DNA of 64,000 nt. It comes from an uncultured Actinomycetes bacterium (lineage in GTDB: Bacteria > Actinomycetota > Thermoleophilia > UBA2241). The number at the start of each line of letters is the position of its first letter. Position 1 is the stretch's first letter. This document shows positions 1-64,000 of the stretch, in pieces. The translations under genes and the position numbers were made by a program. The notes beneath the pieces are model-generated. The model was not told the origin of the DNA. It ran no database searches and saw only the letters and a list, made by a program, of their open reading frames with translations. The DNA lies in contig CAWJRV010000005.1 in the NCBI GenBank assembly GCA_963845355.1, positions 80,495 through 144,494 of the forward strand, in the 5' to 3' direction.

Positions 1-741
1 GTGCAGGCGCTCGCGAAGCAGCGCGGTCTCGGCTTGTGCGACGTGCACCGAACTGAACAGCCGGGCGTTGTGGAGGGCCACCGCGGCTTGGCCGGCCAGC
101 GCGCGACAGAGGCGCAGCTCCTGCCCCGAGTAGCGCCGCGACTGCATGCGATCGCACGCTTCGAGCAAGCCTATGGCGCGGCCCTGGTAGACGAGAGGCA
201 GCATGAGGATGCTCTTTTCGCCGTAGCGGCGCATGAGCGCCACCTCGGCGGCGTCGGCGCCGCGGTCGTCGACGTTCACGGTGATCGCGGTCTGACCGTC
301 GAGCACGCGTCGCGTGACCGGGAACTCGTCGAGACTGAAGACGCCCGACGTCGACCAGCGTCGCCCCTTGGCGTCGTATTCGGCCAGCACGCGGACCGCC
401 CGGTCGTCGGGCAGGTACTCCATGATCTCGCAGGTGTGACAGCGACACAGGGCAGTCATGTGCCGGGCGATCTCGGCCAGCAGCTCCGCCTGATCGAGCC
501 GTGAGGCGACGTCGAGAGAAGCTTGCACGAGTGTCTCCAGCTCGCGTTCCCGGGCTCGCCGCGCTTCGAGGTGGCTGCTGTCGCCGATGGCTCGCGCAAG
601 CTCCGCGACATCGTCGCTTTCGATCCTGCGGTGGCCGCCGGCGGTGCGCACGCAGGGCAGAAAGCCCGATTCCGTCCAGCGGCGCACAGTGGCCGGCGAG
701 ACGCCCAGCGCCCGGGCCGCCTTGCCGAGGCTCAGGTACAT
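1..741 (-). CDS. MerR/excisionase-type HTH (HTH_17-like) plus GAF-domain transcriptional regulator; 3' end runs off the window start
   Basis: The reverse strand reads MYLSLGKAARALGVSPATVRRWTESGFLPCVRTAGGHRRIESDDVAELA from the ATG at 741. A GAF-like region follows (…CHTCEIMEYLPDDRAVRVLAEYD…). There is no in-frame stop down to position 1. The listed + ORF 1..504 is the antisense of this gene. Confidence 0.6.
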   Translation of the reverse strand, partial: MYLSLGKAARALGVSPATVRRWTESGFLPCVRTAGGHRRIESDDVAELARAIGDSSHLEARRARERELETLVQASLDVASRLDQAELLAEIARHMTALCRCHTCEIMEYLPDDRAVRVLAEYDAKGRRWSTSGVFSLDEFPVTRRVLDGQTAITVNVDDRGADAAEVALMRRYGEKSILMLPLVYQGRAIGLLEACDRMQSRRYSGQELRLCRALAGQAAVALHNARLFSSVHVAQAETALLRERLH

Positions 742-1029
742 GGGCAAGGCGCGGGCCGGCGCCGGCCACAGCGCGAGGCACAGTGCGAGGTTTGGTAGAT
801 TCTTCTGCTCTCCGACAAGAGATTTCTCCTGTTTGGCACGTTGGCGATAGTCTCGTCATGCTGTTTGCTTGCTTTGTCGGACGACAGTTTACGCCACGGC
901 TGCGCGAGATTCGTCGGGGCCCTGCACCATGCGTTGGGGGTCCGTCGCGGTCGGTCCCTTGGTCATCACGCGTCGGCCGGGGGTCGTGGCGGTCGGTCGA
1001 CGACGACCAGGGTCGATCAAGGGGGGCAC

Positions 1030-2454
1030 ATGGCGCGGGGCAGGATGACGTATCTCAGCGTGGCGGAGCGCGAGTTCATTCACGAACAGACGGCGCGCGT
1101 GTTGAGCGACGTGGGCATCGGCTACAACAGCCCGGCGGCCATCGAGCTGCTCGCCGAGGCCGGCGCCGAGGTCGATCGCGAGCTCCTGCGGGCCAAGCTG
1201 CCGTGGGAGCTCGTCGAGCGCTGCCTCTCGAGCTGTCCCCGGCAGATCAGGCTGGCCGCCCGCGATCCACGCCACGACGTCGTGCTGGGCGACGGCTCGC
1301 TGCTGTTCTGCAGCGACGGCACCGGCACCTTCATGCTCGACGACGTGACCGGGCGGCGCACCGAAGGCACCGCCGCCGACATGCGGCAGACGATGCGTCT
1401 GCTCGACGCCCTCCCCGAAGTCGACTACATGTGGCCGCCGATCTCGGCCCGCGATCTCGACCCGCTGACCGCGGGTCTCGAGATCGAGTCCATCGCCCTG
1501 CAGAGCTGCAGCAAGCACCTGCAGGACGAGGTCAGGGAGGTGGCCCACGTGGCGCCGCTGCTGGAGATCTTCGAGGCGGTGGCCGGCGGCTCGCTGTGGA
1601 AGCGGCCGATCTTCAGCACCATCAACTGCACGATCGCGCCCCTCATGCACGAGCGCGAGATGACCGAGGCGACCATGGCGCTGGTCAAAGCCGGCGTGCC
1701 CGTGCTGATCCTGCCCATGCCGCTCACCGGCACCACCGGGCCGATGACCGTCCTGGGGAGCTGCATCGTCAACATGGCCGAGCTGCTGTCGGCAGTCGTT
1801 CTGTTTCAGCTCGCCCAGCCGGGCAGCGGCATGATTGCCGGCATCGGCGCGGCCGTCGCCGACCTGCGCAACGGGGCCTATCTGTGCGGCGCGCCCGAAG
1901 TGGGCCTGGCCAACGTCATCTGCATCGAGATGTGCCGTCACTACGGCCTGCCGGTCACCGGCAGCGCGGTGACGGGCGACGCCAAGGCGAGCAACCTGCA
2001 GGCCGGTGCCGAGGGCATGCTCACCGCCCTCTCCGAGGCGCTGGCCGGCGCCGACAGCCTGCTCGCCTTTGGCCTCATGGACGGCGCCGAGACCGTCAGC
2101 CTGGCCAAGATCGTGCTCGATTGCGATCTCGTGGGCATGGTCGAGCGGTTCCTGCGCGTGGGTCGTATCGACGAGACCACCGCATTGATCGACGACATCG
2201 CGGCCGTGGGCATAGGCGGTCATTACCTCGGGCGCAAGAGCACCCGCCGGTTCAACCGGGCCGGCGAGATCTGGTGGCCGAAGGTGTTCCAGCGCGACGG
2301 CTGGGAGAGCTATGAGGGGCGCTCGCTCGTGGGCGACGCCGCCGAGCGGGCCCGCGAGCTGCTCGCCTCACACGAGGTGCCGCCGCTCCCCGACGACCTG
2401 CAGCGACACATCGACGCGGTGATCGCCGCCTACCGCTCGCAGGCGGTCGGCTGA
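1030..2454 (+). CDS. MttB-superfamily (non-pyrrolysine) trimethylamine/quaternary-amine:corrinoid methyltransferase homolog
   Basis: A ~475-aa product spanning MTYLSVAEREFIHEQTARVLSDVGIGYNSPAAIELLAEAGAEV… to …HYLGRKSTRRFNRAGEIWWPKVFQRDGWESYEGR. This is the typical architecture and length of MttB/MtgB-type methyltransferases. GGGGGG sits just upstream of the ATG at 1030. No internal amber codon is present. Confidence 0.7.
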   Translation: MARGRMTYLSVAEREFIHEQTARVLSDVGIGYNSPAAIELLAEAGAEVDRELLRAKLPWELVERCLSSCPRQIRLAARDPRHDVVLGDGSLLFCSDGTGTFMLDDVTGRRTEGTAADMRQTMRLLDALPEVDYMWPPISARDLDPLTAGLEIESIALQSCSKHLQDEVREVAHVAPLLEIFEAVAGGSLWKRPIFSTINCTIAPLMHEREMTEATMALVKAGVPVLILPMPLTGTTGPMTVLGSCIVNMAELLSAVVLFQLAQPGSGMIAGIGAAVADLRNGAYLCGAPEVGLANVICIEMCRHYGLPVTGSAVTGDAKASNLQAGAEGMLTALSEALAGADSLLAFGLMDGAETVSLAKIVLDCDLVGMVERFLRVGRIDETTALIDDIAAVGIGGHYLGRKSTRRFNRAGEIWWPKVFQRDGWESYEGRSLVGDAAERARELLASHEVPPLPDDLQRHIDAVIAAYRSQAVG

Positions 2455-2795
2455 CGAGGAGCCGCCGCGGCTACCGCCCGGCGGCGGTCGGGCGACGAGG
2501 TCCGACACCAGTAGGGCGCCCGGTCCGGAAAGCGGGCCACGAGGCCCGCGATCTTGGCGACCTTGTCGAGGGCCTGCTCAGCTCCGAGCACCTCGGCGTC
2601 CGCGGCGCGGCAGCTCCCGCGGTGGGGGCCGGTGGTCCATGAACAGAGCCTGGCACGGCCCTCGAGACGCGCCACCCGCGGATGAGGAGTACAGTCAGGT
2701 AGACTGCGGGGATTGGCCGGCCGCATTGTGAGGAACATAGAAGACTGATTGATGACCCAGATGACTATCCACGACCCTTTGAGCGGAGACCAGAC

Positions 2796-4742
<1,947 letters not shown>

Positions 4743-4750
4743 TCTCGAGG

Positions 4751-4776
4751 CCCTCGGGACTGATGCCCGCCCGAGG
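4751..4776. terminator. Weak GC hairpin (8-bp stem ccctcggg/cccgaggg) between the convergent ftsH and the membrane-protein gene
   Basis: An inverted repeat seen directly 3' of the ftsH stop. There is no T-tract, which is usual for high-GC genomes. Confidence 0.3.
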
Positions 4777-4847
4777 GTTGCCCTCAGCGACGTCGGTCCG
4801 GGCAGGCCAAAGGTCGACCCGCCATAGTCAGTCGAGCGCCGCTACGG

Positions 4848-5474
4848 TCAGTCGCGCGAAACGCGGCTGGGGCTTGGCGTCATGAGCCACGTCCCCAGCG
4901 AGACCGCGCCGACGAAGAAGAGCAGCATCCCCACCGCGAGCCACTCGAGCCAGTGGCGTCGGGCGACGATGGAGATCACGTCGACCGAGCAGACGGCGAA
5001 CGCCAGATAGGTGATCTTCTGCGGCAGGTCGGGGTGCCAGACCGGCGCCCAGCCGATGAACCAGACCGCCGTCGCCAGGGCGATGAACATCACGGTCGCC
5101 CACAGAGCGTGGGCTGCGTAGTCGTTCTCGGAGAAGATCCCCGTCATGACCAGAGCCACGGCGGCCACGAGGCCGCTGATCTGACCGACCGCGACCAGCA
5201 GCTTCAGTGCGATGTGCTGGCCACGAGCCCAGGCTCGCAGACCGATGAAGAAGGCGGCCAGCACGGCGCCCACGGCGACCATGTCGAGTCGAAAGTAGAT
5301 GGAGCCCCGGGGGCTCAGCAGGGTGTTGCCGAGGTCGCTGATCCAGTTGGCGGCCGGGCTGAAGGCCCACGGATAGTAGGAGTAGGCCACGATCGCGAGG
5401 GTGACGGAGACAACGATCGCGGCGAGCCCGGCGATCGTGGCCAGCGGGGGTCGTCTCTTGAGCGTGATCTTCAC
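4848..5474 (-). CDS. Multi-pass membrane protein, DUF998-like
   Basis: 208 aa, strongly hydrophobic with five or six predicted TM helices and a W/F-rich pattern. The family assignment is from memory only. Confidence 0.45.
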   Translation of the reverse strand: MKITLKRRPPLATIAGLAAIVVSVTLAIVAYSYYPWAFSPAANWISDLGNTLLSPRGSIYFRLDMVAVGAVLAAFFIGLRAWARGQHIALKLLVAVGQISGLVAAVALVMTGIFSENDYAAHALWATVMFIALATAVWFIGWAPVWHPDLPQKITYLAFAVCSVDVISIVARRHWLEWLAVGMLLFFVGAVSLGTWLMTPSPSRVSRD

Positions 5475-5607
5475 CCCCCTTTGAGCCGCCGACTGCGCTC
5501 AGTCGCACCCGGTGGCTCGAGCATGGTGCGTTCCCGGTCCCACCAGACGGTATCTACCGGGGCGGTCGCGGTCAAATGGGTCGGCGAGCCTGAGGGGCGG
5601 TCCGCTG

Positions 5608-5627
5608 GGTTAAGCGTTGTTAAGTGC
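5608..5627. promoter_or_regulatory. AT-rich direct-repeat element GGTTAAGcgTTGTTAAG in the divergent yajC / membrane-protein intergenic region
   Basis: Two GTTAAG hexamers 5 bp apart in a 70% GC background. A near-identical element lies upstream of the sigma factor gene (14584..14600). Confidence 0.4.
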
Positions 5628-5792
5628 TCGGAAAGATCGAAAGAGTGACTCGAGACGTCGGAGCGGAGACACTGTTCCTGCGCGTCGTGCCGGCGCCCGC
5701 TCGGCGCGGGCCGTCCGCTTTCCGCTAGGATGTGGCAACATGTATCCGGAACAGCTTGGGCTTATCGTCTTTGAAGGAGGCGGATCGCCGCA

Positions 5793-6071
5793 GTGAAAGT
5801 TGACATCCTGGTCGTCTATGTAGTCATCGTCGTCGCAGCCTTCTACCTCCTGGCGATACGCCCGCAGCGCCGTCGGCGCCAGGCTCAGCAGGAGCTCATC
5901 TCGAGTGTCAAGAAGGGCGACGAGATCGTCACCCGCGACGGCATGTGCGGCACCGTTCGTCAGGTGCGCGACGAGTTCGTCGTGATCGAGATCGCCGAGC
6001 GCAAGACGGCGCGTTTCCTCAAGACGTCCATCACGACGGTGGTCCCGAAGGGCCGTCCGGCGAAGCGCTAG
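5793..6071 (+). CDS. yajC: Preprotein translocase subunit YajC
   Basis: 92 aa with one N-terminal TM, then LISSVKKGDEIVTRDGMCGTVRQVRDEFVVIEIAERKTARFLK (YajC signature). GAAGGAGG RBS 12 nt upstream of the GTG start. Confidence 0.8.
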   Translation: MKVDILVVYVVIVVAAFYLLAIRPQRRRRQAQQELISSVKKGDEIVTRDGMCGTVRQVRDEFVVIEIAERKTARFLKTSITTVVPKGRPAKR

Positions 6072-6136
6072 CGCGGGAGCACCTCCCCGGGTCGTCTCGT
6101 CGCGCGCTTTTCGATAGCCTTGCCGCAAGGATCGTT

Positions 6137-7477
6137 GTGCGGAAGGCTGACCAGAGCTCGAAGAGACGGCGGTGGGTGCGCCAGTTGCGGCTTTTCCCGC
6201 GCCAGTTCTGGCTGCTCTCCGGCGGCACCTTCTTCTATCTGCTGGCCATCGGCCTGGCGTTTCCCTACACGGCCATCCTCATCAAGGAGCGCCTGGGCGT
6301 CTCCATGGCGGTCGTGGGCGTCATCATGGGCGGTACGGCGCTGGCCGGCCTGCCGCTGCAGCCCCTGGCGGGCAGTCTGAGCGACCGCTTCGGACGGCGG
6401 GCGGTCCTGATCGTCTGCTGTTGCTGTTCCGGGGTCATGTACGGCAGCCTCGCGTTCGCGCACGGGTTCTGGCCGATCTGTCTCGCCGTGTTCTGCGATC
6501 GTGCCCTGGGCTGGCCTCTGTTCCTGACGGCCAGCAACGCCATGGTCGCGGACCTGGTGCGATCCCGGTTGCGACCCGAAGGCTACAGCCTGGTGCGCCT
6601 GATGATCGGCGCCGGCGAGATCGTCGGTCCGCTGATCGCGGCCGCCCTGCTGGCCGCCGGCTGCGGGCTTTCGTTACTGTTCATGCTGGCCGGCGCCGGC
6701 TGTTTTGTCTTTCTCGTCTTCGTCGTCGCGGCTCTGCGCGAGACGCGGCCCAGGGTGGCCCGTCATGTGCGCTCGACGGCGGTGAGCGAGGGTCCCCCCG
6801 TGTACGGCATGCGCGACGTGATCCGCATCCCGAGCCGGCGTCGCTCGCGTCGCCGACAGGCCCGTCGCGAGACGCCGCGGGGCTACGGCCGCGTGCTCGC
6901 CGACCGGCGCTTCGTCGCCTTCTGTGCCGTCTCGCTGCTGCCGCTGTTCATCTTCGGCCAGATGTACTCGACCTTCCCGGTGCTGCTCACCGGCTATCTG
7001 CACGTCAGACCCGCTGCCTGGGGGCTGCTCATGTCCTACAGCGCGCTCGTCATCGTCGTGACCCAGTATCCGATCGTGCGTGCCGTCAAGCGCTTCGACC
7101 CGATGTACCAGGTGGCGCTGGCGAGTCTGCTCTTCGGTTGTGGAGTCGGTCTCACGGCCTTTGTGCCGGCGAGCTGGCCCTTGCTCGTGACGATCGCTTC
7201 GCTCTCGATCGCCCAGGCGCTCTTCGGGCCGGTGACGTCGGCGATCGTCGCCCGGCTCGCTCCCCTCGACATCCGGGGCCGTTACATGGGCGCCTGGACG
7301 CTCGTCTGGCAAGGCGGCCAGGGGTCGCTGGGACCGATCTTCGGGGGGCTTCTGCTGGCCCGCCTCGGGCCGCATGTCACCTACGGCGCCATCGTCGTCA
7401 TGGGCCTCGCCGGCGCCTGCCTCTACCCGACGCTACGCGCCGCCAGGTCGGCGGCCGTCGCGGCGGCCCGGCCGTGA
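6137..7477 (+). CDS. MFS transporter
   Basis: Twelve or more hydrophobic helices. An MFS-like motif GSLSDRFGRRAVLIV follows TM2. AAGGA RBS 5 nt before the GTG at 6137; the track ORF extends further upstream. Confidence 0.8.
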   Translation: MRKADQSSKRRRWVRQLRLFPRQFWLLSGGTFFYLLAIGLAFPYTAILIKERLGVSMAVVGVIMGGTALAGLPLQPLAGSLSDRFGRRAVLIVCCCCSGVMYGSLAFAHGFWPICLAVFCDRALGWPLFLTASNAMVADLVRSRLRPEGYSLVRLMIGAGEIVGPLIAAALLAAGCGLSLLFMLAGAGCFVFLVFVVAALRETRPRVARHVRSTAVSEGPPVYGMRDVIRIPSRRRSRRRQARRETPRGYGRVLADRRFVAFCAVSLLPLFIFGQMYSTFPVLLTGYLHVRPAAWGLLMSYSALVIVVTQYPIVRAVKRFDPMYQVALASLLFGCGVGLTAFVPASWPLLVTIASLSIAQALFGPVTSAIVARLAPLDIRGRYMGAWTLVWQGGQGSLGPIFGGLLLARLGPHVTYGAIVVMGLAGACLYPTLRAARSAAVAAARP

Positions 7478-7722
7478 TGCGACCGGACGGCGGCGCCGAC
7501 GGCCTGTCGCCGGCAAGGGCGCTGGAGCCGGTGCCGATGCAGGACCGGCGAGAGGAACCCGCCGCCCCCCGGCGAACAGGCAGATGACCCGGCCGGCAGG
7601 TCCCTGGGCCTTCCGGCGTCGCTCGGCCGTGCCTTCCGAGAGGAGCGACCGACAGACGGCCGGGCAGAGGCGGCAGGCCCTGTTCGCGTGCCTCGGCGGC
7701 GAGAAACGACTTGGAGTGTGCG

Positions 7723-8175
7723 ATGAGCGCGACCGATTCCTGGGACTGGGCGCGAAGCAGGCTGGGCACGGCCTTGGCTCGTGCTTCGGGCAGGGACGAC
7801 GACGCCGGCCGCGTCTGGGACGACGAAGAGCTCGACGGGACCGACGACGCAGGCGGGAGGTTCGGTGAGCCCAGGCTCTCCCTGGTCACACCGTCGCGCG
7901 CCGAGCTTTCCGTCGTGGCCGTCACGACCTTCGACGACGCTCAGGTCATAGCCGACGCCTTTCGCCGCGACAAGCCCGTGGTGGTCGATCTCCATCACTG
8001 CGAGCTCGAGGTCGCGCGACGCGTGGTCGACTTCTGCAGCGGCCTCACCTATGCCCGCGACGGCGGCCTGCAGGCCGTGGCCGAGAAGGTGTTCCTGCTC
8101 GTGTCGGCCAACGTCGAGCTCTCCGGAGACGGGCGGCGCGGCTTGTCTGGTAGCGACTTCTTCAACCAGGCCTAG
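7723..8175 (+). CDS. sepF: SepF-like cell-division protein (DUF552 core)
   Basis: C-terminal core VVAVTTFDDAQVIADAFRRDKPVVVDLHHCELEVARRVVDFCSGLTYARDGGLQAVAEKVFLLVSANVEL matches the SepF fold signature. GGAG RBS 7 nt upstream of the ATG. Confidence 0.7.
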   Translation: MSATDSWDWARSRLGTALARASGRDDDAGRVWDDEELDGTDDAGGRFGEPRLSLVTPSRAELSVVAVTTFDDAQVIADAFRRDKPVVVDLHHCELEVARRVVDFCSGLTYARDGGLQAVAEKVFLLVSANVELSGDGRRGLSGSDFFNQA

Positions 8176-8193
8176 CGTGGGCGAGCCCGCGGC

Positions 8194-9006
8194 GTGAACG
8201 AGTCGTCCTCTCGAGGCGACCGTCCGGACGAGCTCCACGCGCTGGCCGTCGAGCTTGCTCGCGAGGCCAGCCGCATTCACCTGGACGGTCTTGCCGGTGC
8301 GCTCGAAGTGACCACCAAGTCGGCGCCCCACGATTTCGTGAGCGACGTGGACCGGCGTGCCGAGGCGCGGATCGTCTCCCTGATCGCGGCCGCTCGGCCC
8401 GACGACGCCGTCCTCGGAGAGGAGGGCACGGTACACGAAGGCGGCAGCGGCCTGCGCTGGGTCGTCGATCCTCTCGACGGCACCGCGAACTACGTTTACG
8501 GCTACCCCGCGTTCTGCAGCTCGATCGCAGTCGAAAAGGGCGGGGAGACGATCGCGGCGGCCGTCAGCGAGTCACTCACAAGTCTGGTTTTTTCCGCCGT
8601 GCTCGGTCGTGGCGCCTGGTGCGACGACCGGCCGCTCCGCGTCCGCCCCTCGGCCGCGCTGCCGGCGGCGCTCGTGGCGACCGGATTCTCCTACGACGCC
8701 GGCCAGCGCCGACGCCAGGGGCAGGTGATGGCTCACCTCCTCGAGCGCGTGGGCGACATCCGGCGGGGCGGTTCGGCGGCCCTCGATCTCTGCCGTCTGG
8801 CGGCCGGGCAGGTCGACGCCTATTTCGAGCTCGATCTCTCTCCCTGGGACTACGCCGGTGGGCGCCTCATCGCCCGGGAGGCCGGCGCGCGCGTCCTCGA
8901 GCTGCCGGCCGCGCACGGGAAGGGTCCGGCGATCGTGGCCGCCGGTCCCGCGCTGATCGAGCCGTTCGTCGAGTTGCTGCGCGAGGCGGGAGCGATCCTC
9001 GCCTGA
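8194..9006 (+). CDS. Inositol monophosphatase family protein (SuhB/ImpA-like)
   Basis: Metal-binding motifs EEG…, WVVDPLDGTANYVYGYP, and a C-terminal WDYAGG motif. Confidence 0.85.
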   Translation: MNESSSRGDRPDELHALAVELAREASRIHLDGLAGALEVTTKSAPHDFVSDVDRRAEARIVSLIAAARPDDAVLGEEGTVHEGGSGLRWVVDPLDGTANYVYGYPAFCSSIAVEKGGETIAAAVSESLTSLVFSAVLGRGAWCDDRPLRVRPSAALPAALVATGFSYDAGQRRRQGQVMAHLLERVGDIRRGGSAALDLCRLAAGQVDAYFELDLSPWDYAGGRLIAREAGARVLELPAAHGKGPAIVAAGPALIEPFVELLREAGAILA

Positions 9007-9047
9007 GGCCCCGCCTGCCGAAGTCGACGATCCCGGCGGCTTGCGCC

Positions 9048-10075
9048 TCAGGACTTCGGCGCCGGCTGCCAGACGAAGGCGTGACCGATGTCGTAGACGG
9101 GCGTGGCCGCGCTGCTGTGGTCGATCTGACCGGTGACGACCATCGACTCTCCGGTCCGCACGTCGGAGAGCGTCACGGTAGAGAGGACACCGTTGCTCAG
9201 GGTGCGTATCACGCTCGACGGTGTTGCGAGAAGGATCAGCTCACTGCCGATCGCGGTGCGCACGGCGCGTGTGCCGTTGGTGACGGTGACGGTGACCAGG
9301 CCTGCCTTCTGGTCGACCGAGCAGACCTGGCCGACGCAGGCAAACCAGGTCAATGCGCTGACCGGCGCGACGTGACACACCAGGACGAACGAGGCGGTGT
9401 AGACCGGCGCGCCGGGGTCGCTGTAGTCGGCGTACCCCAGGATCGTCACGATGTCGCCGGCGGTGATGTCGGTCGCCGTGACGGAGCTCCACCTGCGGTG
9501 CGTGGCCACGAAGATCCTGGCGTTGGCGGCCAGGTCGATGGTGATGTTCTTGCCGCCCGAGCCGGACAGTCCCAGCGAGCCGCGGCCCACGGTGACCACG
9601 AGCGCATCGGTCTGCGGATCGACCGATGAGACAGTGCCCCGGCACAGGAACCGCGCGTCAGGCGCCGGCTGCCAGACCACAGCCGAGCCGACAGTGTAGA
9701 CGAGCACGGCCGGATTGGTGGCGTCGATCGTACCGCCGGCGGCGATCAGGTCGCCCTTGGGCACGTCGGCGAGCTTGACCGTGGTCTTGGCGCCCTTCAC
9801 GTAGGTCGACAGGGTGCTGCCGGAGGTCACGGTCAGCGTGAGGCTCTGGCCGACCGACCCCTGCAGGGCGAGGGTCGCGTATCTGACGGTGACGGTGATC
9901 GTGCCGGCCACCGGGTCGACGGCCGTGACCGTGCCGAGGCACGAGAAGCTCTCACCGGCCGAAGCGTAGCTCTGGCCGCGAGTCGTCGCCACCGTGCTCG
10001 CCACGGCCTGCGAGGCCAGGCCGAGGGCCAGGACGCACACCATGAGTGGCAGGAGCGATCGCCTCACAAGCTTCA
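9048..10075 (-). CDS. Secreted protein built from three ~105-aa tandem repeats (possibly DUF5666-like)
   Basis: Signal peptide MKLVRRSLLPLMVCVLALGLASQAVA. Three repeats follow, each beginning with Cys and rich in TVTV/VTVT beta-strand patterns. Repeats 1 and 3 end in VWQPAP. GGAGG RBS. Confidence 0.6.
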
Positions 10076-10297
10076 TCTGATACCTCCAAAACGCAAGCCG
10101 CTCGGGGCACGGCCAGCCCTGACTGTGTCTACGAGTCCTATCGGCCCGCCACGGCCGCGCGATAACGACTGAGCGACACACAGGCGTCGTCAGGTCAGAC
10201 GGCAGTCTCGGGGCGAGGCCGGGTCCGGACGCTTGGTCGCCGGGTCGAACGGCGGGGCGCACCGCTGGGCCCACCGCCGCCGGACCGTGCCTTCAAG

Positions 10298-10657
10298 TCA
10301 CACGGGGATTACGTAGGCGAGGTTGTTCCAGAACGCCCGGACTCCGCGGCCCCGCCTCGTCAGTTCGAGGACGAGCTCCCGCGGCCGGCCGTGGGCGCCG
10401 GTGTCGAGGTGGAGCTCGAACCCGTCCGCGTCGAGGGGGCCTTCCGCCGAGCGCCAGCCTGGTGGCCTCGTGACGTCGGCCTCGAGCAGGGTGAGCTGCC
10501 CCGTACAGCAGCGGTGGTCGACGGTCCACACGTAGAGTCGTCCGCCGTGGCGCGCCACGAAGGCGCGCACCTCGGCGCCGGCCACGACGACAGGTGCCGC
10601 CCGCAGCCCGGCGTGAATCTCCCCTTGGTGTCCGTCCCTCTCGCTCTGGTGATCCAT
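10298..10657 (-). CDS. Hypothetical small protein
   Basis: A 119-aa ORF with high GC3 consistent with coding. No recognisable domain. Confidence 0.3.
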   Translation of the reverse strand: MDHQSERDGHQGEIHAGLRAAPVVVAGAEVRAFVARHGGRLYVWTVDHRCCTGQLTLLEADVTRPPGWRSAEGPLDADGFELHLDTGAHGRPRELVLELTRRGRGVRAFWNNLAYVIPV

Positions 10658-10831
10658 CACGCCTCCACGCGCTCCACGCCTCGTCAAAGGAGTGTGCCCG
10701 GAACGGCGCTTGTTACGACGGTGTTACGGTGGCCGCAACGACGAAGTAAGTCTTACCTCGAGCGGGTACAGGAAGACGACGGTCCAGAAACCGTCCGGCA
10801 ATCCGTACGAGGACAGACGAGGATCCGAGCA

Positions 10832-12325
10832 GTGCCCAGTTACACGCGCTACACGGCAGCGCCGGCGCCCGCCGCGCGCCAGAGCCTCTGGCTGCGCGTG
10901 CTCAAGTTGGCGGTGCTCGGTCTGGTCTGCTTTGCGGCTCTCACGGCCGGCGCGCTCACGGGCTTTCTTCAGCACACGGCCGCCCAGGTCGCCCGCAACG
11001 ATCCCCGGGAGGTGCAGGCCGCCAAATCGCAGCTCGTGGCGGCCGCGCCCGGCAAGCCGGTCGACATCCTCATCCTCGGCAGCGACCGGCGCGCCGGCCA
11101 GCCTTACCTGGGGGCGCGGTCCGACACATTGATCGTGGTGCGCCTCGATCCCCGCGTGGGCAGCATCTCGATGCTCTCGGTGCCCCGCGACCTGCTGGTC
11201 GACATCCCCGGATACGGTCAGAACAAGATCAACGCCGCCTACTCGTTCGGCGGCGCCAAGCTTTCGCTGCAGGTCGTCAAGCAGCTTCTGGGCGTGCCCA
11301 TCAACGACTTCATCGACATCAACTTCGACGGGTTCGAGCAGGTGATCAACCAGCTCGGCGGAGTGTACCTGCCGATCGATCACCGCTATTACAACAACAC
11401 GGCCGTGACCGACTACGCCTCGATCGACATCCAGCCCGGCTACCAGCGCCTGAGAGGTTCTCAGGCGCTCGACTGGGTGCGCTACCGTCACGATCAGAAC
11501 GGCGATTTCACGCGCATCGTGCGCCAGCAGCTGTTCCTGCGCGAGATGAAGCGTGAGCTGGCCGGCTCGGCGAAGCTGCAGAGCCTGCCGCAGTTCCTTG
11601 CCGTGATGAACGTCATCTCACACAACGTCACCTCCGACATCTCGAGCCTGGGAAAGCTCTACCAGCTCTTCACGCTGGCCCTGCAGCTGAACACGCACGA
11701 GATCTACCAGACCCACATCGACGGCTCGACGCCGACCATCGGCGGCATCTCGTATGTCACGGCGACGCCGCAGCAGGTGAGTGCGGCGGTCCAGCAGTTC
11801 CTGCATCCGCCCGTGGCGCCGCGCCGGGCGCCGGCCGGGCGGAGCGCGCCGACCGCAGCGACGGCGACGGGAGGCTCGAGCGCACGCACGCAGCCCGCCA
11901 AAGTGACCATTACCGACACTCCTTATCATGTGGCGCTCTGGCGCTCGCTGCAGAAAGCCGGCCGGCTGCCGCTCTTCATGCCGGCTCGCTTGCCGGCCGG
12001 CCTGGGTTACGACCAGTTCCGCGCCTACCGGGTGCCGACGGGGTCGGGCGAGGCAAGGGCCGCAGTGGTCGTCGGCACGACTCCTCTGGGGGGTTTCTGG
12101 GACGTCCAGGCGATCGCCTGGACGAACGCCCCGATCCTGGCGAGTCCCGACGCTACCGTGACGCGCGGTGGGCGCAGCTACGCGCTCTATTACGACGGCG
12201 CCCGGCTGCACATGGTCGCCTGGCAGGCCGGCAGCGTCGCCTACTGGGTCGTGAACACCCTCGATGATGAGCTCTCGAACGGCACGATGATGGCCCTCGC
12301 GACCTCCAGCGTGCGGGTGCCCTAG
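10832..12325 (+). CDS. LCP family (LytR-CpsA-Psr) cell-wall polymer ligase with LytR_C-like C-terminal extension
   Basis: N-terminal TM. LCP core DILILGSDRRAGQPYLGARSDTLIVVRLDP…SVPRDLLVDIPGYGQNKINAAYSFGG…INFDGFEQVINQLGGVYLP. About 200 aa of extra C-terminal sequence. Confidence 0.85.
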   Translation: MPSYTRYTAAPAPAARQSLWLRVLKLAVLGLVCFAALTAGALTGFLQHTAAQVARNDPREVQAAKSQLVAAAPGKPVDILILGSDRRAGQPYLGARSDTLIVVRLDPRVGSISMLSVPRDLLVDIPGYGQNKINAAYSFGGAKLSLQVVKQLLGVPINDFIDINFDGFEQVINQLGGVYLPIDHRYYNNTAVTDYASIDIQPGYQRLRGSQALDWVRYRHDQNGDFTRIVRQQLFLREMKRELAGSAKLQSLPQFLAVMNVISHNVTSDISSLGKLYQLFTLALQLNTHEIYQTHIDGSTPTIGGISYVTATPQQVSAAVQQFLHPPVAPRRAPAGRSAPTAATATGGSSARTQPAKVTITDTPYHVALWRSLQKAGRLPLFMPARLPAGLGYDQFRAYRVPTGSGEARAAVVVGTTPLGGFWDVQAIAWTNAPILASPDATVTRGGRSYALYYDGARLHMVAWQAGSVAYWVVNTLDDELSNGTMMALATSSVRVP

Positions 12326-12337
12326 AGAGAGCGCGTC

Positions 12338-14464
12338 GTGAGCACGGGCAGCACAGAAGACGGCGGCACGACACGGGGTGGCGCCACGGGCGGCGCCGCG
12401 ACGAAGCGCAACGGTTCGACCGGGGTGCGGCCGCGGCGGCGCCGGCGTCACCGCATCCGAAAGACGATCGGGCTCGTCGTGCTGGCGGTGGTCGTGCTTG
12501 CGCTGCTCATGGCCGTCGCGGCGGCCGGCGCCGTGGTGGGGGTCACGAAGGGTATGCCGTCGCTCGCGCGGCTTCAGAGTCGCACCGTCGCCCAGACGAC
12601 CGTCGTCTACGATCGCAACGGTGGCGTGATCGCCCAGCTCCACGGGGCCACAGACCGCCTTGTCGTTTCGTCGTCGCAGATCCCCCAGGCCCTGAAGGAC
12701 GCCACCGTGGCGACCGAAGACCGCCGCTTCTACCAGCACCACGGCGTCGACTTCGTCGGCATCGCCCGGGCTCTCGTCGCCGATCTGCTGGCCGGCCACC
12801 TCGTGCAGGGTGGCAGCACGATCACCGAGCAGTATGTGAAGAACGCCTACCTCGGCACGGAGACCGGCTTCGTGCGCAAGATCCGCGAGGCGGTCCTCGC
12901 CTGGGAGCTTGAGGATCGCTGGTCGAAGGACCGCATACTCACCGCCTATCTGAACACCGTCTACTACGGTTCCGGTGCCTACGGCGTCGAGGCCGCCGCC
13001 CAGACGTACTTCCACCGCAACGTCTGGCAGCTCACGCTGCCGCAGTGCGCCATGCTGGCGGGGCTGCCGCGCTCGCCGCTCGGCTACTCGCCGATCTACG
13101 ATCCCACCGACGCCCTGCAGCGCCGAGACCTCGTTCTGGCCCTGATGGGCAGCCAGGGCTACATCAGCGCGCGCCAGGCCGCGGCGGCCAGCCGGGCCAG
13201 GCTCGGCGTGTTCGACGCGCCGCCGCCCAGCCTGAAGGGCACGGCGGCCTACTTCGTGCAGTACGTCACCGACCAGCTCATCCGGCGCTACGGCGTGAAC
13301 CAGGCCCTGGAAGGCGGTCTCAAGGTCTACACGTCACTCGACCTGCGCATGCAGCGCGACGCCCTCGCGGCGCTCAAGAGCACGCTGCCCGCGGGGCCGG
13401 CCGGCGCGCTCGTCTCGATCGACCCGGCCAACGGCTACATCAGAGCTATGGTCGCCAGTACCGACTACCACACGACGCAGTTCGATCTCGCCTGGCAGGC
13501 CCACCGTCAGCTCGGCTCGGCGATGAAGCCGTTCGCCCTGGTGGCGGCAGTCGAGGAGGGCGCCAACCCGGCCACCACCTACTACGACTCGCAGCCGCTG
13601 CACATCTACCTCGGTCCGGGCGCGGTGCCGCCCTTCTGGAACGTCAGCACCTTCTCCAACACCTACGCCGGGCGCATCAACCTGGTGCAGGCCACCTGGC
13701 AGTCCGACAACACGGTCTACGCCCAGCTCGCCCTCGACCTGGGGGCGCGCAAGATCGTCGGCGTGGCCCATGCGATGGGCATCACGAGCCCGCTGCAGGC
13801 TTATCCCTCGATCGTCTTGGGCTCGGAGGTCGTCAACCCGCTGGAGGTCGCCGACGCCTACGCGACCTTCGCCGCCGAAGGCATCCGCCACGCCCCGCAG
13901 GGTCTGGTGAAGGTCGTCTTTCCCAACGGCCACGTCGACCGCATCGTCTCGCGCGGCCACAGGGTGATCCCGGCCGGCGTCGCCTACGTGGTCGACAAGA
14001 TCCTGGAGGGAAACACGCGCTTCGGCACGGCGGCGGCGATGCCCAACTACTACCGCGGCATCGCCGCCGGCAAGACCGGCACCACCACCAACTCGGCCGA
14101 CGCCTGGTTCTGCGGCTTTGACCCCAAGCTCGCCACCGCCGTGTGGATGGGCTACCCGCAAGCCGAGCTGCCGATGCCGGGCGTCCAGGGCGCGACCTAC
14201 TGCGTGCCCATCTGGGGCACCTACTACGAGATGGTCTTCGGCTCGCGGCCGATCGCCGACTTCGCCGTGCCGGCGGTCATGCCGGTCTTCAGGCCGTGGA
14301 CCGGCCATTACTCGGTGGCCAGCCCGTCGCCTACGCCGGTCGCCTCGAGTCCTTCACCCAGCGCCACCGCGCAGACGCCCAGGCCACGGCCCACGACGAC
14401 CCCCTCGACGACCCCGACGCCGACTCCTGCCGCCAGCCCCGCCGCAGCGCGCTCGCCGGCGTGA
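12338..14464 (+). CDS. Class A penicillin-binding protein (GT51 transglycosylase + transpeptidase)
   Basis: GT51 motifs EDRRFYQHHGVDF, GGSTITEQYVKN, RKIREAVLAWELE. A transpeptidase domain follows. Pro/Thr/Ser-rich tail. Confidence 0.9.
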   Translation: MSTGSTEDGGTTRGGATGGAATKRNGSTGVRPRRRRRHRIRKTIGLVVLAVVVLALLMAVAAAGAVVGVTKGMPSLARLQSRTVAQTTVVYDRNGGVIAQLHGATDRLVVSSSQIPQALKDATVATEDRRFYQHHGVDFVGIARALVADLLAGHLVQGGSTITEQYVKNAYLGTETGFVRKIREAVLAWELEDRWSKDRILTAYLNTVYYGSGAYGVEAAAQTYFHRNVWQLTLPQCAMLAGLPRSPLGYSPIYDPTDALQRRDLVLALMGSQGYISARQAAAASRARLGVFDAPPPSLKGTAAYFVQYVTDQLIRRYGVNQALEGGLKVYTSLDLRMQRDALAALKSTLPAGPAGALVSIDPANGYIRAMVASTDYHTTQFDLAWQAHRQLGSAMKPFALVAAVEEGANPATTYYDSQPLHIYLGPGAVPPFWNVSTFSNTYAGRINLVQATWQSDNTVYAQLALDLGARKIVGVAHAMGITSPLQAYPSIVLGSEVVNPLEVADAYATFAAEGIRHAPQGLVKVVFPNGHVDRIVSRGHRVIPAGVAYVVDKILEGNTRFGTAAAMPNYYRGIAAGKTGTTTNSADAWFCGFDPKLATAVWMGYPQAELPMPGVQGATYCVPIWGTYYEMVFGSRPIADFAVPAVMPVFRPWTGHYSVASPSPTPVASSPSPSATAQTPRPRPTTTPSTTPTPTPAASPAAARSPA

Positions 14465-14504
14465 AGCGGACAATCGCCGCAGCGCGCTCGCCGGCGTGAG
14501 GAGC
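14440..14504. repeat. Tandem duplication of a 25-bp unit (cgccgcagcgcgctcgccggcgtga), 10 bp apart, spanning the PBP stop codon
   Basis: Exact direct repeat read from the sequence at the 3' end of the PBP gene. Confidence 0.7.
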
Positions 14505-14583
14505 GCCGCGGCGTTCGCAAGGAGGCCGCCCCATCGTCGGGGCGAGTCGCCGGCCCGCCCGGTTAAGGCTCGTCGGAGCGCCC

Positions 14584-14600
14584 GGTTAAGGCTTGTTAAG
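14584..14600. promoter_or_regulatory. GGTTAAGgcTTGTTAAG element, plus an extra GGTTAAG half-site at 14561..14567, about 75-110 bp upstream of the sigma factor start
   Basis: Same AT-rich direct repeat as at 5608..5627. Confidence 0.4.
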
Positions 14601-14673
14601 AGCCGCCGGGCGAGGCGGGGAAGGCTGCTATCGTGTCGAATCGACTTTGACGAGGGCAAGAGAGGAGATGCGC

Positions 14674-15570
<897 letters not shown>

Positions 15571-15743
15571 CGAGCTCGCCCTTCGGTGCCGGTGGCTTCA
15601 AGTTCTGGTTTCGCGCGTCCTTCACTCAACCTCCTAGAGTCTTCGTCCGGTATTCCCACCTGCGTGCCGTTTGACGACCTTGTCCGGCGGCATACGATGA
15701 GATGGTCGTCGTCCGCTCTTGAAGGCCCGAAAGGAGCCGAAGC

Positions 15744-15974
15744 ATGAACCTCGGCCGCGTGCTGATCGCCGCCTTCATGGTGGCGATCTTCCTTGGCCCC
15801 AGGCGCTGGATGACCTGGGCGTCCGGGTTGCGCGAGAGGGTCCGGGTGGTCAGGGCGGTGCTGCGCGCGCGCCGCGCGCCGGGCGCCGGCGGAACCCTGC
15901 CGGGCCCCAGCGAGCCGCCGCCAACCCCCGATGAGCCGCCGCCAGGCGCCGACGCACCCATGCCGGGGGGCTAG
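15744..15974 (+). CDS. Hypothetical small single-pass membrane protein
   Basis: AAAGGAG RBS 7 nt upstream of the ATG. One hydrophobic helix, VLIAAFMVAIFLG. 76 aa. Placed convergently against the permease operon. Confidence 0.3.
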   Translation: MNLGRVLIAAFMVAIFLGPRRWMTWASGLRERVRVVRAVLRARRAPGAGGTLPGPSEPPPTPDEPPPGADAPMPGG

Positions 15975-17422
15975 AGCCTGGGGTCGCGCTCGCGCCGCCG
16001 CTCTTCGCCTTCCATGCCGTACGGCTCGGTCGGCGCCCCTTCATTCAAGACGAAGCCGCCCAGCGGCACAGCGACGTCGGCGGCCAGGAGCGGCTGCGCG
16101 GCGTAGGTGTCGTAGCCGGCGGTGTCCTCGCGGCTGCGCAGACGGGGGTCGAGGATCTCGTCGAAGGCCGTGCCCATGAAGGTGAAGGCCAGCACGACGA
16201 AGACGATGGCGATGCCCGGCGGCAGGATGTACCACCAGGCCGGCAGGGTGGCGGCGCCCGAGGACCAGGCGTTGTGCAGCATGGTGCCCCAGCTGAAATT
16301 CAGCGGGTCGCCCAGCCCCAGGAACGAGAGCTCGGTCTCGGCGGTGATCGCTTCGGCCACCACCAGGATGGTGTTGGCGAAGATCAGCGGGAAGACGTTG
16401 GGCAGTACGTGCTTGTTCATGATGTGCAGGTCGCTCGAGCCGATGGCCTTGGCGCGCTCTATGAAGGGCAGCTCGCGCACGCGCAGGGCATCGGCGCGCA
16501 CCACGCGGGCGGTGCCCGGCCAGCTCGTCACCCCGATGATGACGATCACGATGACGTAGTTGTGGCCGAAGGCCGCCGCCAGGACCATGGCGAAGGGCAG
16601 CCAGGGGATCACGAGGAAGGCGTCGGTGATGCGCATGAAGACCTCGCCCGGCCAGCCGCCGAAATAGCCGGCGCCGATACCGATGCTCGCGCCGAGAACG
16701 GTCGACACGACCGTCGCCATGAGGCCCACCACGAGCGAGATACGGGCGCTCCAGATGAACTCGGCCAGGATCGAGCGCCCCATCTCGTCGGTGCCCATGA
16801 GGTGGTAGTAGGCCGGCTTTGGCGGCTGGAAGGGTCTGCCGATCCCGGCGCCGGGGGCCAGCAGGGCGTGGTTTGCAAGGAACGGCGCGAGCAGCGCGAT
16901 CGCCACGAACGCCACGATGATCCACAGGCCGATCATGCCCTGGCGGTTCGAGCGGTAGAGCCGCCAGGTGCGGCGCGTATTACGCACGACGAGCTCGGCG
17001 CGCTCGGGGTGCGACTGCGCCCACATCCACACACAGGCCGCGGCCAGGACCACCACCACGGTCTGGCACAGCCAGGTGTAGTAGCCGGTACGGTTGCTGA
17101 GGCTGAACCCACCCGGGCTGAGAAGGCCGCCGTTCACGAGCCCCCAGACGACGAGCGCAAGACCGGTCGCCATCAGGGTGAGGGGGTAGCCGCGCGAGGC
17201 GGCGCGGCCGAACAGGAGCGCCAGACCCCAGGCCACGACCGCGAGGCCGGCGAGGAGCAGGAACGGTGGCGGGTAATTGCCGATCGACGGCGAGAAGAAG
17301 CCCTTGACGATCGCCACGAGGCCGCTCGACAGCGGGATGGTCTTTGGGTACTTGATGAGCGTGACGGCCAGCCAGACGACCGGCGTCCAGGCGACGATCC
17401 AGCGCTTCAGGCGGCGCGGCAT
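15971..17422 (-). CDS. ABC peptide/nickel transporter permease, DppC/OppC-like, with N-terminal membrane extension
   Basis: BPD_transp_1 core with the EAA-like loop …ERAKAIGSSDLHIMNKHVLPN… and a DppC-type C terminus. Confidence 0.85.
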   Translation of the reverse strand: MPRRLKRWIVAWTPVVWLAVTLIKYPKTIPLSSGLVAIVKGFFSPSIGNYPPPFLLLAGLAVVAWGLALLFGRAASRGYPLTLMATGLALVVWGLVNGGLLSPGGFSLSNRTGYYTWLCQTVVVVLAAACVWMWAQSHPERAELVVRNTRRTWRLYRSNRQGMIGLWIIVAFVAIALLAPFLANHALLAPGAGIGRPFQPPKPAYYHLMGTDEMGRSILAEFIWSARISLVVGLMATVVSTVLGASIGIGAGYFGGWPGEVFMRITDAFLVIPWLPFAMVLAAAFGHNYVIVIVIIGVTSWPGTARVVRADALRVRELPFIERAKAIGSSDLHIMNKHVLPNVFPLIFANTILVVAEAITAETELSFLGLGDPLNFSWGTMLHNAWSSGAATLPAWWYILPPGIAIVFVVLAFTFMGTAFDEILDPRLRSREDTAGYDTYAAQPLLAADVAVPLGGFVLNEGAPTEPYGMEGEERRRERDPRL

Positions 17423-18411
17423 CAGGCGTTCACCCGCGGGTCGATGTAGTACATCATGATGTCGGCGATCAGGTTGGCGACGATCACGGCCACGCTGCCC
17501 AGCAGAAAGACGGCCTGCATCACGGGGTAGTCGTGAGCGTCCATCGACTGGTACGAGAGTAGTCCGATCCCCGGCCAGTTGAAGACGCTCTCAATGAGGA
17601 TCGCGCCCGAGACGATGAACCCCAGGTTCATCATGACGAGGCTCACCGTGGGCAGCATGGCGTTGGGCACGACGTGGTGCCAAAGCACGTTATTGCTGCT
17701 CAGGCCCTTCGCCTGCGCCGTGAGGACGTAGTCTTCTTTCATCACGCCGGTGAGCGAGCTGCGCATGATCAGGTGGTACTCGCCGTAGTAGCCCAGGGCG
17801 AACATGATGACCGGCAGCGTGATGTGGTAGAGCAGGGTCTCCAGGGTGGTGAAGTCGAGCGGGATCGGGCCCCACATCGCGAAGTGTGCCATGGGGGTCG
17901 ACTCGCGGCCTACCGGAAACCAGCCCAGCGCGACCGAGAAGAACATGATCGCCAGCAGGCACTGCCAGAAGGTTGGCATGGCGTACATGACCATGCTCAC
18001 GTCGGTGCTCGCGGTGTCGAAGGGCTTGCCGCGCTTCCAGCCGGCGATCACGCCTTCGACCATGCCGATGACGGTCGCCAGCAGCGTGCCGAGGCCGCAG
18101 AGGATGATCGTCGGCCAGATGCGTTGGGCGACGATCTGGGTCACCGGCACCTTGAACGCGAACGAGTAGCCGAACCTGAGCCGGGCTGTGTCGGACCAGT
18201 AGTAGATGAACTGCTCCCACTTGGGCACGTTCAGGTGGAACGCCGCCTCCTGCTGGGCGATCGCGGCGGCGGAGACCTTGCCCTTGGGCAGCAGGAGCCT
18301 CGCCGGATTGCCCGGCATGATGCGGAACAGGAAGAAGTTGAACGAGGCGACGAGGACGATCGTCAGCAAGGCGTTGGCGATCTTGCGGATGAAGTAGGCG
18401 CGCTTGTTCAC
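17422..18411 (-). CDS. ABC peptide transporter permease, DppB/OppB-like
   Basis: N-terminal YFIRKIANALLTIVLVASFNFFLFRIMPG. EAA motif region LTAQAKGLSSNNVLWHHVVPNA. C-terminal MMYYIDPRV. Confidence 0.9.
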   Translation of the reverse strand: MNKRAYFIRKIANALLTIVLVASFNFFLFRIMPGNPARLLLPKGKVSAAAIAQQEAAFHLNVPKWEQFIYYWSDTARLRFGYSFAFKVPVTQIVAQRIWPTIILCGLGTLLATVIGMVEGVIAGWKRGKPFDTASTDVSMVMYAMPTFWQCLLAIMFFSVALGWFPVGRESTPMAHFAMWGPIPLDFTTLETLLYHITLPVIMFALGYYGEYHLIMRSSLTGVMKEDYVLTAQAKGLSSNNVLWHHVVPNAMLPTVSLVMMNLGFIVSGAILIESVFNWPGIGLLSYQSMDAHDYPVMQAVFLLGSVAVIVANLIADIMMYYIDPRVNA

Positions 18412-18542
18412 GGCTCAGACGGCGACGCGGCGCGTGACATGGCGGCGGCGGGCCTGCGTCGCCGCCCTTCGCCGCAATACGTATGCCAAAGCCCATCTCG
18501 TCTCGTCCCCCCTCCCGGGCCAACATATAGGAGGCCTTTGCG

Positions 18543-18598
18543 GTGGCAAGCTTGGCATGAAGCGTCTGCGGCGGGTGGCAAGCCTGGAATGAAGACGC
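18543..18598. promoter_or_regulatory. Direct repeat GGTGGCAAGCyTGGmATGAAG, two copies 32 bp apart, in the divergent permease/SBP intergenic region
   Basis: Read directly from the sequence. Candidate operator sites. Confidence 0.3.
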
Positions 18599-18758
18599 GC
18601 AGGGGCCCGTGACCGGTGGCGGGTCCGGCGCCGGCGACGTCTGTCGACGCAATGAGCGTATAGAATCGCCTCGAGTCGGGGAGCGGCGGGGCGCGACGAA
18701 GACAGGGCGGAGGCGGCGGCGGTGGCCGCGCGACGCCGACCGAGCACGGGGGGCACTG

Positions 18759-20611
18759 ATGAGACGCACACGCATGTCGTGGCGTCGAGCGGTCCTGCTG
18801 GCGACGACGGTGATCCTCGTGGCCGGTCTCGCTGTGGGGTATCACTCGGCCCTCGCTTCGAGCGCCAGCCCGTCGCCGACCAGCGGCAAGGTCATCCTCC
18901 GGCTCGGCTGGACGGCCGGCCCGGACAACCTCAACCCGTTCATCGGCTCGAACTCGCAGGCGTTCACCGTCTGGTACATGAACTACGACACGCTCGTGGG
19001 TCTGAACACCACCGACGTGGCGCCAAACAAAACGACGGGGCTCGCCACCGACTGGACGACCAGCGCCCGACGGCAAGACCTGGACCTTCACCATCCGCAA
19101 GGACGCCAAGTGGCAGGACGGCCTGCCGCTGACCGCCGCCGACGTCGCCTGGACGTACAACTACATCGTCAAGAACAACATCGCCAACTGGACGAGCTAC
19201 ACGACGAACATCGTGCAAAGCGACGGCGCTCGACGCCTATACGGTGCGCATCGACTGCTCCGTCGCCTCAGCCGGCCCTGCTCGCCAACGTGGCCGAGGT
19301 GCCCATCCTGCCCGAGCACATCTGGGCGAAGATCCCGGCCAAGACGGCCATCCACACCTTCCCGAACACGCCGCCGATCATCGGCAGCGGGCCGTTCCAG
19401 TGCGTCCAGTGGAAGAAGTCGAACTACCTCGTGATGCAGGCCAACAAGAGCTACTGGCGCGGCGCCCCGCACGTCGACGACGATCGTCTTCGAGGAGTAC
19501 ACCAACGCCGACACAATGGGCGAGGACATGAAGTCGGGCGCCATCGACGGCTGCACCGGCCTGCTCCAGGCGCAGATGCAGATGCTCGTCGCACATGCCC
19601 GGCGTTGAAGTCAGGCCGGTGTACGTCAACGGCTACGACGAGCTCGGCTTCAACTGCTACACCGGCGGTCCGTCGCTGGGCAACCCCGTCCTCAAGGACT
19701 GGCGGTTCCGCCAGGCGCTGCAGTGGGCGGTCGACAAGAACAAGCTCTGCGCGATCGCCTACGGCGGCATGGCCAAGCCGGCCGACACGATCATCACCGC
19801 CAACTACTACCGCAACCCCGACTGGCACTGGACGCCGCCGGCCGACCAGGCCTACAGCTTCAACCTGGCCAAGGCCTCGCAGATGCTGACCGCCGCCGGC
19901 TACAAGCTGGTCAACGGCGTGCGCCTGAACAAGCAGGGCAAGCCGATCTCGCTGCGGCTCTACGCCCGCAGCAGCTACCAGCAGAGCATCACTTGCGGCG
20001 AGTTCATCACCGGCTGGTTCCGCCAGCTCGGCCTCAAGGTCACCCTCTCGACGCTCGACGACGGCGCGCTCGAGAGCGACCTGTACAACACGGTCAAGGG
20101 CGTCTTCACGCCCAACTACGACATGTACGAGTGGGGCTGGTACAACGACGTCGATCCCGGCCCGTCCTCAGCCTACTTCACGACCGCGCAGATCAACAAC
20201 GAGAGCGACTGCGCCTGGTCGGATCCGCTCTACGACGCCACCTACAAGGCGCAGTCGACCGAGATGGACCTCGCCAAGCGGCTGCAGCTCGTCTACAAGT
20301 GCCAGCAGATCATCTACCAGCAGTCGCCCTATATCCCGCTGGCCTACTCCGACGACACCGAGGCCTGGAACACCTCGCGGTGGACCGGCTGGGTGCAGAT
20401 GCCCGCCAACGTGGGCAACGTCGTCGTGCCGCCGTACGGTTATGAGACATACTTCTCCGTCAGGCCCAAGACGGGCAGCGGCGGGACCCCGGCGGGCCTG
20501 ATCGGGGTGCTCGTCGTCGCCGGCATAGTGGTGGTCGCGGTCGTGGGCGGCGGGCTCTATACGCTCATCAAGCGGCGCACGCGCGCGTCCGACGTGCCGC
20601 TCGAGGAGTGA
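18759..20611 (+). pseudogene. Family-5 solute-binding protein (DppA/OppA-like) with C-terminal TM anchor, disrupted by at least four frameshifts
   Basis: Signal peptide + VILRLGWTAGPDNLNPFIGSNSQAFTVWYMNYDTLVG. The reading frame jumps near 19065, 19215, 19490 and 19600. The C-terminal 338 aa is intact and ends in a TM helix (LIGVLVVAGIVVVAVVGGGLY). Confidence 0.75.
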
Positions 20612-20798
20612 GCCGCGGAGCACGCGGGCGGGCGGAGCGGGTCACGGTCGGTCGCTTGCTGATGAAGCGCAAACGCGGCGGTGCTACTATGAGCTACGGT
20701 GAAACCGTCCGTCACGGTCGATCACGCCGAAAGCCGTCGCGGTGAATCACTCTGAACGTCCGTTGCGCGCAAGCGCGAGGTCCGATTGGGGGCACTGT

Positions 20799-22185
20799 AT
20801 GAAGCGGTTTCTGTTGGGACTCTCGTGTACCGCGCTGGTCGTGGCGGGGGCGGCCGTCTGGGCGGGCGCGGCGGCGGCCGCGACCAGACCGGCCACCCAC
20901 ACCGACCCGCTCGTGACCACGCTTCCGGCCGCGGGCGTGCGCCCGGCTCTCGGCGACCGTCCGTTCCACGGCACGACGGTCACCTCGTCTAACTGGTCGG
21001 GCTACGACGACTCGACCGACGGTCCGTTCACCACGGTCACGGCCACCTGGGTTCAGCCGCGCGTGCGCACGACCGGCGCGACCTTCTCCGATGCCGCCTT
21101 CTGGGTGGGCCTCGACGGCGACAACTCCGACACGGTCGAGCAGATCGGCACCGAAGGCTATAGCGAGGGCGTCGCCGGCTACGACGCCTGGTATGAGATG
21201 TATCCGCTCTACCCGGTGACCATCGACATGGCCGATCCACGCCGGCGACGTGCTCACCGGCACCGTCACCTTCGCCGCGCCGGCGAGCCTTCACGCTGAC
21301 CCTCGTCAACCACACGAGGGGTAAGTCGTACACCGACCGGACAGATCATGGGCATCCCGCCCGCAGCTCGCGTCGGCCGAGGCGATCGCCGAGGCGCCGA
21401 TCGCGACAGCAGCGGCGACGTCGTGGCGTCGTCCGACTTCGGCATCGTCAGGTTCAGCGGTTGCACGTTCGACAACCAGCCGATCGGCACCTTCGACTGG
21501 AACCAGCATCGACATGACCTCCGAGTACAGCGGCGGCCTCGTGGCGCAGACCTCGGCACTCGGCGCCGACGGCGACGAGCTTCAGCGGTGACGACCGACG
21601 TGACACCGACCGACACGACGGTGCTCGGGCGCCGGCTCGGCTGGCACGACAAGGCGGTGAGGCTGCACCTCCGGGCCATCGACAACCGCGGTGGTCTGGG
21701 CGTGGCCTACACGCGAGTACTCGCTCGACGACGGCGCGACCTGGGCGAACGGGCGACCGCGTCACGGTGCCCGCCCCGGCCGATCACAGCGCCGACGGCG
21801 TCGACAAAGTCGTCTATCGCTCGGCCGACAAGGCGGGCAACATCGAAGCAAAGCGCGTCAGCCGTGCTCATCGACACGCGCCGGCCACGCCCGTCGCCAA
21901 ATGGCCGGCGTCCGCCGTCGCGGCGCTCGCACCGCCTTGCGCTTCTACGTGGCGACCCGCGCCCGGGCAGCCCCACGGCGACCGTCACGATCCGCATCCA
22001 CAACGCCCACGGCGCGCTCGTCAAGAAGGTCGTGCTGCCCGGCGGTCAGGGTCGACACCGTCGGTGGACTACGACTTCACCTGCTGGCTGCCCAAGGGCG
22101 CCTACAGGTTCGCCGTCGCCGCCACCGACGCGGCCGGCAACGCGCGCAGACGGCGCGGCCGCCAACACGCTGGTGGTGCGCTGAT
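20799..22185 (+). pseudogene. Peptidase-G1 (eqolisin/scytalidoglutamic peptidase)-like secreted protein with Ig-like C-terminal module, multiply frameshifted paralog of 41045..42610
   Basis: Signal peptide. SNWSGY, AAFWVGLDGD, VEQIGTEGY and YDAWYEMYP motifs. Downstream pieces in three frames: GVAYTEYSLDDGATW…DHSADG…YRSADKAGN…DPRPGSPTATVTIRIHNAHGALVKKVV…ATDAAGN. Confidence 0.7.
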
Positions 22186-22263
22186 GCGCCGCCGCACCGA
22201 GGGCGTCCGGCGAAATCGTCGACGCCGTTCTGAGTCCCGGTTCCGTCGTAAGGGGGTCTGCAC

Positions 22264-25037
22264 ATGAAGCGCGCCTGGCTCGTTGCCTGCATCGCCGCTG
22301 GCCGCGTGGCGCCTGGCGGCCGTTGGGGCCCCTCCGGCTCAGGCCCTCGTGCCCGACGGCGGGCACGGCTGGTTCTGGCAGATGCCGCAGCCCGCGACCG
22401 GTCTGAGCGACGTCACGTTCGCGCGCCGGGCAGTACTGGGCGGTCGGCGTGGGCGGAACCATCCTGCACAGCACCGACGGCGGCGCTCACCTGGGCGGCG
22501 CAGCCGACCGGCTCCGACGCCGACCTCTGGTCGGTCAGCTTCGCCGACGCCCAGCACGGCTGGGTCGGTCGGCGCACGGCGCGGGAACCGGCGACGCCTG
22601 ATCCTCGCCACCACCAACGGCGGCGCCGCCTGGACCGACGAGACGCCGGGCGGCCTGACCGATTGGCTCACCAACGCGAGCTTCGTCGACGCCGCACACG
22701 GCTGGATCGGCACCAACGACGGCAAGGTCCTCAAGACCAGCGACGGCGGCGGCACCTGGCAGACGCTGAAGCGTCGCCGCCGCCTACAAGGGCTACCTCA
22801 CGGTCGACTTCGTCGATGCCACGCACGGCTGGGCGGGCGGCACCAGCGGCCGCATCTGGACGACGGTCGACGGCGGCGCGACCTGGACGGCCCTCCCGCG
22901 CGGCTCTGACGGCCCGGACATGCGGTCGTCGTCCAGCTCGATTTCGTCGATCGCCGCGACGGTTGGGTGCTCGGCCAAGACACTATGGCGACTCCGTGGT
23001 CATGACGACCAACGACGGCGGGCGCTTCTGGCGCCCGGTACCGACTGGGGACCGTCCACGACCGGCATCTACGCCGCGAGCGCGGGCGACGTCTGGCTCG
23101 TCGGCCAGGACTGGATGGACTACGACGATTCTCAGGCTCCGACCATCTGAAGCACTCGAGTGACGGCGGGTTCACTCTGGAAGACGTCGACGATCAGCGC
23201 GCCGGCCATGCCCTACGCGATCGCGGCGGGCGGCGGTTCGGTCTGTGCCGTGGGCGACGGCATCCTCGTCTCCGGCGACGATGGGGCGACCTGGCAGTCG
23301 GGCAGCTCGGGCCAGCAGTACTGGTTCGCCGGAGCCGACGCGGTCTCGGCGACCGACGTGTGGGCGGTCGACTCCGCCGGCGCCCTGTTGCACAGCACCG
23401 ACGGCGTGCGCTTCGCCGAGCAGCCCGATCTGGTCCGGGGGGCGATCGCGCTCATGGGGGTCAGCTTCCCCAACGCCAGCGACGGCTGGGTGGTGGGAGC
23501 CAGCGACCAGTGGGGTGACGGCAGCGTGATCCTCCACACGAGCGACAGCGGCGCGACCTGGGGTCCGCAGCAGTCCAACCTGGGCGGCGAGCTCGACGGC
23601 GTCGATTTCATCGACGCGCACACCGGCTGGGCGATCAGCGACGACAACTCCGGGTGGAACGCGGGGGCCAACCTCACGATGCAGCACACGACCGACGGCG
23701 GCGTCACCTGGATCCCCAGTTCGTCGCCGGCAACACCGCGCTCAGCGCGGTCGACTTCGTCGACGCCTCGACGGGTTGGGCGGCCGGCGGTGTGTATTCG
23801 GAGGGCAATCCCGCGGCGGCGGTCTTCGCCTCGACCGACGGCGGCTTCACCTGGACCAGGGAGAAGCTGCCCAAGGGCGCTCCCGCCATCACCGGGCTGC
23901 AGTTCCTGAACAAAAGCGACGGCTGGGCCGTCGGCACGAGCTGGACGCTGGACGACGCCACCGACACCGCCACGTCGGATCAGGGCTGGGTGCTGCACAC
24001 CACCGACGGTGGCGCGACGTGGCAGCTCGTGTCCGATCTCGACGACAGCCTGGCCACCACGGTGCACTTCAGCGACTCGAGCAACGGCTGGGTCGGAGGC
24101 CTGAACGGCGTCTATGCCACCACCGACGGCGGCTCGACCTGGCAGCGTGTCGCCGCGGGCGACGGGGTCGAAGCCATCGCCGCCACCGACGCCCAGCACG
24201 TGTGGGCGTTCGGCGACGGCTTTCTCGTGTCGACGCTCGACTCGAACGGCGACTCCGCCGCTCCCGTGACCCTCGATCCACACAACGACTCCGTCTGGCG
24301 CAACAAGACGGTGACCATCGGCTTGCTGGCCAACGACGTCGGCGGCTCGGGCGTCGCCGGAACGCAGACCAGCCTCGACGGCGGACGCCTGGCAGCCCGG
24401 CGCGTCCATCGTTGTGCCGGCCTACGCGGACCACCACTTCGACGGCACGCACACGATCCTCTACCGCTCCGCCGACAACGCCGGAAACCAGGAGCAGACG
24501 GAGAGTCTGACGGTCGGCGTCGACACGCTGGGCCCTGCCTGCTCCGTCCCCCGCACGAGCGTCGTCGACGCCGGTAGCCGCGGGCCGCTGTTCTTTATGG
24601 CGACCGACGAGAACAGCGGGGTCAAAGAGGCGACGATCACGATCGTCGGGGCTCACGGTCGCGTGCTGCGCAGATTCGTCGAGCACGCGGGCGACTGGGG
24701 CGCCTCCCCGTCGCCCTCCTACTACTGGACGCGGTTCAACTGCACGCTGAAGCCCGGCACCTACCGCGTCGAGGTGCATGCCGACGACTGGGCGGGCAAC
24801 CGCCAGGTCACGGTGGGTCACGGTGTGCTGCGGGTGGTACGCCGCGGGGCTCCCGAGTTCTCGCCACCGTGGTGGCCATCCGGCTTGCCCTCCGAGTCCA
24901 TGGGTACCCGCCTGAACCACGGTCTGCGGCCGGCCTGGCTGTTGCGCCAGCCCGGCAGCCCGACCGTCGTGCACGCGGCGTCGCATCGCGGCGCCTGGAA
25001 GGCCCAGCACTGGCCGGAGGTCCGCGCGAAGCGCTAA
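22264..25037 (+). pseudogene. Ycf48/BNR-type beta-propeller secreted protein (possibly a double propeller) with the same C-terminal module, at least eight frameshifts
   Basis: Repeated blades of the form …HGW.VG..GTIL.TTDGGATW… spread over all three + frames. The C-terminal part reads …HTILYRSADNAGNQE…ATITIVGAHGRVLRRF…GTYRVEVHADDWAGN. Confidence 0.65.
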
Positions 25038-25219
25038 GGACTCGCAGGCGACATCGGCGGTCCGAGGCCGCCGATGTCGCCTGATCAGTCGACGCGAGGA
25101 TGCCTGCCGGGACGCCCACCCCCTAACGAAGTGCCCGCTTTGGCCGATGACTTGCAGGGAGATCGCACATCACCTGCGAGGTCCGCTCCTTTCGCGAGTG
25201 GCCCGGCCCGGAGACGGTC

Positions 25220-26554
25220 ATGAGATATTGCCCCAACTGCGAGCTCTCCATCGGTGAGACGGCGACGTTCTGCGCGACCTGTGGCGCGCGGGTGCCGAAT
25301 GTAGCCGCGACCCGGCAGTCACCCTCGCCGCCTGCGTCCGCCGCAGCGGTACCGGACGCGCCGCCGTCTGACTCCGTCAGCCCGGTCGCTCCACCGCCGG
25401 TGGCGGTCCTCATCTCCCCTCAGGGGGTGCTCCTGGCAGCTCCTCCCGTGGCGGCCGGCACTGCGCCGGTCGTGGCTGCGGCCGCGCCGGCAACGGCGTT
25501 TCCGGCCGCGCCGGCGACCGCGTTTCCGGCCGCGCCGGCCATGGCGTTTCCGGCCGCGTCGAGCAGGACGCCGGCGATGCCGACCGCGACGGGCGGTGCG
25601 ACCGCGATGCCGACCGCAACGGGCAGTGTGACCGCAGAGCCGCTTTTGCCACCGCCGCCGGCGCCCGCTTCCGAGGCGCCTCCAGCGCCGGCAGCCGAGC
25701 CCGCGCCGGTCGCTTGCAGGATCTGTGGACGCACGGCGTCCGCCGTCGAGAACGAGGGTGTGTGCCACGCGTGTCGGGCCGACCTGGACCTCTTTGTGGC
25801 GGCCGGCGCGTCGGAATCTGCCGGAGTGAGCCTCGCGGGCAACGTGTCGACCGGCGGTCGTCAACGCCTCACCGCAAGCAATGCGATCTACTCGGCGCTG
25901 GCCGACGACGACACGTGCCCCGAGTGCCGCGCCATGGATGGTCGCGAGACAAGCGACATCGCCGCCGCCGCAGGTTGGGCACCGAACCGGCAGTGCCGCA
26001 GCCCGCAAGGTTGCCGCTGCGCGGTCTTTTACGAGCACGAGAGCCTGGCCGCCGGCGAAGAGCCCGCCTTCATAGACTATGTCGCCGCTCATGGCCTGCA
26101 CGTCACGGCTCCCGCCGTGAGCGCCTTCCGCGGCGAGACGCACAGGCTCAGGCAGACCGCCGCTCACCTCGACGATGCCTCGCGGTCGCTCGCCGAGGCG
26201 CGCACGTTGGAGAAAGTCGACCCGCAACAGGCGGTCGCACGGTATCGTCGAGCTATCGACAGCCTCCTGGCCTGCGGCCAAGAGCCTCTCGACGAGCGCT
26301 GCGTCAGGCGCGATCTGCCCCTGGCGTTCAACCGGCTCACCCTGGTGCTCAAGGCTCTGGGCCGTCGCAGCGAGGCTCTCGACGAGATCGAGCGCGCGGT
26401 GGCAACGGGGATCCTCGAGCGCGATGACTGCGGCAGGAAGGCAGATCGGGACGCCCTCCTGAACCGCCGTCGACGGCTGCAAGAGGGCCTGACCGCGACC
26501 GACTCTGCCCCCCGCCACCGTCTGACCGCGACCGCCGCCGCCAGGCAGCGCTAG
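25220..26554 (+). CDS. Zinc-ribbon protein with Pro/Ala-rich repeat linker and a phage-Mu-F/SPP1-gp7-like Cys motif
   Basis: N-terminal double zinc ribbon YCPNCELSIGETATFCATCGARV. Tandem-repeat linker. Second ribbon CRICGRT…CHACR. Then TCPECRAMDGRETS…GWAPNRQCRSPQGCRCAVFYEHE, resembling the MuF C…C…dG…HPnCRC motif. Helical C terminus. Confidence 0.6.
   Translation: MRYCPNCELSIGETATFCATCGARVPNVAATRQSPSPPASAAAVPDAPPSDSVSPVAPPPVAVLISPQGVLLAAPPVAAGTAPVVAAAAPATAFPAAPATAFPAAPAMAFPAASSRTPAMPTATGGATAMPTATGSVTAEPLLPPPPAPASEAPPAPAAEPAPVACRICGRTASAVENEGVCHACRADLDLFVAAGASESAGVSLAGNVSTGGRQRLTASNAIYSALADDDTCPECRAMDGRETSDIAAAAGWAPNRQCRSPQGCRCAVFYEHESLAAGEEPAFIDYVAAHGLHVTAPAVSAFRGETHRLRQTAAHLDDASRSLAEARTLEKVDPQQAVARYRRAIDSLLACGQEPLDERCVRRDLPLAFNRLTLVLKALGRRSEALDEIERAVATGILERDDCGRKADRDALLNRRRRLQEGLTATDSAPRHRLTATAAARQR
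25484..25555. repeat. 3 x 24-bp in-frame tandem repeat encoding (APATAFPA)x3; adjacent 2 x 30-bp repeat at 25575..25634
   Basis: Units gcgccggcaacggcgtttccggcc / gcgccggcgaccgcgtttccggcc / gcgccggccatggcgtttccggcc. Confidence 0.8.
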
Positions 26555-26609
26555 GGCCCATCGCTCTGCAGACTCGCCGGGAACGCGCTATCATAGGCAG
26601 GATGCTCCC

Positions 26610-27641
26610 GTGGCGATGAAACAAGGCGACACCCGATTCGCGCCCATGCCCGGGGAGTCGATTGCCCAGGACGGCACGACCGCACCCCTGCAGCTCGTCG
26701 CCACCGCGGTCGGCGCCCCCGTGTTCATCGTGCCGTTCCTCGATCGTTTCTACGAGCCCGCCGAAACGGCGCTGGTCGCCGCCCTGGCCGAGCGACCGCT
26801 GGGCGTCACGGCCCTTTGGCGCCTGCTTGCTCCCAAAGCGCCACGCCGCGAGATGCGCGCCTTTCTGGAGCGCGCCAACAGGCGCGGCGTGGTCGAGCAC
26901 GCGACGCGCGACCGCTACGGCCTGGTCTCGTTCCACGACCGCTTCGTCGTGTGGATCTTTTTCGAAGGCTGGCTCGACCTGCCCGTCGAGGTTCGCGAGG
27001 AGCTCCGCGAATGGGAGCTAGCGGCCTACGTCGAGACGGCTCGGCCTTACGTCGAGGCGGCTCAGGCCGGCCGGCCCATCGACCCTATCGAAAACCAGAC
27101 CTACCTGCTGTTCGACGAGGTCGAAGCCATACTGCGCGCTCAGGAGCACATCTACCTCTACCCCTGTGACTGTCGCGCGATCATGGGCCGCTGCCACAAG
27201 CCGACCCTGAACTGCCTGCGCTTCGAGGGCCCCCACGGCCACTATCACGATCTCGGCTGGGAGATCTCGACCGAACGCGCGATCGAGGTCGCGCGCGAGG
27301 CCAATCGGGCGGGCCTCATGCAGACCGGCGGCATGCCCGGCGCGCCCATGCGGGGTATCTGCACCTGTTGTCCCGACTGCTGCTTTCCGCATCTCGCGGG
27401 GGAGCGTCTCGACGCCGGCAAGCTGTGGCCGCTCACGCGCTTCGTGGCGCGTATCGAGACTGCCTCGTGTGACGGCTGCAACCGCTGCGTGGTGCGCTGC
27501 CCGTTCGACGCCATCATCCGCTCGGCGGGACCAACGAAAGGGGAGCTCGTCGTGCCGGCCGTCGATGCCACGTTGTGTCGCGGTTGCGGCCTGTGCGCGA
27601 CGGGCTGTCACAGCGCGGCGATCGTCATGGACCCCGTGTGA
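26610..27641 (+). CDS. Multi-cluster Fe-S protein with C-terminal 2x[4Fe-4S] ferredoxin domain
   Basis: Cys clusters YPCDCRAIMGRCHKPTLNC and CTCCPDCC. Two canonical ferredoxin motifs: CDGCNRCVVRCP and CRGCGLCATGCH. Confidence 0.7.
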   Translation: MAMKQGDTRFAPMPGESIAQDGTTAPLQLVATAVGAPVFIVPFLDRFYEPAETALVAALAERPLGVTALWRLLAPKAPRREMRAFLERANRRGVVEHATRDRYGLVSFHDRFVVWIFFEGWLDLPVEVREELREWELAAYVETARPYVEAAQAGRPIDPIENQTYLLFDEVEAILRAQEHIYLYPCDCRAIMGRCHKPTLNCLRFEGPHGHYHDLGWEISTERAIEVAREANRAGLMQTGGMPGAPMRGICTCCPDCCFPHLAGERLDAGKLWPLTRFVARIETASCDGCNRCVVRCPFDAIIRSAGPTKGELVVPAVDATLCRGCGLCATGCHSAAIVMDPV

Positions 27642-27666
27642 GACGCCCAGGAACGTCCGGGGCGAT

Positions 27667-29010
27667 CTAGGAGACCGTCACCAGCGTGCCGATGGGGTCG
27701 TACCGGAACACCACGGCGGCTGCCGAGTAGGGCAGCTCGACGCAGCCCAGGCTCTGCGGCCAGCCGTAGGAACCGCGCAGGAAGCCGTGCACCGCGTCGC
27801 CACCGTTGAAGTAGGCCACATAGGGCACGCCGGGGTCGCTGTAGTGGCTGCCGTCGGGGTTGGTGCCGCTCATCGTGGTCGACAGGTAGCGAGCGTAGAC
27901 CGGGAAGCTGCCGAGCGCTGTGGGGCGCGCGGCGATGCCGGTGTTGGCGGCGCTGCTGTAGATGATGCGGCCGTCGCGCCAGACATGGAGCGCTTCGGGC
28001 AGCGCGGTCGAGACCTCGATGTAGTCGTAGACCCGCTTGGTGGCCTTGTGGCGCGAGGTCGCCTTGAGCAGCGCGGTCCAGACCTCGCGACCCACGGTCC
28101 CGTCGGTCGAGAGCTTGTGGTCGGACTCGAACTCCATGACCGCTCCCTTGATCAGCACGGTGTAGTTTCCGCGGTGCCACAATGCGCGCAGCGAGGCCGG
28201 GATGTGCTTGTACCGCCAGGAGAAGGCTCCTTTCAGCGGCGCGAGCGAGATCAGATCGAGGTTGTGGGGCTCGCGGGCGAGCGCCGACACGTACTGCTTC
28301 GTGGTGGCCGAGCCGGCGGCGGAGCCCGACGCGGGCGCGCTCACGGCCAGCCGAAAGCGCAGCGGAAGGTAGCCGAGCTCGGCAAGAAGCTGCTGCAGGC
28401 GCGCGGTCGACGAGGGACCGCCGACCGTGAAGTACAGGGTGTGACTCCTGGCCAGCGTGCCGCCGTCGGCGCCGCGCACGCCGCTGGGGCCTCCGGGAAC
28501 GCCCAGATGCACCTTGGCATAGACGGGCAGATGACCGGTGGGCACGAACAGCAGCGTCGTGCCGCCGGCGACGATCTTCCAGTGGCCCGGCATCTTCGGC
28601 ACCAGGACGGGGTCACGCGTAGTGGCGGCAAGCGCCGCCGAGAAGACGACCCTAACGCCCGCGGCCGGCGAGACGTTCACAGCTTTGCCGGCCGGCGAGA
28701 TCGACACGATCTTCAGGGGGCTCGGCGACGCAGTCGGAGTCGGCGTGCCCGTGTCGGTCGAGGTGGGTGTCGGTGTCGGCGTGCCGGTGTCGGTAGAGCT
28801 GGGCGTCGGGGTCGGCGTGCCGGTGTCGGTCGGCGTGGCCTTCTGGGCAGGCGAGCCGGCCACCGCCGGGCTTGCCGGCGGTGTCGGTGTCGAGGCCGAC
28901 GCACGCGAGGCGGTCATCGCCGGCGACACCACGAGAAAGCCCGCGGCCAGCGTTGCGACGGCGACGATCCCCACGGGCAGCAGCCCGATCCTGGCCATGA
29001 TCTTCTTCAC
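27667..29010 (-). CDS. L,D-transpeptidase (YkuD family) with Thr/Pro-rich repeat linker
   Basis: C-terminal catalytic region VHGFLRGSYGWPQSLGCVELP. N-terminal signal/TM. TDTGTPTPTP repeats. Confidence 0.75.
   Translation of the reverse strand: MKKIMARIGLLPVGIVAVATLAAGFLVVSPAMTASRASASTPTPPASPAVAGSPAQKATPTDTGTPTPTPSSTDTGTPTPTPTSTDTGTPTPTASPSPLKIVSISPAGKAVNVSPAAGVRVVFSAALAATTRDPVLVPKMPGHWKIVAGGTTLLFVPTGHLPVYAKVHLGVPGGPSGVRGADGGTLARSHTLYFTVGGPSSTARLQQLLAELGYLPLRFRLAVSAPASGSAAGSATTKQYVSALAREPHNLDLISLAPLKGAFSWRYKHIPASLRALWHRGNYTVLIKGAVMEFESDHKLSTDGTVGREVWTALLKATSRHKATKRVYDYIEVSTALPEALHVWRDGRIIYSSAANTGIAARPTALGSFPVYARYLSTTMSGTNPDGSHYSDPGVPYVAYFNGGDAVHGFLRGSYGWPQSLGCVELPYSAAAVVFRYDPIGTLVTVS
28733..28840. 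repeat. 3 x 36-bp tandem repeat inside the L,D-transpeptidase gene (encodes TDTGTPTPTPxS units on the minus strand)
   Basis: Units gtcggagtcggcgtgcccgtgtcggtcgaggtgggt / gtcggtgtcggcgtgccggtgtcggtagagctgggc / gtcggggtcggcgtgccggtgtcggtcggcgtggcc. Confidence 0.8.
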
Positions 29011-29208
29011 GAGGCTTCCTCCGGTCCGGGGCCCTGCGCGGGCCTCACAGGCGGCCGAGCGACCCTTCGCCACACACGCCTGTTCTCATTGATCCTGCAA
29101 TCGTCGTGCAATCGTACGCGCCACGCCCGAAATCGCCAACCGTCGACTCGCGGCGACCGTCAGACCATGGCGATGCCACGGCCGGGGTCGTTTCTCCGTC
29201 GGCCGTCT

Positions 29209-30657
29209 TCACGCGGCCGGGCCGGTGGCGAGCTGCACGGTCGTCGAGTGTCGCCGACCCGACTGGTCGGTCCATCCGATCGTGACGTGATCACCAGGCT
29301 TGTGAGTGCCCAGCAGGGTGCTCAGGGTCGTCGGCGAGTCGACGGTGTGGCCGTCGACCGAAGTGATCACGTCGTAGGCGACCAGGCCGGCGTGCGCGGC
29401 GGGTGTGCCGGGGACCACATCGGCAATGATCACACCCGAGGCCGTCGCTCCGTAGCTGAAGCTGCCGGGGTTCCCCATCGCGACGCCGAGAAACGCGGTG
29501 GGTCCGATGTGCACGGTGGCCGAGGCGCCACCGGCCTCGATCTGCGAGACGAGAGCCATGGCGGTGTCCACGGGGATGGCGAAGCCCTGCGTGCCGTTCG
29601 TCTGGAACGAGTAGCCGCCCGAAGCCGCCGTGTCGATCCCGATGACCTCGCCGGCGGTGTCGACGAGGGGGCCACCGGAGTCACCCGGCCGGATGTCGGC
29701 GTTGGTCTCGATGAGGCCGGTGAGGCGCTCAGAGGTGCTGTCGCCGGCGTCGCTGGCGACGATCTGCTGATCGAGGGCCACGATACTGCCGCCGGCCGCG
29801 CTGGGCGTGCCGCCGGTGCCGCCGGCGTTGCCGATCGCGACCACGCCCGCGCCGACGGCCGCCGTCGACGAATCGCCGATCCTGGCCGTCTTGAGCCCGG
29901 AAGCTCCGCTCAGCTGGATGACGGCGATGTCCTTGCTGCGGTCATAACCGACCACGGTCGCCTGGTAGGTGCGTCCGTTACCGACGTCCGTCGCGCTGAT
30001 CGAGGTCGCGCCGGTGACCACATGGTTGTTGGTGAGCACCTCGCCGTTCGAGGTGAGGACGATGCCGGTGGCGGCCGCCTGGCCGTTGTGTTCGTAACCC
30101 AGTGTGACGTTGATGTCGACGAGGGCCGGGTCGACCGACGAGGCGATCGAGGTCACGTCGGTGGGCGCGCCCGAAGCCGAGCTCGACGAGGAGTCGCTCG
30201 AACCGGAGCCGCCCGAGCTCGAGCCACCGGAACCGAACGGCGAGCCGCCCGACCCATTCTGGCTCGAGCCGGCGGTCGGCCCGCCCTGAGTGGTCGTCGA
30301 GGCGGTCGTCCGCCAGAAGCCGTTGCTGATCGCGACGCCGAGGAACGCGGCCGCCGCCACCAGCAGCGTCACCACGGCGAGGCGAGCCAGGCGTCTGCGA
30401 GGCCGCGGCGGACGGCCCTGGGGCCCGTGCGGGTAGCCGGAAGGGGGTGGGACCGGAGGATTTGGACCTGCGCCGGAGGCCCCCTGGGGGTAGTACCCGG
30501 CGTTCGGCAGGGGCGGCTGCTCCCAGCCGGTCGCGGGGGGGCTCCAGGGCGTGTTCGGCGGGCTCGCCGCGGCGTGGCCGGGCTGCTCGTTCATGGTGAT
30601 TCTCCGGTCGGGTTCGGCGCCTTGTGCGGACCGGTCCGGCGACGCTGGATCAGACAT
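29209..30657 (-). CDS. HtrA/DegP-family trypsin-like serine protease (S1C) with PDZ domain and Pro-rich cytoplasmic N terminus
   Basis: Catalytic triad context: LTNNHVV (His), DIAVIQL (Asp), GDSGGPLVD (Ser). A C-terminal PDZ domain. One TM. GGAGG RBS 5 nt from the ATG. Confidence 0.9.
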   Translation of the reverse strand: MSDPASPDRSAQGAEPDRRITMNEQPGHAAASPPNTPWSPPATGWEQPPLPNAGYYPQGASGAGPNPPVPPPSGYPHGPQGRPPRPRRRLARLAVVTLLVAAAAFLGVAISNGFWRTTASTTTQGGPTAGSSQNGSGGSPFGSGGSSSGGSGSSDSSSSSASGAPTDVTSIASSVDPALVDINVTLGYEHNGQAAATGIVLTSNGEVLTNNHVVTGATSISATDVGNGRTYQATVVGYDRSKDIAVIQLSGASGLKTARIGDSSTAAVGAGVVAIGNAGGTGGTPSAAGGSIVALDQQIVASDAGDSTSERLTGLIETNADIRPGDSGGPLVDTAGEVIGIDTAASGGYSFQTNGTQGFAIPVDTAMALVSQIEAGGASATVHIGPTAFLGVAMGNPGSFSYGATASGVIIADVVPGTPAAHAGLVAYDVITSVDGHTVDSPTTLSTLLGTHKPGDHVTIGWTDQSGRRHSTTVQLATGPAA

Positions 30658-30883
30658 GGTGCCTCCGCATGCTCACTGCTTGTTGAAGTGTTCCCCGCTG
30701 CGAGCGATCGTTGCGCGCCCTGGGCGCACTTCCCGTTGTCACGTTTGTCAGGTGAGTTGTAGCCCGCGGTGCTGAAGACAGTCTGAGGGCTGCCTTGGAG
30801 TTTCCTGAGAGTCACGGCGGAACGACGGCAGGAGAACGGCGCCATCGGTCGAACAGCTCGCCGGGACGCACTTTGGCGGGGGT

Positions 30884-31364
30884 GAAGGGGTTGATCAACC
30901 GTTCATATGAAGACGGACCATCCGCATGCGCGGTGCTGCGACTCAGCCTGCCGCTGAGACGCGCCTCAGCGCGCCGGCTGCGCGTGTCGCTCGGCGGATA
31001 CCTGGTCGCAAGCGACGTGCCTCGCGCCATCATCGATCAGGTGCTGCTGGCGGCCGACGAAGCCTTTATCAACGCCTTCATGCACGCGGGCGACGTCGAT
31101 GGCGCGGTCACCCTGCGGGCTCAGGTGCTCGGCGACCAGGTCCTGGTCGAGATCCGCGACCGCGGCCGCGGCTTCGACGTGCGGGCTCAGGATACCGTCA
31201 CGACGCCCGATCCGCTCGTGACTCACGGTCGCGGCCTGTTTCTCATCCACCAGGTGATGGACCAGGTCGAGGTCCGCTCACCCGCCGGCGGGCAGGGCAC
31301 CCTGGTGCGCATGGCAAAGAGATTTCCGGGGCGCCCTCCCCGGATCGCCGAGTCCATGGGCTGA
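30884..31364 (+). CDS. Anti-sigma regulatory factor, RsbW/SpoIIAB-like serine kinase (HATPase_c)
   Basis: DEAFINAFMHAGDVDGAVTL…VEIRDRGRGFDV…THGRGLFLIHQVMDQVEV is the GHKL ATPase pattern of RsbW-type anti-sigma factors. The start is uncertain. Confidence 0.65.
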
Positions 31365-31472
31365 CCAAAGGCCGAGCTGCGAGCGAGCGGCGTATCTGCG
31401 AAGACGTTGTACCGAGCGAGAGTCCTGCGCTCGTCCGAGCATCGACCACGTTCTGACCGAGAGGAGACCACG

Positions 31473-31934
31473 TTGGCTGCGACCCCCGCTGCGACCCCCG
31501 AAACGCGGACCGGGTACCCGGCGCTCATACGCCACGAGGAGGCGCGACTGCAGAACCTGCAGTCGCGCATCGCCGATGCGATCACGACCTTCGCAGGCTC
31601 GATGACCTTCGTCTATGTACACATCGCCTGGTTCACGTTCTGGATCGTGATCGGCGGGATCGTGATCGGGTTCGACAAATACCCGTTCGGGCTGCTCACC
31701 ATGATCGTCTCGCTCGAAGCGATCTTCCTGTCGACGTTCGTCATGATCAGTCAGAACCGGGCCGACGCCCGGCGTCAGGTGCTGACCGACGCCCAGTGGA
31801 AGACGGTCCAGACAGAAGAGCAGCAGAACGAGAAGATCATCACGCTCTCCAGTCAGATCCTCGAGCTCACGACAGCGATCCACAAGATGACCAACGAGCT
31901 CTCTGATCTCAAGGGCGGTGCGCCCACGGCCTGA
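31473..31934 (+). CDS. DUF1003-family membrane protein
   Basis: MTFVYVHIAWFTFWIVIGGIVIGFDKYPFGLLTMIVSLEAIFLSTFVMISQNRADARRQ matches the DUF1003 core. The start could instead be the ATG at 31407. Confidence 0.6.
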   Translation: MAATPAATPETRTGYPALIRHEEARLQNLQSRIADAITTFAGSMTFVYVHIAWFTFWIVIGGIVIGFDKYPFGLLTMIVSLEAIFLSTFVMISQNRADARRQVLTDAQWKTVQTEEQQNEKIITLSSQILELTTAIHKMTNELSDLKGGAPTA

Positions 31935-31957
31935 CGGTCCGGTCCACGGGCTTGCAA

Positions 31958-31999
31958 GCGACGAGGGGCCCGGCTCGTGAGAGCCGGGCCCCTCGTCGC
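31958..31999. terminator. Perfect 19-bp-stem hairpin (gcgacgaggggcccggctc-gtga-gagccgggcccctcgtcgc), bidirectional terminator between convergent genes
   Basis: Exact inverted repeat, 24 nt after the DUF1003 stop and 36 nt before the minus-strand gene stop. Confidence 0.7.
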
Positions 32000-32034
32000 T
32001 CAGGCGACGGCTTGCGCAGGGGATGTCGTGGCGG

Positions 32035-32778
32035 TCAGGCGGCGCGGCGCTGCGAAAGCGAGCGGTTGGCAGAAAGGTGTTCCAGACGTGCCACGTCGGC
32101 GCTGCGCCGGGCGCCGCCGGACGGCGTGGGGATCGCGACGGCCAGCGCTGTCACGGCGATGAAGAGCGCGCAGATCACCGCGATGCCCAGGGCGACCGAT
32201 GCGGCCGAGACGGTCGTGGCCGCTCGACCCAGGCCCAGAGCGGGGCCGCCGGCGCGAGTCCTGCCACCCGTGACGGCGGTGTGGCGTCGGATCGCTGCGA
32301 GATGCTCGGCCACGGCCTGGTCCATGGCGCCGCGCCCGATCATCGCGTGCCGCGTGCTCGCCGCGACCAGTGAGGTCGCGGCGATCCGCCGGAGAGCGCC
32401 GAGATGGCGGATCGCGGCGAGGCTGCGAGTCCCTCTGCCCGCGGCGACGGTGCGACTCGCGGGCCCCGATACTGTCGCGGGCGCGGCGACGGTCGCCGAT
32501 GCGAGCGACGCGGGCCCCGATACTGTCGCGGGCGCAGGGTGGGTAGCGGCGTGGTCGCGAGCGATGAGCCTGCCGCCGGCGACGGCGTTCACGCGACCGT
32601 GGGCGCCGGGGTGATAGCCGGTGGTCCGCACGGCCGGCGCGACCGCCAACGTCACCGCCACGAACAGGCCGATGGCGATGACCAGGGCGACACTGCCGAT
32701 GTGACGCGCCGCGATCGGCCGTGCGCGGTGGGCGATGTGCGGCGAGCCGAAGGTCATCTTGAGGGGTGTCATGCTCAT
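32035..32778 (-). CDS. Hypothetical two-TM membrane protein with internal 48-bp-spaced repeat
   Basis: Hydrophobic helices near both ends. Direct DNA repeat gggccccgatactgtcgcgggcgc at 32462 and 32510. Chosen over the overlapping + ORF because the terminator hairpin lies inside that + ORF. Confidence 0.35.
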   Translation of the reverse strand: MSMTPLKMTFGSPHIAHRARPIAARHIGSVALVIAIGLFVAVTLAVAPAVRTTGYHPGAHGRVNAVAGGRLIARDHAATHPAPATVSGPASLASATVAAPATVSGPASRTVAAGRGTRSLAAIRHLGALRRIAATSLVAASTRHAMIGRGAMDQAVAEHLAAIRRHTAVTGGRTRAGGPALGLGRAATTVSAASVALGIAVICALFIAVTALAVAIPTPSGGARRSADVARLEHLSANRSLSQRRAA

Positions 32779-33106
32779 GGTGACTCCTCCATGTCGTGGG
32801 GGCGGATCCGCGTTCGTCGCGCGGTGGCCTTTTGCCGTCGCAAGGAGGCTAGTCCGGCAACGGCGACCGGTCGTCACTCACTGCGGGTGATTGGCCACTC
32901 GGCGTGATCGCCGCGCGCCGGCCGGACCTCACCCTTTGGACGGGGACGGCAAAGGCGGCTCACCGTCCCTGCACCCAAACGGTCGGCCAACGCTCTACCG
33001 ATGGTCCGAGTCGTGCGAGACTGGCGAGGAACCACGAAGACACCGTTGTGAGTGTGGCAAAGGCCTAGTACGCTAGATCGGCAAGGCAACGGCGTCGCGG
33101 GGAGCC

Positions 33107-35409
33107 ATGAAGCACGAATATGGCCATGAGACGAGCGCGGCGGAGCTGCGTGCGGGCGTGGTACCGGCTCCGACCGACACGTCGCGCGCGTCGCGGCGCG
33201 ACGCCGTCCCGACCTCGCTTCTACCCTCAAAGCTGGACTCGCCGAAGTTCCGTCTTGGGCTCGTGCCTCGGCGCGTGCTGGTCGACTCGCTCTGTCGTTC
33301 CGCCGCTCCCCTGGTGGTGCTGTCGGCCGCCGCCGGGTCCGGCAAGACAGCCGCCCTGCTCGAGTGGGTCGCCGCCGAGCGCCGGCCCGTCGCGTGGTTG
33401 CGTCTCGACGCGGCCGACAACGACCCGGTTGTGCTGCTCGTCGGCCTCACGGCGGCGCTCCAGCGTGTGACTCCACTCGACCCCGCGACGGGCGAGTGGC
33501 TGCGCGTGGCGGTGCCGCCGGTCTGGGAGCGGGTCGTGCCGGCTCTGGCGCGCCGCCGTCGCCGCCGCGCCGCCGTTCTTGCTGGTCTTAGACGATGCCC
33601 AGCAGCTCACGAACCCCGACTGCTGGCGGATGGTCGCCACGCTGCTCGACTGCCTGTCGCAGGGCAGTCAGGTCGCCGTCGTCCACGCGCGTCGACCCGC
33701 CGCTGCCGCTGGCGCGCCTGCGGGCGGCGGGGGCGCTGCCGTCGTGGGCGGGGAAGATCTGGCATTCGACCGCACCGAGGCCGAGCAGCTGATGGAAATG
33801 CTCGACGTGTCGTCTGCCATGGACGACCTCGACGCCGTGCTGCATGCGACCGAGGGCTGGGCGACGGGACTCTCGCTGGCGGCTCGGCCGTGCCCAGCCT
33901 TCCGGCCGACGAACGGGCGGCGGCGGTGCGCGGCGACCTGCGCGAGATCGCCGGCTATCTGCTCGGCGAGGTGTTCTCGAGGTCAGTCGCCCGACACCCA
34001 GGAGTTCCTCTTGCAGACGTCGGTGCTCGAGCGCCTCTCGGCGCCGCTGTGTCACGCCGTCACCGGACGCCGCGACGCCGCAGGCCGTGCTGGCCCGCCT
34101 CGCCGATGAGCACCTCTTCGTCACCGCCGAAGACGACAGCGACAGTGGTTTCGCTACCACCAGCTCTTCGGCGAGTTCCTGCGTGCCGAGCTCGCGCGGC
34201 GCGAACCCGACGCAGGCGCCGCGCTGCGCCGGAAAGCCGGCGAGTGGTACCTGGAGAAGGGCGACGTGCCCGCGGCATCGTCCATCTTCTCGGGCCGGCG
34301 ACGACGAGCGCGCCGCCGAGATCGCGGCGACGCTGGACGCGCTACTGGGCGAGCGGTCAATGCGAGACGGTGCGCCGCATGCTGCAGACGCTTCAGCCGA
34401 CGAACAGATCCAGGGAGCCGTGCGCCCTGACCCTGACGGCGGGCTGGGTGTATTCGGCGATCGGCGACCGCGAGCGGCGCGGCGCTGGACGGCCGTGCCG
34501 CCTGCCGCGTCGCGGGTCGACGACTCGCCGTCGCCTGACGGCGCCGTGTCGCTGCGCTCCTCGCAGGCCCTGCTGCGCGCCGCCGCTGGCGCCCGACGGC
34601 GTGCCGCCATGCGCAGCGACGCGGAGCTTGCCGCTCAGCTCGAGAACCGCTCCGGCTCGAACTGGTATGCCGAGGCCCAGTTCGATCTGGGCTGTGCCCT
34701 CTGGCTGACCGGCGTCGAGACGCGCGCCGAGCGCCACCTCGCAGGTCGCCGCCCGCGAAGGGGGCGGCGTGAACTCGGCATCGAGATCGCCGCGCTCGGC
34801 TTTCTCGGCGCTGATGGCCGCCGAGCAGGGCGAGTGGGAGAGGCGCGCCTGCACGAACGCCGCGCGGCCGACGAGCGCCTCGCGGAACTCGGCCTCGTGA
34901 GCCACCGCCGCGCGCTGCCGCTCCTGCTCGCTCAGGCGCGGCTGCTGGCGCGCGCCGGCGACCCGGGTCTGGCGCGCACGTGGCCTGGGATCGCCGCGAC
35001 CTCGACGACATGGTGCCGATCCCCTGGCTGACCGTGCTCGCCGGCGTGGTCGTCGGCGAATGCCTCTCGAGGCCGGCGACGTCGAGGTGGCCGATGCCTG
35101 GGGTCGGCGGGCCCTCGGCGCGCGCTCACCGAGGGCGGCGACGTCGGCGTGCTCGAGGCCAGGACCCAGCGTCTGCGCCTCGGGCTCAAGGGCCGCCGCG
35201 TCCGAAGCCGATCACGCCGGCCGAGCTGCGCGTGCTCGAGCTGCTGCCGACGCACCTGTCGTCGGGCCAGATGGCCGAACAGCTCTGCGTGTCGACCAAC
35301 ACCGTCAAGACCCACGCAAGAGCCTCTATCGCAAGCTCGGCGTCGGCTCGCGGGCCGAGGCGGTCGAGGAGGCCCGCGCTCTGGGGTCTGCTCGCGGGGC
35401 CGTGACGTG
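33107..35409 (+). pseudogene. MalT-type large ATP-binding LuxR-family regulator, broken by multiple frameshifts
   Basis: N-terminal P-loop VLSAAAGSGKTAALLEWV. Helical middle region spread over three frames. C-terminal LuxR HTH ELRVLELLPTHLSSGQMAEQLCVSTNTVKTHAKSLYRKLGV, recovered only after a frame change. Confidence 0.7.
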
Positions 35410-35529
35410 ATCGTACTCACGGCCACCGCGCCTCACGGCGCTCACGCAAGCCGCCCTCGACCCGCCCGGCGATACGGTGGGCCGCTGAGTGGGCATACCG
35501 CGTAGTAAGGTCGTAGTTGCCGGCTTTGC

Positions 35530-36267
35530 GTGAGCGGCGTGCGACCGGTCGACGAGACGGGACCGGGGGGATTCCAAAGCGGAGGAGGCGGGGATGACGA
35601 AACGCTGCGGCAGGCAGAGACGCCCGCGCACGACGAAGACGACGAGGGCATCGTCGTCGTTCAGGAAGAAGTCGCGGTCAGCAGGCGCGAAGCGCACCGG
35701 ATGGACCGCGAGGCGGGCTGGGCGGCGCACAACTGGGGCTGGCTGCTCGCCTTCGGCGCGATCGCCATCGTGTTCGGCGTGATCGTGCTCAGCGACGCCT
35801 TCGGCAGCCTCAGCTCCCTGGTGTGGCTCACCGGGCTCTTCCTGGTGTTCATGGGCGTAGCCCAGATCATCACGCTGGGCAGGGGCGGTTCGAGAGGCGC
35901 ACATCTGGGCGCCGCCGTGATCGCGCTCGTCGGCGGTATCGTCCTGCTGGCCTGGCCGGGAGAGACGCTCAAGGTCGTGGCTTTCGTCGCCGGCATCACC
36001 GTGCTGCTCTGGGGCGTCGTGCGCACGATGGCGGCTTTCAGAGGGCCGCTCGAGACGCGCGGTCACGACGCCGCCGTTGGCATCGCGCTGATCGTGCTCG
36101 GCCTTCTCATGATGGTCTGGCCCGGCGCGACCGTCACCCTCATCGGTGTCCTCGTGGGCCTCATCGGCATCGTCTGGGGCATCGTCATGGTGCTCGGCGC
36201 GTTTCGCCTGCGCAAGTCGGGGCGGCGCTGGCAGGAGATGCGCGCCAGGGCGCGCGAGGTGCGCTAG
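35530..36267 (+). CDS. HdeD-family (DUF308) membrane protein
   Basis: NWGWLLAFGAIAIVFGVIVL… plus repeated small-helix GxxxG-rich TM segments. The start is uncertain; the ATG at 35701 is an alternative. Confidence 0.55.
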   Translation: MSGVRPVDETGPGGFQSGGGGDDETLRQAETPAHDEDDEGIVVVQEEVAVSRREAHRMDREAGWAAHNWGWLLAFGAIAIVFGVIVLSDAFGSLSSLVWLTGLFLVFMGVAQIITLGRGGSRGAHLGAAVIALVGGIVLLAWPGETLKVVAFVAGITVLLWGVVRTMAAFRGPLETRGHDAAVGIALIVLGLLMMVWPGATVTLIGVLVGLIGIVWGIVMVLGAFRLRKSGRRWQEMRARAREVR

Positions 36268-36303
36268 GAGCGGACCGGTCGCACGGGCGTCGCTTGCAGG
36301 GCG

Positions 36304-36900
36304 TCAGGCCGAGCGGCCGAGCTCGCCCTTGAGGAAGTAGTCGAGGGCCGGTCCGGCCCAGGCGGCGATCGTCTCGTGGTCGGCGCTCGCCAGCGGTTCC
36401 TGGCAGAGCACGTATCGACTCAGGGCCAGGCCCAGCAGCTCCGAGACGGCCAGGCGCGCCCGCGGGCAGGCGTCGGTGGTCCGCGCGCCGGCGGCGTAGG
36501 GCGCGATCAGCGCAGCGATCGTGTGGGCCTCGATGGCGGCCGCCAGGCGACTGTCGGTGCCCGCGGCCGTGCAGAGGCAGCGCAGGATGACGGCGTTGTC
36601 GGCCGTCTCCCAGAACTGCAGGTAGCGAGTCACGATCTCGGCTCCCGACCACGCGAGCGCCGGCCGCTGCGGTATGCGCGGCGGCAGCGGGCGCAGGGCG
36701 GACAGGACGAGCTGCGCCTTCGTCGGATAGCAGCGCCGCACGTCGGCCGGCGCGACGCCTGCCAGGCGCGCGACGAAGGCGTAGGTCACCTGGTCGTACG
36801 GGCGCGCCCGCAGCGCGTCGGGCAGCACTCCACGACGGCCCGGCGAACCTCATCGTCGCTCGACTTGTCGATGACGTGTGATGTGTTCGTGTCGCTCGGC
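36304..36900 (-). pseudogene. TetR-family regulator with a probable N-terminal frameshift
   Basis: HTH LPDALRARPYDQVTYAFVARLAGVAPADVRRCYPTKAQLV begins at the very start of the ORF. The expected preceding helix (…DEVRRAVVE…) is encoded in another frame just upstream. Confidence 0.5.
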
Positions 36901-37219
36901 GTGTACGCGTCGCGCGCCACGAGGGCGACGCTCGGCACGAGGGCAACGCTCGGCGCGGCCGGCCTAAAAGTCGACACGGATCCAGCTCGACCAGCGCGCC
37001 AGGCGAGACTCGAGACGCTTGCCCACGCCGTTCACGCTCGGCGGGGCGCCGGCGGTCGCGGGCGTCGCAGCAGCCGTGACCGAGCGTCTGTACGCGGCCG
37101 CGTTCGGCGTCGGCGTGCCGCGCGCCTCGGAGGCTCCGGGGACAAGTTGTCGGCGGCGCTGCCGGCGCAGGTCGTGAGGGGTTCGTCGCGCAGGTCGGAC
37201 ACGGTATCCTCCTTGTCTT

Positions 37220-39475
37220 CTAGGAGCTCGAGCTGGTAGGGCTGGTCAGGTCGTAGACGGCGATCCCGCCGACCGTTTGCGAGGTGAAATGAGCCTCGAC
37301 CCACGTCGAGATGGCGCTCATCGAGGTGCTGCCGCTCGACGCCTGGCCGCCGGTTCCCGCAGGGCCCGTGGCGCTGGGCGCCGTGCCGTCGTTCGCGCCG
37401 CCGGTGGCGCGGACAACACCCGATCCGCTCGTGCCGCCGGCGATGAAGTAGTGCACCTTCCCGGCGCCGACCAGCGCCTCGAACTCGCGCCAGCGTCGGG
37501 TACGGGTCGCTGCCGTTGAAACCGCCGAGGCTCATGACCGGATCGTCGGTGGCGAGCTGATAGCCGGCCGCCGACTGGGCGCCCACGGTGGCCGCGACCC
37601 ACCTGAAGCGGCCGGCGTTCTGCTCGAGCAGGCGGACCAGCGCGGCGCTCGGGCGGCTCGCGTTGAGCAATCCTCCGGCGCCGCCGGCCGCGCCAAAGCC
37701 TGCGCTGCCGGCCGTGCCGACGCCTGCACCGCCCGGTCCACCGTTCGCCGTGCCCTGCGGCGCGCCGTTGAAGCTCGGCGGGGCGCCACCGGTGCCACCG
37801 GTGCCACCGGTGCCGTGCGAACCGCCGGCTGCGTTCGAACCGCTCGGCGCATTCGAGCCGCCGGCTCCGTTCGCACCACCCGGTGCGCCGCTGCCGAACG
37901 CCGTCACGCCTCGACCGCCGCCGGGGGCGAATCTGCCGTTGGCGCCGCCGGCCACCGTCGGTCCCGCGGAGGGCAGCGAGCCGGAATGAGCGGTCGCCGC
38001 CGTCTGCAGGGAGTACAGCGCGGGGCCCGCCATGGCGAGCACGCAGCCTGCGCCGGCGAGCGCCAGAGCTGTTCGCCTGCCCAGGCGGCCGCCGACGATG
38101 AGCAGGGCGGCCGTCGCGAGGCCGCCCACCAGGACCACCGGACGCAGCCATGGGTGCCAGGTCGGCGAGCGGTCGAGCAGGACGAACGACCAGAAGGCGG
38201 TCGCGGCGATGATGCCGCGAAAGGCACAGTCGCCAGGCGATCTTCGAGCGCCGCGCCCAGAGCGCGGTCGCGCCGATGCCGACGAGCGCGCCGATCGCCG
38301 GCGCCAGGGCGACCGCGTAGTACTCGTGGATGATGCCCTGCGCGAAGCTGAAGACGACCGCGGTGACGAGCAGCGCAGCCGCCCCACAGCAGCACGGCGG
38401 CGCGGGTGCGGTCGGTGCGCGGCGCGCGGCAGCGTGAGCCACGAGCAGCGCGACGCCGAACGACGAGCGCGGCCGGCAGCAGCCAGGCGATCTGGCCGCC
38501 CCAGCTCGACGTGAACAGGCGGTCCCAGCCGGTCGCTGCCCCAGGCTGCCGGCCTGGCCGCGCGCCGCCGGGCACGACGCTGCCGGTCTCGTTGCCGGTG
38601 AGGCGGCCCGAAGCCGTTGTAGCCGAAGATCAGCTCGAGGACGCTGTTGGTCTGCGAGCCGCCGATGTAGGGGCGGCTCGCGGCCGGCCAGAGCTGCACG
38701 ATGGCGACCCACCAGCCGGCCGAGACGAGCAGGGCGACGGCCGGCCAGCGCGAGCTGCCGACAGCCGGCGCAGCGGGCTCGTCGGCGCGGCGATGCAGGT
38801 AGACGAGCGCGAAGGCCGGCACGACGAGGAACGCCTGCAGCATCTTGGTGATGAAGCCGAAGCCGACGAGCGACGCCGGCCAGCACGAGCCAGCGGCCGC
38901 CGGCCGTTCTCGAGCGCGCGGGTCGACGGCGTAGGCGCCGAGCGTGAGCAGCAGGACGAGCAGAGCGTCGGGGTTGTTGAAGCGGAACATCAGCGTCGCC
39001 ACCGGCGTGAGCGCGAGCACGAGCGCCGGCGAGCAGGCCGGCGGCCGGGCCGAACCAGCGCCGCACCGCGACGTAGAGCACGCCGACCGTGGCGACGCCC
39101 TCGAGCGCCTGCGGCACGAGGATGCTCCACGAGTTGACGCCGAAGATGCGCGCCGAGATCTCCATGACCCACAGCGACGGCCGGCGGCTTGTCGACGGTG
39201 ATGAAGTTGGCGGCGTCGGAGGAGCCGAAGAAGAACGCCTTCCAGCTCTGCGGTGCCGGCCTGCACGGCCGCCGAGTAGAAGGCGTTGGCCCAGCCGGAC
39301 CGGCCGAGACCGACAGGTAGAGCAGGGCGGTGCCGACCAGCAGAGCAAGCAGCGCCGGCCGCGCCCAGGCCGGATCTTCGGGCCGGCCGCGCCACAGGCT
39401 GCGCCACAGCCGGCGCAGGCGTGACGGGCGGCCCGCGCCGGCCGTGCGCGGTGGCGTTGCGGCGGCGCGGGTCAC
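37220..39475 (-). pseudogene. GT39/PMT-like (ArnT-type) membrane glycosyltransferase with Gly/Ala-rich C-terminal region, at least six frameshifts
   Basis: Pieces in two or three frames: SGWANAFYSAAVQAGT-QSWKAFFFGSSDAANFITVDKPPA-SLWVMEISARIFGVNSWSILVPQALEGVATVGVLYVAVRRWFGP… C-terminal …FRWVAATVGAQSAAGYQLATDDPVMSLGGFNGSDPYPTLA…VHYFIAGG. Confidence 0.7.
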
Positions 39476-39529
39476 GCTCCGCCCTGGGCGGGTCGGCGAA
39501 GGTATCGTCGGTCGTGGTCACGGGTGTGG

Positions 39530-40961
39530 TCACAGGTCCTCCTGCTCGAAACGTGGGGAACGGCGCGGAAACAGCCAGACGCGAAACAGCGCGAAGCGCA
39601 GCAGCGTCGCCGTCACGTTGGCGCGCACCAGCACGGCGAGCTCGAGCGCGCGCGCCGCGGCGGGTCTGAGCGCTGCAGGATGAACAGGCTGCCGCTGGTC
39701 ACCGCGAGGCCAAGGGCGAACACGACGAGGCCCTGGCCCTGGTGTCGCAGCCGCCTCGCCGGGCCGCGCACGCCGAACGTGAGGCGCCGGTTCGCGGCGG
39801 TGTTGGCGATCGCCGTCACGAGCAGCGCCAGGGCGTTGGCCCACTGGGCCGGACATGATCTCGCGCGCCAGCAGGTAGAGCGAGCAGGTAGGCCAGCGTG
39901 CTGACCACCCCGATCAAGCCGAATCGCAGGAGCTGACCGGCCAGCTTCGCCGGCGCTGCTCCGCCGGCGCCGGAGCGCCAGTCGCGCGGGTCGCGCGGGT
40001 CGCGCGGGGCCGGCAAGGCCAGCTTGCCGCTCCTGAGCGTACGACTGAGCCGGGCGATGCCCTTGAGGTCGGCCACCGCCGTCGCGACGATGTCGACGCG
40101 CGAGTCGGGGTCGTCGACCCAGTCGACCGGGACCTCGTGGATGCGCAGGCCGGCGCGCTCGGCCAGCACCAGCAGCTCGGTGTCGAAGAACCAGCCGGTG
40201 TCCTCGACCAGAGGCAGGAGCTCCGCGCGCCCGGTCGGCGCGGATCGCCTTGAAGCCGCACTGAGCGTCGGAGAAGCGGGCGCCGAGCGCCGCATGCACG
40301 AGCAGGTTGTAGCAGCGTGAGATCGAACTCGCGCTTGGCGCCGCGCACCACGAACGACGTGCGTGAGAGCCGCGTGCCGATGGCGAGGTCGGAGTGTCCC
40401 GAAAGCAGCGGCGCGACCAGGGGTAAGCAGGGCGGCCAGGTCGGTCGAGAGGTCGACGTCCATGTAGGCGAGCACGGCGGCGTCGCTTGCCGCCCACACG
40501 GTATGCAACGCTCGTCCGCGGCCCTTGGCGTCGAGATGGACGGCGCGCACGCCGGGCAGCGCATCGGCCAGTGACTGGGCGATGGGCCAGGTGCCGTCGG
40601 TGCTCGCGTTGTCGGCGATGGTGATGCGAAAGGTGAACGGCAGGTTCCGCGAGAGGTAGTCGTGCAAGCGAGTCACGCCTCGGGCCAGATCTCTCTCCTC
40701 GTTGAACACGGGCACCACCATGTCGACCGCCGGGGCCGGCGCCGACGCCGGCTTTGCCGCCGGAGCGTGGCCCTCGCCGCGAGGGGTGAGCGGCCGGGAG
40801 AGGAAGGCTGCCCCGGAACGTCGCGCGTCGCGGGGTGCCCTTGCCGTGTCGGGTGAGGATGCCGTCGTCATGGCAGTCAAGGTATCCGCCCGCCCTGAGG
40901 CCTCCCTGAAGCCCGGCTGGGAGGTTCCTGTGACGACGGCGGACTCCAACGGGGCTCTCAT
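39530..40961 (-). pseudogene. GT2 polyprenyl-phosphate-sugar synthase (Dpm1/Ppm1-like) fused to GtrA-like domain, frameshifted
   Basis: VVPVFNEERDL…ITIADNASTDGT…LDAKGRGRALHTVWAASDAAVLAYMDVDLSTDL…, with the continuation in another frame. GtrA-like C terminus LAGQLLRFGLIGVVSTLAYL…ANTAANRRLTF…, again in another frame. Confidence 0.65.
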
Positions 40962-41044
40962 TTGCCGCGCCCCGACCGCGACGACTACACTGATAGGCCG
41001 TCAAGGGCGAGAGCGGGTGCGAGAGCGCTCGGGTCCGCTTCTCG

Positions 41045-42610
41045 TTGCGGAACTGCTGGAGGGCTTACGTGAGACGCTGGAAGACGGCGCTGTCACCGAT
41101 CGTGCCGGCGCTGTGCCTCGCGAGTGTGCCAGCCCTGGCCGGCGCGGCCGGTGTCCCCCCGGCGTGGGCGAGCTCGCCGCTCGCCGTATCGACACTCGCC
41201 GCCTCGACTCCGACCTCTGCGGGTGTGGGCCTGCCGGTGCCGTCGCCGGGCTGGGTGCTGCCGGCGGGGTTCGTGCAGCCGGGCGGTCCCCTGCGGCCGA
41301 GCGGCGCCTTGCAGCCGGGCGGGGTAGCGCAGCCTCTCGGCCGGTCGTTGTCGCAGCGCGGCACGCGCAGCGAGTCGCCCAACTGGTCGGGCTACGACGT
41401 GACCGGCGGGCCGTTCACGAGCGTCACGGCGACCTGGACCCAGCCGCGCGTGCGGCCCAGCGCCGACTTCACCGATGCCGCCTTCTGGGTGGGGCTCGAC
41501 GGCGACAGCGCCGACCCTTCGGTCCCTTCGCAGACCGTCGAGCAGATCGGGACCGAAGGCTACACGCTGCAGGGTGTGCACTACGACGCTTGGTATGAGA
41601 TGTATCCCGACTACGCCCACTACATCACCTTCGGTAAGGGCAAGGCCAAACACCTCATGGGCATCCGCCCCGGCGACGTCATCACGGCGAGCGTCACCTG
41701 GAACGGCACGTCCAGTTTCACGCTGTCGCTTGTCGACAAAACGACCGGCCGCTCGTTTTCGACCGTCCAGCCGATCGCCAAGGGTGCCCCCCAACCGGAG
41801 CGTTCGTCGGCCGAGGTGATCGCCGAGGCGCCCTCGCTGAGCGACGGCTCATTGCTCTCGGTAGCCAACTTCGGGCTGGTGCGGTTTCGTGGCTGCGCCT
41901 TCGACGACCAGCCGATCGGAGCGTTCGACTGGTCTCGCATCGACATGGTCTCCTGGGACTCTCACGCCACCGAGGTCGCTACCTCGGCGCTGAGTCCCGA
42001 CGGCACCGCCTTCGACGGTACCACCGATTTTCGGCGGCCGGTGACGACGGTCGCCCATACTCCTGCCTGGGTCAGCCAACCCGTGACGCTGCGTTTCAAG
42101 GCCTCCGACAACCCGGGCGGCACAGGCGTCGCCTACACCCAGTACTCACTCGACGGCCAGGCGACCTGGACGAACGGCACGTCGGTCACACTGCCGGCCC
42201 CAGGCGACCATTCCGCCGACGGCCCGGCGACGGTCTGGTACCGTTCAGCCGACAAGGCCGGCAACCTCGAAAGGGCGCACCGTTACGTCGTGCACATCGA
42301 CACCCGCAGGCCCACGGCGGTGGCGCAGTGGCCGGCAGCCACGACGCGCGGCGGCCGGGCGCTTCTGCGCTACTTCGTCGGCGATCCCCGGCCGGGCAGC
42401 CCGACGGCTACCGTGACGATCAGGATCCGCGCCAAGGGCGGAGCCCTCGTGAAGAAGATCGTGCTGGCCGGCAGGCCGGTCGACACAAGTCTCTCCTGCG
42501 GGTTCGCCTGCTCGTTCGCCAGGGGCGTCTACCGGGTCGTCGTGTCGGCCACCGACACCGCCGGCAACCCTTCGACGGCGTCGGCGACCACCACGCTGAC
42601 CGTGCGCTGA
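41045..42610 (+). CDS. Secreted peptidase-G1 (glutamic peptidase/eqolisin)-like protein with Ig-like plus DPRPGSPTATVTI C-terminal module (intact)
   Basis: Signal peptide. SPNWSGYDVTGGPFTSVTATWTQP, AAFWVGLDGDS, VEQIGTEGY, YDAWYEMYP. Then GVAYTQYSLDGQATWTNG…DHSADGPATVWYRSADKAGNLE…IDTRRP, and DPRPGSPTATVTIRIRAKGGALVKKIVL…GVYRVVVSATDTAGN. Confidence 0.75.
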   Translation: MRNCWRAYVRRWKTALSPIVPALCLASVPALAGAAGVPPAWASSPLAVSTLAASTPTSAGVGLPVPSPGWVLPAGFVQPGGPLRPSGALQPGGVAQPLGRSLSQRGTRSESPNWSGYDVTGGPFTSVTATWTQPRVRPSADFTDAAFWVGLDGDSADPSVPSQTVEQIGTEGYTLQGVHYDAWYEMYPDYAHYITFGKGKAKHLMGIRPGDVITASVTWNGTSSFTLSLVDKTTGRSFSTVQPIAKGAPQPERSSAEVIAEAPSLSDGSLLSVANFGLVRFRGCAFDDQPIGAFDWSRIDMVSWDSHATEVATSALSPDGTAFDGTTDFRRPVTTVAHTPAWVSQPVTLRFKASDNPGGTGVAYTQYSLDGQATWTNGTSVTLPAPGDHSADGPATVWYRSADKAGNLERAHRYVVHIDTRRPTAVAQWPAATTRGGRALLRYFVGDPRPGSPTATVTIRIRAKGGALVKKIVLAGRPVDTSLSCGFACSFARGVYRVVVSATDTAGNPSTASATTTLTVR

Positions 42611-42704
42611 GAAGCGTCCGGCGCGAGCGCCTCCCTGACTTTCGTCGCGTCTGCGCCGAAGCCCGGCTCATGGGGAAAGACACGAGTGTGACCGCGTTGC
42701 CCGC

Positions 42705-43397
42705 ATGGTGATCGGTGTGGCCCATATCGTCGTGCTCGTGACCCTGCACGGGCCTCTGCGCGAGGTCGCCGACGAGGTCGGCCGGCACGGCTACCTGATC
42801 CTGTTCGCACTGATCGCGGCGGAGAGCTTCGGCCTGCCTCTTCCCGGCGAGGTGAGCCTCCTGGTGGGCGCCTACGAGGTCCAGCGCGGCGTCTTCGGCC
42901 TTCCCTGGGTGATCGTGATCGGCGTGGCCGCGGCGGTGAGCGGCGATAACCTCGCCTTTCTCTTCGGTCGCCTGGCCGGACGCCCTGTGGTCGTACGCCT
43001 GATGCATCTGTTCCGCGTGCCGCCGGCCTACCTCGAGCGTATGGACTCCTACTACCTGCGCCATGCCGGCTGGACCATCGTGATCGCCCGCCAGATCTCG
43101 CCGGCGCGCGGGCTGGCGGCCCTTTCGGCGGGCGGTACGCGGGTGCCCTGGCGGCGCTTTGCGGCCTTCAACGCTGTCGCCTGCGTGTTCTGGGCGACCG
43201 TCGTGACCCTGCTGGCCACGCTGTTCGTGACGCACCTCGACGCGCTGGCCGACGACCTCAGCGTGGCCGGTCTCATCGCTCTGGGCGTCGTTTTCGTTGC
43301 CGGTCTCCTGCTTCTGTGGCGTCGGGTGCGCCGCCGGGTCGTCAGAGGCGCCGGCGCCGACCCGCCCCGGGGCGACGAGCCCCACGACAGCGGCTAG
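42705..43397 (+). CDS. DedA-family membrane protein
   Basis: HGYLILFALIAAESFGLPLPGEVSLLVGAY plus the SNARE-assoc/DedA core. Confidence 0.8.
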   Translation: MVIGVAHIVVLVTLHGPLREVADEVGRHGYLILFALIAAESFGLPLPGEVSLLVGAYEVQRGVFGLPWVIVIGVAAAVSGDNLAFLFGRLAGRPVVVRLMHLFRVPPAYLERMDSYYLRHAGWTIVIARQISPARGLAALSAGGTRVPWRRFAAFNAVACVFWATVVTLLATLFVTHLDALADDLSVAGLIALGVVFVAGLLLLWRRVRRRVVRGAGADPPRGDEPHDSG

Positions 43398-43444
43398 GAT
43401 GAAGGTCGCCGGGTAGTGTGATGCGCGGAAAGGCTGAGGCGACG

Positions 43445-44260
43445 ATGGCGACCCTCCGACCACGGGCGATCGATGGACTTCTCCTCGACATGGACGGTGT
43501 GCTGACCGTCTCATGGAAGCCGCTTCCCGGGGCTGTGGAGGCCTTCGCCCGGCTGCGCGCCGGCGGCCTGCCGATCCGTCTGCTCACCAACACCACGGGG
43601 CGCAGCCGGGCGGCCATCGCCGCCGGTCTGCGTGCGGCCGGGTTCGAGGTCGCCGACGACGACGTGCTGACCGCCGCCGTGGCCGCCGCCGAACACTTGC
43701 GCGAGGTTCATCCGCAGGGTCGCGTGGTCCTGCTGGGCGACGCCCAGAAGGCCGATCTCGAGGGCGTCCGGCTCGTGGGCTGGGACGACGACCCCGACGT
43801 CGTCCTTCTGTCGGGCGCCGACGCGTCGTATGAGTTCGAGAGCCTGAACCGGGTCTATCGCGCCCTGCTCGGCGGCGCCGCGTTCGTGACCATGCATCGC
43901 ACCATGTCGTGGCTGACATCCGACGGCGTCTGCCTGGACACCGGCGCCTACGTGGCCGGGCTGGAGCAGGCCGTGGGTCGTTCCGCCGAGATCATGGGCA
44001 AGCCTTCGCCTTCGTTTTTTGCCGCCGGGCTGCGGGCCCTCGGGCTGTCGGCCGAACGCGTTGCCATGGTGGGCGACGATATCGACGGCGACGTGATCGC
44101 CGCCCAGGCCGTCGGCATCGCCGGTGTGCTGGTGCGTACGGGCAAGTTTCGGCAGGAGACGCTCGCCCGGGCGGCCACGGCCCCCGACCAGGTGGTCGAT
44201 TCGATCGTCGACGTCCCCGGTCTGCTGGGTCTCCAGGGGGCCGCGCTCAGCCGGCCTTGA
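43445..44260 (+). CDS. HAD-superfamily hydrolase, subfamily IIA
   Basis: Motif I LLLDMDGVL. Motif II LTNTTG. C-terminal GDDIDGDV pattern. Confidence 0.8.
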   Translation: MATLRPRAIDGLLLDMDGVLTVSWKPLPGAVEAFARLRAGGLPIRLLTNTTGRSRAAIAAGLRAAGFEVADDDVLTAAVAAAEHLREVHPQGRVVLLGDAQKADLEGVRLVGWDDDPDVVLLSGADASYEFESLNRVYRALLGGAAFVTMHRTMSWLTSDGVCLDTGAYVAGLEQAVGRSAEIMGKPSPSFFAAGLRALGLSAERVAMVGDDIDGDVIAAQAVGIAGVLVRTGKFRQETLARAATAPDQVVDSIVDVPGLLGLQGAALSRP

Positions 44261-44493
44261 GGAGCCTCTCGTAGTTCTCGGGGGCGTAGCCGGGCACGAC
44301 GTGACGGCCGATCTTCACGAAGGGAAAGCCGTGGGCGCCGTGCTCGCGCAACTCGGCGGAGATCTTGGCCTGCAACTCGGGGCCCGCCATGTCGTACTCG
44401 ATCACGAACGGGTTGATGCCGCGCTCCCGAAAGAACGCCTTGGCCTTGGCGCACCACCCGCAGGTGGTGAGCGAGTAGATCGTGACGATCGGT
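44247..44493 (-). CDS. Glutaredoxin-like protein (NrdH/GrxC-type)
   Basis: VTIYSLTTCGWCAKAKAFFRERGINPFVIEYD…HGFPFVKIGRHVVPGY. CGWC active site. ~82 aa. Confidence 0.7.
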
Positions 44494-44681
44494 GTATCGG
44501 CCGTGGCTTTCCGTCTCCTCTGCGTCTCTTCACAACGTGCCGCGGCGTCACCACTTTCGCTTGCCGCGGCGTCACGACAGGTATACCCAGCCAAACGCCG
44601 AACTTCCGTGTGATCTTCGTGGCGGACCACCTTCGAAGGGGGTAAGGTCCGATACGAGGAGCACTTGAGTCCGGGGGGACC

Positions 44682-45969
44682 ATGCCGACCAAAGAACGAT
44701 TCAGCGTGACTGCCGAGATCATCTCGGACATCACGTCGAGCCTCGTACTCGACGACGTGCTGCAGAGCGTCGCCCGGCGCACCGCCGAGGTGCTCGACCT
44801 CTGGGAGTGCGACATCTACGACTACCGCGCCTCCGAGAACCGCACCGTCGGGCTCGCCCTCTGGGCGCGAGAGCCGCACTACGCCGACGGCGACTGGGTG
44901 GGCTCGAGCGCGAGTCTCAGCGAACAGCCTTCGTTCGTGCGCGTGCTCCACGGGGGCCGCATGATCGAGAACCGCGTCGACGATCCGCGGCTGCCCGCAG
45001 CCGATCGCCAGCGCATGGAGTTCTGGAACGAGAAGAGCTGCCTGCTCGTCCCGCTGGTCTTCAAGGACGAGATCATCGGCTGCCTCGAGCTGGTCGAGAA
45101 ACGCTCCGTGCGTCGCTTCACCGGTGAAGAGCGCGAGCTGGCGACGACTCTGGCGGCTCTCGCCGCGGTGGCCATCGAGAACGCCCGGCTCTACGGCGAC
45201 GTGGAGCACCTCGCCATCACCGACGGCCTCACGGGCCTCTACAACCACCGCTACTTCTACGATCGCCTCGCCCAGGAGGTGGCCCGGGCGCACCGTTACG
45301 AGATCCCGCTCTCGCTGCTCATGATCGACATCGACGATTTCAAGGCCTACAACGACAAGTACGGCCACCGGGCCGGCGACACCCTGCTGCGCGAGCTCGG
45401 CGGCCTGCTCACCTCGCAGACGAGACAGCAGATTGACCTGGTCGCGCGCTATGGCGGCGAGGAGTTCGTCGTCGTCTTGCCGAGCACCGGTGCGACGGGG
45501 GGCCGCGCGGGCCGGCGAACGGCTGCGCGACGCAGTCACCGAGACCGGTCTCGAACGAGCACACGCGGCCGAGGCCGACGAGCGGCCCGCCGGTGGATCT
45601 GTGCCCGCCGGTGAGTCCGAGCCTGACGGTGGATTTGCGCCTGCCGATGAGTCCGCGCCCGACGGCGGGTGTGCGCCCGAGAGTGAGCTCGAGCTCGATG
45701 GCGGCAGCAACGCCGCCCACATCGTCGGCGAACGCATTCGCAGCAGCATCGAGGCCGAGACCTTCGGCACCGCTCACGCGCTGCCGGTCATCACGGTGAG
45801 CGTCGGGGTCGCCAGCCTGCCCGATCACGCGACGACCGTCGACGGTCTCGTCGACGAGGCCGACAGTGCTCTCTATCGGGCGAAGGGCCTGGGCAAGAAC
45901 CGCGTCGAGGCAGGGCGCGACGCCGCGGCCGCCAGGGACCTCGCGGCCGCGGCGCTGCAGACGAGCTGA
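44682..45969 (+). pseudogene. GAF-GGDEF diguanylate cyclase with an acidic repeat insertion and one frameshift inside the GGDEF domain
   Basis: GAF N terminus. DGLTGLYNHRYF…RYGGEEFVVVLPSTGA, then the frame changes near 45490 to …RAGERLRDAV…[PAGESEPDGGFAPADESAPDGGCAPESELELDGG]…VITVSVGVAS…ALYRAKGLGKNRV. Confidence 0.6.
45604..45708. repeat. Three imperfect 36-bp in-frame repeats encoding P(A/E)xESxPDGGxA units inside the GGDEF domain
   Basis: cccgccggtgagtccgagcctgacggtggatttgcg / cctgccgatgagtccgcgcccgacggcgggtgtgcg / cccgagagtgagctcgagctcgatggcggc. Confidence 0.6.
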
Positions 45970-46106
45970 GCGCGCTGCAGACTAACTGAGCGTCGCACGG
46001 CGCCGCACGACCGGCCTTGCGGTCGCCCCGAAACTTAAGCCTGGCGAGCCGTCTGTCGACCTAACTGGTGGCGGGCGAAGGTGCCGCTTCTACTCGGCGA
46101 CGATCG

Positions 46107-47228
46107 ATGACAAGGCAGGCCATGAGACGCTGGATAGCGCCTATCCTTGTGAGCTGCGCGGCGGCGGCGGTGGCCGCGCGGGCCCTGACGCCGACCCTGG
46201 TGCCCGGACACGCCGGCACCCTCGTCGTGTCCGGCCTTCTCTTCTGCGCCGTCGCGACCGTCTGGGGCGTCGCCGTGCATGGCCATGCTCGGAGAGGCGC
46301 TGGGGCGGCTCGCCAGCGGGCCGGCGCCGAGCCGCGCTACCGCGCCCTCTTTGAGGCCTGCGGCGACGTCATCTGCGTCTACGAGCTGCCAGGTGACGGT
46401 CGCCCGGGACTACTCGTCGAGGCCAACGAGACGGCCTGCATGGCGCTCGGCTACGCGCGCCCGGCGCTGCTCGCCATGACCTCCGACGCGCTCTATGCGC
46501 CCGAGGTACGGCGCGCCGTGCAGGAGCGCATGCGCGCCCTGCGAGACGCCGACAGCCTCGCCTTCGCGAGCACGTACGTGACGAGCGACGGTCACCGCCT
46601 GCCGGTCGAGCTGTCGCTGCGCCGCGCCGCGGTCAACGGGCGCCCCCTGTGTCTCGCCGTTGCGCGCGACGTCTCGGCCCGCCTCGAGACCACTGAGCTG
46701 TCGCGCGGTCGATCGCACACCGACGAGCTCACCGGTCTGCTGAGCCCGCGCGGCTTCTTTGCCACGGTCGGCGAGGCTCGTCAGCGCGCCCGCCGGCTGG
46801 GCGCCCCGCTGTTGCTGCTGCACGCCGAGCTCGACGGGCTCAAGGAGGTCAACGATCGGCTCGGCCACGGCGCCGGCGACGCGCTCGTCCTGGCCGCCAC
46901 GGACGTGTTGCGCCTGACGATCCGTGACTCGGACGTGCTGGCTCGCCTCGCAAGCGACGAGTTCGTCGCTCTGGCGGTGCTCGGGCACAGCAATCGCGAG
47001 CGTGTCGACTGGCGCCTGATCATGGCGCGCTTCGACGAGGCCGTGGCCGCCAAGCAGACCGAGCTTGCCGGCGAACTCGTTTTCTCGCTGCGGTACGCCA
47101 GCCTGGTGGTCGAGTGGGAGGAGCTCGACCACATCGATCAGCTCCTGGCGGCGACGCGCGGCCGCGCCGCGCCGAGCGGCGCCTGGAACACGAGCGAGCT
47201 CTCCGAGAGGGCGACGGCGAGGGTCTGA
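46107..47228 (+). CDS. PAS-GGDEF protein with a degenerate active-site motif (SDEF in place of GG[DE]EF)
   Basis: TMs. A PAS-like region. DELTGLLSPRGF…GHGAGDALV…RLASDEFVALAV. The two signature Gly residues are replaced by A-S. Confidence 0.7.
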   Translation: MTRQAMRRWIAPILVSCAAAAVAARALTPTLVPGHAGTLVVSGLLFCAVATVWGVAVHGHARRGAGAARQRAGAEPRYRALFEACGDVICVYELPGDGRPGLLVEANETACMALGYARPALLAMTSDALYAPEVRRAVQERMRALRDADSLAFASTYVTSDGHRLPVELSLRRAAVNGRPLCLAVARDVSARLETTELSRGRSHTDELTGLLSPRGFFATVGEARQRARRLGAPLLLLHAELDGLKEVNDRLGHGAGDALVLAATDVLRLTIRDSDVLARLASDEFVALAVLGHSNRERVDWRLIMARFDEAVAAKQTELAGELVFSLRYASLVVEWEELDHIDQLLAATRGRAAPSGAWNTSELSERATARV

Positions 47229-47287
47229 GACACCGCCGCGTTCTCAAGAGGTTCGCCCCGCGGCCGCTGCGCCGGCGCGAATACTGC

Positions 47288-47779
47288 CTAGACCAGCAAC
47301 TCGCAGATCACCACGTCGAGGGGGCGTCCGAACTTGTGTCCGACCTCGCGCAGAACGCCGACGCGAGCGAAGCCCAGCCGGTCGGCGAGCGCGAGCCCGG
47401 CGTCGTTCTCGGCGCAGATCTGGGCGACCACGGCGTGCAGGCCAAGGCCCGGCGCCGCCTCGAGAGCCGCGCCGGCCAGCGACAGCCCGAGGCCGGCGCG
47501 CCGCGCCTCGGGGGCGATGTAGATCGAGATCTCGACAGTCTGGTCGTAGCCGCCGCGGGCAGACCAGGCGGCGAGCGACGACCAGCCGACGACGAGGCCG
47601 CCGGTCTCGCCGACCAGGCACAGGCGGGTCGTCTCGGCCGCGAGGAAGCGACGTCGTGCGGCGGCCGTCTCGGGCTCGAGGTCGAAGGTGGCAGTCGAGG
47701 TCAGTACCGCCTGGTTGTAGATGGTCGCGATGGCGTCGGCATCGGCGCTCACGGCGCGGCGGATGCTGTCGTCGTTCAA
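47288..47779 (-). CDS. GNAT N-acetyltransferase (phosphinothricin acetyltransferase-like)
   Basis: IRRAVSADADAIATIYNQAV…VEISIYIAPEARRAGLGLSL…. Confidence 0.85.
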   Translation of the reverse strand: MNDDSIRRAVSADADAIATIYNQAVLTSTATFDLEPETAAARRRFLAAETTRLCLVGETGGLVVGWSSLAAWSARGGYDQTVEISIYIAPEARRAGLGLSLAGAALEAAPGLGLHAVVAQICAENDAGLALADRLGFARVGVLREVGHKFGRPLDVVICELLV

Positions 47780-48045
47780 GCGTGCCTCACCTGCCCGTCT
47801 AACCCGCCTGTCTCAGGTGTCTGCCTCACCTGCCCGCTCGGCGCGCACTACTCTAGCAGCGCCTCGACGGCGACCGTGCCTCGACGGCGACCGTGCCCCA
47901 ACGGCGACAACGCCCTGGCGGCGTCCGCGTCTGGCGCCGGTAGTAGACTGACCGGCAGGCGCTGGGGGAACCATCGTTCGACGACCGCGACAAGCGAGGT
48001 GGGCGATCTTCGAAGCGACCGATCGGCGGACTGTGCGAGGCGGCG

Positions 48046-48921
48046 GTGCCTGAGCTGCGGCCGGCAGGTCCCACGCGCGTGACGTTCGTCGGTCAGAGCA
48101 CGGCCCTGATCGAGATGGACGGCGTGCGCATCCTGACCGATCCCGTGCTGAAACGCTGGACGGGACCGCTGCGACGATACGGCGACCTGCCCGCGCCGGC
48201 GGTCAGACGCCACATCGACGTCGTGCTGATCTCCCACCTGCACCTCGACCACCTCGACACGCCGTCGCTCAAGCTCCTGCCCAAATCGGCCATCCTGATC
48301 GGCCCGCCGCACGTCAGCCGCACCGTCAACCGGGTCGGCTTCAAGACGATCGTCGAGACACGCCGCGACACCGCCCTGCATTTCGGCGACGTCGAGGTGC
48401 TGGCGGTGCACGCCAGCCACACGCGGCGGCGCTGGGTCGTCTCGCCGCCGACCGAGCCGCTGGGCTTCATCGTGCACGGATCGTCGACCATCTACTTCGC
48501 CGGCGACACCGGACTGTTCGACGGCATGGAGGACCTTCACGACCGCATCGACATAGCCCTGCTGCCGATCGAGACCTGGGGCGTGCGCCCGCCCGAGGGG
48601 CGGCACCTGAGCCCGCGCAGCGCGGCCCATGCTCTGAGCCTGCTGCGGCCGCGGATCGCGGTGCCGATCCATTGGGGCACGCTCTACGTGCCGGGCTCGG
48701 CGTACGCCGGCAGGCAGGCGACCTACGCCTGGTTTCAGCGCACGCGCAAGCGTCCCGAGGAGTTCGTCCGGCTCGCCGCCGAAAGCGCCCCCGATGTCGA
48801 GGTGCGGCTCCTCGAGCCGGGCCAGTCGCTGCTCGTCGAGCCGGCGCCCGACGCCAGGCCGGCGCCCGAGGTCGAACCGGCTCCCGGCGCCAGTCCCGCG
48901 CCCGACGCCGAGCCGCAGTGA
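48046..48921 (+). CDS. MBL-fold metallo-hydrolase
   Basis: VVLISHLHLDHLD motif (HxHxDH). Pro/Ala-rich C-terminal tail. Confidence 0.8.
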   Translation: MPELRPAGPTRVTFVGQSTALIEMDGVRILTDPVLKRWTGPLRRYGDLPAPAVRRHIDVVLISHLHLDHLDTPSLKLLPKSAILIGPPHVSRTVNRVGFKTIVETRRDTALHFGDVEVLAVHASHTRRRWVVSPPTEPLGFIVHGSSTIYFAGDTGLFDGMEDLHDRIDIALLPIETWGVRPPEGRHLSPRSAAHALSLLRPRIAVPIHWGTLYVPGSAYAGRQATYAWFQRTRKRPEEFVRLAAESAPDVEVRLLEPGQSLLVEPAPDARPAPEVEPAPGASPAPDAEPQ

Positions 48922-48990
48922 CTGCGAGCCCCGCGACGGGGCCCGCCAGCGCGAGCCCCACGACGCGGCCCAGGGGCGCGCGCGCCTCCG

Positions 48991-49859
48991 TGATCGCCTA
49001 CTCGCGCCATGTGACGGCCGACGAACTGCCCAGGATCGCGGCCTCGCTCACGTACTTCCTGACGCTGTCGGTCGCGCCGGCGCTGATCGTCGTGATCGCG
49101 CTGCTGGGTCTGGTCGGCCTCTCACCTCACAGTCTCGCGCGGCTGCTCGAGTCGGCTTCGAACATCGGTCCGCAGTGGTTCGTGCAGTTCGTCGATGCCG
49201 CGCTGCAGAGCGTCCTTCGCACCGGCGACAACGTCGCCCTGCTGCTGGTCGGCATCGTCCTTGCGCTGTGGACGGTCTCAGGCTATGTCGCGGCGTTCCT
49301 GTGGGCGGCGGGCAACGTCACCGGCGTGCGCGACACGCGTGGCTTTTTCGCCCGGCTGCCGCAACGGCTGGGCCTGTCGCTGGTGCTGCTTCTGGTGATC
49401 GACGTCGCGATCGCGGCGGTCGTGCTCGTCGGTCCTGTCGCCGCCTGGCTGGGGGGGCTGCTCGGCCTGGGGGACGCGGTCGTCCACACCTGGTCTGTGC
49501 TGCGCCTCCCCTTCCTGCTCGCGATCGGCGTGCTGTGGTGTGCCATCCTCTTCTACGCCGCGCCGGCGCGGCGCCGGCCTGGGCTTCTGAACACGCTCGC
49601 CGGCGCCGCCGTCGGCGTGGCGGTCATGATCGCCGCGTCGGCTGGCTTCAGCATCTATCTCTCGCACTTCGCGTCCTATCAGCGCGTGTACGGCCTGCTG
49701 GGCGCCGCCATCGCTTCGCTCGTCTGGGCCTGGCTGCTCAACATCGGGCTGCTCATGGGCTTCGAGGTGACCGCTGCGCTCGAGGGCCGTCGCAACCGCA
49801 CGAGCGCCGCGCCGCCTGCCGCCACGCGGCCCGACGGTGGCGGCGCCCGCGGGCTCTGA
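48991..49859 (+). CDS. YihY/BrkB-family membrane protein
   Basis: LTYFLTLSVAPALIVVIALLG… with six TM helices typical of YihY. Start chosen at the in-frame GTG. Confidence 0.7.
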
Positions 49860-49918
49860 CATAGGCTGGCGACACGAGCGGGGAGAACCCCGCCGGCCGA
49901 GCGTGAAAGGGCAGGGAT

Positions 49919-50605
49919 ATGGGCGAAGGCAACGCGAACGCCGAGTTGGCCAAGCATCTCACGGAGCACCAACCGGGCCACGACGAGGGGCACGTGCGCC
50001 TCGAGATCCTCGAGATCCTCGAGGCGGTGCTGCTGGCGATCGTGGCCCTCTCTACGGCGCTCAGCGGCTATCAGGCGGCCAGGTGGGACGGCGTCAGCGC
50101 CAGGGACTACGCCACGTCGTCGCGCCTGCGCGTGCAGTCCGAGCAGACGTATCTGGCGAGCAACCAGACGATCATCTACAACTCGGGCACCCTCACCGCG
50201 TGGCTGCAGGCCGACACCTCGGGCAACAAGAAGCTCGCAGCGATCCTGGCCCGGCGCTTCACGCCCAACTACGAGGCCGCCTTCAAGGCTTGGCTCAAGA
50301 CAGACCCGCTGAACAACTCGGCCGCGCCGCCGGGGCCGCGCTACATGCCGCAGTACAAAGATCCGCTCGCCGCGCAGGCCGCGGCGCTGAGCAAGCAGGG
50401 GAGCGCGCATTACAACGCCGGCATCGCCGATCGCGACACCGCCGACAAGTACGTGCGCCTCACGGTGATCCTGGCCGCCGTGCTCTTCCTTGTGGCCGTC
50501 GGTCAGCGTTTCAAGATCCGCCGGGTGCGCCTGGCCGTGCTCGGCATGGCCGGCGTGTTTCTGGCCTATTCGGTGGTCCTGATCGCCATGTATCCCAGGG
50601 CGTGA
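49919..50605 (+). CDS. DUF4337-like membrane protein
   Basis: His-rich N terminus (HLTEHQPGHDEGH), two TM helices. Family assignment from memory. Confidence 0.45.
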   Translation: MGEGNANAELAKHLTEHQPGHDEGHVRLEILEILEAVLLAIVALSTALSGYQAARWDGVSARDYATSSRLRVQSEQTYLASNQTIIYNSGTLTAWLQADTSGNKKLAAILARRFTPNYEAAFKAWLKTDPLNNSAAPPGPRYMPQYKDPLAAQAAALSKQGSAHYNAGIADRDTADKYVRLTVILAAVLFLVAVGQRFKIRRVRLAVLGMAGVFLAYSVVLIAMYPRA

Positions 50606-50682
50606 GATGACGGCGCACGGCTCGTTGCGAAGTGCGCCGCTCCGGGAACAAGCGATCGGCAGGGCTCTCTAGGAGGAGACCG

Positions 50683-51267
50683 ATGGCAGAGGGAGACGGC
50701 AGGCGGGGCGCCGGCGGCCGGCCGCGGATCGGCGTGATCAGCGACACCCACGGCTACCTCGACCCGCGGGTGCCGACGCTGTTCAGGGGCGTGACCCATA
50801 TCATCCACGCCGGCGACGTCGTCGACGCGGCGATCCTCAACACGCTCGAGGCCATAGCGCCGCTGACTGCCGTGTCGGGCAACGTCGACGGCGACGAGCT
50901 TGCGGCGTCCCTGCCGAGCGAGGCGACGGGCGAGATCGCCGGCGTGCACTTCGTGGTGGGCCACAAGCGCAAGCGCCTCATGAAACGCCTCGCGGCCGGA
51001 CGCTATGCGGTCGGTCCCGACGGAGCGCCGCCCGACCTGGTCGTGTTCGGCCACGATCATGTGCCGGCGGCCGCCTGGATCGACGGCACGCTGTTCCTCA
51101 ATCCAGGCACCGCGAGCTCCCCCGATGAGGAAGACGACGGTCCCACCGTGGCCGTAGTCGAGATCGTGCCGGCCGGTCTCGCGGTACGTTTCATCCCGCT
51201 CGAACGCTCGTCACAGGCTCATCGCCACCGCCGCGCGCGGCCGTCCGCCGAGGAGCGTAAGGGGTAG
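50683..51267 (+). CDS. Metallophosphoesterase (YfcE-like)
   Basis: IGVISDTHG…IIHAGDVV…GNVDG…VFGHDHVP motifs. Confidence 0.8.
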   Translation: MAEGDGRRGAGGRPRIGVISDTHGYLDPRVPTLFRGVTHIIHAGDVVDAAILNTLEAIAPLTAVSGNVDGDELAASLPSEATGEIAGVHFVVGHKRKRLMKRLAAGRYAVGPDGAPPDLVVFGHDHVPAAAWIDGTLFLNPGTASSPDEEDDGPTVAVVEIVPAGLAVRFIPLERSSQAHRHRRARPSAEERKG

Positions 51268-51299
51268 GGGACGCGGCCGGCGCGAGCCGGGTCCCGTCT

Positions 51300-51616
51300 T
51301 CAGGCCGCCTCGCGCGACACCGAACAGTACGAACACGGACAGCCGGCGGCGTGACGCCAGCCATACTCGATGCCGACCGAGAGGCGTGAGTGCTCGTGCT
51401 CGTCGAGGGCGCGTGACGGCGTGCCGACGTCGATCGGTGTCGGCGCCTCCGGCCGGCGGACGTCGAAGAGCCGTCCGTCGACGAACAGCAGGTGGTCGCC
51501 GAACTGTCGGTAGACGGCCGGTCGCCCGGCCGCGAGCACCTCTTCGAAGGTCAATCGCCTGCGCCCCGCGGTAGCCATGACGGCCAGCGTGCGCGGGACC
51601 TGGTGGTCGTCAGTCA
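51300..51616 (-). CDS. Hypothetical small protein ending CPCSYC
   Basis: GGGAGG RBS 6 nt upstream of the GTG. 105 aa. No recognised domain. Confidence 0.35.
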
Positions 51617-51860
51617 CGGCAGCCTCCCTGCGACTCGCTGTCTGGTGCCACGGGGCGGGTCGACGACAGGAGGTCACCAAAGGACGACCCGCCCCATGGC
51701 GTACATGCCCAATGGTGGCCGGACCGTATCGCCGTTCAGGCGGTCCTATGCGATCTGTTCCGGGTTCGAGCCGGCTGCTCTCAGGGTTCTCACAGGTTGG
51801 TGCCAGCAGAAGCTCAGATACGGCGTCATAGACTCTACGGCACCTTCCGTGAGGAGCCAC

Positions 51861-52621
51861 ATGAGCCGACCAGAGCCGATGGCCGAAGGCGACGCCACAC
51901 CCGCCGCGCCCCACCTCACCCCTCCCCGACCTCATCCTGGACGCCCGCGGCATCGAGCGCACCTACGGCCAGGGCGAGATCGCCGTGCCGGTGCTGAAGG
52001 GCTTGGACCTGCAGGTAGCCCGCGGCGAGTGGGTGGCCTGCACCGGCCGCTCCGGCTCGGGCAAGAGCACCCTGCTGCACGTCCTGGGCCTCTTAGACAG
52101 CGCCGACTCAGGCTCCTACCTGCTGGCCGGCCACGACGTCTAGTGCCCTGGATGACTCAGAGCGCGCCCGTCTGCGCAACGAGCTGCTGGGCTTCGTCTT
52201 TCAGCTCCACAACCTGCTGGCCCGCACCTCGGCCTTGGAGAACGTGGCCACCCCCCTGATCTATCGCGGCCTGCGGCGCGCCGAGCGCCTGCGGCGTGCC
52301 CGGGCGGCCCTGGAGGCAGTCGATCTGTCAGACCGCGCCCAGCACGACCCCAGCCAGCTCTCCGGCGGCCAGATGCAGCGCGTGGCCATCGCTCGGGCGC
52401 TGGTCGGCGACCCCGAGCTTCTGTTGGTCGACGAACCCACCGGCAGCTTGGACCTGAAAGCCACAAACGAGGTCCTGGAGCTGCTCGACCGGCTGCACGG
52501 CGAGGGCCGCACCATCGTCATGATCACCCACGAACAGGACGTCGCAGCACATGCCGACAGACGGCTGGTGCTGAGCGGCGGCAGGCTGCACGACGAACAC
52601 GCGACGGAAGGATGGCAATGA
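51861..52621 (+). pseudogene. MacB/LolD-type ABC transporter ATP-binding protein interrupted by a 1-bp insertion (in-frame TAG at 52140) and a second shift near 51925
   Basis: Walker A GRSGSGKSTLLHVLG. …LAGHDV then TAG, with the continuation SALDDSERARLRNELLGFVFQ… in the +1 frame. Signature LSGGQMQRVAIARAL. Walker B LLLVDEPTGSLD. Confidence 0.75.
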
Positions 52622-53586
52622 TGCTTCTCAGTTTGCGACCGTCAAGCCGGCGGCGCGCCGCCGGTCTCGGCGCCTGTCTCGCCCTTGCTCTCGGGGCGGC
52701 CGCGCTCGTGGCGGGCTGCGGGAGCTCGAGCAAGACCGCCGCGGCGACCACCGGGCGCACCGTGCAGGTCCTGGCGACGGTGCAACGCGGCGATCTCGCC
52801 GAAAGCGTGATGGGCCGAGTGACGCTGAGCTCCATGAAGAGCAAGGTCAACGTCAGGGGCACCGTCCAGGTGTTCGGACAGGACGCCTCGCAGGTCGCGG
52901 CCGGTCAGCAGGTCACCGTGTCGTTCATCCAGTTGCCGGCCGGCGCCCGTCAGTACTTCGGTCAGGGCTCTCCACGGCCCAGCGCCGCGCCCTCCGCCGG
53001 CGGCGGCCAGGGCTACTCCGGCGGCAGCGGCGGCCAGGGCTACTTCGGCGGCGGCGGCCAGGGCTACTTCGGTTCCGGCGGCGGCACGGGTGGCACGGGC
53101 GGCGGCTTCTTTGGCCAGGGCGGCGGTCAGGGCGCGTTTCGCGGCAAGACCGCGCAGGGGACCGTGACCGCGGTACAGACGGGCAGCTCATCCACCACGG
53201 CCACGGCTACGATCACGATAGCCAAGCTGCCGGCTGGCGTCACCGCCAAGTACACAGGCATCGCCCAGATCCAGGTCAAGCTCCTGGCCAGCAACGTGCT
53301 CATCGTCCCCACGGCGGCTATCAAGGGCAGCGGTGCCAACGCCACCGTCCAGCTGCTCGTCAACGGCAAGACCTCCACGCAGAGCGTCGTCGTCGGTCAG
53401 CAGACGCAGACCGAGTCCGAGATCACCTCGGGCCTGAGCGCCGGCCAGAACGTCGTCTACACGCGCACCTTCACGGGCCGCTTTCCGGGCTCGCGCGCGA
53501 ATGGCCAGCCGGGCGGGCAGGGGTACCCGTCGTTTGGCGGACAGTCGAACGGCACTACGTCCGGCGGCACCACGAGCGGCACATGA
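52618..53586 (+). CDS. Lipoprotein, HlyD/MacA-like periplasmic adaptor fragment with Gly-rich insert
   Basis: Lipobox LVAGCGS. Beta-barrel adaptor C terminus. GGGQGY(F/S)GG repeats. Confidence 0.6.
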   Translation: MMLLSLRPSSRRRAAGLGACLALALGAAALVAGCGSSSKTAAATTGRTVQVLATVQRGDLAESVMGRVTLSSMKSKVNVRGTVQVFGQDASQVAAGQQVTVSFIQLPAGARQYFGQGSPRPSAAPSAGGGQGYSGGSGGQGYFGGGGQGYFGSGGGTGGTGGGFFGQGGGQGAFRGKTAQGTVTAVQTGSSSTTATATITIAKLPAGVTAKYTGIAQIQVKLLASNVLIVPTAAIKGSGANATVQLLVNGKTSTQSVVVGQQTQTESEITSGLSAGQNVVYTRTFTGRFPGSRANGQPGGQGYPSFGGQSNGTTSGGTTSGT

Positions 53587-53647
53587 TCGGTGTCGAAAGA
53601 CAACATCGGGCGCGGTCGCCTGAGCGACACGAAGGAGTCGAAGACCA

Positions 53648-55468
53648 ATGAGTAAGAAACGCCGCTGGTGGCTGATCGTCCTGATTGTGGTGGTCGTCGT
53701 CGCGGCGGCGACCACGGCTGCCCTGCTGCTGCTCGATCGCAACAAGTCGACGGGAGTCCACTACCTGACATCCACCGCGGCCACGGGGACGATTGCCCAG
53801 ACTGTGCAGGCCGACTTCACTCTGGCCAGTGCCCGCGACTCCATGACGATCTCGCTCAGCGGCACCGGCAGCACGTCGAGCGCCTCGAACAGCAGCGCGG
53901 CAGCCACGACCGCCAGTGCCACGACCGCTCGCGCTGCGGTCATCACGGTCAGCGACGTCACCAGCGGCTCTTCGGCTCCGCACGAGGCGACGGCCGCCGG
54001 CCCCGCGGTCACAGAGAGAGTGGTCACGACCGACAGAGCGACCACCACCGACGACCCCTCGACGCCGACACCCACGCCGGCGCCGACGCCCACGCTCACG
54101 AGCTTTGCGCCGACCTCAGGCCCGGTGGGCAGCAGCGTGACCCTGACCGGCAGCGGCCTCACCAGTACCACCGCGGTCAGCTTCGGCGGGAGTGCGGCGT
54201 TCTTCAAGGTCGCAAGCGACACGAAGGTCACGGCGATCGTACCCGCCGGCGCCGTCAGCGGCCCCATCACCGTCACAACCGCCGGCGGCACGGCCACGAG
54301 CGTCGGCCGCTTCACGGTCGCGTCCAACTCCAGGCCCACGCCCACGCCGAGCCCGTCGCGAAGCGCCCATTCCGGCGGGAGCGGTGGCAGCTCGTTTGCC
54401 AGCAGGAGCACCGGCACGACTGCGAGCAGCGGCGGTTCCACGACGTCGAGCGCGAGCGCGGCCGCCTCGAGCGGCGCGAGCGGTGTGGTGACCGGCATCG
54501 CGCTGGCCGCCGGCAAGACGCCGCGCACGCTCGAGCACCTGCTCACCGTCTCGGGTAAGCCCATCTACGCCTTCGTGAGCCCTACCCCGCTGTACACGAC
54601 GCTTTCCACCAGTCTCTCGGCGGGCGACCAGAGGTCCAACGTGGCGGCCCTGCAGCACGCTCTCAAAGACGACGGCTACTTCACCGGCACCATCAATGGC
54701 GACTTCGGCACGACCACCCAGACCGCGCTCGAAGACTGGCAGGGCGCCCACGGCCTGACCAAGACCGGGGAGATCACCACCGCACAGTTCGTCTGGGTTC
54801 CCAGGGGGGCGACGCTTGAGTCATGGAACGTGAGCCTCGGCGGCAGCGTCGGCAACTCCACCGCGCTGGCCACCGTCGACTATCCCCGTGACCTGATCGC
54901 CCAGGCGCTCGTGACGCAGGCCGACGTCTCGTCGCTGAAGGTCGGCCAGAAGGCCATCCTGACGATCGACGGCGAGACGAGCGACCCCTTCACCGGTACC
55001 ATCACCTCGATCGCCACTCAGCCCGCCTCATCGGGCTCGTCGGGCGGCTCGTCGAGCACCGTCGAGTACACGGTCGACCTTGTCCCGCGGGCTCTGCCGT
55101 CGCTCGCCAGGTCGGGCATGACCGGTTCGCTCACAGTCACGATAGCCAGCCGCAGCAACGTGCTGGTGGTGCCGACGAGCGCCGTGAGCGGCACCTCCTC
55201 GGCGTCGTTCGTGCGCGTCATGATGAGCGGCACGCCCACCTATCGCCAGGTCACAACCGGTCTTGCGACCTCGTCGCTCACGCAGATCACGAGCGGTCTT
55301 GCCGCCGGCGAGACGGTCGTCACCGGTCAGTACACGAACTCGGCGACGAGCACGAGCACGAGCGGCGGTCTGGGCGGTTTCGGCGGGTTCGGCGGCGGCG
55401 GCGGCTTCATTCGCCGCTCGACCGGCGGTTCCACGAGCGGCGGGTTCACTGGCGGCGGCGGCCAATGA
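53648..55468 (+). CDS. Efflux adaptor (membrane-fusion protein) carrying an IPT/TIG domain and a peptidoglycan-binding domain
   Basis: N-terminal TM. IPT/TIG-like PTLTSFAPTSGPVGSSVTLTGSGL…VSGPITVTTAGG. PG-binding-like NVAALQHALKDDGYFTGTINGDFGTTTQTALEDWQGAHGLTKTGEI. HlyD-like C terminus. GGFGG tail. Confidence 0.7.
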   Translation: MSKKRRWWLIVLIVVVVVAAATTAALLLLDRNKSTGVHYLTSTAATGTIAQTVQADFTLASARDSMTISLSGTGSTSSASNSSAAATTASATTARAAVITVSDVTSGSSAPHEATAAGPAVTERVVTTDRATTTDDPSTPTPTPAPTPTLTSFAPTSGPVGSSVTLTGSGLTSTTAVSFGGSAAFFKVASDTKVTAIVPAGAVSGPITVTTAGGTATSVGRFTVASNSRPTPTPSPSRSAHSGGSGGSSFASRSTGTTASSGGSTTSSASAAASSGASGVVTGIALAAGKTPRTLEHLLTVSGKPIYAFVSPTPLYTTLSTSLSAGDQRSNVAALQHALKDDGYFTGTINGDFGTTTQTALEDWQGAHGLTKTGEITTAQFVWVPRGATLESWNVSLGGSVGNSTALATVDYPRDLIAQALVTQADVSSLKVGQKAILTIDGETSDPFTGTITSIATQPASSGSSGGSSSTVEYTVDLVPRALPSLARSGMTGSLTVTIASRSNVLVVPTSAVSGTSSASFVRVMMSGTPTYRQVTTGLATSSLTQITSGLAAGETVVTGQYTNSATSTSTSGGLGGFGGFGGGGGFIRRSTGGSTSGGFTGGGGQ

Positions 55469-56658
55469 CGGTTTTTCTCGAGTCGCTGCGCCTGGCGTTC
55501 TCGAGCCTGCGCGCCAATCCGCTGCGCGCGGTGCTGACCATTCTGGGGATCGTCATCGGAGTGGCCGCGGTGGTCGCGCTCACCTCCATAGGCAGCGGCT
55601 CGACACGAGCGGTCGAGAACCGCTTCAACGCCTTCGGCACCGACACGATCACTGTCCAGACCAGCCAGTTCTCCTCAAGCGCCGCGCCGATATCGGCCGG
55701 TGATGTGGCCGCCATCGACGCCACTCCAGGAGTCAAGGCGACCGTCACCTCTGTGAACACGAACGCCACTGTGGCGCTCGGCACGACCAGTGCCACCGAG
55801 ACGATCAGCGGCACGGCGCCGCAGATCGTGGCGATCGACCACCTCACGATCGAGGCCGGCACCTTCTTCAGCGCCTTCGACGCGAGCCACAGCCTGCCGG
55901 TCGCGGTGCTGGGCAACACGGTGGCCGGCGACCTTGACATCTCACCGTTGCGCGCGGTGGGCCAGACGATCGATGTCGGTGGCGTGCAGTTCAAGGTGAT
56001 CGGCGTGCTGGCTGCGCAGGGCGGTGTCGGGTTCGCCTCGGTCGACTCCAGCGTACTGGTGCCACTGGGCGCGATCGAGGGCCGCCTGGTCGCCTTCAGG
56101 CCCGACATCTCGCAGGTCCGCGTACAGGCCGAGCCGGGCGCGGTCGGCACCTTTCAGGCGGCCGTCGAGACCACCCTGCGCACGCAGCACGACCTGACCA
56201 GCAGCGAGCAGGACGACTTTCAGATCATAAACGCGAGCTCCATCGCCTCGGCGGTCTCGTCGTCGACCAAGACCCTCACCCGCCTGATGGCCGCCATCGC
56301 CGCGATCAGCCTGGTGGTGGGCGGTATCGGCGTGGCCAACGTGATGCTGGTCACGGTGCGCGAGCGCACCCGTGAGATCGGCGTGCGGCGCGCTGTGGGC
56401 GCCACCCGGCGCGACATCGTCGTGCAGTTTCTCGTGTACGCCCTCATCACGAGCATCATCGGTGGCATCCTTGGCCTGGGCGTGGGCATAGCCGGCGCGT
56501 ATATCGGCGGTTCGGCCCTGAGCGTGTCACCGGTGTTCTCGGTGGCGACGGTCAGCCTGGCGCTGGTGGTCGCCGCGGCGGTCGGCATCCTGGCCGGCAT
56601 CGGTCCGGCCGTGCAGGCCGCATCGGTAGAGCCCACGGCGGCGCTGCGCTACGAGTGA
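55465..56658 (+). CDS. MacB/FtsX-family ABC transporter permease
   Basis: N-terminal TM + periplasmic MacB_PCD-like domain + C-terminal FtsX 3-TM bundle. Confidence 0.85.
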   Translation: MTVFLESLRLAFSSLRANPLRAVLTILGIVIGVAAVVALTSIGSGSTRAVENRFNAFGTDTITVQTSQFSSSAAPISAGDVAAIDATPGVKATVTSVNTNATVALGTTSATETISGTAPQIVAIDHLTIEAGTFFSAFDASHSLPVAVLGNTVAGDLDISPLRAVGQTIDVGGVQFKVIGVLAAQGGVGFASVDSSVLVPLGAIEGRLVAFRPDISQVRVQAEPGAVGTFQAAVETTLRTQHDLTSSEQDDFQIINASSIASAVSSSTKTLTRLMAAIAAISLVVGGIGVANVMLVTVRERTREIGVRRAVGATRRDIVVQFLVYALITSIIGGILGLGVGIAGAYIGGSALSVSPVFSVATVSLALVVAAAVGILAGIGPAVQAASVEPTAALRYE

Positions 56659-56824
56659 CGGGTGCTGCGGGCCTCGCCGCTCCCCGAGCGGCCGGTTGGC
56701 AACGACTTTTCGCCTCACATATGTGGCGCCGTCTTGCGCCGTCGCACGAGCGGTCTAGTATTTACGCAGAGGGGTCGCGCAGGCCAGGGCGTCGGCGTGC
56801 CCGCCACGGAACCGGGGAGGGTCC

Positions 56825-58153
56825 ATGAGGCGTTTTGCAGTGTGCGGCTTCGTCGTGCTGGCGGCCGGCCTTGTGCTGGCGCCGGGGGCGCTGGCCGCTG
56901 CGGGGGTCAGGCACATCGCTCCGTCGGGAACCCGACAGGCGATCCCCTCCGGGGTCGACTTCCAGCGGCTGGGCGACACGACCTACGACATCAGCGGCCA
57001 CGTGCTCAACTGGGACGGCAGCGCGGCGGTCGGCGCCGAGGTCGACTGGGGCTCGCGGGATGGCGGCACCTACACCTTTGGGGGAACCAACATGCCGTCT
57101 GAGAGCTCGCCCGGCACCGACTCCTCCGGCTACTTCGCGTTCCCCTCGGTGACGTCGGCCCCGACCGCGAACTCCGACGACCTGACGGTCTGGTATTCGG
57201 GCCCATCCGCCAGCCCGCTGCCGGCGTCGTGGCCCGAGAAGTTCGAGACCTGGACCGACGACTTCGCCACGCAGGCCGACTACACGCTGCAGCCCGGCGC
57301 CGTCGCGCTGAATGTTGCCAACCTCGGCAGCGAGGTCGACAACGGCCCGGCCGATGTCTGGGTGTCGGGTGTGCCGGGATGCACCGAGTCCGGTGTCGAC
57401 CTGACCAGCGGCTCGGGCACCGCCTTTGCCGTGCCAGGCAGCTTCAGCGATGTGACCGTGGGCTTCTACAACGAGTGGGGAGCGATACCCGCGGCGGTGC
57501 AGTGGCAGGGGGACGCCACCGTGAATGCGGGGGACACGTATTCCACCGTCTCCCTCGACTGGACGAACGCGCAGAGCGCCGCGCTGGCCGGACATCTCAT
57601 TCAGCACTCAGGCAAGGCCGGGTCGGTCGTGAAGATGGAGCTCGGCAACTGGGCCGCGAACCAGCAGGCGACGTTCTACGTGCGGCGCCCGGACACCGGA
57701 AAGACGTGGACTCTGGCCCAGTCGTACACCTCGAACGGTACCGACGCGACCGTATCCCTCAAGATCCCGACATCGGCTCCGGTCGACCTCTACGAGGTTC
57801 ACGCCGCTCGCTCCGACTCCGGGGAGCTCTACGGCGTGCCCGACCTCATGGATATCTTCCAGGTCTGCACGTTCAAGACATCGGCGAGCGCCATCCACCA
57901 CGGCAAGGCGGTTCGGCTCAGCGGCAAGATCCCGGGCATCGGCTCCGTCGTCATCTACTCGCGACACACGTCGGCCGGCCAGCCGGCCAGCCTGGCCGCC
58001 GCGGGATGGGTGAAGGTCGCCACCTGCAAGTCCAAGAAGGGCGTGTTTGCCACCGGGCTGCTGCATCCGAAACGCACCACGTGGTATGTGGCGAAGTACG
58101 TGGGCTACGACTTCAAGGCCTTCACGTCGGTCATCAAGGTGACTGTGCACTGA
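56825..58153 (+). CDS. Secreted hypothetical protein
   Basis: Signal peptide MRRFAVCGFVVLAAGLVLAPGALAAAG. 442 aa. No recognised domain. Confidence 0.5.
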   Translation: MRRFAVCGFVVLAAGLVLAPGALAAAGVRHIAPSGTRQAIPSGVDFQRLGDTTYDISGHVLNWDGSAAVGAEVDWGSRDGGTYTFGGTNMPSESSPGTDSSGYFAFPSVTSAPTANSDDLTVWYSGPSASPLPASWPEKFETWTDDFATQADYTLQPGAVALNVANLGSEVDNGPADVWVSGVPGCTESGVDLTSGSGTAFAVPGSFSDVTVGFYNEWGAIPAAVQWQGDATVNAGDTYSTVSLDWTNAQSAALAGHLIQHSGKAGSVVKMELGNWAANQQATFYVRRPDTGKTWTLAQSYTSNGTDATVSLKIPTSAPVDLYEVHAARSDSGELYGVPDLMDIFQVCTFKTSASAIHHGKAVRLSGKIPGIGSVVIYSRHTSAGQPASLAAAGWVKVATCKSKKGVFATGLLHPKRTTWYVAKYVGYDFKAFTSVIKVTVH

Positions 58154-58210
58154 CCGGGCCGCGCCGACGCGGTCAGAGGCTCCGCGCAAGAGACAAAAGA
58201 GACGACCTCG

Positions 58211-58248
58211 CGGGACCGGGGCGAGCCGCGAGGCTCGCCCCGGTCCCG
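58211..58248. terminator. 17-bp-stem GC hairpin (cgggaccggggcgagcc-gcga-ggctcgccccggtcccg); a smaller hairpin at 58151..58177 directly follows the stop
   Basis: Exact inverted repeats between the convergent secreted-protein gene and the serpin gene. Confidence 0.6.
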
Positions 58249-58498
58249 CCGTCATCGGGGGCCTTCTTCGTCAGAAACGACGTCGACCCTGACCGCCGGC
58301 TCAGTTCGCCGACTTCACGGGCACACGCGGCCGCTACGACACACACGGTCGCCACGCCGCGCGCGAGCCCGACGACGATGGCGCGCGCACCCCTCGTGGC
58401 CACGACGGCCTTCCTGCCTTGCGGAATGTTCATGGCGACAGGATGGGGCCGCCGGGCCGGATCCGAATAGCGGCCGGCGTTCGGCTTGAGGGCCCGCG

Positions 58499-59770
58499 TC
58501 AGCTCCGAGGGTCTCTGATCAGCGCCATGAACAGCGGGGCGGCGGTGGTCTTGTCGGTGAGCAGCAGAAGGAACGGGTGATCGGCGCGGATGGTGAGCGG
58601 CGCGAAGGGCGCAGAGCCCTCGGCGACGAGGGCGGCCGTCGCGGCCGCCGCCTCGACACCCGTTTCGTTGACGTTCAGCACGGCCTTGTGCACGACGCGC
58701 TGGATGTAGACGCGGCCCTGCGTGCCCGGCGCCACGATGCCCTGCAGCTCGGCCTGCGACGGCGAGAAGGCCGAGATCATGCCCAGGGCCTCCAGCTCGG
58801 GTTTCAGGTCGGGGCTCGAGAAGGCGGTGTGAAGGCGCGGCAGGTCGAGCATGACCTGGGCGGTCCGGGCGCCGCGATACAGCGCGTCCAGACCGCTCCG
58901 CTGAAACTGAGCGAGCAACGACTCGGGTGTCTGGCCGGAGCGCGGCACGACCACCCAGGCGGTGACCTGACCCTTGGTGGCGAGGGCCACAGCGTCGTAG
59001 CTCGGCGTCTGGGCCACCGGGCCGCTGACCGGCCCGTTCATCGTCGGCACGCTCACGGTACTGCCGTCGGCCAGGGTGAAGGGGGCCGCATGGGTCGCGC
59101 CGGCCGCGAACGGCACGCGCCAGTCGGCCTTGACGTGCACCGTGTTCACCACGGTGAGGATCGTCTGGTCGGTGAAGTAGCCGGGCTGGACGATCTGCTT
59201 GATCAGGTCGTTCGTACGCTGAGCGACCCAGTCGTTCACGGCGCCGGCAGCCTTGGAAGGGTCGGTCGGCAGCGGCTGCGTGCCGGCGGCATAGAAGGCG
59301 CGAGCGGCGTTGAGGAACGCCGGGTTGAACGCCACGCCGTCGCGCAGCCAGAGCGAATCGGCGATCTCGACCGCGGGCTTGCCGCCGGCTTGCGCCGAGG
59401 CGATGAGGTCGGCCCAGGCCTGGTTTGTGGCCGGCAGGGTCAGGCCGTCCAGGGCGAGCGCTCGGCGCATCTCGGTCGCGGTTTGCCCGGTGGCGCCGTT
59501 CAGCAGCAGCGAGAGCACGGCATGGATCGAGAGCGGCGAGATGACCACGTTGCCGCTGTCGTCACGCGCCTCGTCGGCCAGCAGGGCGAGACCGAAGCGG
59601 TCGAGCGGCGCGGCCAGCAGAGCAGCCTGGGTCGTGGCCGCGGGGTCGCCGCGGGCCGGGTTCAGGGGCGTCGCCGCGGCGCGGGTCGTGGCATGCAGCG
59701 TGGCGACGACCGCGACCGCGGCGCCACAGGTCGCGACGAGCACGATGGCGATGATGACGATGCGGCGCAT
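58499..59770 (-). CDS. Serpin (serine protease inhibitor) family protein, secreted
   Basis: VISPLSIHAVLSLLLNGATGQTATEM… and a C-terminal reactive-centre-loop/serpin signature …IRADHPFLLLLTD…PLFMALIRDP. Signal peptide. GGGGAGG RBS. Confidence 0.8.
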   Translation of the reverse strand: MRRIVIIAIVLVATCGAAVAVVATLHATTRAAATPLNPARGDPAATTQAALLAAPLDRFGLALLADEARDDSGNVVISPLSIHAVLSLLLNGATGQTATEMRRALALDGLTLPATNQAWADLIASAQAGGKPAVEIADSLWLRDGVAFNPAFLNAARAFYAAGTQPLPTDPSKAAGAVNDWVAQRTNDLIKQIVQPGYFTDQTILTVVNTVHVKADWRVPFAAGATHAAPFTLADGSTVSVPTMNGPVSGPVAQTPSYDAVALATKGQVTAWVVVPRSGQTPESLLAQFQRSGLDALYRGARTAQVMLDLPRLHTAFSSPDLKPELEALGMISAFSPSQAELQGIVAPGTQGRVYIQRVVHKAVLNVNETGVEAAAATAALVAEGSAPFAPLTIRADHPFLLLLTDKTTAAPLFMALIRDPRS

Positions 59771-59912
59771 GGCCCCTCCCCTTGTCTTGCGGAGCCTACC
59801 TACATTTTCCGTCTGCAAGGGAGAGACGCCGCGAGCCGCGCGGCGGTTCGCCGGACGCTCGGCGGGCGCACGCCGGCGGTTCGCCGGGCGCTCGCCGCCG
59901 GGCGCGAGGCTG

Positions 59913-60329
59913 CTAGGCCGCCTGGGGCACGACGAGCAGGGGCATCGTCGCGCGATGCACGAGGTGGTAGGGGGTGGAGCCGAGCAGCAGGCCTGTCAGT
60001 TGTGACTCGCCGCGCGAGCCGACCGCGATCATGTCTGCCTTGGTGCGCGCGGCGACCTTCAGCAGCGCTTCCGCCGGACGCTCGTCTTCGAGGACCACCT
60101 CGGCCGGCACGCCACGCTCGCGGGCCACCTGGAGGGCTTCTTCGGTGACCTTCCTGCCCAGCGCGACGATGTTCTCCGGCGGTACGAGCGACGATGCCCC
60201 TATGCGCGGCGGCGCGTCGGCATAGGTGATCACCACCCTGCCGTCGGGACCGGCGAGCCCGAGCGCCTGATCGAGCGCCGCCTTGGCACACTGTGAACCG
60301 TCGTAACCCACAACGATAGTCAAGCCCAT
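59913..60329 (-). CDS. Universal stress protein (UspA family)
   Basis: IVVGYDGS…ADMIAVGSRG…GSTPYHLVHRATMPLLVV. AAGGAG RBS. Confidence 0.8.
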   Translation of the reverse strand: MGLTIVVGYDGSQCAKAALDQALGLAGPDGRVVITYADAPPRIGASSLVPPENIVALGRKVTEEALQVARERGVPAEVVLEDERPAEALLKVAARTKADMIAVGSRGESQLTGLLLGSTPYHLVHRATMPLLVVPQAA

Positions 60330-60612
60330 CGTCTTCTCCTTCAAGCTCGAGGCGCGCGCCGGCGTCGGTGATCGGATGCTCCGCGGTGCACTCCCGCCAT
60401 GGCGGCCGGCATACTGCCGACGGCCTCGCTTGCGAGGCCCTGCCGGCCTAGCTATCCCCTTGCGAGGCGGCCGGAAACCGCGTTTGAGCGACACGCGTCG
60501 CTCCGTGCTAGGCTATCGGTGGGAGGGCCCTTATGCTGCGCGCAGCGCCGGTCAGGTGCGGGTCGCCCCAGGTTGAGTCAGTCGAGTGACCGCCGACAAA
60601 GGGAGGGAGACC

Positions 60613-62211
60613 GTGAAGCACGCTCCTCAGGTCTTGCTCATCGTCGCCGCGCTGACCGTCGCCATGAGCGCCGCCGTCGCCGCGGGCGCCGTCGGCGTAG
60701 CCGGCGCGGCGAGCGCGGCGAGCGCCACCGCCGCGGCGAGCGCCACCGCCGCGCGGGTCGGCTGGACGGCCCGCCAGGCAAGTTCCGACGCCCCCCTGCT
60801 GTCTGTCGCCACGACCGATGTGGCACACGCCTGGGCGGTCGGCCCCGGCCCGACCATCGTGGCCACCACCGACGGTGGTGCGACGTGGGCCCCCGAGGCG
60901 CCTGCGACCACGAACGACCTCTATGGCGTCACCTTCGCCGACGCCACCGACGGCTGGGCCGTCGGACCCGCCGGCACCGTGGTCGCCACCACCGACGGCG
61001 GCGCCGACTGGACGCCACAGAGCGTCCCGACATCGCAGACCCTGATCAGCGCGGCCAGCCGCGGTCAGAACGCCTGGGTGGTGGGGGCCGGCGGCACGAT
61101 CCTGGCCACCACCGACGGCGGCGCGACCTGGTCGGCACAGAGCGCGCCGCGCGGGCAGGACCTCTTCTCTGTGACGTTCGCCGACCCAGGCCACGGCTGG
61201 GCCGTGGGCGACGACGGCACCATCCTGGCCACCACCGACGGCGGCGCCGTCTGGACCGCTCAAAAGTCGCCGACCGCGGACTATCTGAACGGCGTGGCCT
61301 GCCAGGGTACGACACGCGCCTGGGCGGTCGGCGAGAAAGGGGTCATCCTGGCCACCAGCGACGGCGGTGCGCGCTGGCTGGTCCGTCGGGCGCCCCACGC
61401 CCACGCGCCCGATCTCTACACCGTCGACTTCGCCTCGAGGAGTCACGGCTGGGCGGTCGGACTCGGCGGCCTGATCCTGGCGACGGTCGACTACGGCAGA
61501 ACGTGGCGCGCGCAGCGCTCCCCCTCGGACCAGGTCTTCACCTCAGTGGACTTCACCGACCCGCTTCACGGCTTCGTCACTGAGATCACCGGCGCGGTGC
61601 TGACCACCACGACGGGGGGATGGTCCGACAAGCTGCCGCCGACCGTCTCCGCCACCGGTGTCGCGGGCTGGCATGGGCGCCCGTTCCATGTCCGGCTGCA
61701 GGCGGCCGACGGGCAGGGTTCTGGCGTGGCGACGGTGCAGTATTCGTTCGACCATCGCGAGACCTGGACGACGGGCGTCACGTTCGCGGTGGGGGCGCCG
61801 GCCGATCATAGCAGCGACGGTAGCCACGAATTCTGGGTGCGCGCCGTAGACAACGCCGGCAACGTCGCGCCCACCCGCGCCTTTCATGTGCGCATCGACA
61901 CGCGCCGCCCGGTGGCCAAGGCTCTGTGGGCGGGCCGGGCGGTCAGCGGTCAGCCGGCGGCTCTGCTCTGCGCCGTGAGCGATCCGCGCCCCGGCAGCCC
62001 GACGGCAACGGTCACGATCACCGTGCGGACGGCGTCCGGCCGGACGGTGAAGATCCTCAGGTTCGCCCGGCGCCCGGTGGGCCAGAAGCTGACCTGCCGC
62101 TTCCGCTGCACGCTGGCCGCGGGGCACTATCGCTTCTTCGTGTCGGCGACCGACGCGGCCGGCAATCGGGCCGCAGTCGCGGCCGCCAATAGCCTCACAG
62201 TCCTGCCGTAG
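60613..62211 (+). CDS. Secreted Ycf48/BNR-type beta-propeller protein with Ig-like plus DPRPGSPTATVTI C-terminal module (intact)
   Basis: Signal peptide. Seven or eight blades …HAWAVGPGPTIVATTDGGATW…. Then GVATVQYSFDHRETWTTG…DHSSDGSHEFWVRAVDNAGNVA…IDTRRP, and DPRPGSPTATVTITVRTASGRTVKIL…GHYRFFVSATDAAGN. GGGAGGGA RBS before the GTG. Confidence 0.75.
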   Translation: MKHAPQVLLIVAALTVAMSAAVAAGAVGVAGAASAASATAAASATAARVGWTARQASSDAPLLSVATTDVAHAWAVGPGPTIVATTDGGATWAPEAPATTNDLYGVTFADATDGWAVGPAGTVVATTDGGADWTPQSVPTSQTLISAASRGQNAWVVGAGGTILATTDGGATWSAQSAPRGQDLFSVTFADPGHGWAVGDDGTILATTDGGAVWTAQKSPTADYLNGVACQGTTRAWAVGEKGVILATSDGGARWLVRRAPHAHAPDLYTVDFASRSHGWAVGLGGLILATVDYGRTWRAQRSPSDQVFTSVDFTDPLHGFVTEITGAVLTTTTGGWSDKLPPTVSATGVAGWHGRPFHVRLQAADGQGSGVATVQYSFDHRETWTTGVTFAVGAPADHSSDGSHEFWVRAVDNAGNVAPTRAFHVRIDTRRPVAKALWAGRAVSGQPAALLCAVSDPRPGSPTATVTITVRTASGRTVKILRFARRPVGQKLTCRFRCTLAAGHYRFFVSATDAAGNRAAVAAANSLTVLP

Positions 62212-62340
62212 CCGGCGGGTCCGGCGGGTCCCCGGCGCACGTCGTCGACCGGCGCACGTCGCAACCGTTCACATGCCGCCGGCCTCTGGACGACGCCTTG
62301 CAGGTGCATAGAATAGGTGTGTCGACGAGGACTGGTGTCC

Positions 62341-62520
62341 ATGCCCGAGTACAAGTTTGTCTGCAACGAGTGCGGCAACACGTTCAAAGGGCTGACGTCA
62401 CACATCGGTGACGAGATGTGCCCGGCCTGTGGCGGTTTCGACATCGAGCTTGTGCCGGCCCTCCCCGGCGAGTCGGCGCAGGCCGGCGACCCGCGGGACG
62501 CGGGCGACACAGACACTTAA
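62341..62520 (+). CDS. FmdB-family zinc-ribbon protein
   Basis: MPEYKFVCNECGNTF…CPACGG. Confidence 0.7.
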   Translation: MPEYKFVCNECGNTFKGLTSHIGDEMCPACGGFDIELVPALPGESAQAGDPRDAGDTDT

Positions 62521-62632
62521 GCTCCGCCGGTCGAACAGCCTTGGGGCCGGCGGCAGAGCCGCGGCGCGAGTGCGTGGGCCACGCCTGCCGCGCGGGGGCT
62601 TTGCGTCAGAGGCCCGAAAGGAGAACGGCCGT

Positions 62633-63228
62633 ATGTCCGGCTTACGCGAACGCAAGAAGGCCAAGACCCACGCCGCCATTCAGGAACACGCCATGCGTCT
62701 CTTTGCCGAGCAGGGCTACGAGGCGACCACGGTCGAGCAGATCGCCGCGGCCGCCGAAGTCTCGCCCAGTACGCTCTTTCGCTACTTCCCGACCAAGCAG
62801 GACATCGTCCTGCACGACGCCCTCGACCCGCTCCTGTTCGCCGCTTTCGGCGAGCAGCCGCCGGAGCTGTCCCCGATCCAGGCTCTGCGCGCCTCGATGG
62901 CCGCGGTCTTCAGCGGTCTCACGCCCGAGGACCTGGCTCTCGAATACGAACGCCAGGAACTGATCCTCTGGTCCCCGACCTGCGCGCCCGCATGCTCGAC
63001 GACCTGGCGATCACGATCCGCCAGGTCGCCGAAGTCCTGGCGGCGCGGGTGGGGCGCTCCGCCGACGAGCTGCCCGTGCGCGCGTTCGCCGGCGCGGTGA
63101 TCGGAGCGGGCATCGGGGTGTGGCTCACGGCTTCCGGCTCGGCGCCCTTGACGGCCCAGGGCATGGCGGACCTCATGAAGGATTTCGACGCCGCCATGGT
63201 CTTCCTCGACGGCGGCTTGCGCCTCTAG
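62633..63228 (+). pseudogene. TetR-family regulator with one frameshift near 62960
   Basis: HTH AIQEHAMRLFAEQGYEATTVEQIAAAAEVSPSTLFRYFPTKQDIV. The C-terminal half continues in another frame. Confidence 0.55.
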
Positions 63229-63231
63229 ACT

Positions 63232-64000
63232 TCAGGCCTCTTCGACGCGCGGCCGCCGGCGCCGCAGCGCCAGGGCGACGGCGACGACCGCCGCCACGAC
63301 CACGAGCGCCGCGACGGCGACGATCAGCGCCGTGTCGCCCGAACCGCCGCCGGCCGTCGCGGTCCTGGGCTTCAGGTTCAGGTACGAGCCGATGAAGCCC
63401 TCGGCGTAGAAGGCCGGCCCGCTGCCGTCGAACATCTGCTGCCAGCCGGTCCACTTCGTCGTATTGTAGGCCTCGAGATAGTCGGGGTACGCGAGCACCA
63501 CCCAGGGCGTCTGCTGGTACATGATCTGCTGCATCTGGGAGATGGGCGTCTGGCGCGACTGGGGGTCGATGGTCGACGACTGCTGGGTGTTCAGCGCGTC
63601 GTATTGGGCGTTCGACCAGAAGGGCTCGTTCAGGCTCCCGATCTCGCTGGTGGTGAGGCAGCTGAGCGTCTGACCGGGGTCGAAGTAGCCGGTCCAGTCC
63701 CAGACCACCATGTCGAAGTCGGGCTTCCAGACGCTGCCGTGGGAGTTGTAGATGTCGGACGTGAGAGCGCCGTCGTCGACGATCGAGAGCTTGATCTTGA
63801 GTCCGAGGTCGTCGAGCCAGCCTGCGATGAGCTTGGCGTCGACCTGGTTCGGGTCGCTGTCGGTCGGGCTGTATAAGCGCAGCGTGATGGGCTTGCCCTG
63901 CTTGTTCAGGCGCACGCCGTTCTTCAGCGGATAGCCGGCCGCGGTGAGCAGCTGGCCGGCTCTCGGGGGTCGAACGTGTAGGCCTGGCCGGCCGGCGGCT
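63232..64000 (-). CDS. Family-5 solute-binding protein paralog, C-terminal part with TM anchor; extends beyond the window end and shows a frame change near 63916
   Basis: …RLNKQGKPITLRLYSP…WDWTGYFDPGQTLSCL…AYPDYLEAYNTTKWTGWQQM…, then a TM helix ALIVAVAALVVVAAVVAVAL. Clearly paralogous to 18759..20611. Confidence 0.6.
   Translation of the reverse strand, partial: AAGRPGLHVRPPRAGQLLTAAGYPLKNGVRLNKQGKPITLRLYSPTDSDPNQVDAKLIAGWLDDLGLKIKLSIVDDGALTSDIYNSHGSVWKPDFDMVVWDWTGYFDPGQTLSCLTTSEIGSLNEPFWSNAQYDALNTQQSSTIDPQSRQTPISQMQQIMYQQTPWVVLAYPDYLEAYNTTKWTGWQQMFDGSGPAFYAEGFIGSYLNLKPRTATAGGGSGDTALIVAVAALVVVAAVVAVALALRRRRPRVEEA

Follow-up and report, generated by a model that had tools for sequence, protein, structure and literature searches.

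Multiply frameshifted G1 peptidase and YCF48-related propeller genes in a Thermoleophilia contig are most probably intact genes obscured by sequencing or assembly errors

The analyzed window comprises 64,000 nucleotides from an uncultured bacterium of the Actinomycetota (Thermoleophilia). Two adjacent genes in it, a G1 glutamic peptidase gene and a gene for a YCF48-related BNR propeller, are preceded by genes for a substrate-binding protein and two ABC permeases (Table 1). Profile matches identified the domain types in the pair as Peptidase_A4 (MEROPS G1), PSII_BNR/YCF48-like and Big_13. The coding signal of both genes is spread across three reading frames, as seen in the GC3 frame plot, in the three-frame translations and in tblastn searches with the in-window paralogues. 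This bears out the original prediction that the two genes are heavily frameshifted.

Table 1. Genes and indel patches of the window discussed in the text
Feature	Position	Strand	Remarks
Two ABC permease genes	15971-18411	-	Members of the conserved cluster; intact, 0 frame changes
SBP_bac_5 (Opp/Dpp-type) substrate-binding protein gene	18759-20611	+	Directly upstream of the G1 gene; 5 frame changes
G1 (Peptidase_A4) glutamic peptidase gene	20799-22184	+	N-terminal signal-like segment, C-terminal OmpL47-type barrel/Big_13 module; 17 frame changes
YCF48-related BNR beta-propeller gene	22264-25037	+	C-terminal OmpL47-type barrel/Big_13 module; 12 frame changes
Dense indel patch	21234-23177		27 of 29 frame changes in ~1.95 kb (~1.4%)
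MalT-like regulator gene	33126-35405	+	759 aa in L004; ~30 one-base frame changes, no in-frame stop
Further patch	36304-41004	-	TetR, PMT_2 and GT2-GtrA genes
TetR gene	36304-36948	-	Probably split
PMT_2/YkcB-like glycosyltransferase gene	37032-39533	-	Split
GT2-GtrA gene	39613-41004	-	Split
G1 + Big_13 paralogue	41045-42610	+	Intact; ~69% DNA identity to 20985-22184
YCF48-like propeller + Big_13 paralogue	60586-62211	+	Intact; shorter (541 aa)

The in-frame N-terminal fragment of the G1 gene scored 55.8 bits against Pfam PF01828 (Peptidase_A4, cut-off 22.3), and NCBIfam barrel_OmpL47 matched the C-terminal module. The gene product aligned to both solved fungal enzymes of MEROPS G1, aspergilloglutamic peptidase (1Y43; 1y43_B, E = 5.7e-12) and scytalidoglutamic peptidase (1S2B; 1s2b_A, E = 1e-7). 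The position of the catalytic Gln is kept, the Q of VEQIGTE aligning with the heavy-chain residue Q24 of 1Y43. A candidate catalytic Glu lies in AEAIAEAP, which adjoins a frameshift junction where the HMMER alignment is ambiguous; this motif may be the counterpart of the fungal AEWIVEDF. Unlike the fungal enzymes, the product is bacterial and carries an OmpL47-type barrel/Big_13 module at its C terminus, and its gene shares a cluster with those of a propeller protein and a peptide-type ABC transporter. The propeller gene product resembles Ycf48/HCF136 and BNR/Sortilin-type propellers in its repeated PSII_BNR (PF14870) and BNR/Asp-box matches; in our reading it comprises two regions, each the size of a propeller, and a barrel/Ig module. 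It differs from Ycf48 in its length of ~925 aa and in its occurrence in a non-photosynthetic actinobacterium. The NCBIfam Ycf48 equivalog (PRK13684, cut-off 326 bits) was missed by an intact orthologue (P0001, 118.5 bits) as well as by the in-window paralogue (132.1 bits), and the product is YCF48-related, not Ycf48.

Frame changes were counted by aligning the intact orthologous proteins of the sister lineage L003 to the window DNA in a frameshift-aware manner. Frame correction from strictly private alignment columns alone was inadequate, and a frameshift-aware dynamic-programming alignment was used instead. The G1 gene contained 17 one-base frame changes, all within 21234-22145. The propeller gene contained 12, of which ten lie at 22315-23177 and one each at ~23714 and ~24386. 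The original lower bounds of at least five and at least eight changes therefore hold but are underestimates. Four intact neighboring genes gave no frame change in the same alignment, so the counts are not an artifact of the method. Once the frames were followed, no in-frame stop was found in ~1,990 codons, and both genes aligned end to end with intact orthologues, which in the conserved cluster measure 444-456 aa for G1 and 924-927 aa for the propeller. Across 100% of its own length, the stitched propeller protein matched intact orthologues 919-935 aa long, and its stop at 25037 is in the same place as that of the orthologue. Amino acid identity to the L003 orthologues was 79.5% for G1 and 81.3% for the propeller. 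The earlier observation that translations in three frames yield nearly complete domains was confirmed; the fragments join into complete domains.

Both genes belong to a cluster of conserved order (permease, permease, SBP_bac_5, G1, propeller) that is found in related peat and soil Actinomycetota. The substrate-binding protein, G1 and propeller genes are intact and in the same order in five related assemblies (L003, L004/L006, L005, L007 and L011). In the window, the substrate-binding protein gene is broken as well, by five private +1 insertions at 19066-19588, and removal of these five bases restored an open reading frame of 615 aa, the length of the orthologues. Intact copies of the two domain types do exist elsewhere in the window, as had been predicted; measured from position 25037, where the frameshifted pair ends, they lie 16 kb and 35.5 kb away. 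The pair itself was taken in the original prediction for decayed paralogues or pseudogenes. This part was not supported: the two genes are syntenic orthologues of genes that are intact in every relative examined, not decayed copies, and they lack marks of neutral decay and share their damage with unrelated genes.

The damage goes with the contig rather than with particular genes. A second indel patch covers the unrelated MalT-like gene, which brings the count to 64 frame changes in four genes (5 in the substrate-binding protein gene, 17 in G1, 12 in the propeller gene and 30 in the MalT-like gene), while four genes lying between the damaged ones contained none. In both glycosyltransferase genes of the further patch, the Pfam domains are divided among overlapping open reading frames of differing frame: PMT_2 profile positions 7-57 fall in one and 53-129 in another, and the GT2 and GtrA domains are in different frames. 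The assignment of the TetR gene is based on a frame switch at ~36829 in a stranded 3-periodicity HMM, with only the C-terminal domain encoded in the open reading frame 36304-36828. Such patches make up ~14% of the window in all, and they split at least six and probably seven genes. A segment of the window at 56598-58706 was 100% identical to the independent contig L002, indicating that the clean parts of the window are accurate. GC content was higher in the patches (72.5 versus 69.4%, p = 1e-5). GC bias was rejected as the sole cause, as the patch in the substrate-binding protein gene has 64.8% GC and other equally GC-rich stretches are clean. Repeat-induced misassembly with the paralogues is unlikely, since these are only ~69% identical and share no long exact repeats.

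Within the pair, the dense patch takes in the 3' two-thirds of the G1 gene and continues across the intergenic spacer and through the propeller gene's 5' third. The first 435 bp of G1 (no event) and the last 1.85 kb of the propeller gene (two events) are nearly clean, and the clustering is significant inside each gene (p = 0.0017 for G1, p = 0.0005 for the propeller). Across the substrate-binding protein, G1 and propeller genes, 33 of the 35 indels private to the window lineage (94%) measure exactly 1 bp. These 1-bp events comprise 23 insertions and 10 deletions, and the full set 23 insertions versus 12 deletions. An identical base adjoins only ~9 of the 35. A homopolymer association, which the original prediction had raised for checking, was not found among these indels: a real homopolymer was affected once (C5 to C4 at 23714), and slippage in homopolymers was rejected from the sequence contexts of the indels.

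The original statement that the indels lie in otherwise well-conserved sequence is correct and was quantified in three ways. With substitutions polarized by three outgroups, the window lineage had accumulated 129 in the dense patch (0.0745 per site) and the intact L003 lineage 138 (0.0797 per site); hence no substitution excess over the L003 lineage was found in the patch. With the indels removed, dN/dS in the patch was 0.41 between the window and L003, compared with 0.42-0.50 for pairs of intact genes. At codons otherwise invariant, private amino acid changes numbered 15/284 in the window and 17/286, 32/301 and 23/292 in intact orthologues, with a range reaching 50/319, so that the window genes showed no extra change at invariant residues relative to these orthologues. 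Over the three codon positions, the window-specific substitutions in the patch were distributed as 35/43/51, more evenly than the 35/30/73 of the sister lineage; misalignment beside indels, substitution errors or a slight relaxation of selection could account for this.

These data bear on the possibility that the genes are genuine, very recent pseudogenes, that is, that the cluster of substrate-binding protein, G1 and propeller genes was inactivated in this lineage together with several other genes and that frameshifts then piled up. Such a history would agree with the slightly more even codon-position spread and with the plausible dispensability of all frameshifted genes (regulators, glycosyltransferases, a solute-binding protein and secreted proteins of hydrolase type); the permeases are among the genes left intact, and paralogues that might compensate are present in the window. 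The genes also resemble neutrally decaying bacterial pseudogenes (Danneels et al. 2018, PMC6054270) in combining many frameshifts with intact orthologues in relatives of >85% identity. In curated real pseudogenes, however, 131 of 396 deletions measure 1 nt, deletions outnumber insertions by 396 to 300, and a pseudogene carries 4.6 indels on average (PMC6054270). Their indel sizes follow a power law with an excess of deletions, and the window, with 94% 1-bp indels outside homopolymers and an excess of insertions, departs from that spectrum in deletion size (binomial, p = 5e-4) and in insertion excess (p = 6e-3). Unlike those pseudogenes, the window genes also combine their indels with an unchanged dN/dS, without nonsense codons or a substitution excess, and the indel cluster straddles two genes, large parts of which are almost untouched. 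Recent decay would have had to leave 29 indels in the pair and 64 in the four genes counted under these constraints, with no added change at invariant residues. Because the same 1-bp damage occurs in unrelated genes, marks of decay are missing and syntenic orthologues are intact, the pseudogene reading is unsupported, and we consider it very improbable.

The outcome that the original prediction had itself set against its own reading, intact genes and an assembly artifact, is the best-supported explanation. From the sequence comparisons, we estimate at roughly 90% the probability that the frame changes are sequencing or assembly errors in the assembled sequence and that the underlying genes are normal and working. 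The contig would most likely derive from noisy long reads (of the Nanopore or PacBio CLR type) or from a hybrid assembly whose gaps were filled with long reads. Over tracts of 0.5-4.4 kb, too few reads may have underlain the consensus, or polishing may have missed it, and such tracts would retain ~1-1.4% random single-base insertions and deletions. Beneath them would lie an intact, selected cluster that encodes an Opp/Dpp-type solute-binding protein with two ABC permeases and two secreted proteins, the G1 glutamic peptidase and the YCF48-like propeller.

Evidence for a technical origin came from a second contig. The orthologue of the substrate-binding protein gene in L021 carries nine private 1-bp, non-homopolymer indels, and the genes of L003, L020 and L004, the first two of which are short-read contigs, have no private 1-bp indels. 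L021, a 'contig_N' record of Flye style from related material, belongs to the ENA accession series of the Nanopore-only assembly MFD03323, and its naming and accession series suggest that it is Nanopore-only too. The MFD assemblies are Nanopore-only and were produced with Flye and Medaka (PMC12313526), and indel errors in long-read assemblies are documented to break up genes (PMC12007338, 'Kastor'). As in these reports (PMC12007338, PMC12313526), single-base indels in the window turn intact genes into apparent pseudogenes, and close references restore the open reading frames. Unlike those known errors, the damage in the window is strongly patchy (tracts of 0.5-4.4 kb at ~1.3% with clean sequence between them) and has no link to homopolymers. 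The spectrum fits a single read, very low coverage or PacBio CLR better than polished Nanopore R10. An excess of insertions outside homopolymers is not the textbook profile of the residual errors of polished Nanopore R10.

An independent same-strain copy of 18.7-25 kb was searched for in the protein database, in JGI metagenomes, in GTDB species representatives and by exact-product look-ups, and none was found. The stitched G1 and propeller proteins and the patch of the substrate-binding protein, used as protein queries, gave nothing above 80-95% identity over a useful length. Two DNA scans of JGI metagenomes returned relatives at 75-81% identity only, and the scan of GTDB species representatives relatives at no more than 86%. 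The exact-product look-ups gave no match for the permease, the downstream 444-aa gene, the paralogue or the C-terminal propeller fragment. Same-strain contigs were obtained only for a 442-aa gene at 56.8 kb, far from the frameshifted pair (L001, 99.5% identical; L002, 100%). The artifact is a strong inference rather than an observation.

A real, localized and indel-specific mutational process, such as error-prone gap-filling synthesis after repair that peppers tracts of 0.5-4 kb, was also considered. Low-fidelity, indel-prone synthesis would in principle leave marks of the kind found here: damage that is tract-like, patchy and blind to gene boundaries, with substitutions not raised. It would, however, require at least four tracts in 64 kb to be fixed without selection removing them, and the identical signature in the unrelated long-read contig L021, together with its absence from the short-read contigs, points to technology and not to biology. 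We know of no process that scatters random +1/-1 changes at ~1.3% along kilobases of DNA and leaves no substitutions, and we regard this explanation as less probable still than recent decay. Decoding of the shifts by programmed ribosomal frameshifting, transcriptional slippage or phase variation at repeats has a negligible probability: its sole point is that the pieces sum to a full-length protein, against which stand shifts that go in both directions and number 17 in one gene and 12 in the other, sites away from slippery heptamers, homopolymers and simple repeats, and the conservation of no site in any orthologue, all relatives having single open reading frames.

That the indels are nevertheless real, left by a tract-wise indel-only mutational process or carried by a population in which multiply frameshifted genes are fixed, is very unlikely. 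If they were, segments of 0.5-4 kb would have been struck so recently that no substitutions followed. The peptide-uptake/peptidase cluster, several regulators and glycosyltransferases would then be inactivated, and an unknown indel-only process would be implied; the evidence is strongly against this.

Among Thermoleophilia-like Actinomycetota of peat and soil, the SBP_bac_5, G1 peptidase and YCF48-like propeller genes form a conserved cluster subject to purifying selection, and we infer that its role is extracellular protein breakdown and peptide uptake. Errors in the contig are an ordinary finding, and their chief value is as a warning: pseudogene counts, signals of 'reductive evolution' and gene-family censuses taken from this and similar long-read metagenome contigs would be inflated.

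The window has a GC content of about 70%, and across gene 1 (G1 peptidase) and gene 2 (propeller) the third-position GC signal switches repeatedly among the three forward frames. With frame hopping in three-frame translations, both genes were readable from end to end. The single long in-frame piece of gene 1 matched PF01828 with 55.8 bits, and a Big_13/OmpL47-type barrel module forms the C-terminal end of both genes. Frame changes were counted by aligning the intact orthologous proteins of L003, a contig from a relative, to the window DNA with a dynamic-programming aligner permitting +1/-1 shifts. The G1 gene required 17 shifts and the propeller gene 12, at amino acid identities of 79.5 and 81.3%, and no stop codon lay along either path. 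Because four intact neighboring genes required 0 shifts with the same aligner, the frame changes are confirmed as real in the assembled sequence. The original prediction had recognized both genes as heavily frameshifted, and the damage is heavier than its estimates of at least five and at least eight changes.

Features discussed in the text (window positions)
Feature	Position	Content
Conserved cluster	15971-25037	permeases, SBP, G1, propeller
SBP gene	18759-20611	SBP_bac_5
Gene 1 (G1)	20799-22184	signal-like segment at start, then Peptidase_A4 (MEROPS G1) domain
Dense patch	21234-23177	clustered indels
Gene 2 (propeller)	22264-25037	PSII_BNR/BNR propeller repeats
Inverted repeat	25045-25083	39 bp, imperfect
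Downstream gene	25220-26554	444 aa
MalT-like regulator	33126-35405	
Glycosyltransferase segment	36304-41004	PMT_2/YkcB, GT2-GtrA, TetR
Intact paralogue	41045-42610	
Intact paralogue	60586-62211	
Match to L001, L002	56567-59201	same species
Match to L002	56598-58706	

The stitched proteins matched full-length proteins of ~920-930 and 444-460 aa, both in Thermoleophilia-like Actinomycetota MAGs and in soil or peat metagenomes. The gene order common to the relatives' contigs is permease, permease, SBP_bac_5 (615 aa), G1 peptidase, and propeller, and all cluster genes are intact in L003, L004/L006 (MFD03323 MAG), L005 (palsa_645 MAG), L007, and L011. L003, a k133-named contig taken to be a short-read assembly, is 98% identical to L005, and each is ~85% identical to the window. 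The intact paralogues that had been predicted elsewhere were located, with a DNA identity of only ~69%; they are old paralogues. Judged by sequence and order, gene 1 and gene 2 are instead assigned as orthologues of the relatives' intact genes and not as spare decayed copies, and the earlier reading as decayed paralogs is not supported.

The cluster, whose two ABC permeases lie on the minus strand, was also found in L020. Its hosts are Thermoleophilia-like Actinomycetota from peat and soil, represented by palsa_645 and Microflora Danica MAGs. L004 carries an additional PLD-like gene that separates SBP from G1. The cluster propeller has ~925 aa and shares its C-terminal OmpL47-type barrel/Big_13 module with the peptidase. 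Two 736-aa proteins on long contigs (P0190, P0191) both carry Peptidase_A4, one with PSII_BNR in the same product, which would be a genuine G1-propeller fusion or, alternatively, read-through from a frameshift in those assemblies. The inverted repeat, 8 bp past the propeller stop and 87% self-complementary (blastn), looks like a terminator hairpin. The product of the downstream gene has a CxxC motif resembling a zinc ribbon in its N-terminal part and a long repetitive stretch rich in Ala and Pro (AFPAAPAT-type repeats); its L004 homologue, at 324 aa, is shorter by 120 aa.

Of the 35 window-private indels in the three-way alignments, 33 have a length of exactly 1 bp, 23 as insertions and 10 as deletions; indels private to the relatives mostly had lengths in multiples of three in the same alignments. 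About 9 of the 35 adjoined an identical base and only 1 lay in a real homopolymer, so the homopolymer association raised for checking in the original prediction is absent. In gene 1 and gene 2 these events are concentrated in the dense patch, which spans the gene boundary; the first 435 bp of G1 are clean and just two events fall in the last 1.85 kb of the propeller gene (clustering p = 0.0017 and 0.0005). Curated bacterial pseudogenes (Danneels et al.) have a power-law indel size spectrum and ~4.6 indels each, with 396 deletions versus 300 insertions and 1-nt deletions making up only 131/396 (PMC6054270). The window spectrum differs from theirs (p = 5e-4 and 6e-3).

Substitutions in the dense patch were polarized with three outgroups, and 129 were assigned to the window lineage versus 138 to the intact sister lineage. 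With indels removed, the patch gave a dN/dS of 0.41 for window-L003 versus 0.42-0.50 for intact orthologue pairs; the indels thus do lie in otherwise well-conserved sequence, as had been claimed. At codons with one amino acid in the four other taxa compared (L003, L004, L011, L007), the window deviates in 15/284 cases in the patch, and the intact genes in 17/286, 32/301, 23/292, and 50/319. With seventeen genuine neutral indels in one gene, numerous additional substitutions and the occasional nonsense codon would be expected, and neither was found in G1. With dN/dS also unchanged and a spectrum unlike that of curated pseudogenes, genuine pseudogenization, even if very recent, is very improbable. 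Real mutagenesis of the tract producing indels only is less probable still.

Damage also extends beyond the two genes under study. The SBP gene, directly upstream of G1, carries five private one-base insertions, and a 615-aa ORF was regained once all five were deleted. The MalT-like regulator required ~30 shifts, without stops. In between, both permeases and six genes at 25-32 kb are undamaged. A stranded periodicity HMM detected repeated same-strand frame switches in the glycosyltransferase segment, where the Pfam domains of the PMT_2/YkcB glycosyltransferase and the GT2-GtrA protein are distributed over overlapping ORFs that differ in frame. The TetR gene is probably split too, given its frame switch in the HMM. 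AT skew is unusual at 38-40 kb (+0.25). GC content is modestly higher in the patches; this difference may be linked to coverage or polishing and is insufficient alone as an explanation. A further stretch is 100% identical to the independent contig L002. The same species occurs in Logan run ERR11594402 (100% identity over 2.1 kb) and in ENA ERZ19051573 'GROS21-1_SAMEA9560861' (99.5% identical, one in-frame 6-bp indel); in both public datasets it is represented solely by 2-2.6 kb contigs.

A positive control was provided by L021, an independent Flye-style contig from related material ('contig_97798', ENA assembly ERZ25039466, in the same accession series as the MFD03323 assembly ERZ25039509). 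Gene calls across its whole locus are broken up into 60-250 aa pieces, among them fragments of SBP_bac_5 and PSII_BNR. Its SBP orthologue shows the same 1-bp signature as the window, with 9 private 1-bp, non-homopolymer indels, compared with none in the short-read contigs L003 and L020. Indels that fragment genes are a documented problem of long-read assemblies (PMC12007338). Many SBP_bac_5 matches were only 150-420 aa long although the ENA contigs that carry them extend over 100-760 kb, which suggests frequent fragmentation of SBP genes in this clade's long-read metagenome assemblies. The best explanation, with a probability of roughly 0.9, is patchy, uncorrected long-read consensus error overlying intact, selected genes. 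Near-single-read coverage or CLR-type data would account better for the insertion excess and the missing homopolymer association than Nanopore data that are well covered and polished. No independent same-strain copy of 18.7-25 kb was found in the protein database, JGI metagenomes, GTDB species representatives, or exact-product look-ups.

The G1 catalytic Gln is conserved; the region of the catalytic Glu is present, with the residue ambiguous at a frameshift junction. The intact orthologue of the propeller (P0001) scored 118 bits, below the 326-bit cut-off for true Ycf48, and the propeller is therefore YCF48-related and not a true Ycf48. Among the cluster products are probably two secreted proteins, the G1 glutamic peptidase and the large YCF48-related propeller. 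Because both proteins share the C-terminal barrel/Ig module and their genes sit beside an Opp/Dpp-type ABC importer, the sequence suggests a role of the cluster in extracellular proteolysis coupled to peptide uptake.

Follow-up and report, generated by a model that had tools for sequence, protein, structure and literature searches.

A fragment of the phage MuF domain flanked by a double zinc ribbon and by a TPR-like tail in a chromosomally encoded protein of Thermoleophilia-like Actinomycetota

The locus and the encoded protein

The window, that is, the whole 64-kb stretch of DNA that was analysed (G+C ∼70%), contains at 25220-26554 an ORF preceded by ABC-transporter genes and a gene for a BNR/Big_13 protein, and followed by genes for a ferredoxin-domain protein, a YkuD transpeptidase, HtrA, an RsbW-like kinase, and DUF1003. 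The zinc ribbons, the (APATAFPA)x3 linker, the Cys motif, and the TPR-like helical tail that the original prediction had placed in this ORF are all present as described. They follow one another as a double zinc ribbon split by the linker, a Cys-rich module related to the C-terminal part of phage MuF proteins (MuF-C module; see below), and the helical tail. The individual features are as follows.

25048-25083, plus strand: GC-rich hairpin (RNA fold −42 kcal/mol, z = −6.1)
25210-25213, plus strand: Shine-Dalgarno-like GGAG (direct sequence inspection)
25220-26554, plus strand: ORF of 444 aa, complete (full-length collinear alignment with 38 homologues; coding-like GC by codon position)
25229-25291, plus strand: zinc ribbon 1, residues 4-24, with C4, C7, C18, and C21 (Pfam Zn_Ribbon_1, E 2.2e-4; DZR, E 2.8e-3)
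25298-25705, plus strand: Pro/Ala-rich low-complexity linker, residues ∼27-162 (Tandem Repeats Finder; alignment gaps)
25479-25558, plus strand: repeat encoding APATAFPA x3, a 24-bp unit in 3.3 copies with 91% matches (Tandem Repeats Finder)
25574-25635, plus strand: second repeat, encoding AMPTATG.. x2, a 30-bp unit in 2.1 copies (Tandem Repeats Finder)
25715-25774, plus strand: zinc ribbon 2, residues 166-185, with C166, C169, C182, and C185, followed by a helix (Pfam DZR_2, E 1.3e-4; AF2 model)
25859-26050, plus strand: MuF-C module, residues 214-277 (hhalign, hmmsearch, partial PF04233 match, Foldseek, tblastn)
26060-26509, plus strand: TPR-like all-helical tail, residues ∼281-430 (AF2 helices with pLDDT >90; weak TPR_2/MIT matches in some members)
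26610-27641, plus strand: gene for a 343-aa protein with a C-terminal 2x[4Fe-4S] ferredoxin domain (Pfam Fer4), co-directional and 56 bp past the ORF

GC3 of the ORF is ∼0.80, and GC2 drops to 0.49-0.59 across its C-terminal half. The public gene call for exactly this sequence (P0001) comprises 264 aa and starts inside ribbon 2, that is, it is truncated; the 444-aa version is favoured because the GGAG lies 6 nt ahead of the ATG at 25220. The hairpin, whose stability was reached by none of 200 shuffled sequences, is located directly 3′ of the TAA (25035-25037) that ends the upstream BNR/Big_13 gene and is likely to constitute the transcript boundary dividing the two genes. As it lacks a U-tract, a simple terminator scan makes no call at this position.

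The N-terminal part of the protein shares with double zinc ribbon proteins (DZR, PF12773; Zn_Ribbon_1, PF13240) a pair of motifs of the form CxxC-x10-CxxC … CxxC-x12-CxxC. In an alignment of 39 homologous sequences, all eight ribbon Cys are invariant, and the motif of ribbon 1, LSIGETATFCATCG, is nearly so. The length of the linker, by contrast, ranges between orthologues from ∼5 to more than 200 residues (∼135 in the protein studied here). In short homologues, the ribbons are only ∼5 residues apart, and Pfam scores the two together as a DZR domain (best E 1.4e-8). Every one of the 39 family members matches DZR at E ≤ 1, and the present protein scores 18.2 bits, below the cutoff of 27.3, because the linker splits its ribbons. 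As the ribbons adjoin in short orthologues, the ∼135-residue Pro/Ala stretch appears to be a lineage-specific insertion within a double zinc ribbon. DZR itself is generic and lacks a defined function; the present copy differs from it by this split.

Downstream of the MuF-C module follows a helical domain of ∼165 residues, in which the motifs LDE..VR.DLP.AFNRL and DCGRKADR are invariant. An AF2 model of residues 160-444, based on 50 sequences, attained a pLDDT of 89.5 and a pTM of 0.79, which suggests that this region forms a single well-defined fold; it is composed of the ribbon, a helix, the two-stranded module with its CxxC helix, and five or six long helices. When this model was compared with BFVD using Foldseek, only weak TPR/SNAP-like matches resulted, which were not significant and were uninformative as to the core. 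PHROGs contributed only zinc-ribbon families of unknown function, with no match for core plus tail, and no toxin family was found for the tail in Pfam, NCBIfam, PHROGs, or PADLOC.

Relationship of the module to Phage_Mu_F

According to the original prediction, the Cys core resembles the Phage_Mu_F/SPP1 gp7 head-morphogenesis proteins. The segment on which this was based, TCPECRAMDG...PNRQCRSPQGCRCAVF, comprises residues 232-270 and lies within a module consisting of a β-strand, a CxxC knuckle/helix, DG, a loop, PN..C, G-CRC, and a second β-strand. The search against PF04233 that had been proposed as a check gave an answer only in part when conducted directly: the protein matched with E 0.0024 and 19.0 bits, below the gathering cutoff of 29.6, and the alignment covered residues 206-269 of the protein and positions 50-111 of the 112 in the profile. 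All 39 family members matched PF04233 in this manner (best E 2e-4), and none of them attained the gathering score by itself. TIGR01641 scored 12.7 bits (cutoff 39.65), and the NCBIfam search of the protein returned nothing above threshold. By Pfam's own criteria, the protein is thus not a member of Phage_Mu_F; what it holds is a homologous fragment.

These scores below the curated thresholds are what speaks for a chance resemblance, that is, for the segment being a generic Cys4 zinc finger. A profile of the core was built from residues 196-310 of the family and used for an exhaustive hmmsearch against 1.84 billion representative proteins, among which 243 matched at E ≤ 1e-3. Beyond the family itself, the matching regions were the C-terminal ends of proteins of ∼240-280 aa, of ∼740 aa, or longer. 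Scanning of 79 matches revealed PF04233 in 45 (best E 2.9e-9) and Portal_Mu in 26; a few carried 2H, ART, or other polyvalent-type domains. One Portal_Mu protein (P0066; E 1e-44 for that domain) ends in the module and matched the core profile with E 6e-18. When the family was aligned by hhalign with 28 stand-alone phage-type MuF proteins, the probability in this profile-profile comparison was 99.3% (E 2e-20), with 45% identity across the 64 aligned columns, which correspond to residues 214-277.

The resemblance is also not confined to Cys. The spacing CxxC-x22-C-x5-CxC is common to the family and the phage MuF proteins, and the overall motif shared by both can be written as YSA..D-x3-CxxC-x3-DG … PNP.C-x5-CRC. 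The five module Cys (C233, C236, C259, C265, and C267) are invariant in the family, as are Y224, S225, D229, D240, G241, P255, and R266, which are common to the recovered phage MuF proteins as well. Y224 and S225 are nearly invariant in the phage MuF alignments, and C233, C236, D240, G241, P255, C259, C265, R266, and C267 are invariant or nearly so in the phage matches. The non-Cys residues in common are thus those of YSA..D, DG, and PNP, and the Arg of CRC. With 70% mean column identity, the module is, furthermore, the best-conserved part of the protein.

The AF2 model of the core (pLDDT 80) was compared with BFVD using Foldseek, and the named proteins among the top 50 matches were nearly all head-morphogenesis, minor-capsid, GpF-like, or portal proteins. 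Individual matches had E-values of only 0.04-0.3, because the module is short, and TM scores of 0.25-0.38 over a short aligned stretch. Against the PDB, Foldseek of the core gave nothing below E 2, hence no solved template, and sequence searches with the whole-family and core profiles gave zinc-ribbon/coiled-coil noise only. Neither type of search found a solved MuF structure in the PDB, and nothing on such a structure or on a role for zinc emerged when the literature was searched. The predicted fold, strand - Zn knuckle - strand, appears alike in both groups. Taken together, the profile statistics, the shared non-Cys residues and spacing, and a fold search returning almost exclusively MuF establish the MuF-C module as a true homologue of the C-terminal core of Phage_Mu_F and refute the generic zinc finger, which we consider hardly credible.

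Homology does not extend to the whole domain. The hhalign alignment is limited to the 64 columns mentioned above, and when the tail and the ribbon-2 segment were compared with the N-terminal half of phage MuF, the probability was <1%, which also ruled out a circular permutation or a hidden N-terminal half. As judged from these alignments, all that the protein has of the MuF domain is its C-terminal 64 residues, and the N-terminal, helical half is absent. Thus, the predicted likeness to Phage_Mu_F stands as homology (hmmsearch, E 6e-18; hhalign, 99.3%), restricted to this C-terminal part and to Pfam scores below threshold. The position of the module differs, too. In the aligned phage MuF proteins, the chain mostly ends a few to ∼10 residues past CRC..VY (a few are longer), whereas in the present protein, the module is flanked by the double ribbon and the TPR-like tail.

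Closest to the module are the C-termini of Mu-type portal-MuF fusions encoded by soil phages. Such fusions from uncultured soil phages (P0066 and, from IMG/VR, L017, L018, and L021) share 47-55% identity with it over ∼55-64 residues, as well as the signatures WxPNPxC and CRC.V.YE. The copies closest to it in IMG/VR, with 50-55% identity, form the ends of Portal_Mu genes that lie within head modules. There, unlike in the present protein, the module constitutes the extreme C-terminus of a portal protein of 750-950 aa encoded in a head-gene cluster.

Family, selection, and chromosomal setting

With residues 160-444 as the query, a word-indexed search retrieved 61 homologues of 49-100% identity. 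Almost none had a functional name, and those with a named source all stem from Actinomycetota/Thermoleophilia MAGs. When one genome per GTDB species was scanned, the family was present in only 11 species representatives, all of them Actinomycetota/Thermoleophilia soil MAGs. The 39-sequence alignment is collinear and contains 61 invariant positions, among them all 13 Cys of the ribbons and the core; a further Cys in the tail brings the conserved Cys of the protein to 14. Compared with six orthologues, dN/dS ranged between 0.12 and 0.52 for the protein and between 0.12 and 0.42 for the module, and the gene is, thus, under purifying selection. In some pairs, dN/dS is 0.3-0.5, which is looser than in typical housekeeping genes. 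As public databases leave the family unannotated, a new domain-architecture entry could be considered for it.

In most of the related loci, the order BNR - target - (OCD/SDH/Fer4) - YkuD - HtrA (with "target" denoting the gene under study) is kept, that is, the gene occupies the same chromosomal slot; exceptions are L004, which lacks the BNR gene, and L009, which has none of these neighbours. The stretch between the gene and YkuD is variable and contains Fer4 alone, OCD and Fer4, SDH_alpha and Fer4, or OCD and SDH_alpha without Fer4.

This setting bears on whether the gene is a degraded prophage remnant or encodes a MuF-type polymorphic toxin with C-terminal toxin cargo. Either would be in keeping with what is known of bacterial muf genes, 96% of which are located in prophages or what remains of them (Jamet et al, 2017; PMC5576092), and of MuF domains, which often occur with C-terminal toxin domains (PMC5576092; PMC3482391). 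In the 64-kb window, no portal, terminase, capsid, or integrase gene is located near the ORF, the neighbours being cellular there as in the related loci. When 401 ORFs from six related viral contigs were compared with the window using tblastn, only the MuF-like portal ends matched, and only within the ORF, at 25877-26065. The absence of phage genes nearby, which had been claimed before, was thus confirmed, as was the notion of a domesticated or repurposed copy outside a prophage, given the context conserved in most loci. Toxin cargo, which had been considered as well, was not borne out: the tail is TPR-like and without a toxin or defence profile, and no conserved immunity-like neighbour exists, because the gene downstream varies between Fer4, OCD, and SDH_alpha.

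Compared with MuF polymorphic toxins (PMC5576092) and polyvalent proteins (PMC5512222), the present protein is alike in combining MuF-derived sequence with an unrelated C-terminal domain. Those proteins contain the whole MuF domain, including the N-terminal half that toxins retain, are encoded by prophages, and carry enzymatic toxin/effector domains, usually accompanied by immunity genes; the present one has a MuF fragment only, a TPR-like solenoid as its C-terminal domain, and a chromosomal context. With an intact ORF under purifying selection, synteny across most related loci, the N-terminal half absent, and a TPR-like tail, the remnant/toxin reading is largely refuted and very improbable; the gene is not left over from a prophage, and its product is not a MuF toxin. 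Its family belongs to the rare remainder of bacterial muf outside prophages or their remnants, and is represented there by a fragment only.

A survey of related loci for conservation of the gene with the downstream Fe-S gene, which the original prediction had called for, argued against a fixed pair. Fer4 was found downstream in 9 of 12 related loci (it is absent in L011, L014, and L015), and in five of these nine, OCD or SDH_alpha genes sit between the two. The variability of this slot means that the Fe-S link is not obligatory, and an obligatory functional coupling was rejected; the protein encoded at 26610-27641 is a neighbour, not an established partner. The same observations weaken the view that the protein is a redox or metal sensor, in which the 14 conserved Cys would sense oxidative/thiol stress or zinc availability together with the adjacent Fe-S protein, and zinc release would alter partner binding. 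The density and invariance of Cys would fit such a sensor, as would the 2x[4Fe-4S] gene, which follows after only 56 bp in the window and is also nearby in several relatives, and the gene for the RsbW-like kinase ∼4 kb downstream. Against it stand not only the three loci in which the Fe-S gene is missing from the slot and the five in which it is separated, but also the lack of a ZAS-type HxxxCxxC motif in the protein and of profile similarity to known redox sensors in Pfam and NCBIfam. A sensor is, thus, an unlikely explanation.

Possible role and origin of the protein

The explanation we favour, and which we regard as probable rather than secure, is that the C-terminal zinc module of phage MuF has found a new use in a cytoplasmic multi-zinc/TPR binding protein that is lineage-specific and belongs to Thermoleophilia-like Actinomycetota. 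A 64-residue Cys-rich module would have become detached from the rest of MuF and joined on one side to a double zinc ribbon and on the other to a TPR-like helical domain. As its Cys are invariant, the protein is predicted to bind up to three zinc ions, of which two would be bound by the double ribbon and the third by the module, via CxxC and two of C259, C265, and C267.

What such a protein does may be approached by analogy. The biochemical role of MuF proteins is undefined, even though they are among the most widespread head proteins of tailed phages; the sole MuF protein to have been studied, gp7 of SPP1, binds the portal and has been cited as binding DNA (PMC5576092). By analogy with SPP1 gp7, the present protein could be a non-enzymatic binding adaptor, the zinc head of which (ribbons and MuF-C module) would contact nucleic acid or protein, while the TPR-like tail might recruit a protein partner; both this mechanism and the nature of the ligand are inference only.

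The same analogy permits a role in defence. The host copy of the module might bind the portal or another head-assembly partner of infecting phages with Mu-type portals and thereby poison head assembly or DNA packaging, with the TPR tail as a platform for oligomerisation or effectors. In favour of such a decoy, the sequences closest to the module (47-55% identity) are the C-termini of portal-MuF fusions from phages whose soil hosts are similarly high in GC, the portal is where MuF proteins act (PMC5576092), and the gene has no housekeeping annotation. Its position is, however, fixed and syntenic in most loci rather than in a variable defence island, and PADLOC gave no match at E ≤ 0.01 for the protein, two of its homologues, and two neighbours. 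Moreover, selection is purifying, and the module, instead of showing arms-race diversification, is the best-conserved part (70% column identity, dN/dS 0.12-0.42). We therefore consider an anti-phage decoy quite improbable, and its more specific form, in which a domesticated head-protein fragment would bind the portal or the packaged-DNA end and block head maturation, distinctly so. If true, it would add a new, constitutively syntenic class of anti-phage proteins in Thermoleophilia, and would identify the 64-residue Cys module as the portal- or DNA-contacting unit of MuF.

Under the favoured reading, that of a reused zinc module in a binding protein, the novelty lies in a new architecture and context for a fragment of a known phage domain. 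The family shows the Cys-rich C-terminal 64 residues of MuF to be a separable evolutionary unit, which can persist under selection when the remainder of the domain is missing and no virion is involved, and which provides a small, tractable construct for probing the conserved MuF motif with respect to binding of zinc, DNA, or the portal. It is also a further clear example of a structural domain of phages that has been put to use in a cellular protein. Its practical importance is limited, the lineage being narrow and uncultured.

As MuF is ubiquitous in tailed phages and the bacterial family is found in one narrow lineage, the module was probably transferred from phage to host, presumably by a single capture in the ancestor of the lineage. 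The direction of transfer is not proven, and the tree of the module, which comprises 63 columns, cannot be rooted. In this unrooted tree, the family was monophyletic in 189 of 200 NJ bootstraps, and it grouped weakly (68 of 200) with two divergent proteins consisting of a zinc ribbon and the module (P0065 and P0073). The contigs encoding the divergent zinc-ribbon-plus-module relatives P0063, P0064, and P0065, and that of the stand-alone phage-type protein P0074, are 1.6-3.3 kb in length.

Start of the target gene and state of the gene upstream

The target protein is matched identically by only one database entry, the public gene call P0001, which starts at a GTG within zinc ribbon 2 and contains only half of that ribbon, with neither zinc ribbon 1 nor the linker.

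25760–26554, forward strand: public gene call P0001, 264 aa

The alignment of homologues and a GGAG at 25210 support the start that yields 444 residues over the one giving 264. The target's reading frame is unbroken, unlike that of its upstream neighbour.

22313–25037, forward strand: BNR/PSII_BNR/Big_13 gene

In three of the loci carrying target relatives (L005, L006 and L008), this upstream gene is a single unbroken frame of ~920 aa; the copy in the window is broken across frames 2/3/2/3, with switches near 22770–22981, 23714–23729 and 24381–24385. The frame-split copy is either a pseudogene or the product of indel errors in a long-read assembly. Two further regions with BNR/Big_13-type repeats, at 60760–62154 and 42068–42568 (both forward strand), are paralogous to the upstream protein, with 30–36% identity to it.

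Gene order downstream of the target

26610–27641, forward strand: gene for a 343-aa Fe-S protein with a 2x[4Fe-4S] ferredoxin domain at the C-terminus
27667–29073, reverse strand: YkuD L,D-transpeptidase gene, strand reversed relative to related loci
27469–30762, forward strand: 1097-aa Arg/Gly-rich ORF, running in antisense across YkuD and HtrA

The Fe-S protein is conserved far above the target, with 70–95% identity across the lineage. Its N-terminal 270 residues, for which no Pfam match was found, contain the Cys clusters CDCRAIMGRCHKPTLNC and CTCCPDCC. The slot between the target and YkuD is variable at L001, L003 and L011–L015, where genes for an ornithine cyclodeaminase-like protein (OCD_Mu_crystall) and a serine dehydratase alpha (SDH_alpha) are, depending on the species, inserted or exchanged with the Fe-S gene.

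The YkuD gene is co-directional with the target in all related loci that have it (12 of 12) and lies on the opposite strand in the window, where the orientation of the flanking Fe-S and HtrA genes is unchanged. The reversal stems either from an inversion the size of the gene or from misassembly; near the ends of the gene, only a weak inverted repeat of 25 nt (72% complementary) was found. The antisense ORF appears to be a shadow ORF of the kind typical of high-GC DNA, not a gene.

Short proteins consisting of the MuF-C module

Among the matches of the core-only profile were many metagenomic proteins of 60–115 aa comprising the MuF-C module and little else (P0069, P0085, P0086, P0090, P0100, P0107–P0113 and P0117). 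These proteins may represent either fragmentary genes or mini-modules that stand alone; in some, the SPQGCRC signature of the target's bacterial family is present.

Follow-up and report, generated by a model that had tools for sequence, protein, structure and literature searches.

The finding of motifs typical of G1 (eqolisin) glutamic peptidases in an open reading frame (ORF) of a bacterium leads us to ask whether the gene encodes an active enzyme and what this enzyme would do. We studied the gene (hereafter the target) within a 64-kb stretch of DNA (64,000 nucleotides, hereafter the window), whose host would be an uncultured Actinomycetota/Thermoleophilia-like soil or peat bacterium. The coordinates of the features discussed below are given in Table 1.

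Table 1. Position of the target gene, its domains and the other features of interest in the window
Feature	Position	Strand	Details
Second G1 paralogue, same architecture	20799..22184	+	40% identical to the target; separate from the target gene
Partner of the paralogue: Ycf48-like BNR β-propeller with the same C-terminal Ig tandem	22264..25037	+	Frame-broken in the window
Longest ORF of the G1 peptidase gene	41045..42610	+	Starts at TTG 41045
Shine-Dalgarno-like GGAGGG	41057..41062	+	6 nt upstream of GTG; read from the sequence
G1 glutamic peptidase coding sequence	41069..42610	+	513 aa and TGA stop
Predicted Sec signal peptide	41069..41170	+	aa 1-34; hydropathy scan
Disordered linker	41171..41356	+	aa 35-96; Pro/Gly/Ala/Ser-rich
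G1 (eqolisin) catalytic domain	41357..41983	+	aa 97-305; PF01828 match
Codon of catalytic Gln159 (= SGP Q53)	41543..41545	+	Motif TVEQIGTEG
Extended loop after YEMYP ("70s loop" of SGP)	41609..41665, approximate	+	~9 extra residues
Codon of catalytic Glu253 (= SGP E136)	41825..41827	+	Motif SAEVIAEAP
First C-terminal Ig-like β-sandwich domain (OmpL47-type barrel)	42023..42304	+	~aa 319-412; NF047446
Second C-terminal Ig-like domain (Big_13)	42305..42607	+	~aa 413-513; PF19077
Serpin ORF	58499..59818	-	PF00079, E 2.1e-78
Secreted Ycf48-like propeller protein with the same basic C-module	60586..62211	+	Intact, 541 aa

Gene start and reading frame

The original prediction placed the gene at 41045-42610 of the plus strand. 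This ORF is real, with a start shifted to 41069. Judging from the sequence, the GTG at this position is more likely to be the start than the TTG at 41045 because a Shine-Dalgarno-like motif precedes it, a database protein of 513 aa (P0001) is 100% identical to the product, and the aligned N-termini of the relatives agree with this start. All four motifs initially quoted are present, in the numbering of the 513-aa protein, at residues 103 (SPNWSGY), 137 (AAFWVGLDGD), 157 (VEQIGTEGY), and 172 (YDAWYEMYP). Because neighbouring genes are frame-broken, we suspected hidden compensated frameshifts in the target, and rejected them: its odd loops are common to two relatives (P0002 and P0004), and it differs from its closest orthologue (L001) by in-frame indels only (3, 6, and 3 nt). 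The protein aligns with its relatives over its full length. Scans found neither a sigma-70-type promoter around the gene nor a terminator between it and the DedA gene, which is uninformative in an actinobacterium with 70% GC.

The catalytic domain belongs to the G1 family

The target matches Peptidase_A4 (PF01828), the Pfam model for MEROPS G1, with 102.9 bits (gathering cut-off 22.3, E 2.1e-29) over profile positions 1-185 of 206, and this is its sole match to a Pfam peptidase family. A phmmer search against the PDB retrieves aspergillopepsin II (5.7e-8) and scytalidopepsin B (1.3e-6). Gln159 and Glu253 align with the catalytic dyad of scytalidoglutamic peptidase (SGP). Across 120 family members, the first position is occupied by Q in 119, the remaining one having a gap, and the second by E in 119, the remaining one having D. 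The AF2 model of the domain has a pLDDT of ~75-97 over most of its length and represents a β-sandwich whose two antiparallel sheets would make the substrate cleft. Its best Foldseek matches are 2ifw_A, 2ifr_A, and 1s2b (E 1e-11 to 5e-10, target-normalised TM 0.78-0.80). Hence, the eqolisin-like domain named in the original prediction is borne out by a strongly significant profile match, by the aligned dyad, and by a predicted fold that superposes on SGP (TM 0.80).

The published hallmarks of eqolisins are, in SGP, G8, G41, D43, G44, D45, Q53, G55, Y64-Y71 including W67, P72, and E136 (PMC6154417). Beside the dyad, their equivalents in the target are G108, G142, D144, G145, G161, Y172-Y179 with W175, and P180. 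The sole hallmark change is W70 to M, which is conservative and found in 107 of the 120 relatives; across the family, hallmark residues are kept in 107-119 of the 120 members. Comparison with the closest orthologue gives a dN/dS of 0.145 for the G1 domain, which indicates purifying selection, the strongest in the protein. The domain is acidic (pI 4.8, with a family median at or below 4.05). It has one cysteine only, C276, and the fungal disulfide (C101-C181 in SGP precursor numbering) is absent. This disulfide is not family-defining because it is missing in all bacterial and archaeal G1 members, the active pepG1 included (PMC3009609).

The loop following YEMYP is longer in the target than in SGP and has a sequence rich in Lys and His (ITFGKGKAKHL). 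In our alignment A2, the extension is common to the target, P0002, and P0004 and missing in more distant relatives, so by sequence it is a clade-specific trait. The 70s loop has a role in substrate binding in SGP (PMC6154417).

An N-terminal linker and a basic C-terminal module flank the domain

The protein starts with MRRWK, a hydrophobic stretch at about residues 6-28, and an AXA-type site (AWA|SS). A heuristic hydropathy scan identifies this stretch as the only hydrophobic segment of the whole protein; it resembles a signal peptide, as originally claimed, and is conserved in the relatives. It may also serve as an uncleaved signal anchor. The low-complexity stretch that follows had been described as ~90 aa long and similar to a pro-region. 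We measured ~62 aa, of which P, G, A, and S make up 60%, with 0 acidic and 2 basic residues. It has no predicted structure (pLDDT <50), varies in length among relatives, and is nearly neutral (dN/dS ~0.86). It is thus unlike the basic pro-segment of fungal enzymes. The linker may still be clipped off as a pro-segment, and whether the target behaves as a zymogen is uncertain from its sequence because of this dissimilarity.

The C-terminal 195 aa had escaped the original prediction. The first of the two domains in this C-module scores 54.7 bits against the NCBIfam model (cut-off 40), and the second is a marginal match to the Pfam model (28.1 bits, cut-off 27). The model of the module has a pLDDT of ~90 (above 90 for the first domain) and its best fold matches are tandem Ig/FN3 proteins, with SiiE BIg at TMq 0.61, so that the module is predicted to be a tandem of Ig/FN3-like domains. 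It is basic (pI 10.5), as in the family (median 10.3, above 8 in 43 of 45 members). A search for other heads bearing the C-module was uninformative and returned mostly short fragments and one weak subtilase-headed match (31% identity).

Paralogues and propeller partners

The second G1 paralogue of the window is split over several reading frames. Its syntenic orthologue at locus L017 is intact (459 aa, PF01828 at 103 bits), and so is the L017 counterpart of the propeller protein encoded next to it, a 970-aa ORF. Several other genes of the window are also split across reading frames, and the many breaks at 18-25 kb and 34-40 kb may be either assembly errors or true pseudogenes. The third locus of interest, at 60586-62211, encodes a propeller protein whose C-module is 43% identical to residues 301-512 of the target. 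This protein scores 124.9 bits for PSII_BNR and 39.7 bits for Big_13, matches Ycf48 structures at E ~1e-23, and combines an acidic head (pI 4.7) with a basic tail (pI 11.2).

A gene pair made of a G1 peptidase with the C-module followed by a propeller with the C-module recurs in 19 of the fetched loci, which belong to 12 MAGs, in addition to the copy at 20799-25037 in the window. The propeller gene lies 70-220 bp downstream on the same strand. We define this cassette here; it does not correspond to a published system, and the literature searched yielded nothing relevant on the pairing of G1 with Ycf48 or on this clade. We know of no established function for Ycf48 homologues in non-photosynthetic bacteria. 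The target has no such propeller gene directly downstream, where a DedA/VTT protein is encoded instead (at 42705), and the partner is also missing at most of its closest orthologues (L001, L002, and L005-L009). The cassette does occur at L003 and L004, where the GT2 and PMT genes found upstream of the target are present too. An apparently natural fusion of G1 and propeller (P0103/P0105, 736 aa) was considered as Rosetta-stone evidence and rejected. No signal peptide is present in P0105, which ceases to match the target halfway through the last Ig domain, before BNR repeats begin, a pattern consistent with two neighbouring genes read as one after a frameshift.

Genomic context and distribution

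The target lies among genes for GT2 and PMT-type glycosyltransferases, a DedA protein, and a HAD hydrolase. Its conserved neighbours (GT2, PMT-type glycosyltransferase, and DedA) are envelope-related, and synteny of the locus extends over at least 8 species-level MAGs. The paralogue of the window sits directly downstream of an oligopeptide-type binding protein (SBP_bac_5) and adjoins OppB/OppC-type permeases. Among the 80 fetched loci, 8 have an SBP5 gene upstream of the G1 gene.

The G1 family had been presented as mostly fungal, a view that is out of date given its many bacterial members (PMC3009609, PMC6154417). It comprises ~4,090 clusters at 50% identity, and we found relatives in 457 stretches of bacterial and archaeal species genomes. 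Since the family is well populated and already annotated in bacteria, the finding is correct and fairly ordinary. Soil MAGs, including those from palsa, bog, and fen, are the source of the closest relatives; their names suggest an acidic habitat, and none of the closest 38 loci belongs to a cultured member. By similarity, the source of the window stands at 85% nucleotide identity to the MAG MFD01188.bin.1.141.

Comparison with characterised and annotated relatives

The first characterised bacterial G1 glutamic peptidase is pepG1 of Alicyclobacillus sp. DSM 15716, which works best at pH 3-4 and in its mature form begins 8-10 residues ahead of the NWxGY motif (PMC3009609). The two bacterial proteins share a signal peptide, predicted in the case of the target, the Gln/Glu dyad, the conserved G1 motifs, the lack of the conserved fungal disulfide, and a segment ahead of NWxGY, which is removed on maturation in pepG1. 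They differ in that pepG1, from a thermoacidophilic Firmicute, has a single domain and a mass of ~28 kDa, whereas the target, which belongs to an uncultured lineage of actinobacteria, has in addition a disordered linker of 62 aa and the 195-aa basic Ig-like tandem.

SGP/SCP-B (PDB 1S2B, 2IFW) and aspergilloglutamic peptidase (PDB 1Y43) share the fold of the target model (TM 0.80) at ~25% identity, with the same dyad and hallmark residues. In both fungal enzymes, a basic pre-pro-segment of ~55 aa precedes the catalytic domain, the disulfides are conserved, and further domains are lacking; in fungal G1 members the basic pro-segment is removed autocatalytically at acid pH. The target differs from them by its longer 70s loop and its N-terminal region. 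To our knowledge, all characterised G1 enzymes are single-domain proteins. Neprosin, for its part, uses two glutamates. It is described as a prolyl endopeptidase of the glutamate class with an all-β pro-domain (PMC9343461); it shares with the target the catalytic class (glutamate acting on water at acid pH) and represents a separate family of glutamic peptidases.

Among uncharacterised proteins, MGO8683131.1 (P0092), from a Thermoleophilia MAG, is 51% identical to the target and has the same architecture of G1, OmpL47-type barrel, and Big_13 domains. Such relatives are annotated automatically as "G1 family glutamic endopeptidase" or "Peptidase A4 family", and many of them lie in a propeller cassette, unlike the target.

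Proposed function and alternatives

We conclude that the target is probably a secreted, catalytically competent G1 endopeptidase, whose likeliest role would be the extracellular breakdown of proteins for the acquisition of nitrogen and peptides. The Sec signal peptide would export the protein, and the linker would then tether the enzyme or be clipped off. As in SGP, Glu253 would act as the general acid/base that activates water, while Gln159 would polarise the scissile carbonyl and stabilise the tetrahedral intermediate. Activity is expected at acidic pH and should be insensitive to pepstatin, an expectation to which the acidic pI of the catalytic domain and the occurrence of relatives in peat and soil lend indirect support. 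The charge and fold of the C-module suggest that it would keep the acidic head of the enzyme attached to a polyanionic surface, be it the cell envelope or organic matter in the soil. Since no peptide-transport genes are found among the target's own neighbours, the nutritional role draws on the context of the paralogue and on family precedent.

The recurrence of the cassette, the presence of the same basic C-module on peptidases and propellers, and the envelope-related neighbours of the target would also fit a dedicated processing or maturation protease. Such an enzyme would cleave specific envelope or secreted proteins, e.g., the Ycf48-like propellers, with the shared module bringing enzyme and substrate or partner to one place. 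We hold this to be unlikely: the target and most of its closest orthologues lack the partner, gene adjacency is no proof of a substrate relationship, the only apparent fusion (P0105) looks like a frameshift artefact, and the characterised G1 enzymes are all broad extracellular endopeptidases (PMC3009609, PMC6154417). A pseudo-peptidase that uses the G1 fold merely as a lectin-like β-sandwich scaffold for binding is very improbable. The eqolisin fold does resemble that of concanavalin A-like lectins and glucanases (PMC6154417), and the target does bear adhesin-type Ig-like domains, but the dyad and the substrate-binding hallmarks are kept in the target and in 116-119 of the 120 relatives, and it is in the G1 domain that purifying selection is strongest. 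The split second copy and the other frame-broken genes of the window could mean that the target itself is a decaying or unexpressed paralogue. Its end-to-end alignment with relatives, the in-frame character of its indels, the low dN/dS of its catalytic domain, and the synteny of its locus leave this reading with hardly any probability.

The last alternative is a functional tie between the peptidase and a serpin of the same window, either as a pair or through regulation of the former by the latter. The serpin gene reported at 58499-59770 is real, with an ORF that extends to 59818 on the minus strand. Its hinge (GVEAAAATAA) is of the inhibitory type, a membrane or signal segment lies at its N-terminus, and from its sequence it probably acts outside the cytoplasm. 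Yet it lies 16 kb from the G1 gene, on the opposite strand, and the genes in between (an MBL-fold hydrolase, a phosphoesterase, and an HlyD/MacB-type exporter) are unrelated. None of the 80 related loci has a serpin within 8 kb of the G1 gene. Moreover, the trapping of a protease by a serpin involves a covalent acyl-enzyme intermediate, which does not arise with glutamic peptidases. We therefore rejected the link between serpin and peptidase on the grounds of distance, strand, and lack of conserved linkage, and regard it as extremely unlikely; the caution with which it was first raised was justified.

Significance of a multi-domain G1 architecture

The core finding changes little because G1 peptidases have been recognised in bacteria since 2010 and are routinely annotated. 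Its modest value lies in documenting a multi-domain G1 architecture in lineages for which the closest 38 loci include no cultured member. It also raises the possibility that actinobacteria of peat and acid soil acquire nitrogen through extracellular proteolysis active at acid pH, a parallel to the expansions of paralogues seen in acidifying fungi (PMC6154417).

A broader, tentative interpretation is that the target belongs to a lineage-specific, undescribed expansion in uncultured soil and peat Actinomycetota/Thermoleophilia (2-5 paralogues per MAG). The ancestral state would have been the two-gene cassette; the target would have lost its partner and become a "solo" derivative. In the cassette, a G1 peptidase and a double Ycf48-like β-propeller, both acidic, would each be fused to the same basic Ig-like tandem, and the shared module would put both proteins on one polyanionic surface (cell envelope or organic matter). 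If this possible scenario were true, the pair would form a two-component system for extracellular protein capture and digestion, sometimes beside an oligopeptide importer. The recurrent pairing of G1 peptidases with propellers is in itself a testable lead on Ycf48 homologues. Proteases that are stable in acid and insensitive to pepstatin also hold some interest for biotechnology.

A G1 peptidase with intact active-site residues

The open reading frame proposed to encode an eqolisin-like enzyme is present in the window as predicted. Its product matches Peptidase_A4 (PF01828), which is Pfam's model of MEROPS G1, with an E value of 2.1e-29 and 102.9 bits (curated cut-off 22.3). By sequence, only two solved structures are significant relatives: aspergillopepsin II (1y43, 5.7e-8) and scytalidopepsin B (1s2b, 1.3e-6), the scytalidoglutamic peptidase (SGP). 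The four motifs quoted originally all occur, as SPNWSGY (residue 103), AAFWVGLDGD (137), VEQIGTEGY (157), and YDAWYEMYP (172).

We took the definition of the family from Jensen et al. 2010 (PMC3009609) and Stocchi et al. 2018 (PMC6154417). In SGP numbering, it includes the dyad Q53/E136, the required glycines G8, G41, G44, and G55, D43, the segment Y64-Y71 with W67, and P72. In an alignment of the protein with 120 relatives and SGP, the equivalents are G108, G142, D144, G145, D146, Q159, G161, Y172-Y179 (W175), P180, and E253, a set complete except for a conservative change of W70 (SGP numbering) to Met. These hallmarks are retained in 107-119 of the 120 relatives, the catalytic Gln and the catalytic Glu in 119 each. 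The original prediction had named a missing HMM match, or the loss of the catalytic Gln and Glu in a non-catalytic domain, as evidence against it. The match is significant and Q159 and E253 occupy the positions of the SGP dyad, so the protein, as judged by sequence and model, is a G1 peptidase with intact active-site residues. The structural comparison points the same way: an AlphaFold2 model (47-sequence alignment) is confident from residue 97 on, and its top PDB fold matches are three SGP entries (E 1e-11 to 5e-10; target-normalised TM 0.78-0.80).

The gene is intact and its catalytic domain is under purifying selection

Translation from the GTG codon at 41069, which follows the end of a GGAGGG motif by 6 nt, gives a protein of 513 aa, 100% identical to a database protein of that length (P0001). 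The N-termini of relatives align with this start, some using ATG, and we therefore adopted the 513-aa numbering.

In several neighbouring genes the coding sequence falls into more than one reading frame, where the orthologues in two other loci (L001, L017) are intact, so it mattered whether this gene is functional. The breaks lie at 18.6-25 kb, 34-36 kb, and 38-41 kb, with 19-26 indels per kb of lengths not divisible by three at 21-23 kb. They could be indel errors of a long-read assembly, perhaps worsened by paralogous repeats, or real gene decay. The G1 gene itself is free of frame breaks. An uncultured actinobacterial genome (MFD01188.bin.1.141) has one contig collinear with the window at ~85% nucleotide identity, and the orthologues differ by just three indels, all in-frame and within the N-terminal low-complexity stretch. 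Rough Nei-Gojobori estimates of dN/dS in this GC-rich genome (window G+C ~70%) are lowest for the G1 domain (0.145), higher for the C-terminal module (0.44), and highest for residues 1-96 (0.86). The G1 domain is thus under purifying selection. Two unusual loop insertions are also present in the closest relatives (P0002 and P0004) and are therefore real features of this clade. A clade-specific insertion, shared only with P0002 and P0004, adds ~9 Lys/His-rich residues (ITFGKGKAKHL) after YEMYP (window ~41609-41665; aa ~181-199). This loop is the equivalent of the substrate-binding '70s loop' of SGP, and the insertion might alter substrate specificity.

An acidic catalytic head and a basic tail

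The N-terminus carries the only hydrophobic segment of the protein. It looks like a Sec signal peptide, in line with the original prediction, and may instead be an uncleaved signal anchor. The low-complexity stretch that follows is present, at ~62 rather than the ~90 aa first described, and is unlike the pro-segment of fungal members. In those enzymes the pro-segment is basic and, counted with the signal peptide, ~55 aa long (PMC6154417), whereas this linker is 60% Pro+Gly+Ala+Ser, with two basic and no acidic residues. Its predicted disorder, variable length between relatives, and near-neutral evolution also set it apart. Clipping of the linker is nonetheless plausible by analogy with pepG1, the Alicyclobacillus enzyme, whose mature N-terminus lies 8-10 residues ahead of NWxGY (PMC3009609).

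The original prediction overlooked a C-terminal module, a tandem of two Ig-like domains: an OmpL47-type barrel (NCBIfam, 54.7 bits; cut-off 40) and a Big_13 domain (28.1 bits; cut-off 27). Modelled on its own (pLDDT 90), it matches generic tandem Ig/FN3-like folds only, among them SiiE BIg (TMq 0.61), the FN3 domains of contactin, and the MG domains of complement. The split in charge is family-wide: heads have a median pI of at most 4.05 and tails of 10.3, with tails above 8 in 43 of 45 proteins. In the family alignment, catalytic heads have a pI of about 4-5; in this protein, head and tail together occupy window 41357-42607. Judged from charge and fold only, the basic tail would tether the enzyme to a polyanionic surface.

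Features of the G1 peptidase and of its surroundings in the window
Feature	Position	Strand	Basis or remarks
G1 peptidase ORF	41045..42610	+	ORF scan
Signal peptide-like segment	aa 1-34	+	MRRWK, hydrophobic core, AWA|SS; hydropathy
Linker	aa 35-96	+	Composition, predicted disorder
Catalytic domain	aa 97-305	+	PF01828; acidic, pI 4.8
C-terminal module	aa 319-513	+	OmpL47-type barrel + Big_13; strongly basic, pI 10.5
PMT/YkcB-type and GT2 glycosyltransferases	Upstream of G1 gene	Divergent	Neighbour annotation
Frame-split GT2 gene	39613-41004		Just upstream of G1 gene; vs L001/L017 orthologues
DedA/VTT protein and HAD hydrolase	Downstream of G1 gene		Neighbour annotation
OppC- and OppB-type permeases	15971-18411	-	Divergent from SBP5/G1/propeller block (18609-25037)
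SBP_bac_5 oligopeptide-type binding protein	18609-20611	+	Co-directional with second G1 copy
Frame-split SBP5 gene	18.6-20.6 kb		vs L001/L017 orthologues
Second G1 copy	20799-22184	+	tblastn
Ycf48-like double-propeller protein with C-terminal module	22264-25037	+	After second G1 copy
Frame-split second G1 copy and propeller partner	20.8-25 kb		vs L001/L017 orthologues
Serpin	58499-59818	-	PF00079, E 2.1e-78
Single Ycf48-like propeller protein	60586-62211	+	Intact, 541 aa, predicted secreted; Ycf48 structures E about 1e-23

G1 peptidases are widespread in prokaryotes

The view of the family as mostly fungal is out of date. At a threshold of E <=1e-3, the G1 domain search among 1.84 billion representatives returned 4,090 clusters (50% identity), of which 1,555 reach E <=1e-10; most are of 230-280 aa, and longer multi-domain forms are numerous. 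Just two short peptide patterns retrieved 457 confirmed relatives from bacterial and archaeal genomes (one genome per species), including Kitasatospora, Streptomyces, Streptosporangiaceae, Acidimicrobiaceae, Bryobacteraceae, and Terriglobales. NCBI already names a relative of the same architecture 'G1 family glutamic endopeptidase', and a bacterial enzyme with a pH optimum of 3-4 and insensitive to pepstatin was characterised in 2010 (PMC3009609). Bacterial G1 peptidases are thus already known, and this protein adds another. Of the 80 G1 loci fetched, 37 have the complete three-part architecture, every one in an uncultured MAG; according to record titles, palsa, bog, fen, or Danish soil was the source of many of them.

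A recurrent two-gene cassette

Searching the window by tblastn with the G1 protein revealed a second G1 copy of the same architecture (40% identity) and two proteins matching through the C-terminal module alone. The heads of both are Ycf48-like seven-bladed β-propellers (PSII_BNR 124.9 bits; Ycf48 structures, E about 1e-23), and the 541-aa protein bears the same basic Ig tandem as the peptidase (43% identity). The propeller proteins show a similar charge split (head pI 4.7, tail pI 11.2). For the Ycf48 homologues of non-photosynthetic bacteria, no established function is known to us.

Such a propeller gene lies 70-220 bp 3' of the G1 gene on the same strand in 19 of the fetched loci, which belong to 12 MAGs, and this order is also seen at the second copy. 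An SBP_bac_5 gene lies upstream of G1 in 8 loci, with OppB/C-type permeases nearby. The neighbours of the G1 gene studied here are kept in 7-8 of its closest orthologous loci (L001-L009). L003 and L004 have both its upstream glycosyltransferases and the propeller partner; the partner is absent here and in L001, L002, and L005-L009. This gene is therefore a 'solo' member of a family in which the two-gene cassette is the common unit. A literature search found no description of the G1/Ycf48-propeller pairing, which does not by itself prove novelty.

Two 736-aa G1-propeller 'fusions' (P0103/P0105; L081 4001-6211; G1, partial C-terminal module, and BNR) were not used. They look like gene-calling artefacts, probably frameshifts joining two adjacent cassette genes, and domain-fusion evidence from these MAG assemblies calls for caution.

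Proposed function and alternatives

We infer with good confidence a secreted acid peptidase held on the envelope or on organic matter. The protein would be exported by Sec, after which the linker would tether it or be clipped. Glu253 would activate the catalytic water as general acid/base, assisted by Gln159, as in SGP, and activity would be at acid pH. The basic Ig tandem would anchor the enzyme to the cell envelope or to organic matter, and the enzyme would digest proteins outside the cell to supply nitrogen and peptides in acidic soil or peat.

The main rival, a dedicated role in processing linked to the propeller partners, is improbable; such partners adjoin G1 genes in the cassettes and are missing at this locus. 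A pseudo-enzyme and a dead gene are each highly unlikely, given the conserved dyad and the unbroken frame, and so is a pairing with the serpin. The serpin gene is in the neighbourhood, as noted originally, with a canonical inhibitory-type hinge (GVEAAAATAA) and an N-terminal hydrophobic membrane or signal segment, which suggests a functional extracytoplasmic inhibitor. The caution then voiced about a functional link was justified: the gene lies 16 kb away on the opposite strand, with unrelated genes between, and none of the 80 G1 loci has a serpin within 8 kb. Serpins require a covalent acyl-enzyme intermediate, and glutamic peptidases form none. We found no evidence of a link, and the serpin appears unrelated to the G1 gene.

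Other genes of the window

The G1-propeller cassette is followed directly, in the window (25220-26554, + strand) as in a syntenic MAG (L017, 11733-13823), by a gene for a zinc-ribbon protein that has an extended Pro/Ala-rich region and shows weak similarity of the Phage_Mu_F type. The window also encodes a LytR-CpsA-Psr protein, a class A penicillin-binding protein (transglycosylase and transpeptidase), and an HlyD-like protein with a peptidoglycan-binding domain by a MacB/FtsX-type permease (10391-14464 and 53648-56658, + strand), which are ordinary envelope genes.

Follow-up and report, generated by a model that had tools for sequence, protein, structure and literature searches.

Big_13 is a recognized stalk repeat, and the stalk proteins of Gram-positive bacteria normally end in a wall-attachment motif (PMC9704523). 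The wall-binding domains of monoderm bacteria have been catalogued, and the catalogue does not include the domain that is referred to below as domain B (PMC5817068). The window considered here is the whole 64,000-nucleotide stretch of DNA that was analyzed, from an uncultured Actinomycetes bacterium. A sequence-only reading of the window had described four genes that end in a common module of ~180 amino acids, composed of an Ig-like domain (A) followed by a second domain (B), behind N-terminal domains that appeared to be swappable. That finding was correct, and its interpretation was largely right. Most of the system is ordinary, consisting of Ig-like accessory domains that are shuffled among secreted proteins, and domain A already has a name. 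The notable part is domain B, which is unnamed, single-copy, C-terminal and uniformly cationic, and which resembles an attachment element.

Four copies of a shared C-terminal module

The genes and domains that carry the module are as follows.

41045..42610, + strand: intact gene of 521 amino acids with signal peptide, Peptidase_A4 head (amino acids 112-302), domain A, domain B and stop (ORF, Pfam)
42035..42316, + strand: domain A of 41045..42610, OmpL47-type/Big_13 Ig-like (domain-A HMM 145 bits; NF047446 54.7)
42329..42607, + strand: domain B of 41045..42610, cationic terminal Ig-like domain, net charge +10, pI 11.45
60613..62211, + strand: intact gene of 532 amino acids with signal peptide, Ycf48/BNR-type beta-propeller, domain A and domain B (ORF)
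61636..61914, + strand: domain A of 60613..62211 (domain-A HMM 125.3 bits; NF047446 51.7)
61927..62208, + strand: domain B of 60613..62211, net charge +12, pI 11.8 (domain-B HMM 130.9 bits, match at 61927-62202)
20799..22185, + strand: Peptidase_A4, A and B gene, disrupted here (frameshift-aware alignment; HMM fragments in three frames)
~21615-21890, + strand: domain A of 20799..22185 (domain-A HMM)
~21936-22181, + strand: domain B of 20799..22185 (domain-B HMM)
22264..25037, + strand: double Ycf48/BNR-type propeller, domain A, divergent B′ and basic tail, spread over several frames (three-frame translation; PSII_BNR on three ORF pieces)
~24263-24536, + strand: domain A of 22264..25037 (domain-A HMM; NF047446 42.1 bits on ORF 24414..25037)
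24564-24836, + strand: divergent B′ of 22264..25037 (domain-B HMM)
24837-25034, + strand: 65-amino-acid basic tail of 22264..25037, kept in orthologues

The existence of a module common to four genes is borne out alike by tblastn, by HMMs of the two domains and by end-to-end alignment. When the last 196 amino acids of the 41045..42610 protein are compared with the window by tblastn, they match 61624..62202 at 45% identity (E 2.5e-42), 24263..24800 in two frames (E 4.5e-19) and 21642..22129 in three frames (E 1e-14 to 3e-13), with no further match in the window below E 0.01. Separate A and B HMMs find exactly four domains of each kind in all six frames of the window. The similarity also persists in a proper alignment, in which the four modules, after frameshift correction, are collinear from end to end with 34-60% pairwise identity over ~190 amino acids. 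Judged by these comparisons the shared module is real, and far beyond what chance would produce. Two of the four copies do lie inside a stretch that is rich in errors and frameshifts, which might point to an artefact of chance, assembly duplication or recent gene conversion that has no modular meaning. Such an artefact is barely credible in the face of E-values down to 1e-42, and given that some dozen independent MAGs have these loci with the genes intact; moreover, the copies are not recent duplicates, because their pairwise identity is only 34-60%.

The two intact genes place the module at the very end of the protein, with the stop codon 0-2 amino acids past domain B (41045..42610 ends in ...LTVR and 60613..62211 in ...LTVLP). 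The 41045..42610 protein has an orthologue in a related genome that is 81% identical and has an identical domain layout. For the second gene, an alternative GTG at 60586 would give a protein of 541 amino acids instead of the 532 that follow from the GTG at 60613; the start at 60613 is favored, as an orthologue opens with MKHARRVLL....

Disrupted genes and the divergent fourth copy

Although four genes had been claimed, only 41045..42610 and 60613..62211 are open, and the other two are frameshifted in this sequence. A frameshift-aware alignment of 20799..22185 needs ~17 changes of frame between 21237 and 22185, which do not fall in homopolymers, and three-frame translation of 22264..25037 shows that gene to be spread over several frames. 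In a GC3 frame plot of the window, which has a G+C content of 70%, the coding phase switches repeatedly, at intervals of no more than a few hundred bases, across ~18.7-24.4 kb and ~33-40.9 kb; the rest of the window is clean, including both intact module genes. Related MAGs contain intact orthologues of both broken genes (three loci), with lengths of ~458 and 919-970 amino acids. The frameshifted ORF 21348..22184 is itself a protein database entry, and the closest relatives come from long-read MAGs with labels beginning in MFD and from short-read peat MAGs. Local consensus errors are the simplest explanation of the frameshifts, because the orthologues of both genes are intact in the related MAGs; that 20799..22185 and 22264..25037 are real pseudogenes is an alternative that keeps some probability.

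The module of 22264..25037 reads as a distinct, divergent subtype. The motif DPRPGSPTATVTI had been ascribed to all four modules, and at that place the fourth copy has DENSGVKEATITIV instead. Nor do all four proteins end with domain B, as had been stated, since the B′ domain of 22264..25037 is followed by a conserved tail of 65 amino acids rich in Arg, Trp and Pro, which the orthologues of 919-970 amino acids keep. In ten sequences of this subtype B′ is less basic than other B domains, with a net charge of +1 to +11, and the tail adds a further +2 to +10 (at least +5 in nine of the ten). A 'C.F.C' pattern that had been proposed for domain B stands in part: one Cys is conserved, being present in 82% of 93 domains, and the second is not.

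N-terminal heads and domain shuffling

The description of the heads as peptidase-G1-like folds or BNR/Ycf48-type propellers agrees with profile searches. The head of 41045..42610 scores 102.9 bits against Pfam Peptidase_A4 (PF01828, family G1), well above the cut-off of 22.3. In an alignment with scytalidopepsin B (1s2b), the Gln of the VEQIG motif in this head falls on Q53 and the final Glu of AEVIAE on E136, residues that we take to be the catalytic Gln/Glu dyad. The 5′ ORF of 20799..22185 reaches 55.8 bits with the same Peptidase_A4 profile. The head of 60613..62211 passes the general Pfam model PSII_BNR (124.9 bits, cut-off 27). Its identification as a true Ycf48 was rejected, as it scores 132.1 bits against the NCBIfam Ycf48 equivalog NF010237, below the cut-off of 326, and it is best called a Ycf48-like propeller.

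The diversity of heads extends to the relatives of these genes. A scan of one genome per species for the motif RPG[SPA]PTATVT returned 34 loci. All of them are in MAGs of palsa, bog and soil projects, under the labels Actinomycetota, Actinomycetes or Thermoleophilia, and as many as five occur in a single genome. The best relative of the module (81% identity) is in MAG MFD01188.bin.1.141, and at most of the loci the module ORF stops no more than 2 amino acids past the matched module. When 31 ORFs of related loci were scanned, in a census in which 17 families were matched at E up to 1e-5, the heads were Peptidase_A4 in 15 and PSII_BNR in eight, with single cases of FG-GAP, CarboxypepD_reg/SdrD_B and PLD-like heads; the metagenomic relatives also include a tandem-A protein and one head without a Pfam match. 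Database name look-ups show that the close relatives are all of metagenomic origin and are all annotated as 'hypothetical protein'; for the wider family, look-ups of names and taxa give either that label or no entry, so that every carrier of B is an uncharacterized metagenomic protein.

A full HMMER scan of the module profile against 1.84 billion representative proteins widens this picture, with 34,520 matches at E<=1e-3 and 2,806 at E<=1e-30. Giant proteins in which A is repeated dozens of times take the top ranks, and domain B is present in 48 of the top 150 representatives, where the accompanying heads include FG-GAP, PSII_BNR, Peptidase_A4, legume lectin and CHB_HEX_C_1. A census of this kind had been suggested as a check on whether the N-terminal domains are swappable, and it places the module behind Peptidase_A4, propeller, FG-GAP, lectin, PLD and other heads, many of them unrelated and well beyond this lineage. 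Domain shuffling has thus joined A and B to different heads.

Identity of domains A and B

Domain A can be assigned to a named family (OmpL47-type/Big_13), in keeping with its earlier likening to OmpL47 and Big Ig-like domains. Against NCBIfam NF047446 (OmpL47-type beta-barrel, cut-off 40 bits), the scores are 54.7, 51.7 and 42.1 for 41045..42610, 60586..62211 and 24414..25037, respectively; the 20799..22185 copy, which is split, is seen by the in-house HMM only. The whole proteins score 39.7, 28.1 and 31.8 bits against Pfam Big_13 (PF19077), so that three proteins pass the gathering cut-off of 27, and Big_13 is matched in 44 of 47 members of the wider family.

Domain B behaves differently in the same searches. 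Three B domains taken alone score 22.3, 25.2 and 13.7 bits against Big_13 (PF19077), under the cut-off of 27, and domain B alone passes none of the NCBIfam models. Its proposed likeness to FlgD-Ig survives as a weak similarity (E 0.01-0.1) and fails as an assignment, with 13-16 bits against FlgD_ig (PF13860) where the cut-off is 27; a few relatives of B nevertheless carry an existing PF13860 annotation. That B is simply another A repeat was also considered and rejected, as hhalign aligns just 21 columns of the two domains, corresponding to a 'G.Y..V.A.D.AGN' hairpin (probability 70%). In a sequence search of the PDB the only match is again the AGN hairpin, to SiiE. An AF2 model of the 41045..42610 module has two beta-sandwiches with a pLDDT of 90, as a structure-prediction check of the module had called for, and is similar to rods of tandem Fn3/BIg domains, among them CbhA (3pdd) and SiiE (2yn3, TMq 0.62). 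Domain B is a separate, unnamed member of the broad Ig-like superfamily with a generic Ig/PKD/Fn3 sandwich, because it falls below all cut-offs and has only the 21-column hairpin in common with A; at best it would be a divergent relative of Big_13. The possibility that the module might turn out to be a known, named anchor is therefore answered in two parts: domain A belongs to a named family, and a known wall-anchor domain is absent, with B unnamed. The loop DPRPGSPTATVT does not vary among paralogues that elsewhere have 45% identity.

Position and charge of domain B

Position and charge were compared in 93 near-full-length B domains taken from the loci and scan sets. Domain B is the sole B of its protein in all 93, and it ends no more than 5 amino acids from the C-terminus in 84; among the top-150 representatives, 44 proteins end in B. 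Across the 93 domains the median net charge is +12, the median pI is 11.4 and 100% exceed pI 9; these figures may reflect some retrieval bias towards basic relatives, because basic sequences were used to build the B HMM. The 46 B domains outside the close subfamily have a median charge of +15, with Lys and Arg about equal. Nearly all acidic residues of B fall at three positions, two of them conserved Asp and the third Asn/Asp, and the last residue of the domain is basic in 80%. Domain A, by comparison, has a median net charge of -5 and a pI of 4.4 (n=1893), the parts upstream of B have a median pI of 4.7, and the heads of 41045..42610 and 60613..62211 have a pI of ~4.7-4.8. As controls, the last 95 amino acids of 102 top representatives without B have a median net charge of 0, and random 95-amino-acid windows upstream in B-bearing proteins have a median of -6, with 0.8% reaching +6. 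What is new here is that B is single-copy, nearly always C-terminal and uniformly cationic, and that the A repeats and heads are acidic.

The B-bearing proteins have the general features of exported stalk proteins and none of the familiar attachment signals that were sought. The number of A repeats per B-bearing protein ranges from 1 to 17 among the 48 in the top-150 representatives, with one each in the window genes, and an N-terminus resembling a signal peptide is present in 34 of 38 B-bearing proteins that start with Met. No C-terminal hydrophobic segment is found in these 48 proteins, while eight A-repeat proteins without B in the top-150 representatives end in TM- or LPXTG-like signals. 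An LPXTG anchor, comprising the motif, a hydrophobic segment and a basic tail, is absent from the module proteins of the window, and no Pfam match to SLH, LysM, CWB1/2, GW/SH3, WXL or SPOR is obtained with the window proteins at E<=0.1 or with B alone at E<=10. These results uphold the earlier statement that neither LPxTG nor SLH is present, to which the missing hydrophobic segment can be added. Wall-binding families are likewise absent from the census lists, comprising all 17 families at the related loci and the 25 most frequent of 39 in the wider family.

The charge of B also bears on the idea that the module is a passive appendage which provides spacing, stability, solubility or help in folding, the charge of B merely offsetting an acidic head. 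Domains of the Ig, PKD or Fn3 kind for which no ligand is known are present in many secreted hydrolases, and A and B are both generic beta-sandwiches with no specific functional match. A passive role is less likely, however, in view of a charge on B that is extreme and found without exception (pI above 9 in 100% of the 93 domains, next to acidic A repeats). The near-exclusion of acidic residues other than at the two Asp and one Asn/Asp positions, the invariance of the DPRPGSPTATVT loop in paralogues with only 45% identity elsewhere, and the additional basic tail of the subtype represented by 22264..25037 also argue against it, and the passive reading is considered improbable.

A proposed electrostatic anchor

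The best explanation of the four proteins, although held with slightly less than even confidence, is that B acts as an electrostatic envelope tether for secreted proteins on a stalk formed by A. Each protein is exported by a Sec signal peptide and presents a functional head, either an acid-type glutamic peptidase or a Ycf48-like propeller, followed by one A domain and the terminal B. Domain A, repeated 1-17 times in the wider family, would form an acidic, rod-like stalk, and B would serve as a sortase-independent, non-covalent tether that binds anionic envelope polymers electrostatically. Such a tether would hold the acidic head displayed near the cell, with B in the position that the LPXTG signal occupies in classical Gram-positive stalk proteins. 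The proposal starts from the observed homology, domain identities, folds, diversity of heads, terminal single-copy position and charge asymmetry; from these we infer anchoring by B, its ligand, and retention of the proteins at the cell. The surface-display or substrate-recognition role that had been presumed for the module becomes more specific in light of the charge asymmetry. A broader form of the proposal is doubtful, namely that B may constitute an undescribed class of sortase-independent envelope anchor, found in soil and peat Actinomycetota (Thermoleophilia and relatives) and in other uncultured bacteria, that displays exoenzymes and adhesins on Big_13 stalks and has the DPRPGSPTATVT loop as its putative ligand site.

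Some observations count against an anchor. A cationic domain might just as well bind an anionic substrate outside the cell or balance an acidic head; the single A of each window gene would give a short stalk; and the fold of B is without precedent in the catalogue of monoderm wall-binding domains (PMC5817068).

The main rival to an envelope tether is that B, or A and B together, acts in the manner of a CBM and docks the enzymes on external anionic polymers rather than on the cell's own envelope. Candidate polymers include uronic-acid-rich plant or Sphagnum walls, humic material, extracellular DNA and biofilm matrix. The charge data fit this reading equally well, the MAGs of the close subfamily are from peat, bog, palsa and soil, and the heads are mostly hydrolases or lectin/propeller binders. 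The same B is nevertheless found behind protease, propeller, FG-GAP, lectin and PLD heads, and, because the heads that precede B are so different, an attachment site common to all of them is more likely than one shared substrate. Substrate-binding modules are often internal or repeated, whereas a single copy at the extreme C-terminus, preceded by a stalk of variable length, is the geometry of an anchor. Targeting to an external substrate or matrix is, on balance, unlikely, though it has a real share of the probability.

Genomic neighborhoods

In a search for a shared processing or partner gene, we clustered the ORFs of the window together with those that surround 35 related loci. The clustering reveals lineage synteny only, with no gene other than the module proteins common to three genomic contexts. 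In the first context, an SBP_bac_5 gene, a Peptidase_A4-module gene, a double-propeller-module gene and a gene for a zinc-ribbon protein follow one another in that order; the second contains a GT2/GtrA gene and a Peptidase_A4-module gene followed by DedA/VTT and HAD genes; and the third contains a serpin gene, a Usp gene, a propeller-module gene and a TetR gene. The neighborhoods of these three kinds of module locus are each conserved and are unrelated to one another. Scans of the window for tRNAs and for Rfam families gave no matches.

O-glycosylation of the invariant loop, which is rich in Pro, Ser and Thr, was considered in view of adjacent GT2/GtrA and YkcB-like genes. This neighborhood is found beside the 41045 Peptidase_A4 locus only, in the genomes that share that locus (five by the GT2 cluster).

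The absence of a shared partner gene also bears on the suggestion that B is a C-terminal sorting signal for a dedicated secretion or attachment machinery and is subsequently removed, as with type IX C-terminal domains and pre-peptidase C-terminal domains. That B is one Ig-like domain placed at the very C-terminus, its last residue basic in 80% of cases, would suit such a signal, as would the weak similarity to FlgD_ig and the PF13860 annotation already given to a few relatives. A sorting signal is unlikely, to the point of being quite improbable, because the close family is in Actinomycetota/Thermoleophilia MAGs, the N-terminal signal peptides are ordinary, and no gene besides those of the module proteins is common to the three contexts. 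In Pfam searches of B at E<=10 there is also no match to PPC or to Por_Secre_tail, the profile of type IX C-terminal domains.

Implications

Should B prove to be an electrostatic anchor in fact, the short list of routes by which proteins are retained at Gram-positive-type surfaces would gain a new entry, found in soil and peat lineages that are abundant but uncultured. The tether would also provide a sequence rule for predicting surface-displayed enzymes, namely a terminal Ig-like domain with a pI above 9 after acidic Big_13 repeats. Enzymes predicted in this way include acid-type glutamic peptidases, which are suited to acidic peat. If B is instead a passive Ig-like appendage, the module is an instance of routine domain shuffling.

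Comparison with known systems

Domain A is most like the domain of Leptospira OmpL47 and the BIg repeats of Salmonella SiiE, given that it passes the NF047446 and Big_13 (PF19077) cut-offs. The model of the whole module can be superposed on 2yn3, a BIg tandem of SiiE (TMq 0.62), and the module has the 'G.Y..V.A.D.AGN' motif in common with SiiE. The window proteins differ from these systems in having a single A rather than an array, in placing A after enzyme heads rather than within a giant adhesin, and in being encoded by Actinomycetota MAGs rather than by spirochaetes or enterobacteria.

With respect to domain B, the closest small Ig-like sandwiches are FlgD_ig (PF13860), to which it gives weak matches (E 0.01-0.1), and the C-terminal domains of type IX secretion, which likewise stand at the extreme C-terminus of secreted proteins. 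The PKD and pre-peptidase C-terminal domains of peptidases secreted by bacteria and archaea (4xed; ColH PKD, 4u7k) differ in having only 16-17% identity to it, with no Pfam PKD or PPC match, and also in that B is found on many non-protease heads. The principle proposed for B, a basic terminal region that would bind anionic wall polymers, is the same as for the cationic regions that bind Gram-positive surface proteins non-covalently to the wall, namely GW modules, the wall-binding regions of Lactobacillus S-layer proteins, and SLH, CWB2 and LysM domains (PMC5817068). Domain B differs in having no sequence match to these and in having the fold of an Ig/PKD-like sandwich. In overall plan, the nearest parallel is with the LPXTG 'periscope' proteins, which have the same order of parts (signal peptide, head, Ig-like stalk and C-terminal attachment element) and a stalk of variable repeat number, as in the B-terminated relatives with their 1-17 A domains. 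Where the periscope proteins end in LPXTG, a hydrophobic segment and a charged tail, the module proteins instead end in a folded, cationic, Ig-like domain B, and their attachment would be non-covalent.

Conserved gene pair and the tail of the double-propeller subtype

Within window positions 20799-25037, a gene coding for a Peptidase_A4 domain joined to the C-terminal module (Ig-like domain A followed by the cationic terminal domain B) is followed, 78 nt downstream, by a gene on the same strand that codes for a double propeller carrying the same module, a protein of ~900 aa. This pairing is found in the window and at a further 10 loci (L004, L006, L009-L014, L021 and L022) in 9 related metagenome-assembled genomes (MAGs), and its conservation suggests that the protease and the propeller protein act together. 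Two features lie at or beyond the 3′-end of the double-propeller gene:

24837-25034, Trp/Arg/Pro-rich basic tail, 3′ of the divergent domain B (B′)
25220-26554, zinc-ribbon ORF of 444 aa

The basic tail has counterparts in L011-L014, L021 and L022, is conserved at about 60-78 aa, and follows domain B′ in the double-propeller subtype only. It carries the motif GAPxF..P.WPxGL ... RPAWLLR ... HWP, and matched none of the families tested. Nine of ten tail sequences carry a net charge of +5 to +10; the exception is L009, where the tail is short and divergent and its charge is +2. The ORF that follows opens with a zinc-ribbon and has, in addition, a second motif resembling a double zinc-ribbon and a long low-complexity stretch rich in Ala and Pro. 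It is conserved immediately 3′ of the double-propeller gene in the window and in four related MAGs, making five loci in five genomes.

Further head type and the conserved cysteine of domain B

In two metagenomic relatives (P0009 and P0012), the same A and B domains are preceded by an N-terminal domain containing VSPKVILATLQKEQGLLS. No Pfam family matches this domain, even with E values of up to 10 allowed, so it is an additional head type. Domain B itself retains a lone, unpaired Cys in the motif F.C.L (domain-B HMM column 61; example, the domain B at 42329-42607) in 82% of 93 sequences; exactly one Cys is present in about half of the domain-B sequences. This residue could be buried in the core, or it could be a reactive or metal-binding site.

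Frameshift-rich stretches

As judged by GC3, coding phase switches every few hundred bases or less in 18700-24400 and 33000-40900, and the remainder of the window reads cleanly. The genes broken by frameshifts in these stretches are unrelated in function, and comprise a family-5 solute-binding protein (SBP_bac_5) gene, both module genes, and the following gene:

39613-41004, GT2/GtrA gene, frameshift-broken

No homopolymers were found at the frameshift sites. Local errors in the consensus of a long-read MAG are the probable source of the frameshifts in both stretches; clustered pseudogenes may be an alternative.

Neighbouring genes

The following lie in the neighbourhood of the module genes:

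19595-20611, + strand, C-terminal piece of SBP_bac_5
63232-63915, - strand, C-terminal piece of SBP_bac_5
58499-59818, - strand, full-length bacterial serpin (Pfam Serpin, 264.6 bits)

The two SBP_bac_5 pieces are paralogues that both seem to be 5′-truncated, with frameshifts responsible in at least one. At the end of both pieces, basic residues come after a hydrophobic segment, which suggests that the binding protein is anchored in the membrane and is not a lipoprotein. The serpin gene is found two genes upstream of the gene for the propeller-module protein, and this position is kept in the window and in six related MAGs, which gives seven loci in seven genomes. A serpin adjoining genes for secreted proteins may be relevant to the control of extracellular proteolysis.
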